Positions 1 to 40,599 of a stretch of 40,599 nucleotides of DNA are shown here, piece after piece; position 1 is the stretch's first letter; the number at the start of each line of letters is the position of its first letter. Source of the stretch: Basidiobolus meristosporus CBS 931.73 (lineage: Eukaryota; Fungi; Basidiobolomycota); contig MCFE01000741.1 in NCBI GenBank assembly GCA_002104905.1, positions 1 through 40,599 of the forward strand. The letters are read 5' to 3'. A program made the translations under genes and the position numbers. Under the pieces are notes generated by a model. The model had not been told where the DNA came from, searched no databases, and was given only the letters and a program-made list of their open reading frames with translations.

Positions 1-258
1 GTCTTCAGGAGTGGCGGAGCGTGCGACACAATACTGATTTGCTGGAACGGATGCCTGTACATGGCAGTTGTACACGTATATCTGATCAAAACACTAACAA
101 TCAAAGTAGCAGCTCACACATATGTTAGATGCTCACAGTGCAATGAGCATAATACAGCTGGGTCAAAGGAATGTTTATTACTTCACAATGCTTCAGCTAA
201 ATATCCTTAACAGCAACATCTCCAAGAGTCCCCCGGAAACGTAGACACCAGCCAGACC

Positions 259-477
259 CTACGAGATTACCCATGTCTGGCTATCCACGCAGGCGGTCCC
301 CTTTCTCCCTTCAAGGATCTGCTTGAAGGACAGCTCGCCAGTTCCGGGTCCTCTCCAAGTCCAGCGAATCCCTTTGACTGTGACTGAGGCGTAGTTCCCG
401 TTGTTAGCTCTCTTGGCTCTGGCAATTTCTTCTCTGACATCGGCAGAATACAAACGGGCTTCTTGATCGGATACCAT
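259..477 (-). CDS. Small orphan ORF (72 aa from ATG at 477), unknown function
   Basis: gccATGg start at 477, TATAAA at 538-533 on the minus strand, protein-like composition (MVSDQEARLYSADVREEIARAKRANNG...). No recognised family. Confidence 0.35.
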   Translation of the reverse strand: MVSDQEARLYSADVREEIARAKRANNGNYASVTVKGIRWTWRGPGTGELSFKQILEGRKGTACVDSQTWVIS

Positions 478-729
478 GGCTGAGGAAGTGGAGTGCAATA
501 AGTCTTGAGACTAACAAGCCCACACCTGCTGCTTTATATCACCTTATCCAGGTGGTGGCTTAGTGTTGTGTCATTATGCTAACGGCTGCTTCATGCGCCC
601 ATTTCTACTAAGTATAGCGGCTTCCCACCTAAAGTGCTGAGTCTTAGGCCAAGCTTAGAGAAATGATCCAGAAATCATGAATGGTTACAGTTGAGGCCAA
701 ATCTGCAACATTACCTGAGGAAACCAGTA

Positions 730-1008
730 CTAGCTAAACACATCCATGAATATTTCCTTCATGCCGGCACCGTCTCTATGCACCATGCCGGTCATTGGTG
801 ACAAGGATTTGCACCAATCAGCAATGAGTCTGTTCTTGAAATAACAGGTTATATAATCAACCTGCCCAAAAGAATGACCGTGGTAGTCGGTGGCTGAGCT
901 CTTAATCCGACGCTGTACTCCATCTGTGGCAGGGTAAAGTTTGCAATAGATAAGTGCATGTGTCTTGCAAGAAAGCATCGCCATCCAAGCTATCAATGGT
1001 AGCAGCAT
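730..1008 (-). CDS. Putative small secreted Cys-containing protein (92 aa from ATG at 1008)
   Basis: Hydrophobic N-terminus MLLPLIAWMAMLSCKTHA, and a degenerate paralog lies immediately adjacent at ~1205-1390. Confidence 0.4.
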   Translation of the reverse strand: MLLPLIAWMAMLSCKTHALIYCKLYPATDGVQRRIKSSATDYHGHSFGQVDYITCYFKNRLIADWCKSLSPMTGMVHRDGAGMKEIFMDVFS

Positions 1009-1204
1009 AGATAAAGCGTAACACAAATAAAGTGAACAGGCACAATTGGCTTGTTTCTTGACAAATAACTAATTGAAAACGCGTGTACTACAACAAGAAA
1101 TTCCAAGGCAGCCTCAACTATCCCAAGCACTATCCACTCAATATCCCCAACTCTTGGCAAAAAACTAACCAATTTATTCTCGCCTGTACTGTGCTGTACA
1201 CCCC

Positions 1205-1390
1205 ATGACAGTCATATCATTCACCAATCAGCAACAACCCTAGGTTCTTGTAATAACTGGTTAATTTAATAAGCCTGCCCCAAAGCTTGACTGTGGTTGC
1301 TGCTCTCCAGTTGCGGCAGGGTCAGATCAGCAATATATTTAATCATGTGTACAGCAAGAAAACAGCACTACCAAAGGACAATACCTTCCA
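1205..1390 (-). pseudogene. Decayed paralog of the 730-1008 ORF
   Basis: DNA collinear with ~800-1000 (caccaatcagcaa, ttcttg, cctgccc, gcagggt). It translates as FSCCTHD*IYC*SDPA versus LSCKTHALIYCKLYPA, with stops and deletions. Confidence 0.5.
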
Positions 1391-1831
1391 GGCAATGACA
1401 GGACTATTGTAAGAGACACTTGCCTTAAAGATGGAATAAAGATACCAAAAGTGCATGTTAAGCTCACAGGACTACACTGATACAAAGGAGTACCAAACCC
1501 CATTGAAATTGACCGCAACGACCTTGGACTTTCTCGACGGTAACCCTTAAGCTCATTAGTAAAAAATTACCAAAGTCCTTACTAACACGGATAGTTATTG
1601 CAAAAACTGAGAGAATTTTGAATGATATTAAGGATATCATTGACCAGATCGCCCTCATTCTTTACACTTTGAAGTGCAGCCTATACTGTGTAGCCCTGGT
1701 ACGAAGAGGTAAAGTAGCAAAGGTTAAATCAATCTAGCTCGCATAAAGCTAGTGCTATGAACGAAGCCTAATTGAGTGGGATCGAGGTGATATAAATCGG
1801 CAAAATTCGCATGAGACTCCACCAGCCAGTC

Positions 1832-2356
1832 ATGCAGCTTTCCTTCCTCTTGCTAGTTTCCGCCATCGCTTCATTGCAAGCAATTTCCGCTACCCCACTC
1901 GGTGACTCCCAGGTAGCCTTCACCAATGAGCCATGCGTCGAGCAACAGGGTGCTTGTTATCAGGACACTTCGGCCCCCAGTCAAGAATACCAGCCGTCAA
2001 CTGAGGAGGGGGATGATTCGGAGATGAGTGCTCCAATGCAGACAAGCGAGACTTCGGGTGAGCAGTCAGGATTCTCTGGGTTGCAAGGGTTCGATATTTC
2101 CAATCTTCAACCATCCCAAGCCTTGCTGGACAAAATCAATGGCCATTCCTCCAGTAAAGCCAATGCCTTGTCCAACTCAAACCAATTCGACCAAGCGCAA
2201 GTCATTGATCAAACCCTGTACCAGCCCAAGCAGCAACAGCCACAAATTATCATCACTCAGCCAGCAGCGCGTGCGCTTAGAGGTGGGTACAAGAAGTATA
2301 AGAGATCTGCTCGTCGCCACTTCAAAGTGAGATATTTCAGTGGAAACAGACATTAA
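1832..2356 (+). CDS. Family A secreted protein, divergent copy A1 (174 aa)
   Basis: The ATG at 1832 (MQLSFLLL) matches the paralog starts. Signal-peptide-like N-terminus, CVEQQGACY, acidic linker, N/Q motif, cationic tail YKKYKRSARRHFKVRYFSGNRH; TATAAA near 1791. Confidence 0.85.
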   Translation: MQLSFLLLVSAIASLQAISATPLGDSQVAFTNEPCVEQQGACYQDTSAPSQEYQPSTEEGDDSEMSAPMQTSETSGEQSGFSGLQGFDISNLQPSQALLDKINGHSSSKANALSNSNQFDQAQVIDQTLYQPKQQQPQIIITQPAARALRGGYKKYKRSARRHFKVRYFSGNRH

Positions 2357-2717
2357 GTCCAGTAAAAGCAAATTTACGAAATAAAATGAGCAATATATTA
2401 CTAGGCATACTGATGATGTACAAGTATTCAAGAATTTACTGATATGCACACGCAGAAATAGCGTTCCTTATCGTTGTAAATAGTGGCATAATTTGTATTG
2501 AAGAGAATTATGGGCAGTGGTGATAGAACCATATAATATATACAGAGGCTGTCATTCCAGCGCATGTGTTTTATATGTTACAGGTTTCCTCAATAAAGTC
2601 CATAACAGAATGTATCTAATAATACTCACTTTATGCCCTCAGTTTAACCTTATTATATAGCCTCCCATGCTATATAGCGTCGTATGCAACTAACTTATTT
2701 TTCAGCTATTCTTCAGC

Positions 2718-3215
2718 ATGCGCTCTACTACCATAGCAGTGATTCTAGGCCTTGTCGCTCTTCAAGTTGCCGTTGCTGCCCCAATCGGCTGTTCTTCTCC
2801 ATGCACTCGCGAGTATAGAAGGGTGCATTATCGCAGCTTACCATGTGCACAGTATGCGAGCGGTTGCTACCAAAACGCTCGAGTTTTGCCTGTCGTTAAG
2901 ACGACGAATGTCCAATCCCCGTTATTGCGCCAGGTTTTCACCACGGTGACCAGAAAGCACGACAACCTGAACATTGCTAACGCCAACAGCAACAAAGGCT
3001 TCAATGTCAAGTATCAAGCAGGGCCCAGTCTCGAACTGGAGGGTAGGGCCAATGCATTAGAATATGCTAAGCAAAAGGGAGCAGAACACTTGGAAGATAG
3101 TTCTTTCTCTCCCTACGTTCTGATGCAGCCCACCCAAGATATACAATACACAGCCCCTGTGGCAGAGATGCAATGCGTAGAAGATTGTCCAGAGCAAAAC
3201 GTTCAATACAATTAG
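2718..3215 (+). CDS. Family B secreted protein, divergent copy B1 (165 aa)
   Basis: Signal-peptide-like MRSTTIAVILGLVALQVAVA-AP, 6 Cys, clearly homologous to the 192-aa B genes of the array; gctatata box upstream. Confidence 0.85.
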   Translation: MRSTTIAVILGLVALQVAVAAPIGCSSPCTREYRRVHYRSLPCAQYASGCYQNARVLPVVKTTNVQSPLLRQVFTTVTRKHDNLNIANANSNKGFNVKYQAGPSLELEGRANALEYAKQKGAEHLEDSSFSPYVLMQPTQDIQYTAPVAEMQCVEDCPEQNVQYN

Positions 3216-3584
3216 TGCGATGACATGAGCTGAAGATGTAGGCAGCCAGTCACCACATTATTAGTAAAAATCCTCAATCAATAAAGTTCAAATGACATTC
3301 TTATATTGTGTTACTTATGATTAGCTTTTACTTGCACACACCTGTATCATGATCAGAGCTGCGGGCATTAATATTAGATATCCACTTACGTACTAACATA
3401 CTCACCCCTCAGTCTTTAGTGATGCTGCCCTCCACCGAAGAGTTTGATATTGGAGAGAATATCTGGCAGGGTTACCGGATTGATTTTGGTAACACAAAGA
3501 TTCGAGATTGACAGACTGCCCAGTGACTGTTAGCATTGTGATATTTCCTCTTATCGTTTTTGTGGAAGCTAAGAGTAAAATGGA

Positions 3585-3666
3585 TGATGAGGGTGGGGTT
3601 CGAACCCACGCCTCCGAAGAGACTGCGACCTGAACGCAGCGCCTTAGACCACTCGGCCACCTCACC
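3585..3666 (-). tRNA. tRNA-Leu(CAG), 82 nt, no intron
   Basis: Minus strand reads GGTGAGG-TGGCCGAGTGGTCTAAGGC-GCTGCG TT CAG GT CGCAG-long variable arm-GTGGG TTCGAAC CCCAC-CCTCATC-A. Cloverleaf stems pair, no encoded CCA, TTTT just downstream. Confidence 0.96.
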
Positions 3667-4165
3667 AGCTTGTACTTGGACCTTACGAAAGAGTTTCGAA
3701 TCAAATGTTCTTGAAGTGCTAGCCATCACTCGAAGCAAGCATCATAAAGTACTCTTTACCTATTGTTTTGTCGTTACCCATCAGTGTCTTTTCATAGTGA
3801 AGATATGGCAATCGAATTTACGATCAATAAATACAAAATCCCGGATTTGGCAGACTAAATTAACTGAAAATCAGTGGATGCTCAAGAAACATAGATCTTT
3901 TCCTATATAATGATCAATAAATCGGAGCAATTGTCTAGATGATACTGAGTAGTGAGTAATGGTCGTTCAAGACACTGTTGTTATCGATGCACAAATGTAA
4001 GAGATATGGCTTAGTGATGAATTCAATCCAAGAAAAGCACTACTTTATACCGGATGAACTAGACTGTTTAATCATCTGTCTCCAAACGTGATTAATATTA
4101 AAGTTGCATGTTGTGTGACTTATAAACCAAGAAGGTATAATAACGAATATAAAGGCCGTAGAGGA

Positions 4166-4540
4166 GTGTCTACTCAAGATATCCTCTTAGCCAGTGCTTT
4201 GATACTTGCATCCTCTTTTGCCGCTCCTCTTGAACGCAACCAACCCAATACTACGGCAACCCTCGAGTATGTAGAGCTATATAAAAACGTAAAGGCGTGT
4301 AATGAAGAATTTCCATCTTCATTCTGGACACGAAGTAAGGTTCGCAGAATGCGTGAGGATGATCCAGGAGCTTTCTCAAAGCCTAGGTATACAGAGTGGA
4401 AGCGTGGCAAAGCAGTGTTCATGATGCAACTGATGGGATTGACGTATTTTTTGTCTCCCTGGATCGCTTTTAGAAGACAGAAAAAGCCGGGAGAACTTAA
4501 GCCTAGTCTGTGGGGTTACCCAGCAAAAAGGCGGCAATGA
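4166..4540 (+). pseudogene. Possible decayed secreted-protein gene (signal peptide without ATG)
   Basis: The frame reads (GTG)STQDILLASALILASSFA-APLERNQ, resembling a signal peptide with GTG where an ATG is expected. TATAAA at 4121. Confidence 0.3.
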
Positions 4541-4989
4541 TATTTGCGGTTGTAACAAAGATTGCTGCGGGAGAGGAGCAAGTGCGGAAACAGTAACTTT
4601 CAAGGAATTTAGTGGCATGGTTGAGTAGGGATTATCTCGTATAGTATTGGATATGCAGCACAAAGCGTTGTTACATCAACAATATACAAGGGCAGCATAT
4701 AAGTATCATTCGGTCACTCTTACTAACGCTTAAGTCATGTTGTAGTGGCTCCGAATATCAGACACGTACCAAGGACTCGGACTGTTGCGGCAAGAACATC
4801 TAAGCATCACTATCGCCAACGTCGCCTTTCCCTTTCTTCAGTATCTACTTCTAGCTTTATACTATAAAGCATCTGGTTGACATTAAATGCTGATTACTAT
4901 TTCGTGTATGCACTGTCTCACTTACGAGAATCACCAGCTAGGCATAAGGATCATTTTTAAGAAATAGCAAACGGTGAGGCACCCAGGCT

Positions 4990-5050
4990 AAATCAAGAGT
5001 GGGATCGAGAAGGTGATATAAATCGGGAGAGTACAAGAAGCCACGCCGCT
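4990..5050 (+). pseudogene. Deletion remnant of a family A gene (promoter fused to 3' coding end)
   Basis: gagtgggatcgag..gtgatataaatcgg matches the A1 promoter (~1774-1800) and is followed directly by gtacaagaag..cgcc, matching the A1 tail. Confidence 0.55.
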
Positions 5051-6258
5051 TTAAAGATACTAGGATTAGCACTAGTATGCTCCAGAAAATCATGGTGAGT
5101 TCCACAAAACAATGGAGGAAATGAGTAAAAATAAGAACTATGGACATGCGTAAGGGGAATGCAAATAAAAATATATAAATACTGATGGAGCCCAAACAAT
5201 CGTTAGGAGTGTGCCCGCAACAGCATAGCGATAGTGTGAGTAGTGACCTGATATGTCAACGAAAGGTGAGATATGAAATAGCAATTTGTCCAGCCAAGCC
5301 TATATACCAGCCCACAAATACGTTATTCACTTCACATGCGCTCTTTTACCGTAGCAGTGATTCTAGACCTTGCCGCAATCGGCGGTTACTCTCCATTCAC
5401 TCGCGAGTATAGAAGGGTTCATTATCGCAGTTTACCATGTGTTTAGTATGCGAATGGTTGCTACCAAAACGTTCGAGTTTTGCCTATTGTTAAGTCGTCC
5501 AATGCTCAATCCCCGTTATTGTGCCAGATTTGACCACGGTGACCAGAAAGCACAATAACCTGAACATTGCTAATGCCAACAGCAATAAAGGCTTCAATGT
5601 CAAGTATCAAGCAGGACCCAGTCTCGAACCGGAGGGTGGGGCCAACGCACTGAAATACGCCAAGCAAAAGGGAGCGAAACACCCGGACAATAGCTCTTCG
5701 TATCCCTACGTTCTGATGTAGTCCACCCAAGATGTAGCAGAGACCGAACAAAATGCTCAATACAATTGGTGTGCTGACAATTGCGCCTATCAGATAAATC
5801 AACCTAAACTGAGGATATTGGGTAGGCAAAACAAATAAACATTCTTTGCACGACTACTCTACTCTCACAGTCTCATTGACTATCAATCCATCGCAGATAC
5901 AGTGTACTGGTCCAAAAAAAATCGACAGACACCAAAGGAATAGGGGCACTCCACATTTGGTTGGTGGCAAGAGAGAAGTCCAAACAGCGTTGTGTATCAA
6001 CAACCGCATTTGAAGATACTTTGGGATGTCAGCAAGCTCTTGTGAGCGCCAGTTCCAACGTTTACATACTTACTCCATCGAACTTTAAAATAAATGTATC
6101 AATATTGGGAGGTAAATTGCCGTTTAAGTCAACATACCATTGTATTATTCGTGAGACGCAAAACGACTCGTACTACGATCTTTCAAGCGTGCACTCAGGA
6201 ATGGCACTGGTTATTATCATAGTCAATGTTTGCAGTCCCGAGCAGTATACATAATACA
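5047..6258 (+). repeat. Direct segmental duplication, copy 1 (partner ~8200-9435)
   Basis: Collinear near-identity with ~8200-9435, from gatactaggattagc through the defective B gene to gtcaatgt..gcagtcc..ataatac. Boundaries are approximate. Confidence 0.85.
5336..5770 (+). pseudogene. Family B pseudogene
   Basis: ATG 5336 is homologous to the B1 start. Internal deletions and frameshifts, plus a CAG->TAG stop at 5719-5721 relative to B1. Confidence 0.85.
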
Positions 6259-6400
6259 GTTATCCAACATTACCCAAGAAACATAGTTTAACTTAGATTA
6301 TTTACTCAAGATTCAAAAACTCTTAGCTGACTGGCAGATCTGCTAATTCTGAAGAAATATATTGCTATACATTGCGGGTACAAATCTCTACATTTTGTTT

Positions 6401-7378
6401 CTATGCTACAAGTTCTGGATACTTCACCAAATCTTCACTCAGCTTCCAAAGTTGTTGGGCATTAGAGTCATCCAAAGCATAAGGCCGCGCGGTCTCATTG
6501 CTAACCTTTGCATCTTCAAGATATGAGCCAGACTGATTAACAATCGAGGGGTCAAAGGCAGCAACAATGTGAGTTGCCGCTCCCTGAGGGATGGTTTTCC
6601 AAGTAAGGGATTTCAGAGCCTCTTCTGACATCCAGGGCTGGCCATCAGCATCCAGGAAGTTCTCCTTAAATTCGTCGGCGAGATTCAAGTGATTGGCCAA
6701 GTTTGTGGATATAACACCAGGGTGAAGACTGAAGGCCACTAGTCCCTTACTTTTGTAGCGGTTGCTCAACTCCTTGGTAAAGAGAATAATGGCGGTTTTA
6801 GACTGACCATAGGCCTGCCATTTTTCGTACGTTCTGCCGTCGGAAAACCCAGGATCCGCAAAGCGGATTTTGGATATTTGATGGCCTGAGCTAGATACAT
6901 TTACTACGCGTGGACCTCGAGAGGAAGCCAAGAGCCGATCTAGTATCAGGTTTGTGAAAAGGAAAGGTGCCAAGTAATTAATCCCAAACTGCGCTTCAAA
7001 CCCATCTTTTGTTCTACTGTATGGTGCAGCCATGATTGCGGCATTGTTGATTAGCACGTCAATAGGCTCGGTATATTCATTCACCTCCTTGGCAGCATCT
7101 CGAACCGAATCCAAAGAGGCAAGATCGATCACGAGCGATCGTAGGTTTGCACTTGGTGTCTCTTGCTTGATTTTCCCAATGGTCTCGTCGAGAGAACTCT
7201 GTCTCCTGCCTGCAACGATCACCAGCTTGGCACCGTACTTTGCAATTACTCTGGCGGCTTCGGCACCAAGGCCACCCCAAGTAGCACCTGTGATAAGCAC
7301 AGTTTTTCCCTTGATGCTGTCAGAGAACACCATAGCGGCCTCCTCAGATGTAGTGTCTTTTCCGAAAGTGTGGGACAT
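6401..7378 (-). CDS. Classical short-chain dehydrogenase/reductase (retinol dehydrogenase/WWOX-like), 325 aa, intronless
   Basis: Motifs TGATWGGLG (Rossmann), DLASL, LINNAA, NVSS, YGQSK (YxxxK) and LHPG. The likely start is aaaATG at 7378; the upstream extension in the ORF track is not SDR-like. Confidence 0.93.
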   Translation of the reverse strand: MSHTFGKDTTSEEAAMVFSDSIKGKTVLITGATWGGLGAEAARVIAKYGAKLVIVAGRRQSSLDETIGKIKQETPSANLRSLVIDLASLDSVRDAAKEVNEYTEPIDVLINNAAIMAAPYSRTKDGFEAQFGINYLAPFLFTNLILDRLLASSRGPRVVNVSSSGHQISKIRFADPGFSDGRTYEKWQAYGQSKTAIILFTKELSNRYKSKGLVAFSLHPGVISTNLANHLNLADEFKENFLDADGQPWMSEEALKSLTWKTIPQGAATHIVAAFDPSIVNQSGSYLEDAKVSNETARPYALDDSNAQQLWKLSEDLVKYPELVA

Positions 7379-8199
7379 TTTGATTGACTCAGTCTTCAGG
7401 CGAAGGTGGCAATAAATAGGAGTCACCAAGTGCAGGCCCATGTGATCATCTTTCTCAGCAGCTTTTTGTGGGTGGTGAGCGGCCACTTAGAATGTAATGT
7501 TCCCAATTCGTAGGGTATCCGCAGCATTTACTGGAAGTCTACTCGTGTGCCCAATCATGATGGTAATGTCGCGGTATTGGGTATATACGTAGGCCACATA
7601 CAGAAGCTTATCAATATGATTAGGTCGATCATCTGTAACAGTTGGCAGTCATATCACCCGAAATCCGCAGTAAGGTTACTGACCCAAATTTACGGATCAT
7701 CAATACCCGAGTTTGTGGAAAATCACAGCCCATGACAAGCTGACTATTCCATATGGAGAATGTTTCCGATTGATTGCGGATTGATGTTTAGATCTATGCA
7801 AACGTTCCCGTGGTTAAGAGTTTAGCCAGCAAATTTGTTTAGTTGGCTAATGTGCATATTAATCGTCAATAAACAACTACTAGAGGCAAATGTGAATATC
7901 AATCATTATTAAACAGCTACTATATTGCCACGTAGATATCCATTTTGAAGCCGCGAAAAAATCTATGTAATTGATGGCAATGTCTAGTACGCAGTATAGG
8001 CTTGTATGTTTAAAACATTACATAAGCGACGTTGGCTGTACCATTAGTCAGTAAGAGTTTCTAACCATCTCTACAACCTAAGCCAACGTAGAATTTGGGT
8101 ACAAAAACAGTGGCTACAAAACGTAAATTAATTTCAAGCGACATATATAATCTATTCCTCAGAGCTAGTAAACGAAAGTGAGTTAGATATTTCAGCGGA

Positions 8200-9435
8200 A
8201 ACAGATACTAGGATTAGCAATAGAAAATAAAGACGAAATATAAGGTTTGGTCATGGTGAGTTCCACCAAATAATAGAAGAAAATTGAAAAAATAGGAGAA
8301 TGCAAAATACGGATGGTACTCAAACAGCATCGTAATAGTGTGAGTAATGACCTGATTAATCCATGAAATATATAATAGCAATTTGGCCAGCTAAACCATA
8401 TTATATGCTATATAACAGCCCACAAATACGTTATTCACTCCACATGCGCTTTATTACCATAGCAGTAATTCTAAGCCTTGCCACCATTCAAGATGCCGTT
8501 GCTGCCCCAATCGGCTGTCATTCTCCATGCACTCGCGAGTATAGAGGGGTTCATTATCGCAGCTTACCATGTGCACAGTATGCGAACGATTGCTACCAAA
8601 ACGTTCGAGTTTTGCCTGTCGTTAAGACGTCGAGTGTCCAATCCCCGGTATTACTTCAGGTTTTCAGCACGGTGACCAGAAAGCACGATAGCCTGAACAT
8701 CGTTAATGTCAGCAGCAATAAAGGCTTCAACGTCAAGTATCAAGTACGACCCAGTCTCGAACCGGAGGGTGGGGCCAACGCGCTGGAATACGCCAAGCAA
8801 AAGGAAGCGAAAACCCAGATAATAGCTCTTCATATTTCTACGTTCTGACGCAGTCCACCCAAGTTGTACAATACACAACCCCTTGGCAGAGGCAGAACAA
8901 CACGTTCAATACAATTGGTGTGCTGACAGTTCCCCCAACAGAAAAATCAACCTAAACTGAGGACATTGGGTAGGCAAAACAAATAAACATTCTTTGCACG
9001 ACTACTCTACTCTCACAGTCTCATTGACTATCAATCCATCGCAGATACAGTGTACTGGTCCAAAAAAATCGACAGACACCAAAGGCATAGGGGCACTCCA
9101 CATTTGGTTGGTGGCAGGATGAACTAACGATAGAGAAGTCCAAGCAGCGTTGTGTATCAACAACCGCATTTGAAGATACTTTGGGATGTCAGTAAAGCCA
9201 TGTTCAATGTTTACATACTTACTCCATTGAACTTTAAAATAAATGTATCGATTTTGGGAGTTAAATTGCCGTTTAAGTCAACATACGATTGTCTTTTTCG
9301 TGAGACGCAAAACGACTCGTACTACGATTTCTCAAGCAAGGGCTTGAAGCGTGCACACAGGAATGGCACTGTTCTTACGTAGTTGGTTATTTCATAGTCA
9401 ATGTTAGCAGTCCACAACAGTACATATAATACATT
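8200..9435 (+). repeat. Direct segmental duplication, copy 2 (partner ~5047-6258)
   Basis: As for copy 1. Preceded at ~8175-8205 by a remnant of the A 3' end (agatatttcagcggaaacaga). Confidence 0.85.
8444..8848 (+). pseudogene. Family B gene truncated by a late frameshift (134 aa from ATG 8444)
   Basis: MRFITIAVILSLATIQDAVAAPIGCHSPC... matches B1 up to YAKQKEAK, then leaves frame and loses the acidic CxxxC tail. Confidence 0.75.
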
Positions 9436-10129
9436 TATTTTCGTCGATTTCAATATTATGGGATTAGACAACGAAATGAGTGAAAATTTCTAACGAATTT
9501 TTTCCTATAAATAGAGAGCATCTGTACTTTACAGGATTATGTATATTGTACATTCCCAGTACACTAAAGGACGGTCTGCACATTCTGACAGCCTGTTATC
9601 TAACTATCATTCAAAAATCAAATTAAAATATCAATCTATATTGCTACAAAATCACTTCGAAAATCGCTTAAAATTTTGATTGCAAAATGACATACTTGTC
9701 TGATTACGATTACAGTTTTCTGATCTTTAAAATCAAAATTCATAACTGAATGTTTAAGCGGGCACACAACTTTGCATAAAAATCGGAAAAGAGTAAGTCG
9801 ATAGTCTCACTTTGTTGTAGCGCCTACTGATGACCATCCACTCAGACTACTCCAGTGCGCTTGGTTTTCGTTGCTCTGTTGCCAGCCTCACGCGTTCCCC
9901 AAGTCTTCAATAACCTTGCCATCTCGCAATTACTTGAAGATGCCCATGTCTACACTAGGCTCCAAAAGACATGGATAGAAATCATCAGCAGTGACCCACT
10001 ACTGAAGCCTTCAACTAATCAGTTCTCCGGAAGCTTGAGATACAGAAAGATGCCACTCTACCCAACTGTTAACTTATTCGAAAGTCAAACTAAGAAGGCT
10101 TTAGGCTCTTGTGAGGACACAAATAGCTG

Positions 10130-13100
10130 AGCATAAGCAAATTTGATGAAAATAAGAGTGGTTGTGCAGATTATAGAGTAATAATGTTTCAAGAGTCTCA
10201 GAGATACTGAAAGTGAATGGGAGAACAAGTAGAATTTGCGGTCTGCTCCTAATCATTCATCAAATATAAGAGTATTATCTTTACTTCAACATGGTCTTAA
10301 TACAGTGCAAACATGAATAATACAATTATGATGGTTCCAAAGAATATGTGTGCAAAGTTTGGGGCTGTTATGACAACTCTCAGATATTTCATGTCTTAGC
10401 TATCTGATACTTGTGCTGAGTGACTCTATACAATGTCAATGGCTAGAGCTCTCAAAGATTTGTAAATCACAACCTAGGTGTTCAGAAAGCATATATGTTA
10501 CATCCTATTATATATCGGACCTAGAATTCATGTAATAATCAGCTGGTATTCTGCTGGTATTCCAATGATATCCTGCAGGCATTCTGCTGGTGCTTTTCCT
10601 TTGGATTTCTAGCTGCACTTTAGGGGAAAGTAGAGAGTAGTTGATGATCAGATTTAGTATGAATGCTAGTTAGTCTTGTCCACCTGAAAACTAAGTATGC
10701 CAAATAGCTAGTACTGTACATGTTGACAGCTGTAAGTTTAGTGAGACTTGGAACTCAACTGATATATAATGGTATTCAGAAGGTCCTTTCTTGTTCTTAT
10801 TCTCAAAGCATGAACACTGTAAGTAAGAGGAGAAGGATGCAAAAAGCTTCAACAATAGTATACATTATCCAACTAAGCTCTCTGGCAGCTATTTTTCATT
10901 GTGAACAAGTTTCTGTACTAGAGTTCAAGAGCAGCACCAAATGGGCTTACAGTAAGTGCTTATGCTGGTCAACAGACCCCTGATGACCTCTGTATGTAAG
11001 CACATACTGCCAAAGAGGTCTTCCTAAATACCTGAAAAGTAACAAGTAACATCAGCAAAGCAAGCATAATAGGGTGATGATGGCTGCATATCAGTGAATA
11101 ACAGCAGCAAAGTAGTGCTCCCTTTACTGTAGCTGTGCTTTGTTCCCTCTGATCAGAGAGTAATGCATACAGCTGTGCCAAAAATATGTTAAGTGCATGA
11201 AGGTATTGCCATATTACCAGTTTGGCTGTTGCACACCAGCTTTGCACCTCCACTTTTTAATTTGTTACTCTTGGTCAATGATGTACTTGACCTAGGCTAG
11301 TGTATGAGATAGAGGATACTCTCAGAGTGCATGGCTGGATAGAAAGGAGGCCAATGGTCAATGCATCAGTGCCTCTGCAATATTTCAGGTACCCTATATA
11401 GTGTTGACTGCTGTGCATCAACATTTAAAACTTAGCCAACTTTACTCCATTAGAAAATCTAGTGCCCTAACCAATTTTCCCTAACCCAGGCATAACTAAT
11501 CCCTGTTATGGTTTATTTTATCACTTCTCAGAATCTGTTTTTAGCTGTCACACCTGAGCAATTTTCACATGGTCATTATGTCCTCAATTGATCTACTAAG
11601 CTGTTCCAAGTGATTAGTCATCTGAGATCTATCTAACTACTTAGTAGTTACTAAGACACCAGCTGATCAATGATGCAATTTTCATTTATCTTATGTGCCT
11701 GTCAACATCTAAACTGATTTCAATTAGTCTAGTCTCTTGGCACTTACTAATACAACTTGATCAGAAAAGTATAAGCAAAGCTTACTGAGCCTTTTGGTTT
11801 AGTGTGTGTCTCAACAAAATTAACAATGTGTCTCAGCAAATCAAGAATTCAGCAATTCTGTTCTAGTTTCTACCCAAGCCTAGCATATCTAGCACTCCCA
11901 AAAACACCAAACATAGCCTGCATAGCAAACCAATTCTGTTGCCTTTATAGCCAAACCCAACTTTATACAAGACCAATATTAGACCAGAACCTCTCTGCTG
12001 ATATTTCCACCACTCTCTGACAATTCTAAGATTCTGCACTTAGTTGTCACTTAGGTTCTGTTAAACCACTCAAGAGTCTTATTACACTTTTCTCTTAAAT
12101 GCAACACTGACTTATTTTGACTGCAGAGTTGTTTGATCTTGCACTACCATTGTTGTAAGCTACTTATAGAGCAATATTACTATATTATGATTATATCCTT
12201 TGATGTTATGTATGGACAACAACTATTGAAAGAAGTAAATGCAACAGTGCATTAAAGGTATACACCTATTTAGCTGCTTAATGTCATCCATATATTACCT
12301 CCCTGTAGTAATAATGCCAAGAAATCTTGCAGTTTCTATCATGTGTGCATTTCTCATGGATTGCATCAGCTCTGAAGTTGTATGTGCACATTTATATGAT
12401 GACCAGGCCAACAAAAGTGCTCCTTATGCACCTTTGGTAGCTATCCCTCTGTTGAAGATCAGTTTTTTGCACACTAATTGTATTCTGGCCATAAACACTA
12501 CATCTTGGCAATACATGTATCAGAGCACTGAGCTTATAATCTTTATACCTCTGATATGTCATATGTCTGTGAGTATATAGGTGTTTTGGAGTCTATGATG
12601 TGACTACAAAGTAGTTTACTTTAGTACCAAGCTGAGAGAACATCTCTAGGAGACTTTATGTCATTTGTCATATATACTGCCAGATTGCATTCAATTAAAC
12701 TTTTGTTGCAAGGAAAGTTAAAGACCTGCCAATAATGCCCCTTTTGTTGCTTGTTACAGGTGCACACTTGTATGCTTGTGTACTTTCAGTGGCTGTCCCC
12801 TTGAGTTGAAGCTCAGGTACTGAGGTACTAGATGGAGTTCTGGCCAAACATGCTCTATCTAATTGCTATAAATGTCAGAGCAGTAAGCACATCTATTACT
12901 TATTACTAGCTACAGAATATTTCAGTGAAGATGATCATGTGTATGGTAAAGTCCATTATTATCCACAAGGCACTTGACTCTTTTGGAGGATGCTAGATAC
13001 ATATTTATCTCACTGGCCATCTAAAGCTACTTTACTCTGAGCTCATTGGAAGCATTGGGTGTCATATGTTGACAGTGTAGGAGAAAGTGCCCAGAAGCTG

Positions 13101-15880
13101 CCAACCAATGGCAGTTTGATGCATCTACTGATTTTATGTAAGGAGCTTTCAACAAGACTTGGGAGGTTTTGCTGCAAGCATAAGGATGCACATATAAATC
13201 TCTGATGTATGGTTTCTCTACTTTTTACTAGTATGCTTAGAGAGCATAGATGTATGTTCACCTATAGTCTCCTAAGGTGTGGATATGTAAGGAGATAGGA
13301 AGAAGAACAAATTACAGGTTCTGCCATATTCAAGTCCCATGAGAAATACTACATTCAAGTACATCTGCAATCCAAAGAGTGACTGATGGAGGAACATCAA
13401 GTACAGTAGACAAGAAGTGAGCAAATATCCCTTTGGCATTGAGAAGCACAACAGCCTCAGTAAATGTGTAGTAAGTCAAATAAGGCAAGGCCTGGCTTGG
13501 CACAACAACAAGTATTACTTCTGAAGACAACCATATCATAGTATGTCAGGTAACTCTTGCATGCCAGCCAACTTGAAATGCCTTTTCAAAAGCAATTTAC
13601 ACAAAAAGGAATGGGATTACACTCATACAGGGGACCAGAATGGAGTAGGAAAGGAAGTCTTATTAGCCAGGAGTCTGGGAGTATTTTGAGATATTAAGCA
13701 GATACTCTTTGCCAAGTGATGGCAGCTAGTATGTACATTTGTAAAAGGCATATTTTACCAGCAATGCAAGGCATACAGTAAGTTTACAAGTATCACACTG
13801 AGAAGCCACATGTTTGTGGTATTAGGACTGTAACCACTGCAAAGCACTGCCAAGTTTTGTACCACATCAGACAGTCTAGTCAGCAATACTATTACAATGC
13901 CATCATAAGTCAATTGAGAGCAGCACAGGTTTGTTCTGCTAGTATTGCAATGGTGTCAACATGGGATCCTGATGGCAGATATGGATTGGATCCACCTGCA
14001 GGACCAAATTACTTTTTACATCGGTCAAAGTAGGTTGCAAACTTAGCCCTAAAACATCCCTGAGATCCTGCAAGTGGAGTTTAATTGTCAAAGTCCTGAA
14101 TGCTAGCTACCTTCACTTCCTTCACCCAATGACAAAGAATCTCTTGGAAAAGACCAAGCATACTAGAACCTGGGAGCATACTGCACTGTATGACACAGTA
14201 TGGCACTATAAGCCACAATCACTCAGTTGTACAATACATAAGCAGGAATTCTTTGCAGTGGTACTCATGTATTCAAGGTTGAACTATATTTGTTTATTTG
14301 CTCCTCTTAGTGGTGCATAACTATCCTTGTGATGGATGTCTACTTGGATGGATACACTGAGCATTAACTAGAATCTTGATTATTTGGCCTAGCTTACTAT
14401 TCTCTCATAACTTCACTGCTGCCAGAATCATTGATTCTGAATACTGCTCTTTGCCATGTTTCTTTATAAATACCACAATGCAGCTTCTGCTTGGGTAGTG
14501 CCATCCTAATACCTGATGTATTCCTGCTTTGTACTCATGGCTCCCTGGCTAACTATCAACATGTTCTTGAGAGGTCTATTGCCTTTTGGTTTAACATCCT
14601 TGCCATTTAGTAACTGAGAGTTTATGCATTGCTAATGTATTACCTTAGTGTATCAATTGATAAACTGACATTCACCTACTTGCCTGGCTCCTGAATATTG
14701 CATACAGACAGGCCATATGTAAATCACCTGGCTTTTGGGTCCTGATAATCTAAGAGCACACTGACCACAAGACAATGGCATGGCAGATATTGATGGCATC
14801 CTATATATTGGTACACTCAACTTTGAAATATTTTACAGCTTCTTATATCACTGTTATCTTCAAGTTGGGGTCTTGATGTATGCTTCACAGCCTCATGCCC
14901 CATTGCTGTGATAAGCACTTCTATGAGCTTAATTTATGGCCACATTGTCTCACACAAATGAATATGTAATTCTCATGCATTGTCAGGTAAAAAAAATAGC
15001 ATCACAGTACCACTTGTGATTATTCCTTGCAGCAAAACTACTGCAATGTCTACTAGGGATGGTATTTGCTCAAAGGTCTTGGTTGAGGGAGAAATTTGTT
15101 TTGAGTATATTGCAAATTATTACACCATTGAAAGGCTTGAAGGCTTTTAGGCAGGCAGCAAGATGCCATGAGTGCTTCACATATAGGGGTAGCAACTCAG
15201 AGTGGTTGGTAGTGTGAGTCTCATGTCTAGATATCTATCTGGAAAGAGCTTTGGTTTTAGATTGTCAACCTCCAAGAACTTCAAGTCAAGGCTTGTTTCT
15301 GCAAGGCCTTGAATTCAGGTCTCAGATGTTTAGAGCATCAGGCCTTGGTTTTAGTCTGACAGAGCCACAAATACAGATTTGCCCATTACAAGCCCAATGT
15401 CAAGGCTTTTTCTAATGCAATCGGTGAGCTGCAGTACTTGATAGGTGTGTGCCTCAAGTTGAGACACCTAAAGAGTGGAATCCTACATTAAGGGCTTTTG
15501 CAAATACATGACATCAAGACAAGGCTCTCATTGCACAGGCACCTCCAATCACTACTTTTGCAAGTAAAAGCCTCACATCCCAGCCCTCAGTGGATGTGGG
15601 CCTGAAGTTAGATTTCAGCATAAAAGAGTCTTCATTGGGATTTTTTAGTCACTGAGGCTTGTGCTTTCAAACTATAGGAATATTGAAGCCTCAGGTTGAA
15701 GGCCTCTGAAGTCCACAGTTTGAGGCTATGTATCTCAGCTGCATAGAGAGCAGTATTGTTGTTTGTAACAAACAAGAGTCTTATATGGCAATTGTAGGTA
15801 GTAATGAGCCTAAAGATACAGATCCCAGGCTTTGACTCTTGGGGATAGACAGAAGAGCTGATATCAGGTTCCAGGCAGGC
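10130..15880. mobile_element. CpG-depleted block of decayed repeat/transposon-derived DNA
   Basis: By eye I find only about four CG dinucleotides in ~5.7 kb (near 10240, 10516, 14022, 15422), with abundant CA/TG and no long ORF. The flanks have ordinary CpG content. Confidence 0.7.
10300..12400 (-). mobile_element. Probable non-LTR (LINE-like) endonuclease/RT relic
   Basis: Minus strand 11122-11093 ggg agc act act ttg ctg ctg tta ttc restores to G...SPLLF if ttg/ctg were tcg/ccg. FADV at 11059-11048 resembles the FADD catalytic motif, and LSDN at 12054-12043 resembles the endonuclease SDH motif. Spacing is abnormal, so this is tentative. Confidence 0.4.
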
Positions 15881-15889
15881 CCGGGCCTG

Positions 15890-16060
15890 AGTAAGAAGGT
15901 AAAGACAGTGCATCCAGGTATGCCAAATATTTCCACATTGTTATGGATCAGCCTGCGCAATATAGGACATACTCCATAGCAGATAAAGACACCCATGATA
16001 TTGATGGATGCTCTAACCAAGATACACAGTACACAGAGCCCATGAAAGATGCCTTATATG
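15890..16060 (+). pseudogene. Family B 3'-half fragment abutting the CpG-depleted block
   Basis: gcatccaggtatgccaaa...attgttatggatcagcctgcgcaa...ccaagatacacagtacacagagcccatg matches the 3' half of B. Confidence 0.7.
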
Positions 16061-16199
16061 GCAATGAGTCTATGGAATGAACTTAAAGCCATTCAAGTTG
16101 CGTTGATTATATATTTCTTGCTTAATATGTAGTAGCAGAAGTATGATCCATGCCAGCACAAGAATAAGGGTAAGGCTAGAGCAGAATAAAGCGGACCCG

Positions 16200-16730
16200 C
16201 AATATCAGCCAGTAGTACCTTTCTGAGTAGTCAAAATGGATAAGTCAGCTGGCGCAGATAGCTGATACAATATCTGGTCAAGTTCCTGAGGGCTGTAAAA
16301 CAATGGACTCCAGTATTTCGGCATATATGGCATTGTGCGGAGACTGCTCTACTTGCTAATTGCTTACATGAATAGGAGTAGTAGTGAATACGTGATCCAT
16401 TAGCCTATTTATTGTGGCGGGATCACAATAGTATTAAGCCTATTCATATCATTAGCTGTCTCTGTATCTACCTCGACGGTAACATGATGTCTGATCGTCA
16501 TCTTCATTCGAGTCTTGGTTTTCATCCTTGTCGGGAGTAAATAATTGCACATATGCCGACGTAGATGGTTGGAAAGTGCCTGAGCATTCTGTGCGGAGTT
16601 AGTTTAAACATTGTCCAACCAGGGATGACATCGATGGTTCAGTCTCATGGTCTACTTATTGGTTGTCATGTGTAGCTATGGGTGTTGCAAAATACACACC
16701 GAATAGGATGAAGTGCTGTGAACATGAAGG
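16200..16730 (-). pseudogene. Two degenerate family C remnants (~16200-16340 and ~16445-16730)
   Basis: tagctgtctctgtatctac, gtagatggttggaaagtgcctgagcattctgtgcgg and gcagatagctgatacaatatctg match C-family DNA, with deletions. Confidence 0.6.
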
Positions 16731-17184
16731 TCTTGACAGAAGTATTCTTATTGCTTGTCCTACGCTGTTTCTTCCTGATATCAGTTGGTGTAATCTTGTT
16801 TGTATGTGTTGGATAGCCTAAAGAGATAGCGATTTTGTGATGGGATTTATTATGACATCAACAAAAATAAATAAACAATCCTCTTCAATTCTGATCTTGC
16901 TATACCACTAGCAATCTTTGTGAGTGTTTTGGGATATCTTCACCAGCCATCAGTCGATAGTATACTGAGCCAGATTTACGATGCATTGCATCGACCACCT
17001 TAGGTAGGTTTGGCAAAAATGCAACTCTCCATCACTTCATACATCGCCTCTACCCAATTGACCTCTATTGCACCAGATAAATCTTCAAGTCGGAACATTA
17101 ACCGAGGGTTGTGTTGATTTGAAATAGAGTCATAAGAGTAGTGATAGCCAAGGGTATCAATGTGTATTCATCATAAAATTATCA

Positions 17185-17536
17185 CAACTATATGGATGTG
17201 AATGAGGGCAAAGATGAAGGCGAAGGTGAGGACTCGATAGATGACACTTCAACTCAGCCAGAGTCATCCTACAACATGCCAAACTGCAATATAGCCGATA
17301 TGCAGCCAAGACAGGCCTTGTTGGACAGAGTGAACGCTCACTCATCCAGTGATGCTGATGCCCTGTCGAACTCCAATCAGTTTGACCAAGCGCAGGTTAT
17401 CGACCGAACCCTCTATCAGCCTGAGCAGCAACAGCCCTAGATCATCATCACCCAGCCAGCCACCCGTAGCCATGTTGGACGCCAGAAGTACAAGAGATCT
17501 GCGCATAAGTGCTTCAAGAACAGATACATTGAATAA
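17185..17536 (+). pseudogene. Family A pseudogene (5'-truncated, premature stop)
   Basis: No signal peptide. CAG->TAG at 17438-17440 after QQQP; the remaining tail is homologous but carries a deletion. Confidence 0.85.
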
Positions 17537-17863
17537 ATAAATATGACATTTGGCCACCTTAGATTAATATGAAACATCATCAGCCGTGATTCGTGAATTA
17601 CCATACTACAGCTGAAATATCATAAGTATATATGTATATATTGGTGTATGTATCAGTTTATTTATCGTACATTAATCATGTAGACTACGCGATATCAATG
17701 TGATGGAGTCGACGATATTAGAGAGAATGCTGATTTTCAATCTGATAAGTGTGAGTCATCAAAGTTAACTAACTATTGCTACCATCAATTGTAACCATGT
17801 TATAATGGTTCCATGCTATATATTCCCGAGTGTACTTGGCAATGGACTCAGTAGTTCTCAAAG

Positions 17864-18443
17864 ATGCGTGCATTCATTGTATCATTGATCTTGGGCCTTG
17901 CTTCTCTTCAAGCCACCATTGCTGCTCCAGTCCCATGCTCCGAATCATGCAACCGTGAGCATAGAAGAGTCCGTTATCGCAGGTATTCATGCTCGGACCA
18001 AGCGAGCAACTGCTACCAGCAAGTCCAGGTTCAGCCCACTGTTGAAACGCCAAACGTCCAAGTGCCATTGTTGCGTCAGGTGTTCACCACCGTGACCAGA
18101 AAGCATGACAATCTGAACACTGCCAACGCCAACAGTGACAAGAGTCTTCGATGTTCAGTTTCAAGCAGGCCCTAGCCTCGAAGTAGAAGGCTCAGCCAGC
18201 GCATCCGAGTATGCCAAACAGAAGGGTGCTGAACACTTCGAAGATGGCTCTGGTTACCCCATTGTTATGGTTCAGCCTGCACAAGATGAGACATACTCCA
18301 CACCAGTAGTGGACACCCAATGCATCGAAGGATGCTCTGACCAAGATACACAGTACACTGAGCCCATGGTAGATGTTCAATGTGGTGATGACTGTGCTAA
18401 TCAGGACTCACAGTATACTGAGCCCATGGAAGACACTCAATGA
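17864..18443 (+). pseudogene. Family B gene with a single 1-bp insertion (~18148); pseudogene or assembly error
   Basis: ORFs 17864-18175 and 18135-18443 join into a full 192-aa B. The junction reads gagtcttcgatg versus gagtctcgatg or gagtcttgatg in intact copies. Confidence 0.85.
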
Positions 18444-19160
18444 CCCAACGACTGCACTTGAGCCCAAATGCAATAAAGTTCCATTATTCATTTTATTTTT
18501 CGCCTCATACGTGAGCAGAAATATAGCCATTAACAGCATGGGAGCAAAGAGCGTTTGACAAACTTAAAACCAAGCCAATTTCCACACTTCACTCTGATGA
18601 TCCGAAGTCCAGTCACCAATTCAGGAGAAGGGTAGGAAACGTCTTGAAGTACTGCTGAAGGTAGTGAGTGGCTTATTTAATATGCTCAACGAGGGCTTAG
18701 TCAATATGGAGATCGGGCATCCTAGAGTGTATCGCTATGTCAAAAAGTCCAACTATTGCTCACCACCATTACCAGAAAACATGGTATCCTGAGTGCACAT
18801 ATAATATGCACCACTAATTATAATTAAGAAAATTAGCGCTTGATATTCGCAATTCAGAGGGGACAACCAAAATAATTCACACTGTCATGTGAGGAGTTGT
18901 TAGATGTTCTGAGCATAAAGGTTTTAACGTCGAATATGCCTGACCGAAAGGCACTGCGTATCCATATCTATGTTTGGTTATTTCGGTTGATGCTCATTCC
19001 ACTCATCCCTGTAGTCACATCTACGCTGTTTCTTCCTGATATCAGTTGGTGTAATCTTATTTGCAGAAGAAATGTGCGTGTTTTATAGCATGCAGAAATA
19101 GCGATTATATGATAGGATTTATTATGAATGCCAAACCAATGTTTACATGATCCGATTGAG

Positions 19161-19595
19161 TCAAAAGCGGCCGCTGTATCTACTTCTACGGTAGCGTCGT
19201 TGACAACGTTTGCACGATGGCTGATCGTCGTCGTCACTCGAGTCTTGAGTATCATCCTCATCGGGAGTAATTGATTGTACATATGTCGGTGCAGATGGTT
19301 GGTACAATGTTTGATCTACTTGCTGCACTTGCTCATATTGATTCTGGTTGGAAAGTGCCTGAGCGTTCTGTGCAGAATGAGTCTGAGCGTTGTCCAACAA
19401 TGGATAGGCGTTCGGGGACTCTAGTTGATAGTATGTTGGTGCATATGACACTAATGGTTCATTGTCGGCATTGCCGCCAAAGTCCACTGGGACACCCTGG
19501 TCTACTTGCTGGTTGTCATACGTTGCAATGGGCGATGCATAAGATGCACCGAATAGGAATACTAAGGCGGATAGAATGCGGAAAGTGCGTTGCAT
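19161..19595 (-). CDS. Family C secreted protein (144 aa from ATG 19595)
   Basis: Signal-peptide-like MQRTFRILSALVFLFGASYA-SP, N/Q motif, acidic tract, tail CKRCQRRYRRSRYSGRF. The longer ORF-track start is a TTG. Confidence 0.88.
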   Translation of the reverse strand: MQRTFRILSALVFLFGASYASPIATYDNQQVDQGVPVDFGGNADNEPLVSYAPTYYQLESPNAYPLLDNAQTHSAQNAQALSNQNQYEQVQQVDQTLYQPSAPTYVQSITPDEDDTQDSSDDDDQPSCKRCQRRYRRSRYSGRF

Positions 19596-19717
19596 GTTGG
19601 CTCCTGATGACACACTGGAAGGCAAACAGTTGCTTTTATGTATGGTTTGCTAGATTCATCAGCGATCATCAGCAACCAAACCCAGTTTACTAAATTATGA
19701 CAGCAAAGGTGAGTAAA

Positions 19718-19771
19718 GTTAATCAGCATTTCACTTTCATTGCAATGATCAGTGAATAGGTGTTGATTAAC
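19718..19771. promoter_or_regulatory. Conserved 54-bp dyad-symmetric element upstream of C genes
   Basis: GTTAATCA..TTCACT..TCATTG|CAATGA..AGTGAA..TGATTAAC. Variants recur at ~23587, 27500, 31537 and 34190, each ~120-175 bp upstream of a C start. Confidence 0.45.
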
Positions 19772-20359
19772 ACCGTAATCCCGGCGACCAATCACTTCAG
19801 TACATCAAGAAAAATAAATAAACATTCGTCTTCAATTCTGGGCTTGCTATACCACTTTGGAATGACAAACGCGGTAGTGAAGGGACAAACTAAAATGACT
19901 CATACTACGCCTTTTCAAGCTATGGCTTGAAGTGAGCACACAGAAATCGCGTCGTTCTTGCGTAGTTCTCGATTTCATCGTCGAAGGCCACTAAGCTACT
20001 CTGATTATATAGTACCCTGCAGCTATTTTTATGAGTATATTGGGATTATGAACGAATTAACATCTTCACCGGCCATCAGTCGATAGTATACTGCACTAAA
20101 TTTACGATTTAGCATTATGCATTGTATCGACCACCTCAAGTCCGCTTAGCAAAAATGTAACTCGCCATCACTTTGCTGGCTTCATATATCACCTCTATCC
20201 AAGCGATCACTATTGCAGCAGATGAACCTAGAGTTGCGTTGATTTGAGATCGTAGATTCATAGGGATAGTGATTGCTCAGGGTATTAATGTGTACCTATC
20301 ACTACGACTATCAACATGTGGCTTTCCAAATCTTCAATGATGTAGCTACTTTTTCTTTT

Positions 20360-20660
20360 GGCCATCGTTGCTGCTCCAATTCCACGCTCCGAATCATGCA
20401 ATCGCAAGCATAAAAGAGTGCATTGTCGTAGTTCGTCATGCTCCGATCGAGCAAGTAACTGCCACCAGCAAGCCCGAGTTCTGCCAACTGTAGAGACTTC
20501 GAATATCTAAGTATGATTGTACGTTGAAGGATGCGTTGATCAGGATATACAGTACACTGAGCCCATGGAAGTTGCTCAGTTTGGCAATGACTGTGCTAAT
20601 CAGGACTTACTGTATGCTGACTTTATGGACGACACTCAACGTACCGACAACTGCACTTAA
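20360..20660 (+). pseudogene. Internally deleted family B remnant
   Basis: The 5' part (gctccgaatcatgcaatcgc...) is fused to the 3' part (cagtacactgagcccatgg...gactgtgctaatcaggac), with stops. Confidence 0.7.
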
Positions 20661-20877
20661 TTCAATAAATCTCGATTATCCATATCATTTGCTCTTAACG
20701 CCAATCTAACTTGACTGCTAATAGCTAAACCAGGTAGTTAGTTGATGGGCAACAAAAGCAGGACATAGCATGTGAATTCCTGGCCTCAAGTGAGTCAGAT
20801 ACAGGGCGTAGTATAGTAGACTATGCCAAATACCACTATAAAGTGAGCTTACGACTAGTTTTACGCTATTCATCAAA

Positions 20878-21432
20878 ATGCAGCTTACTCTCACTTTACT
20901 CGCTTTGTACTTTGCTTCTATCCATGCATTCCCTGCCACAGAAGATATCTCTTCTCCGGTTAGCTACGGTGACAATTTGTGCGGGGAGCAAGTAAGTCCT
21001 TGCTACCTAGAAACTCAATCGCCTGCAGATGACTATCAGCCGGAAAAGGATGAGGGTGATGGCTATATGGATGAGAATGAGGGTGAAGATGAAGGCGAAG
21101 GTGAAGATTCAATGGATGGCACTACAACTCAGCCAGAATCATCCTACGAGATGCCCAACTTCAATATAGCCGACCTGCAACCAAGACAGGCCTTGTTGGA
21201 CAGAGTGAACGCTCACTCATCCAGTGATGCTGATGCTCTGTCGAACTCTAATCAGTTTGACCAAGCGCAGGTTATCGACCAAACCCTCTATCAGCCTAAG
21301 CAGCAACAGCCGCGGATCATTATCACTCAGCCAGCCGCCCGTAGCTATGGTGGAGGCCAGAAGAAGTACAAGAGGTCGGCACATAAGTACTTCAAGATCA
21401 GATATTTCAGTGGGAATCGATACATTGATTAA
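20878..21432 (+). CDS. Family A secreted protein (184 aa), intact
   Basis: MQLTLTLLALYFASIHA-FP signal, CGEQVSPCY, acidic tract, N/Q motif, cationic aromatic tail. TATAAA ~40 bp upstream, AATAAA at the stop. Confidence 0.9.
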   Translation: MQLTLTLLALYFASIHAFPATEDISSPVSYGDNLCGEQVSPCYLETQSPADDYQPEKDEGDGYMDENEGEDEGEGEDSMDGTTTQPESSYEMPNFNIADLQPRQALLDRVNAHSSSDADALSNSNQFDQAQVIDQTLYQPKQQQPRIIITQPAARSYGGGQKKYKRSAHKYFKIRYFSGNRYID

Positions 21433-21760
21433 ATAAACATTTCATTTGGTCACCTAATATTGATATGAAACATCATCAGCCGTGCTTCGTGAATTACCAC
21501 ACTACTGCTGAAATATCAAAAGCATATGTGTATATATTAGGGTATACATTGGTGTATTTATCAGTGTATTTATCGTGCTGTAACCATATAATCTACGCGA
21601 TATCAATGCGATTGAGCCGATGATGGCAGAGCGAATGCTAATTTTCAATCTGATAAAGTTAACTAACTATTGCTACCATCAACGTTGTAACCATGTTATA
21701 ATGGTTCCCATGCTATGTATTCCCGAGTGTACTTGGCAATGAACTCAGCAGTTCTCAAAG

Positions 21761-22339
21761 ATGCGTACATTCATTGTATCCTTGATCTTGGGCCTTGCCT
21801 CTCTTCAAGCCGCCGTTGCTGCTCCAGCCCCATGCTCCGAATCATGCAACCGTGAGCATAGAAGAGTCCGTTATCGCAGGTATTCATGCTCGGACCAAGC
21901 AAGCAACTGCTACCAGCAAGTCCAGGTTCAGCCCACTGTTGAAACGCCAAACGTCCAAGTGCCATTGTTGCGTCAGGTGTTCACCACCGTGACCAGAAAG
22001 CATGACAATCTGAACACTGCCAACGCCAACAGTGACAAGAGTCTCGATGTTCAGTTTCAAGCAGGCCCTAGCCTCGAAGTAGAAGGTTCAGCTAGCGCAT
22101 CCGAGTATGCCAAACAGAAGGGTGCTGAGCACTCAGACGATGGCTCTGACTACCCTACTGTTATAATTCAGCCTGCACAAGATGAGACATACTCCACACC
22201 AGTAGTGGACACCCAATGCATCGAAGGATGTTCTGACCAAGATACACAGTACACTGAGCCCATGGTAGATGTTCAATGTGGCGATGACTGTGCTAATCAG
22301 GACTCACAGTATACTGAGCCCATGGAAGACACTCAATGA
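21761..22339 (+). CDS. Family B secreted protein (192 aa, 8 Cys), intact
   Basis: Signal peptide, CSESCNREHRRVRYRRYSCSDQASNCY, and 2.5 C-terminal 20-aa acidic repeats. Confidence 0.9.
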   Translation: MRTFIVSLILGLASLQAAVAAPAPCSESCNREHRRVRYRRYSCSDQASNCYQQVQVQPTVETPNVQVPLLRQVFTTVTRKHDNLNTANANSDKSLDVQFQAGPSLEVEGSASASEYAKQKGAEHSDDGSDYPTVIIQPAQDETYSTPVVDTQCIEGCSDQDTQYTEPMVDVQCGDDCANQDSQYTEPMEDTQ

Positions 22340-23029
22340 ACCAACGACTGCACTTGAGCCCAAATCCAATAAAATTTCATTATTCATGTTATTTTTCGCC
22401 TCGTATGGGATAGCAGAAATATAGCCGTTACCATCAAGAAAATAAGGGTATTTTACTAACTCAACACCATGCCAATTTCCGCATTTCCCTCTGATAACCC
22501 GAAGTCCAGTGACCAATCCAGGAAAAGGGTAAGAAACGTCTTGAAGTACTGCTTGAAGGTCATGGGTAGCTTATTCAATAGGTTTTATGTGGGTTTAGTC
22601 AATATGGAAATCGGGTCTCCTTGAGCATATCACCATTCCAAGAAGTTCTAACATGAGTCCGCTATTATAGAGGGTAGGATACATGATAAATAAGGAGAAT
22701 TCGGTGTGTGTCAAATCCAATAGTCTGGTGCTTTTGACTTATACTCACTGGTACCAGCAGAGTGAGAAAATACCAAAGCCCAACTATTGCTTACTACCAT
22801 TACCAGCACATAACTAATATGCACTACAGACAAATGATTCTTATTGTAATTGAGAAAATTGGTGCTTGATCGGCTCTTTCCCTTACATTAATATCTGTTG
22901 ATACTCGCCGTTGTTCCACCCATCCTTGTGGTCATGTCTCTCTTGTAACTTTTTCCTAGTATCAATTGTCAGAAACTGGAGTGATGTCGGTTATATATTA
23001 CATTATCTTATTTATTAAACCTATTCATA

Positions 23030-23465
23030 TCAATAGCTGTCTCTGTATCTACGTCTACGGTAGCGTTGTTGACAACGTTTACACGATGGTTGATCGTCGT
23101 CGTCACTCGAGTCATGAATGTCATCCTCGTCGGGAGTAAACGATTGCACAAATGTCGGTGCAGATGGTTGGTACAATGTTTGATCTACTTGCTGCACCTG
23201 GTCGTACTGATTCTGGTTGGAAAGTGCCTGAGCGTTCTGTGCGGAATTCGTCTTCACATTGTCCAACAATGGATAGGCGTTTGGGGACTCTAGTTGATAG
23301 TATGTTGGTGTATATGGCACTGAATGGCTCATTGTCGGTATTGCCATCAAAGTTCACTGGGATGCCCTGGTCTACTTGCTGGTTGTCATACGTTGCAATG
23401 GGCGATGCATAAGATGCACCGAATAGGAATACTAAGGCGGATAGAATGCGGAAAGTGCGTTGCAT
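23030..23465 (-). pseudogene. Family C gene with a single 1-bp insertion (~23322)
   Basis: ORFs 23121-23495 and 23030-23350 join into a full C. The junction reads cactgaatgg versus cactaatgg in the 19.2-kb copy. Confidence 0.85.
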
Positions 23466-24169
23466 GTTGGCTCTTGATGACACACTGGAAGGCAAACAGT
23501 TACATTTATGTATGGTTTGCTAGATTCATCAGCGATCATCAGCAACCAAACCCAGTTTACTAAATTATGAAGCAAAGGTGAGTAAAGTTAATCAGCATTT
23601 CACTTTCATTGTAATGATCAGTGAATAGGTGTTGATTAACACCGTAATCCAGGCGACCAATCACTTCAGTACAACAAGAAAAATAAATAAACATTCGTCT
23701 TCAATTCTGGGCTTGGCATACCACTTTGGAATGACATACGCGGTAGTGAAGGGACTCGCCAAAATGACTCATACTACGCCTTTTCAAGCTATGGCTTGAA
23801 GTGAGCACACAGGAATGGCTTCATTCTTACGTAGTTCTTGATTTCATAGTTGTAGAACGCTAGGCCACTCTGGTTATATAACAACCTGTAACAATCTTTG
23901 TGAGTGTTATGGGATCATGACTGAATTAATATCTTCACCAGCCTTCAGTCGATAGTATACTGAGTTAAATTTACGATGTAGCATTATGCATTGCACCAAT
24001 TAGCTTAGCTTAGCAAAAATGTAACTCACCTTCACCTCTGTCCAAGTGATCTTCCAGTGTAGCAGACGAATCTTCGAGTTGTGTTGATCTGAAACTGAAG
24101 AGCCGTAAGAATAGTGATTGTTAAGGGTATTAATGTGTATTTATCACAGCACTTCAACTGCTAGTTTCT

Positions 24170-24590
24170 AATGCCCCGACCGAGCAAGTGACTGTTAACA
24201 GCAAGTCCAAGTTCTGCATACTGTTGAAACGTCGAATGTCTAAGTGCCATTATTATGTCAAGTGTTCACCACTGTTACCAAAAAACATGGCAATCTGAGC
24301 ACTGCTAACGCTAATAGGGAAAAGAGTCTTAATGCCAAGCTGGCCCCAGCCTCGAAGTAGAAGGTTCAGCCAGCGCATCCGAGTACGCCAAACTGAAGAG
24401 TGCTGAGCAATCAGACGATGGCTCTAATTTCCCATTGTTGTGACTTAGCCTGCACAAGATGAGACATACACTACACCAGTAGTAGACACCCAATGCGTTG
24501 AAGGATGCGCTGATCAAGATACTGAAAGGAATACAAGAGATCGGCTCAGATATTATAGTGGAAATAGACACAATGAACATCATTTCACTT
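24170..24590 (+). pseudogene. Degenerate family B remnant followed by a family A 3'-end remnant
   Basis: caagtgttcaccactgttaccaaaaaacatggcaatctg and cctcgaagtagaaggttcagccagcgcatccgag match B; agatattatagtggaaatagacac matches the A tail. Confidence 0.7.
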
Positions 24591-24869
24591 GACCACCTTA
24601 TATTAAAATGAAACATCAGCATTGATTCGTAAATCACTATACTACAGCTGGAATATCAAAAGCATATGTGCATTTATTGGTGTATTTATCAGTGTATTTA
24701 TCCTCCTGTAATCATGCAAACTACGCGATGATGGTAGACAGAATGCAAATTTTCAATCTGATCAAAGTTAACTAACTATTGCTGCCATCAATGTTGTAAC
24801 CATATTATACTGGCTCCCATGCTATATATTCCAGAGTGAATTCAGCAATGAACTCAGTAGTTCTTACAG

Positions 24870-25448
24870 ATGCGTACATTCATTGTATCCTTGATCTTGG
24901 GCCTTGCCTCTCTTCAAGCCACCATTGCTGCTCCAGTCCTATGCTCCGAATCATGCAACCGTGAGCATAGAAGAGTCCGTTATCGCAGGTATTCATGCTC
25001 AGACCAAGCAAGCAACTGCTACCAGCAATCCCAGGTTCAGCCCACTGTTGAAACGTCAAACGTTCAAGTGCCACTGTTGCGTCAGGTGTTCACCACCGTG
25101 ACCAGAAAGCATGACAATCTGAACACTGCCAACGCCAACAGTGACAAGAGTCTCGATGCTCAGTTTCAGGCAGGCCCTAGCCTCGAAGTAGAAGGTTCAG
25201 CCAGCGCATCCGAGTACGCCAAACAGAAGGGTGCTGAACACTCAGACGATGGCTCTGGTTACCCCATTGTTATAGTTCAGCCTGCACAAGATGAGACATA
25301 CTCCACACCAGTAGTGGACACCCAATGCATCGAAGGATGCTCTGACCAAGATACACAGTACACTGAGCCCATGGTAGATGTTCAATGTGGCGATGACTGT
25401 GCTAATCAGGACTCACAGTATACTGAGCCCATGGAAGACACTCAATGA
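24870..25448 (+). CDS. Family B secreted protein (192 aa), intact
   Basis: Near-identical to 21761-22339. Confidence 0.9.
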   Translation: MRTFIVSLILGLASLQATIAAPVLCSESCNREHRRVRYRRYSCSDQASNCYQQSQVQPTVETSNVQVPLLRQVFTTVTRKHDNLNTANANSDKSLDAQFQAGPSLEVEGSASASEYAKQKGAEHSDDGSGYPIVIVQPAQDETYSTPVVDTQCIEGCSDQDTQYTEPMVDVQCGDDCANQDSQYTEPMEDTQ

Positions 25449-26095
25449 ACCAACGACTGCACTTGAGCCCAAATCCAATAAAGTTTCATTATTCATGTTA
25501 TTTTTCGTCTCATATGTGATAGCAGAAATATAGCCATTACCAGCATGGGAACAAGAGCATTTGACAAACTCAACACCACGCCAATTTCTTCCCTCTGATG
25601 ACCCGAAGTCCAGCTACCAATTCAGGAGAAGAGTAAGAAGCTGGTTAAGCTTGGCTATGCACGTGTTTAAGTACTGCTCGGAGGTAGTAGGATGGCTTAT
25701 TTAATAAGCTCAACCCGGACCTAGTCAATATGGAGATAGGGCATCCTAGAGTGTATCGCTATCTCAAGAAGTCCAACTATTACTCACTACCATGAGCGCA
25801 CATATAACATGCACCACAGACGAGTGATTCTTATTATAATTGAGAAATTTAGCGCTTGATCGGCTCTTTCCCTTACTTCAATCTCTGTTGATACTCGCCA
25901 TTATTCCACCCATCCCTGTGGGCACATCTCTTGTGTATCATATTTGAAAGCTTGTTTACAGAAGAATTGGGTGTACCTGATAGCCTACATGGACAGGGAC
26001 ACTGGAGTAATATCGATTGTATGATACATTAACCTATTTATTATGCTGGGATCACCATAGTCATAACATGTAGAAAGGCCAACAACCTGTTCTCA

Positions 26096-26532
26096 TCAAT
26101 AGCTGTCTCTGTATCTACGTCTACGGTGGCGTCGTTGACACTGTCTACACGCTGGCTGATTGCCATCATCACCAGAGTCTTGGTCTTCATCCTCGTCGGG
26201 AGCAAATGATTGCACATACGTCGACGCAGATGGTTGGTACAATGTCTGATCTATTTGCTGCACCTGGCCATACTGATTCCGGTTGGGAAGTGCCTGAGCA
26301 TTCTGTACGGAGTTAGTTTGAATATTGTTCAACAAGGGATAAGTAATTAGGGACTCTAGCTGGTAATCTGCCAGCGCATATGATATTAATGGTTCAGTCT
26401 CATAGTCCACTTGGACACCCTGGTCTACTTATTGATTGCCATATGTAACAATAGGCGATGCATAGGATACACCGAATAGGAATACCAATGTTGGACAAAA
26501 TGCGTGGATAAAATGCGGAAATAAGGTTGCAT
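26096..26532 (-). pseudogene. Family C pseudogene
   Basis: ATG at 26532, altered signal region, CAA->TAA stop in the YGNQ*VD segment. The downstream part remains open (26096-26410). Confidence 0.8.
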
Positions 26533-26943
26533 ATTGGCACTTAGTTACACACTGGAATACAAAAAGTTGCTCTTGTTTTTGTCAACAATCATCAGCAGCC
26601 GAAGCTCAGTTGATAGCTATTCTATGTGGCCAATCATCAATAAAAACAATCCACAGCCAATTGAACCTATGTATCATCGATCTACCCACTTCATTACCTA
26701 TACCATCATCCATTTATTGCTCACCACGACTGCTTGCCATTATTCATTATTGTTCGCAAATTGGAGAGAACAAAACCAAAATGTTTCATGTGAGGAGTCA
26801 TTGCTCATTCCACACATCCCTGTGGTCACGTCTCCTCTGATGTCAGTTGGTGTAATGTGTGTGTTGGATAGCTTACAGAAGTAGCGATTATTTTATAGGA
26901 TTTATTATGAATGCCAAACTAGTGTTATCATGACCCGATTGAA

Positions 26944-27378
26944 TCAAAAGCGGCCGCTGTATCTACTTCTACGGTAGCGTCGTTGACAACGTTTACACGA
27001 TGGCTGATCGTCGTCGTCACTCGAGTCTTCAGTGTCATCCTCGTCGGGAGTAATTGATTGCACATATGTCGGTGCAGATGGTTGGTACAATGTCTGATCT
27101 ACTTGCTGCACCTGGTCGTACTGATTCTGGTTGGAAAGTGCCTGAGCGTTCTGTGCAGAATGAGTCTGAGCGTTGTCCAACAATGGATAGGTGTCTGAGG
27201 ACTCTAGTTGATAGTATATTGGAGTGTATGACATTGACGGTTCATTGTCGGTGTTGCCACCAAAGTCCGCTGGGATACCCTGGTCTATTTGCTGGTTGTC
27301 ATACGTTGCAATGGGTGATGCATAAGATGCACCGAATAGGAATACTAAGGCGGATAGAATGCGGAAAGTGCGTTGCAT
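26944..27378 (-). CDS. Family C secreted protein (144 aa), intact
   Basis: Near-identical to 19161-19595; ATG at 27378. Confidence 0.88.
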   Translation of the reverse strand: MQRTFRILSALVFLFGASYASPIATYDNQQIDQGIPADFGGNTDNEPSMSYTPIYYQLESSDTYPLLDNAQTHSAQNAQALSNQNQYDQVQQVDQTLYQPSAPTYVQSITPDEDDTEDSSDDDDQPSCKRCQRRYRRSRYSGRF

Positions 27379-28129
27379 GTTGGCTCTTGATGACGCAGTG
27401 GAAGGCAAACAGTTGCATTTATGTATGGTTTGCTAGATTCATCAGCGATCATCAGCAACCAAACCCAGTTTACTAAATTATGAAGCAGAGGGGAGTAAAG
27501 TTAATCACCATTTCATTTTCATTGTAATGATCGATGAGTAAAAGCTGATTAACACCGTAATCCAAGCGACCAATCACTTCAATAAATAAACACTCTTCAA
27601 TTCTGCGCTGCCGCACGATTTGGTAATGACATTAGCGGTTGTGAAGAGACAAACCAAAATGACTCATACTACGCCTTTTCAAGCTATGGCTTGAGGTGAG
27701 CTCACAGGAATGGCTTCGTTCTTACGTAGTTCTTGATTTCATAGTCATAGAATTGTAACCTGCTCGGGTTATATAGCGACCTGTAGCTATTTTAATGCGT
27801 ATTATGGGATTATGAATGAATTCATATTTTACCAGTCATCATTCGGTAGCATACTGAGCTAGATTAACGATTTAGCATCAAGCGTTGCATCAACCACCAC
27901 AAGATGATACAGCGCCTCTATCCAAGGGATCTCTATTGCCGCAGATGAACTTCAAGTCGAAACATGAACCTGGATTTGTGTTGATTTCAAATTGTAGATT
28001 CATAGGAATAGTGGTTGCTAAGGGTATTAGTGTGAATATATCACTGCGACTATTAACATATGGCTTTCCAAATGCTCAATGACGTAGCTACTTTTTCTTT
28101 TGGCCGTCGTTGCTGCTTCAATACACTGT

Positions 28130-28230
28130 GCCCACGGAATATGCTCAGTGTTGTAATGATTGTGCTTAGCAGGACTCACCGACTGCAGACTTTATGGATG
28201 ACACTTAATGTACCGATAAGTGCACTTAAT
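28130..28230 (+). pseudogene. Short family B 3' remnant
   Basis: atgattgtgcttagcaggactcac...gactttatggatgacact matches the B 3' end and the remnant at ~20600. Confidence 0.5.
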
Positions 28231-28416
28231 TCAATGAATCTCGATTATCCATATGAGCCCATATCTTCACAAGTACTTAGTGGATAGTCAACCACAGCTG
28301 GACATGGCATGTGAATTCATGGCTTCAAGTGAGTCAGATATAGGATGCAGTATAATAGACTACGCCAAATACCACTATAAAGTAAGCTTACGACTGGTTT
28401 TACGCTATTCATCAAA

Positions 28417-28971
28417 ATGCAGCTTACTCTCGCTTTACTCGCTTTGTACTTTGCTTCTATCCATGCATTTCCCGCCACAGAAGATACCTCTTCTCAGGTT
28501 AGCAGCGACAACAACTTGTGCGGGGAGCAAATAAGTCCTTGCTACCAAGAAACTCAATCGCCTGCATACGACTATCAGCCGGAACAGGATGAGGGTGATA
28601 GCTATATGGATGAGAATGAGGGCGAAGATGAAGGCGAAGGTGCGGACTCAATGGATGGCACTACAACTCAGCCAGAGTCATCCTACAACATGCCCAGCTT
28701 CAATATAGCCGATATGCAACCAAGACAGGCCTTGTTGGACAGAGTGAACGCTCACTCATCCAGTGATGCTGATGCTCTGTCGAACTCCAATCAGTTTGAC
28801 CAAGCGCAGGTTGTCGACCAAATCCTTTATCAGCCTAAGCAGCAACAGCCGCGGATCATCATCACTCAGCCAGCCGCCCGTAGCTATGGCGGAGGCCAGA
28901 AGAAGTACAAGAGGTCGGCACATAGGTACTTCAAGATCAGATATTTCAGTGGGAACAGATACATTGAATAA
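28417..28971 (+). CDS. Family A secreted protein (184 aa), intact
   Basis: Near-identical to 20878-21432; TATAAA upstream at ~28376. Confidence 0.9.
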   Translation: MQLTLALLALYFASIHAFPATEDTSSQVSSDNNLCGEQISPCYQETQSPAYDYQPEQDEGDSYMDENEGEDEGEGADSMDGTTTQPESSYNMPSFNIADMQPRQALLDRVNAHSSSDADALSNSNQFDQAQVVDQILYQPKQQQPRIIITQPAARSYGGGQKKYKRSAHRYFKIRYFSGNRYIE

Positions 28972-29290
28972 ATAAAAATGTCATTTGGCCACCTAATATT
29001 GATATGAAACATCATCAGCCGTAATTCGTGAATTACCACACCAAAGCTGAAATTTTATCAAAAGCATATGCGTATATATTGGTGTATTTACCAGTGTATT
29101 TGTCGTGTTGTAACCAAATAAAGTACGCGATATCAATGCGATTGAGCCGATGATGGTAGAGCGAATACTGCTTTTCAATCTGATAAAGTTAACTAACTAT
29201 TGCTACCATCAATGTTGTAACCATGTTATAATGGTTCCCATGCTATATATTCCCGAGGGAATTCAGCAATGAACTCAGTAGTTCTCAAAG

Positions 29291-29869
29291 ATGCGTGCAT
29301 TCATTGTATCATTGATCTTGGGCCTTGCCTCTCTTCAAGCCACCATTTCTGCTCCAGTCCCATGCTCCGAATCATGCAACCGTGAGCATAGAAGAGTCCG
29401 TTATCGCAGGTATTCATGCTCGGACCAAGCAAGCAACTGCTACCAGCAAGTGCAGGTTCAGCCCACTGTTGAAACGCCAAACGTCCAAGTGCCATTGTTG
29501 CGTCAGGTGTTCACCACCGTGACCAGAAAGCATGACAATCTGAACACTGCCAACGCCAACAGTGACAAGAGTCTTGATGTTCAGTTTCAAGCAGGCCCTA
29601 GTCTCGAAGTAGAAGGTTCAGCCAGCGCATCCGAGTACGCCAAACAGAAGGATGCTGAACACTCAGACGATGGCTCTGGTTACCCCATTGTTATGGTTCA
29701 GCCTACACAAGATGAGACATACTCCACACCAGTAGTGGACACCCAATGCATCGAAGGATGCTCTGGCCAAGATGCACAGTACACTGAGCCCATGGAAGAT
29801 GTTCAATGTGGCGACAACTGTGCTGATCAGGACTCACAGTATACTGAGCCCATGGAAGACACTCAATGA
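29291..29869 (+). CDS. Family B secreted protein (192 aa), intact
   Basis: Near-identical to the other array B copies. Confidence 0.9.
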   Translation: MRAFIVSLILGLASLQATISAPVPCSESCNREHRRVRYRRYSCSDQASNCYQQVQVQPTVETPNVQVPLLRQVFTTVTRKHDNLNTANANSDKSLDVQFQAGPSLEVEGSASASEYAKQKDAEHSDDGSGYPIVMVQPTQDETYSTPVVDTQCIEGCSGQDAQYTEPMEDVQCGDNCADQDSQYTEPMEDTQ

Positions 29870-30179
29870 ACCAACGACTGCACTTAAGTCCAAATCCAAT
29901 AAAGTTACATTATTCATTTTATTTTTCGTTTCATATGTGATAGCAGAGATATAGCCATTACAAAATATGGGAACAAGAGCGTTTGACAAACTCAACACCA
30001 CGCCAATTTCCATACTTCCCTCCGATGACCCGAAGTCCAGCCACCAATTCAGGAGAGGGGTAAGAAACTGGTAAAGCTTGGCTATGCACGTCTTTAAGTC
30101 CTGCTTGGAGGTAGTGGGTGGCTCAATGATAAGCTCAACAAGGGCTTAGTCAATATGGAGATCGGACATCCTAGAGTGT

Positions 30180-30494
30180 GGCTGACCGTCATCGTCACTC
30201 AAGTCTTGGTCTTCATCCTCGTCGGGAGTAAATGGTTACACATATGTCGACGTAGATGGTTGGAAAGTGCCTGAGCATTCTGTGCGGAGTTAGTTTAAAC
30301 ATTGTCCAACAACGATAGGTGACTGGGAACTCTAGCTGATAATCTGTCGGTGCATATGGAATCGATGGTTCAGTCTCATAGTCCACTTGGACACCCTGGT
30401 CTACTTATTGGTTGCCATATGTAACAATAGGCGATGCACAGGATACACCAAATAGGAATACCAAGGTGAATAAAATGCGGAAATTACGTTGCAT
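30180..30494 (-). pseudogene. Family C pseudogene
   Basis: ATG at 30494, the same CAA->TAA stop as the 26.1-kb copy, internal deletions, 3' end lost. Confidence 0.78.
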
Positions 30495-30980
30495 ATTGGC
30501 ACTTAGTTACACACTGGAATACAAAAAGTTGCTTTTGTTTTATCAACAATCATCAGCGGCCGAAGCTCAGCTAAGTTGATAGCTATTCTAGGTGGCCAAT
30601 CATCAATAAAAACAATCCACAGCCAATTTAACTCATGTATCATCGATCTACGTATTTCATTAGCTATACCATCATCCATTTATTGCTATCCACGATTGCT
30701 CACCACTATTTCATTTTAGTAGTTTGTTCAATATTGCTCGCAAATTGGAGGGTACAAAACCAAAATGTTTCACACTATTGTTTAAGGGTTCATTGCCAGA
30801 ATGTTCATGATGCTCATTCCACTCATCCCAGTGGTCACGTCTCCGCTGTTTCTTCCGGATATCAATTGTTATAATCTTGTTTGTAGAATAAATGTGTGTG
30901 TTTTATAGCTTGCAGAAATAGCGATTATATGATGGGATTTATTATGAATGCCAAACTAGTGTTTACATGATCTGATTGAA

Positions 30981-31415
30981 TCAAGAGCTGCCTCTGTATC
31001 CACGTCTACGGTAGCGTCGTTGACAACGTTTGCACGATGGCTGATTGTCGTCGTCACTCGAGTCTTCAGTGTCATCCTCGTCGGGAGTATTTGATTGCAC
31101 ATATGTCGGTGCAGATGGTTGGTACAATGTCTGATCTACTTGCTGCACTTGCTCAAATTGATTCTGGTTGGAAAGTGCCTCAGCGTTCTGTGCAGAATTA
31201 GTCTGAGCGTTGTCCAACAATGGATAGGTGTCTGGAGACTCTAGTTGATAGTATGTTGGTGTGTATGACATCAATGGATCATTGTCGGCATTGTCACCAA
31301 AATCCACCGGGATGCCCTGATCTACTTGCTGGTTGTCATACGTTGCAATGGGCGATGCATAAGATGCACCGAATAGGAATACTAAAACGGATAGAATGTG
31401 GAAAGTGCGTTGCAT
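30981..31415 (-). CDS. Family C secreted protein (144 aa), intact
   Basis: ATG at 31415; tail variant CKRCQRRYRRRGYRGSS. Confidence 0.88.
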   Translation of the reverse strand: MQRTFHILSVLVFLFGASYASPIATYDNQQVDQGIPVDFGDNADNDPLMSYTPTYYQLESPDTYPLLDNAQTNSAQNAEALSNQNQFEQVQQVDQTLYQPSAPTYVQSNTPDEDDTEDSSDDDNQPSCKRCQRRYRRRGYRGSS

Positions 31416-31685
31416 GTTGGCTCTTGATGACACACTGGAAGGCAAACAGTTGCTTTTATGTATGGTTTGCTAGATCCATCAACGATCATCAGCAACCAAA
31501 CCCAGTTTACTAAATTATGAAGCAAAGGTGAGTAAAGTTAATCAGCATTTCACTTTCATTGCAATGATCAGTGAGTAAGAGTTGATTAACACCGTAATTC
31601 AAGCGACCAATCACTTCAGCACATCAAGAAAAATAAATCAACATTTCTCTTCAATTCTGGGCGTGCTATACCACTTTGGTATGAC

Positions 31686-32059
31686 AGGACGAGGGTGATC
31701 ACTATATGGATGAGAATGAGGGCGAAGGTGAGGACTCAATGGATGACACTTCAACTCAGCCAGAGTCATCCTACAACATGCCAAACTTCAATGTAGCCGA
31801 CATGCAACCCAGAAAGGTATTGTTGGACAGAGTGAACGTTCACTCGTTCAGTGATGCTGATGCCCTGTCGAACTCTAATCAGTTTGACCAAGCGCAGGTT
31901 GTCGACCAAATCCTCTATCAGCCTAAGCAGCAACAGCCCCAGATCATCATCACTCAGCCAGCCACCCGTGGCTACGGTGGAGGCCAGAAGAAGTACAAGA
32001 GGTCTGCATATAAGTACTTCAAGATCAGATATTTCAGTGGGAATCGATACATTGATTAA
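31686..32059 (+). pseudogene. 5'-truncated family A copy (open frame, no signal peptide)
   Basis: Begins mid-gene, fused directly to the C-upstream spacer (ccactttggtatgac|aggacgagggtgat). The motif and tail are intact. Confidence 0.8.
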
Positions 32060-32711
32060 ATAAATATATCATTAGGCTACCTAATATTAATATGAAACAT
32101 CATCAGCCGTAATCCGTGAATTACCACACTACAGCTGAAATATCAAAAGCATATGTGTATACATTGGTGTATTTATCAGTGTATTTATCGTGCTGTAACC
32201 ATATAATCTACGCGATATCAATGCGATTGAGCCGATGATGGTAGAGCGAATGCTGCTTTTCAATCTGATAAAGTGTGAGTTCATCAAAGTTAATGAACTA
32301 TTGCTACCATCACTGTTGTAACCATGTGATAATGGTTCCCATGTTATATGTTCCCGAGTGAATTTAGCAATGAACACCAGCAGAGCGATAAAATACGAAA
32401 TCCTAACTATTGCTCACTACCATTACCAGCACATAACTAATATGCATTCTTATTGAAATTTTGAAAATTGGTGCTTGTTCGGCTCTTTCCCTTACCTCAA
32501 TCTCTGCCGATACTCGCCGTTGTTCCACCCATCCCTTTGGTCATATCTCTTTTGTGGCTTTTTCCTGGTGTTTATTGTCAGAAACTGGTTCGCGGAAGAA
32601 TTGCGTGCATTTGATAGCTTACATCAATAGGGAAACTAGAGTGATGTCGATTTTACAATACATTTTCTTATTTATTATACTGGGATCACAATAGTATTAA
32701 ACCTATTCTTA

Positions 32712-33069
32712 TCAATAGCTGTCTCTGTATCTACCACTACGGTGTGCACGATGGCTGATCGTCGTCGTCACTTGAGTCTTGGATCTCATCCTCGCCTGGG
32801 GTAAATGATTGCACATATGTTGACGTAGATGGTTGGAAAGTGCCTGAGCATTTAGTGCGGAATCAGTTTGAACATTGACCAACAAGGGATAGGTGACTGG
32901 GGACTCCAGCTGGTAGTCAGTCGGTGCATATGGCATCGATGGTTCAGTCCCCATAGTCCACCGGGACACCTAGGTCTACTTGTTGGCTACCATATGTAGC
33001 AATGGACGATGCACAGGATACACCGAATAGGAATACCAAGGTGGATAAGATGCGGAAATTACGTTGCAT
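32712..33069 (-). pseudogene. Family C pseudogene
   Basis: ATG at 33069, a frameshift after VPVDY, and a deletion within the N/Q motif. Confidence 0.8.
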
Positions 33070-33678
33070 GTTACACACTGTAATGTAAACAGTTGCTTTA
33101 TGTTTGATGGACAAGATTTATCAACGATCATCAGCAATTGAAGCTCAGTTGAGTGAAGCTAATCCTATGTTGATAGCTATTCTACGTGGCCAATCATCAA
33201 AGGACAAAAATTAGGATAAAAACAATGCACAGCCAATTGAACCTATGTACCATCGATCTACATTGCTTATATCATCATCTATCTGTTGCTCACCACAACT
33301 ACTCACCACTATTCCATTTTAGTAATTTAACCATTTATAGAAACCAAAATGATTCACACTATCATGTGAGGAGTCGTTACCAGAATGCTGGTACCTATTG
33401 AATGTTCATTATTGTTCTCTATCATGATGCTCTGAACATATATGGCTGACAGAAGAGTGCTGCGTATTCCTATCTATACTTGATTGTTTCTGTTGATCCT
33501 CATTCCACTCATCCCTGTGGTCACGTCTCCGCTATTTCTTTCTGATGTCAGTTGGTATAATCTTGCTTGCAGAAGAAATATGCGTTCGATAGCTTGCAGA
33601 AATAGCAATTATTTGATAGGTTTATTATGAATGCCAAACTAGTGTTTACACGATCCGATTTCATCAAAAGCCGCCTCT

Positions 33679-34068
33679 CTATCCACGTCTACGTTTACAC
33701 GATGGCTGATTGTCGTCGTCACTCGAGTCTTGAGTGTCATCCTCATCGGGAGTAAATGATGGCGCATATGTCGACGCAGATGGTTGGTACAATGTCTGAT
33801 CTACTTGCTGCACTTGCTCATATTGATTCTGGTTGGAAAGTGCCTCAGCATTCTGTGCAGAATTAGTCTGAGCGTTGTCCAACAATGGATAGGCGTCTGG
33901 GGACTCTAGTTGATAGTATGTTGATGTATATGGCATTAATGGTTCACTGTCGAAGTCCACCGGGATGCCCTGGTCTACTTGCTGGTTGTCATACGTTGCA
34001 ATGGGCGTTGCATAAGATGCACCGAATAGGAATACTAAGACGGATAGAATGCGGAAAGTGCGTTACAT
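33679..34068 (-). pseudogene. Family C pseudogene
   Basis: ATG at 34068 is followed immediately by TAA (CAA in intact copies), with further deletions and a shortened tail CKRRRG. Confidence 0.82.
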
Positions 34069-34549
34069 GTTGGCTCTTGATGACACACCGGAAGGCAAAC
34101 AGTTGCTTTTATGTATGGTTTGCTAGATTCATCAGCGATCATCAGCAACCAAACCCAGTTTACTAAATTATGAAGCAAAGGTGAGTAAAGTTAATCAGCA
34201 TTTCACTTTCATTGTAATGATCAGTGAATAGGGGTTGATTAAACCGTAATCCAGGCGACCAGTCACTTCAGTACATGAAGAAAAGTAAATAAACATTTCT
34301 CTTCAATTCCACTTTGGAATGGCATTTGCGGTTGTGAAGAGACAAACCACAATGATTCATACTATGGCTTGAGGTGAGCACACAGGAATGGCGTCGTTCT
34401 TACGTAGTTCTTAATTCCATTGCCGTAGAATGCTAAGCTACTCTCGTGATAAAGAAGCCTGTAGTTACTTTGTGGGATTACGGATGAATTAATATCTTTA
34501 CTGCCATCATTCGATAGTATACTGAGCTATATTTAGGGTTCTGTCTTTG

Positions 34550-34890
34550 ACCAAGTACCAACGTTGCGTCAAGTGTTCACCACCATGACCAGAAAGCATG
34601 GCTATCTGAACACTATTAGCACCATTAGTGACAAAAGTCTTAGTGTTAACTTCAAGCAGGCCCAACCTCGAAGTAGAAGGTTCAGCCAGTGCATCTGAGT
34701 ACGTCAAACTGAAGGGGGCTGAACACTCTGATTACCCCATTATTATGATTCAGCCCGCACAAGAGGAGATCTATTCCACACCGGAAGTTGAAGGGAGCCC
34801 TTATCCTATGTGGCGATGATTGTGCTAATCAGGACTCGAAGTATACTTATCCTGTAGTGACACTGAATGTACCGACGACTGCACTTAATT
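34550..34890 (+). pseudogene. Degenerate family B remnant at the array end
   Basis: gcgtcaagtgttcaccaccatgaccagaaagcatg, cctcgaagtagaaggttcagccagtgcatctgag and gattgtgctaatcaggactc match B. Confidence 0.72.
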
Positions 34891-34976
34891 ACCCATATTA
34901 TTTGCTATTTTCTGTGAAAAGAGCAGTGATTCACTACAGCATTTTCTTTGAAAGGAGCAACGGTTCACAACAACAT

Positions 34977-35894
34977 TTATTCATTAGCTGATGGCATTGT
35001 CCAATATTTACTTTTAAATGAATCAAATAGGAGTTCGGCACTAAATAGATCATACATGCTTTCCTTGGTTGGATCGGCGAACATGTTGCGGAAATTAGGA
35101 TTTCCAATAAAAAATGAATATACCGATCGAAGTCCCTTCGCTTTCAGATTGGCTAGACGGTTTGCCGTAAACACCTGCTCGTAGTTGAGGATCTCAGGCC
35201 CCAAAAAGTTTGTCAGCATGAATAAAGGGCCAGCTCGATCCAAAATCCTCTTAAAGCGATGATAGTTAAACTCAGGGCTCTGCTCTCTCATCTTACGTCT
35301 CAGTGCTCGCAATATATGTTTGTTCACAGCAATGGGGTTAGTCAAATGGCGTGTACTGTTGCTTCTAAGCTGTTGTCTTGCAAACATACTAAAGTACTCA
35401 TATAACGAATAGTATTTATGCTTTGGTCCCGGCAGCAGTAAGTCCAGGTTGCTGATTGCCTCTTGCAAGTTGACCATTTCTTGTAACATTTCTTCAGCGT
35501 TGTTCACTGTGTAGAGCGGACTTGGATTCTCTTGAGCAGTGAGTGACTCAGAAGACATCACACCCGTTGTAGCCTCAACAGCAGCCTTACATATATCTTC
35601 AATAAAGGTCAAGACATTGTTTTCACTGGTGCCAGGATTTTGGGATATATCCTCGCCGCCCACCAGTCGGCTGACAACCGCATCATCAGCTGGTTGGTCT
35701 CCTTGCGCATCATTATTGTGCTCTGGATCCATTGCAGAGTGTGGTGGTGCGTCTGGCAAAGCCCCTTCCGTGGGTAGCAAGTCACCTATCTGTATCCCCC
35801 CGACAGCCACATCTTCCTCTTGATATTCTCCCCCGTGCCACGAAGCATTTAAAATGCCATTCTGAAGATGTAATTGGCAAATTCCCAGCTGCAC
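34977..35894 (-). CDS. Hypothetical protein (305-codon open frame; true start uncertain)
   Basis: Long open frame with normal CpG content, an acidic low-complexity N-half and a helical-looking basic C-half. The ORF-track start is GTG, so an upstream exon or a later ATG is likely. Confidence 0.65.
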   Translation of the reverse strand: MQLGICQLHLQNGILNASWHGGEYQEEDVAVGGIQIGDLLPTEGALPDAPPHSAMDPEHNNDAQGDQPADDAVVSRLVGGEDISQNPGTSENNVLTFIEDICKAAVEATTGVMSSESLTAQENPSPLYTVNNAEEMLQEMVNLQEAISNLDLLLPGPKHKYYSLYEYFSMFARQQLRSNSTRHLTNPIAVNKHILRALRRKMREQSPEFNYHRFKRILDRAGPLFMLTNFLGPEILNYEQVFTANRLANLKAKGLRSVYSFFIGNPNFRNMFADPTKESMYDLFSAELLFDSFKSKYWTMPSANE

Positions 35895-36199
35895 ACTAAA
35901 GCAAGTATTTTGAATCCTTCTTCACGGCTAGAAACCTCTCCCATCAACAGTAGGGCTTTCAGGTAAGTGCTGCTCATTGTATCAACGGTTGTATATCATA
36001 CCAGGCAAGTACATGTATATATCTTGCCGCACTCCCACCGCACTCACAATGGCCCATTCCTTTTTTGGACAGACAACAAATATCGCTTATGGCTACTATA
36101 CAATGTGAAATACAGCACCCACGGTTAATTAAACAACGTGATCTATATTATCCTGGTTTCAGTCAGGATTTCATATGTGCAATTAAGGTGCCGGTATAA

Positions 36200-38129
36200 T
36201 GGGCCAGTTTCTACAAAATAACAGCCAATAGTTGATCAATTTGATTAAGCAAATTTTTATGTGAGCCATTCTCATTCTCTTAGTTCACAACTACATATAA
36301 CAAACTACAACACAACTTAATTATAGTGAGATAATACTGCACCAAGCAAGCTCATTAGTATACAGAAAGATGGGTTTCCTAATGTTTTGTTGCATCAATA
36401 TCATGGTAACCCTTAGTTACTAATGAAATAGCAGCAAGATGCAAAAACTATTGACCAAGTGATACACAGCTCTTTCTCTTTATGTAATGCAACTATTGCA
36501 TGGGTGAGTGGCCTGGCTAATAAGCACTTGCCCATTGGTGTGAATACTGCATATATAGGAGCAAATACTCAATACTGTTTACATTGCTACACTACTGAAA
36601 AGTCATCATCCACATTATTACATATGCATTTTACTTTCTTTGCAAATGGCACTCAGGATGGATGCTGTGCTTGCAATTAGGAGATATGCAGTCAATGTTT
36701 TCAGTGCAATCAGGACTAAAGATGTATGGCTGCTATTCTTCAGCACTGTGGCCCTTGGATTACAGTGTATCCACCTCTTATCAAACCTGTGGTATATTTC
36801 TTCATGCTATTAGCATTTGTTGTTCTTAATGTTTTGCTCCAGCACCTGCAAGCATTGACTTGATAAGCATACTTGCATAAGTAAGCAAACAGAGAACAGG
36901 CAAAAACAGAGATGGATGGAAGCCTAAGTGTTTGGTAGTGAGGTACAATCCAATTATACACTGATACTGAATCTGCATCATATTATGCCATCTCTCTGTA
37001 TCTTTTGTATGGACTGAATGAGAAGGTATATTCATACACTGTGCCAAGTAAAAGACATTAATGAAAAGTGAGAAGAGCCAACAGCCACCAACCTGCTTCT
37101 AACTATATTGTAGCAGGCCAGGCTGCTCTGAAGCACTAGGAATGGGGATGGGGTCTAGCTTTGAGCCAATGTAATCATCCAGCAGCCTTCCCAGTCCAGG
37201 TCTGTTGTAATGCTGAGATATCTGACATCAATAATAGATGTGCAACTAAACTACACTAGATTTCACCTTATCCAAGAAACCTGTTATGCAGAAAGTCTTA
37301 AATAGTTCTTGAGAACACTGGTCACAACACAAGTCCCTAACCCTAGTCTAGTTAAACATGCAGATCTCATCTATAATGGTGCTGTATATTGTGTCCTTGT
37401 TCCAACTTTTGCTCAGAAAGAACTTTTTCCTGTCACTTTTACACCCTGTCTAGGCCAAGTAGAAGCTCAAGTTGAGGTACTGCATTTCTCAGATGCTGTT
37501 ACCAACACGACATTTCAATCACTGCTACTTGATTATACCTACTGGGAACATTGGCCATTGGCACCATCTAATCTTGATGCTATTGCACTAAGCACCAATG
37601 CTGCCTTGCCATGATCCCACAATGAGGTCAAAACTATGCTAACAGTTTAGAAAGCTTTGCCCTCTGTACAATGTTAAGGTGGGGTTGTAACAGTGTGGTG
37701 CTGTCTGCACTGACCAATACAGCAGTAAGGATGCCAGTAACTTGACAGCTGTTCAGCATATTTTATCAACTTTAAGCAGCAAAAAGTCTGACATTGTTTT
37801 GGCAGCCAGTGTACAGACCTCTGTCATGCTTAGCATGCAAGCATAGCAGCCAACTGCTGGTCATATATGGTGCTACTGTACCAATTAGCCAAATGCTATT
37901 TTATTATTCCACCTCCCCTTGTGCTATTTGTATACTTCACTGTTCAAATAAGCCTTTTACTAGCTCAGCAACTATTACTATTACTATTCCACATCCAGTT
38001 TCAACAAGAGAAAGCCATGGCTACTGATAACCAACCTCTACATACATGGATACCTGCTGTAACTGGCATACTCCCCTCTCCTCTGTATAGCTTTTCAGTA
38101 TATAATCTGCAAAGCTACCATATGCCTTG
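36200..38129. mobile_element. CpG-depleted decayed repeat DNA, origin unresolved
   Basis: Almost no CG (one seen near 37508), CA/TG-rich, no convincing ORF. Confidence 0.45.
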
Positions 38130-39003
38130 TGTCACAATCACATGACATTCCTGGTCTCCTATTATCTAGCCAAATCAAGTCAGTGAAGAAATCCCAGTTC
38201 CTTCTAGAAAGTTCTACTACATTCTAGCAACTTCTTGAAAGCTCAGAGTCAACATTACACAATGGAACATTCTATGGAAGCTTCCCATTAGAGTTTATGT
38301 AGTCCCATGCCATATATTGTAGCTACATGTCACATGACCAAGTAACATGATCAGTTGACCCCTGACATATCTCCATGTGATATTCAAGTCTGTTCTTTTG
38401 TATATTCTATCTTGGCACACTTACTGTGCCTCATCTCAGAACCCCATCAGTATTAGCCAATATCTCTTGGCATCCATATTGCCAAAAAGTATATATAGTC
38501 CTATACCCCCTTATGTATTCCTCAGTCTGATAAACACAGGTCTTGAATAAACAGACTTGTCTTGGAAATTCACCTTGCCTAGGAAACATGTCTTGCCTTG
38601 TTGATCCACACCTAAGTCCTTTCCTAGTCCTGCCTTGCCTAGCTCTACTCTCCTGCCTTGTGTCTATTCATAACAGTTTTATCAGACTGCTCCTGACTTA
38701 CCTGTGGAACTCTGCCTTCTACCTAAAGTTCTTAAGAAGAACTTGTAAAGGAGTACCTACCATGGGTATCACCCTGGATTTTTCCCTAGTCTTGTCCTCT
38801 AAAGGCAAAGATACTTTATCTTTGTAAGATTATTGGCCAAAGCTGCATTCACTTTATTACCCTGCTGGTGTAGTTTACAGTTGTTACATTATTGCAAGCT
38901 TTAGTACAATACTTTATCAAAGGACATTAAAGCCAGTACCTTCTGAAGTGACACTAACTTATTCAAAGTTGGGGATTGTGGCTCAATAATTGTATTCTTG
39001 ACA
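38130..39003 (+). mobile_element. Probable 5' LTR of the Ty3/gypsy element
   Basis: Bounded by TGTCA (38130) and TGACA (38999-39003), with internal TATATA (~38492) and AATAAA (~38546), directly upstream of gag. The second LTR is outside the window, so the boundaries are unconfirmed. Confidence 0.55.
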
Positions 39004-39089
39004 AACTAATGGCTTTATAACCCACAAATTAGCTAGCAATATCCAGTATTCCTGAACAAGTCCAAGAGACTTCTCCACCCCCTGCTACC

Positions 39090-40599
39090 ATGACATATCC
39101 AGTCCAGAGTATAACTTTGCAAGTCTCATGGCTGCCTTTGCCCAGCTGCCACAAGACAATGCAGACCTCAGAACTCTGTTGCTCAGCTCCAGAGCCAAAA
39201 TGCTCAACAGCCTATCCAGGCTCCCTCCTACCATGATCCCAAGATCACTTCAACTACCAGGTTTGGTGGCTCCCAGAATGAATTCCAAGGTTTAATCAAA
39301 ATAGTGTAACACCACTTGTCACTACAACCCAATTGGTTCCCAACAGATCAAGCAAAAGTTGATTATATCTCTAACCTGCTTACTGGAACTGCCCACAAAT
39401 GGTTCTCCCCTTTGGTGGAAACCAACTCCCCTCTACTCAGCAAGTACCATGCCATCCTCACAGAAATGGAGCTAACATTTAGCAACACTGACCAAGCCAG
39501 AACTTCTGCCAACAAGATCAAGAGCCTGAAGCAAGGAAACAGACCTGCATCTGTGTATGCTTCTGAATTCTGGCTACCAGCCAGTGATTTGAGCCTTTGG
39601 GGTGACACTGCCCTAATTAGATCATTTCAAGATGGGCTCAGTGATGAAGTCAGTGACCTACTTCTCACTCTCCCTGGCCCAACTACTTTGGGTGAAGCTA
39701 TTCATCAAGCAATCCAATGTGACAATTGTCTTTTCCAGAAGAAACAGAAATTCTGGCCAACCTTCTTCCTAGTAATCCAGTCACCCAACACTAAGCCTGA
39801 TGATCCTATGCAAATTGACAGTGCTAAATATAAGAAACTCACAAAAGAAGAAAGATCTAGATGTCAACAGGCAAACCTCTGCCTTTACTGTGGTTAGCCA
39901 GGCCACTTTGCCAAGTCTTGTCCTAACAGGAAGTCCAGCTTCAAGCTCCTGTAATCATCCTGTGAGCAATCTTCTCCTGAATTATTGAGAAACTCCAATG
40001 TCCAGTCACACTGACAGGCTTGCAACTGGACCCTCCATTGAAGATCCAGCACATTCAAGAAACATCATACGCTAACAAGTCCATCCAGTCCTTAAGAATG
40101 CCTGTCAACATCCACCTCCCTGAATCCAGCCCTGTCTGCATACTTGCCCTCATAGATTTTGGTGCCTCCTCCTGTTTCATTGACCAGTTATTTGTCCAGA
40201 GGCACCAAATCCCCACTGTCCTGAAATCCTGTCCTGTCCAAGTAGAAGTTATTGATGGAAGGTCCCACTCTTCTGGTGCTGTAACCCATGAGACATGTCT
40301 ACTCCAGTTGTCCAGTACTGGTCACCACAAGACACTAGCCTTCAACATCATCAACTCTCCCCACTACTCCGTAGTCCTTGGAAGCTCATGGCTTAGTCAC
40401 CATGACCTAGCTATCACCTGGAAGACCAAAATCCTGACATTCCCCAGAATCCACCATGTCAACTTTATGAAACAACCTGATTTTTCAGGTAAAGAAGTAT
40501 CTTTCCTAAGCTACCCCAGACCCAGGAGCCCATTATCACTGAGGGAACCCCCTTCAATGGAATATCTGCCAAGTATCAAGAGTTTGCCCATGTCTTTGA
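39090..40599 (+). mobile_element. Decayed Ty3/gypsy LTR retrotransposon: gag, zinc knuckle, aspartic protease, start of RT region; truncated by window end
   Basis: Gag-like PKITSTTRFGGSQNEFQG and AKVDYISNLLTGTAHKW, PDDPMQID, knuckle CLYCG*PGHFAKSC. Protease ALIDFGASSCFID...VVLGSSWL (~40140-40450), then KYQEFAHVF. Contains stops and frameshifts and is CpG-depleted. Confidence 0.92.

Follow-up and report, generated by a model that had tools for sequence, protein, structure and literature searches.

Basidiobolus meristosporus CBS 931.73 carries, on a 40.6-kb scaffold that was analysed over its entire length (the window), genes for three small proteins, A, B and C, that recur side by side, which raises the question of what these proteins are and whether they act together. 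All three match B. meristosporus proteins at 99–100% identity. Searching the window with A, B and C (tblastn, combined with a list of ORFs) revealed about five tandem units of the order A(+) B(+) C(−) between 15.9 and 34.9 kb, with 3.1–4.4 kb between unit starts and 84–93% DNA identity among units. This array holds two intact copies of A, three of B and three of C, which bears out the original prediction of a cassette amplified about five times with at least two intact copies of each gene. The older A–B pair that had been noted at 1.8–3.2 kb is also present with both genes intact (A0, 53% identical to A and probably starting at the second Met, like its paralog P0011; B0, 61% identical to B). 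A further 15 or more copies in the window are frameshifted, truncated or diverged. Copy by copy, it reads as follows:

1811..2356, plus strand: A0, intact older gene of A type with an ORF of 181 aa, its Q/N core and basic tail conserved
2718..3215, plus strand: B0, older intact B-type gene, 165 aa
5336..5802, plus strand: B-type copy with a frame change (two tblastn HSPs in different frames)
8444..8848, plus strand: B-type copy, C-terminal part decayed and truncated (tblastn, ORF list)
15880..16068, plus strand: B fragment, residues 103–176 only (tblastn)
16464..16724, minus strand: diverged C-like remnant, 33% identity (tblastn)
17186..17530, plus strand: A copy without its 5′ part, residues 62–177 (tblastn)
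17864..18440, plus strand: B copy with one frame change (tblastn, ORF list)
19161..19595, minus strand: intact C, 144 aa (ORF, tblastn, alignment, dN/dS)
20346..20639, plus strand: B fragments, residues 12–69 and 154–192 (tblastn)
20878..21432, plus strand: intact A, 184 aa (ORF, alignment, dN/dS, charge analysis)
21761..22339, plus strand: intact B, 192 aa (ORF, alignment, dN/dS)
23066..23465, minus strand: C copy with a frame change (tblastn)
24166..24526, plus strand: B remnant with two frame changes (tblastn)
24870..25448, plus strand: intact B, 192 aa (ORF, tblastn, dN/dS)
26150..26488, minus strand: diverged C copy, 65% identity, residues 11–127 (tblastn)
26944..27378, minus strand: intact C, 144 aa from ATG (ORF, alignment, dN/dS, charge analysis)
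28417..28971, plus strand: intact A, 184 aa (ORF, tblastn, dN/dS)
29291..29869, plus strand: intact B, 192 aa (ORF, tblastn, dN/dS)
30256..30494, minus strand: C fragment, residues 1–84, with a frame change (tblastn)
30981..31415, minus strand: intact C, 144 aa (ORF, tblastn, dN/dS)
31685..32059, plus strand: A copy without its 5′ part, residues 57–184 (tblastn, ORF list)
32746..33069, minus strand: diverged C-like copy, 45% identity (tblastn)
33694..34068, minus strand: C copy, 81% identity, residues 1–129, without a full-length ORF (tblastn, ORF list)
34552..34856, plus strand: B remnant with frame changes (tblastn)

The B remnant at 24166..24526 has a counterpart at the equivalent position in the L001 array. 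Telomere repeats were absent from the 40.6-kb window, and neither a transposase nor terminal repeats were found inside the cassette unit; a remnant of a Ty3-type gag lies at 39316–39897. The genes also cluster elsewhere. Arrays of the same cassette are present on further scaffolds, at least two in number (MCFE01000512.1, MCFE01000112.1), and MCFE01000731.1 bears diverged cassettes; the A-B-C order is retained in cassettes that have diverged to 52–71% protein identity. A block on another scaffold is 96% identical to the present array over 6 kb, compared with 84–93% among the units themselves; the array arose first and was block-copied to other scaffolds later.

The A, B and C genes are real and functional, because all three are under purifying selection. 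Among copies, dN/dS was 0.30 (A), 0.34 (B) and 0.26 (C), falling to 0.12–0.19 in the conserved cores; the termini ranged from 0.29 (A tail, nearly invariant between species) over 0.67 (acidic end of B) to 0.96 (C tail). Four sequencing runs covering the locus yielded fragmented contigs over genes and spacers alike and look like DNA, and two tiny runs gave one contig each, located on the 5′ half of B, too little to interpret.

The claim that the proteins contain no known domain was upheld, since the proteins scanned gave no Pfam match above cut-off and profile searches against the PDB returned no match. Myticin-prepro (PF10690) scored 18.3 bits with B0 and 14–14.5 bits with P0040 and P0008, against a gathering cut-off of 28.5, and the Pfam match to ProSAAS likewise stayed below cut-off. 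The UniRef names “CBM1 domain”, “SCP domain” and “C2H2-type” were discarded, as they had no Pfam backing in the members scanned (P0008, P0040, P0047 and P0021, none of them a “C2H2-type” member). Outside B. meristosporus and B. ranarum, an HMM profile search of 1.84e9 proteins recovered a single protein, repeat-rich and from a phytoplasma (E 5e-8); by this search, the family is restricted to the genus Basidiobolus. Between the two species the cores are conserved, overall identity being 36–47%. Small secreted proteins (SSPs) have been defined as shorter than 300 aa, with a signal peptide, without a catalytic domain and of restricted taxonomic range (PMC9391592), and the A/B/C family falls within this definition. 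We class it as a new, undescribed family of an already known kind, that of lineage-specific, amplified small secreted proteins.

Export of A, B and C is very probable, judging from their sequences and models. By inspection, the N-termini are signal-peptide-like, with a hydrophobic core and small residues at −3/−1 (IHA|F, AVA|A and SYA|S), and AF2 places a helix at residues 2–18, the signal region; the signal peptides of the original prediction are supported to this extent. A GPI-type hydrophobic C-terminus was not seen by inspection. Behind the signal, A consists of a Cx6C module, an acidic block (net −22), a Q/N core and a basic Lys/Arg/Tyr/Phe tail (net +8). B consists of a CX3C-loop-CX6C box (13-aa Arg/Tyr loop, net +3), the B core and an acidic end (net −17) with a twin motif, CX3C-X15-CX3C, which is its sole internal repeat and has no dibasic sites. 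C consists of a variable acidic part, a Q/N core, an Asp-rich block (net −9) and a CxxC-containing Arg/Tyr tail (net +8). Compared with shuffled sequences, charge segregation was marked in A (z 3.6) and C (z 7.0) and not significant in B (z 1.6). A 26-residue stretch of the Q/N core is ∼38% Gln plus Asn by direct count (14–19% in the whole proteins). In two AF2 models, one of them of a natural fusion, mean pLDDT was 50.9 and 44.6, and the signal helix was the sole element of note, a predicted disorder that may partly come from the shallow alignments (17–21 sequences). Neither beta structure nor a fold was predicted, no strands were seen in either model, and the cores of the natural fusion did not pack against each other; annotation by fold was dropped with models this poor (pLDDT 51 and 45). 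CX3C-Xn-CX3C is also the motif of alpha-hairpinin-type peptides, in which the twin motif forms a disulfide-stapled helical hairpin; AF2 predicts no helices in the corresponding region of B, in a model that is poor.

The three proteins had been described as different from each other and as built from shared, reordered modules. The latter holds only in part. Two modules are shared: the Q/N core between A and C (hhalign E 6e-14) and the Cx6C module following the signal peptide between A and B (alignment), the N-termini of A and B both aligning with one Cys stretch of B. ranarum P0031. Between the B core and the Q/N core, in contrast, no relationship was detectable, and the basic boxes are alike in composition only. 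An internal duplication linking the two cores was rejected (E 0.2 in hhalign on clean core alignments), earlier inter-family profile matches being artefacts of the chimeric alignment rows P0058 and P0019. Nor are the three types unrelated families; they appear to be paralogous, domain-split derivatives of one type. In B. ranarum, P0031 has matches to three regions, namely the B core (E 8e-21), the N-terminus of A (E 3e-4) and the core plus tail of A (E 4e-28), whereas P0084 matches C (E 5e-12) and also carries a B core; P0080, P0083 and P0084 are uninterrupted ORFs in that species. One fused form consists of signal, Cx6C, B core, variable linker, Q/N core and A-type basic tail, the other of signal, B core, linker, Q/N core, acidic tract and C-type Cys/Arg tail. 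Of these parts, A retained the Cx6C, Q/N core and tail, B the Cx6C and B core, and C the Q/N core and CxxC/Arg tail. Because the modules are fused in single ORFs in B. ranarum, A, B and C seem to have been split from one longer type of protein, which persists there in fused form. Candidate fusions in B. meristosporus were rejected: P0008 (B–A) is a spliced gene model without a continuous ORF, and the A–B models P0010, P0020, P0021 and P0045 have the appearance of neighbouring genes, merged or decayed. The splitting of one type supports a functional link between B and the A/C modules. Co-amplification alone is little evidence of joint function, because tandem duplication copies whatever the unit contains.

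What the proteins do may best be explained, tentatively and in preference to a self-assembling coat or adhesive, by charge-masked pro-forms of cationic surface-binding peptides. A, B and C would be secreted with their strongly acidic block (net −9 to −22) neutralising the aromatic-rich Arg/Lys/Tyr box (about +8 in A and C, +3 in B); outside the cell, the box would be unmasked or cut free and might bind a polyanionic surface, for example the envelope of a competing gut microbe. The conserved B and Q/N cores would serve handling, sorting or partner binding, and gene amplification would raise the dose. In several members, cysteines bracket or precede the box, as CX3C-loop-CX6C (B), as CxxC (C) or, in the tails of some B. 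ranarum proteins, as a closed Cys loop. The Cys-bracketed cationic loops that lie next to acidic blocks in B and several relatives agree no less well with peptide pro-forms than with a coat, adhesive or amyloid. The pairing of an anionic block with a cationic peptide (−22/+8 in A, −9/+8 in C and −17/+3 in B) is that of cationic antimicrobial-peptide precursors, a class defined by design and not by homology. Precursors of cationic, often disulfide-closed host-defence peptides (defensin, myticin, frog-skin) share with the family the signal peptide, an acidic block beside a cationic Arg/Lys/aromatic box, box-bracketing cysteines (in B and several B. ranarum relatives), tandem gene amplification and, in C, conservation of the prepro part while the cationic end changes fast, as is also known of frog-skin peptide and conotoxin precursors. 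They differ in that A, B and C are not members by sequence (Myticin-prepro, 18.3 versus 28.5 bits), in that the processing site is not conserved between species and in that the long, non-cationic Q/N and B cores have no counterpart. KR or RR precedes the A tail in aligned B. meristosporus copies, and the site is not kept in B. ranarum (KK or RK, as in KKYKKF and KKYRKY; none in P0031). Further points against the precursor reading are the constraint on the A tail (dN/dS 0.29), unlike many arms-race peptides, the lack of significant charge segregation in B and the sub-threshold Myticin-prepro and ProSAAS scores; that reading also accounts only loosely for constraint being strongest in the non-cationic cores. 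Among 1461 fungal strains, B. meristosporus has most Kex2-processed repeat proteins (KEPs; PMC7329392), which resemble the family in being fungal, in having a signal peptide and in the KR/RR site of A and C; the A/B/C proteins, however, have no tandem core peptides between Kex2 sites, their modules being single-copy in alignments.

That A, B and C are instead co-expressed subunits of a self-assembling material, be it a wall or spore coat, a capilliconidial adhesive, a complex coacervate or a functional amyloid, is rather unlikely. In that case the Q/N and B cores would be interfaces between subunits brought together by their opposite charge blocks, and the amplification would serve to provide protein in bulk. 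Signal peptides with predicted disorder, the block-polyampholyte layout with Tyr/Lys/Arg-rich boxes, a Gln/Asn-rich core that is the most constrained portion, natural fusions of B core and Q/N core that imply joint action, a cassette order that persists in diverged copies and a high copy number over several scaffolds all agree with assembly. So do the ESM Atlas feature neighbours, secreted disordered matrix proteins (casein, MEPE and ODAPH), which are leads only, as all score below 0.9. Coacervate adhesives and matrix proteins (sandcastle-worm cement, mussel foot proteins, SCPP) are likewise secreted and disordered, with segregated charge blocks and Tyr/Lys/Arg-rich boxes, the likeness of Atlas features to casein, MEPE and ODAPH being weak; they have no sequence relation to A, B and C, which lack low-complexity repeats and any sign of DOPA or phosphoserine modification, with no modifying enzyme nearby. 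Moreover, the fusion model shows neither beta structure nor core–core packing, the proteins are small and without the internal repeats typical of structural secretions, a GPI-type C-terminus is missing, and any adjacent paralogs would be co-amplified. The coat, adhesive or amyloid of the original prediction has no specific pointer. Somewhat less probable still is that A, B and C are interacting pieces of a split ancestral secreted protein that build an extracellular material (a charge-driven condensate or Q/N-core fibril, as adhesive, coat or gut-stage matrix); if so, they would represent a new class of fungal extracellular material, and the B. ranarum fusions would be its single-chain form.

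About as unlikely as co-expressed subunits is the absence of any joint function, in which case adjacent paralogous small secreted proteins (effector-like or for niche interaction) would act separately, and the cassette and its arrays would be products of segmental duplication and unequal crossing-over, in a genome rich in duplications. Consistent with this, all three derive from one family, the array was block-copied at 96% identity, many copies are decaying, and the A-type genes of B. ranarum form a separate array without B or C. Zygomycete genomes are also rich in lineage-specific SSP families without a Pfam match (PMC9391592). Tandem, lineage-specific fungal SSP clusters resemble the family in protein length (<300 aa), signal peptide, absence of Pfam domains, confinement to one genus, tandem and segmental amplification and many pseudogenes. 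They differ in that the unit here comprises three complementary split-domain paralogs, not one repeated gene, with fused full-length forms in the sister species, and in that Basidiobolus is a gut commensal and saprotroph with no host target known. Separate action is also at odds with an A-B-C order retained at 52–71% protein identity, with modules fused in single ORFs and with purifying selection on all three types. That the ORFs are non-gene parts of a repetitive or mobile element, open by chance, is highly improbable despite the dispersed multi-copy sequence, the gag remnant and the many broken copies, and we regard it as refuted because of selection (dN/dS 0.26–0.34 overall and 0.12–0.19 in cores) and cores conserved across species at 36–47% overall identity; signal peptides are intact, and the unit lacks a transposase and terminal repeats.

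Amphibians and reptiles harbour Basidiobolus as a gut symbiont, and in humans it is an occasional pathogen; the B. meristosporus genome is unusually rich in amplified secreted-peptide genes. Dozens of copies, selection and absence from the other organisms searched make it probable that the A/B/C family is tied to the special life cycle of Basidiobolus or to competition with gut microbes. Its split and fused forms provide a natural handle on the question of which modules cooperate. Should the cationic boxes be active peptides, the family would be a new source of cationic peptides; if the proteins assemble, it would be a new extracellular material.

Basidiobolus meristosporus CBS 931.73 carries A, B and C in the window, a complete scaffold of 40,599 bp with low coding density (G+C 38–45%), and all three match proteins of that strain at 99–100% identity. 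When the three proteins were used as tblastn queries against the window, about five A(+) B(+) C(-) units were found at 15.9–34.9 kb, spaced 3.1–4.4 kb apart and 84–93% identical to one another in DNA. Intact genes in the array number two for A, three for B and three for C; at least 15 copies in the window are truncated, frameshifted or diverged. The copy map, in unit order, spacing and intact copies, bears out the original prediction of a three-gene cassette amplified as a unit. The window also contains the following features.

Features of the window outside the cassette array
1811–3215: older A-B pair, intact
5.3–5.8 kb and 8.4–8.8 kb: two further B copies, decayed
6401–7486, (-): short-chain dehydrogenase/reductase gene, intact (adh_short, E 2e-30)
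34977–35894, (-): 305-aa ORF just past the array, no Pfam match
39316–39897, (+): Ty3-type retrotransposon gag remnant at the right scaffold end (Retrotrans_gag, E 3e-12)

The dehydrogenase/reductase gene is the sole conventional enzyme gene of the scaffold, and no link to the cassette was seen. Between the old and the young cassettes (9000–16000), the sequence is AT-richer (38–40% G+C), nearly without long ORFs and without matches to the A, B or C families. Around the gag remnant (37–40 kb), GC skew is strongly negative. GCR1_C-domain proteins are among the Atlas feature neighbours of the 305-aa ORF, with scores below 0.8 and as a lead only; the ORF might be a DNA-binding or Crypton-derived remnant.

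Arrays of A-B-C cassettes are also present on MCFE01000512.1 (L001) and MCFE01000112.1 (L009), and diverged cassettes, with protein identities of 71%, 61% and 52%, keep the order A(+) B(+) C(-) on MCFE01000731.1 (L007), so that the genes are clustered elsewhere too, as the original prediction required. Positions 1–6003 of L001 are collinear with 20732–26748 of the window (96.2% identity) and contain the identical broken B remnant, which indicates that the array formed first and that the block was copied afterwards. In Basidiobolus ranarum, eight A-type genes lie head-to-tail on JASJQH010007471.1 (L002) with no B or C genes between them; amplification acted there on another unit than in B. meristosporus. 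Public sequencing runs covering the locus look like DNA: their short contigs fall on spacers as well as genes, with a word depth of ∼1,100 in unique spacers and far higher where many near-identical copies pile up. In each of two very small runs of the same sample (0.5 and 1.1 million letters; library type unrecorded), a single contig covers the 5′ half of a B gene (29243–29647); either many copies or high abundance could account for this.

The A, B and C genes are real. Among intact copies from the window and one second array (5 A, 7 B, 8 C), dN/dS (NG86) was 0.30 for A, 0.34 for B and 0.26 for C; the conserved cores were the most constrained (0.12–0.19), and the values reached 0.67 in the acidic C-terminal third of B and 0.96 in the last 18 residues of C. 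The same intron-free ORFs are called as genes in the public annotation. Inspection reveals evident signal peptides, and the signal helix is the sole confident helix in the AF2 models. An origin of these ORFs as repeat or junk is excluded, being contradicted both by this selection and by conservation across species.

The three proteins share modules in part. A and C have in common a Q/N-rich core of 38 residues (58% identity; hhalign E 6e-14), and an alignment places a Cx6C module directly after the signal peptide of both A and B. The B core has no detectable relationship to the Q/N core and is a separate conserved element. The key result came from B. ranarum, in which uninterrupted ORFs carry B core, Q/N core and tail in one chain.

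Layouts of single-chain relatives
P0080, P0083, P0031: signal, Cx6C, B core, variable Met/His-rich linker, Q/N core, A-type tail
P0084, P0058, P0088, L003:863-1642(-): signal, B core, linker, Q/N core, acidic tract, C-type Cys/Arg tail

P0031 matches B of the window (E 8e-21) as well as the N-terminus (3e-4) and the C-terminal half (4e-28) of A, and P0084 matches C (E 5e-12). Together with the single-chain ORFs, these matches indicate that A, B and C are domain-split relatives of two full-length types; in this two-species comparison, which has no outgroup, the change may have been a fusion or a fission. Because B. ranarum also has A-only genes (the L002 array) and a B-only gene (P0052) beside the fused ORFs, both layouts are older than the split between the two species. 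In some relatives (L003:5900-6985, P0080; L008:10001-10621, P0081; P0083), the variable linker is strikingly rich in Met and His: for example, KPKKHHTWE and MEMPxMEKT units are repeated, and runs of the MDMDMNM type occur, in the place of the Asp/Glu runs that A of the window has; metal binding by these linkers is a possibility.

Modelled by AF2 from family alignments, the natural fusion P0084 had a mean pLDDT of 50.9 and B one of 44.6. Past the signal helix, the models showed no secondary structure except a low-confidence helix of 6 residues in B, and the two cores of P0084 did not pack together; with alignments this shallow, the result is consistent with, but not proof of, disorder. Each mature protein consists of separate charge blocks. 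In A, an acidic block (−22) precedes a tail of +8; in C, an Asp tract (−9) stands immediately ahead of a CxxC/Arg/Tyr tail (+8); and in B, a segment of CX3C, a 13-residue Arg/Tyr loop and CX6C (+3) is accompanied by an acidic CX3C-X15-CX3C end (−17). Compared with shuffles, charge segregation was higher for A (z 3.6) and C (z 7.0), not clearly so for B (z 1.6).

By analogy to host-defence peptide precursors, we favour the reading that A, B and C would be charge-masked pro-forms, each with a cationic box, rich in aromatic residues and partly closed by Cys, that binds polyanionic surfaces. This fits the protein layout, the KR/RR site that B. meristosporus has ahead of the A tail, the rapid change of the C tail adjoining a conserved prepro part, and the record KEP count of the B. 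meristosporus strain (PMC7329392). Three points speak against it: B. ranarum does not keep the dibasic site, the A tails of the two species hardly differ, and the most constrained parts are the cores rather than the tails. A serious rival is the original proposal that the proteins assemble into a coat, adhesive or amyloid: the module fusions argue for joint action of B core and Q/N core, and block polyampholytes that carry Tyr/Lys/Arg boxes can self-associate, but nothing specific speaks for such an assembly, and AF2 predicted no beta structure. On a third reading, A, B and C may be independent paralogs, each acting alone, that were amplified by duplication.

In word-based searches covering 5.8 billion proteins, relatives came only from B. 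meristosporus and B. ranarum. They formed about 21+10 clusters in the case of A, 27+2 in that of B and 19 in that of C; a single C cluster had 12 members spread over 8 scaffolds. When a profile built on the conserved Q/N core and the tail was run against all 1.84 billion cluster representatives, it matched only Basidiobolus proteins except for one repeat-rich phytoplasma protein (E 5e-8), which was taken as spurious. No Pfam family scored above cut-off for A, B, C or the scanned relatives, and no relative was found in the PDB. We found no publication describing the family; the relevant papers handle Basidiobolus secreted proteins in bulk only (PMC9391592; PMC7329392). A, B and C thus belong to a previously undescribed family of small secreted proteins, amplified and confined to Basidiobolus. 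Its kind is ordinary, its membership is new, and its split and fused architecture is informative.
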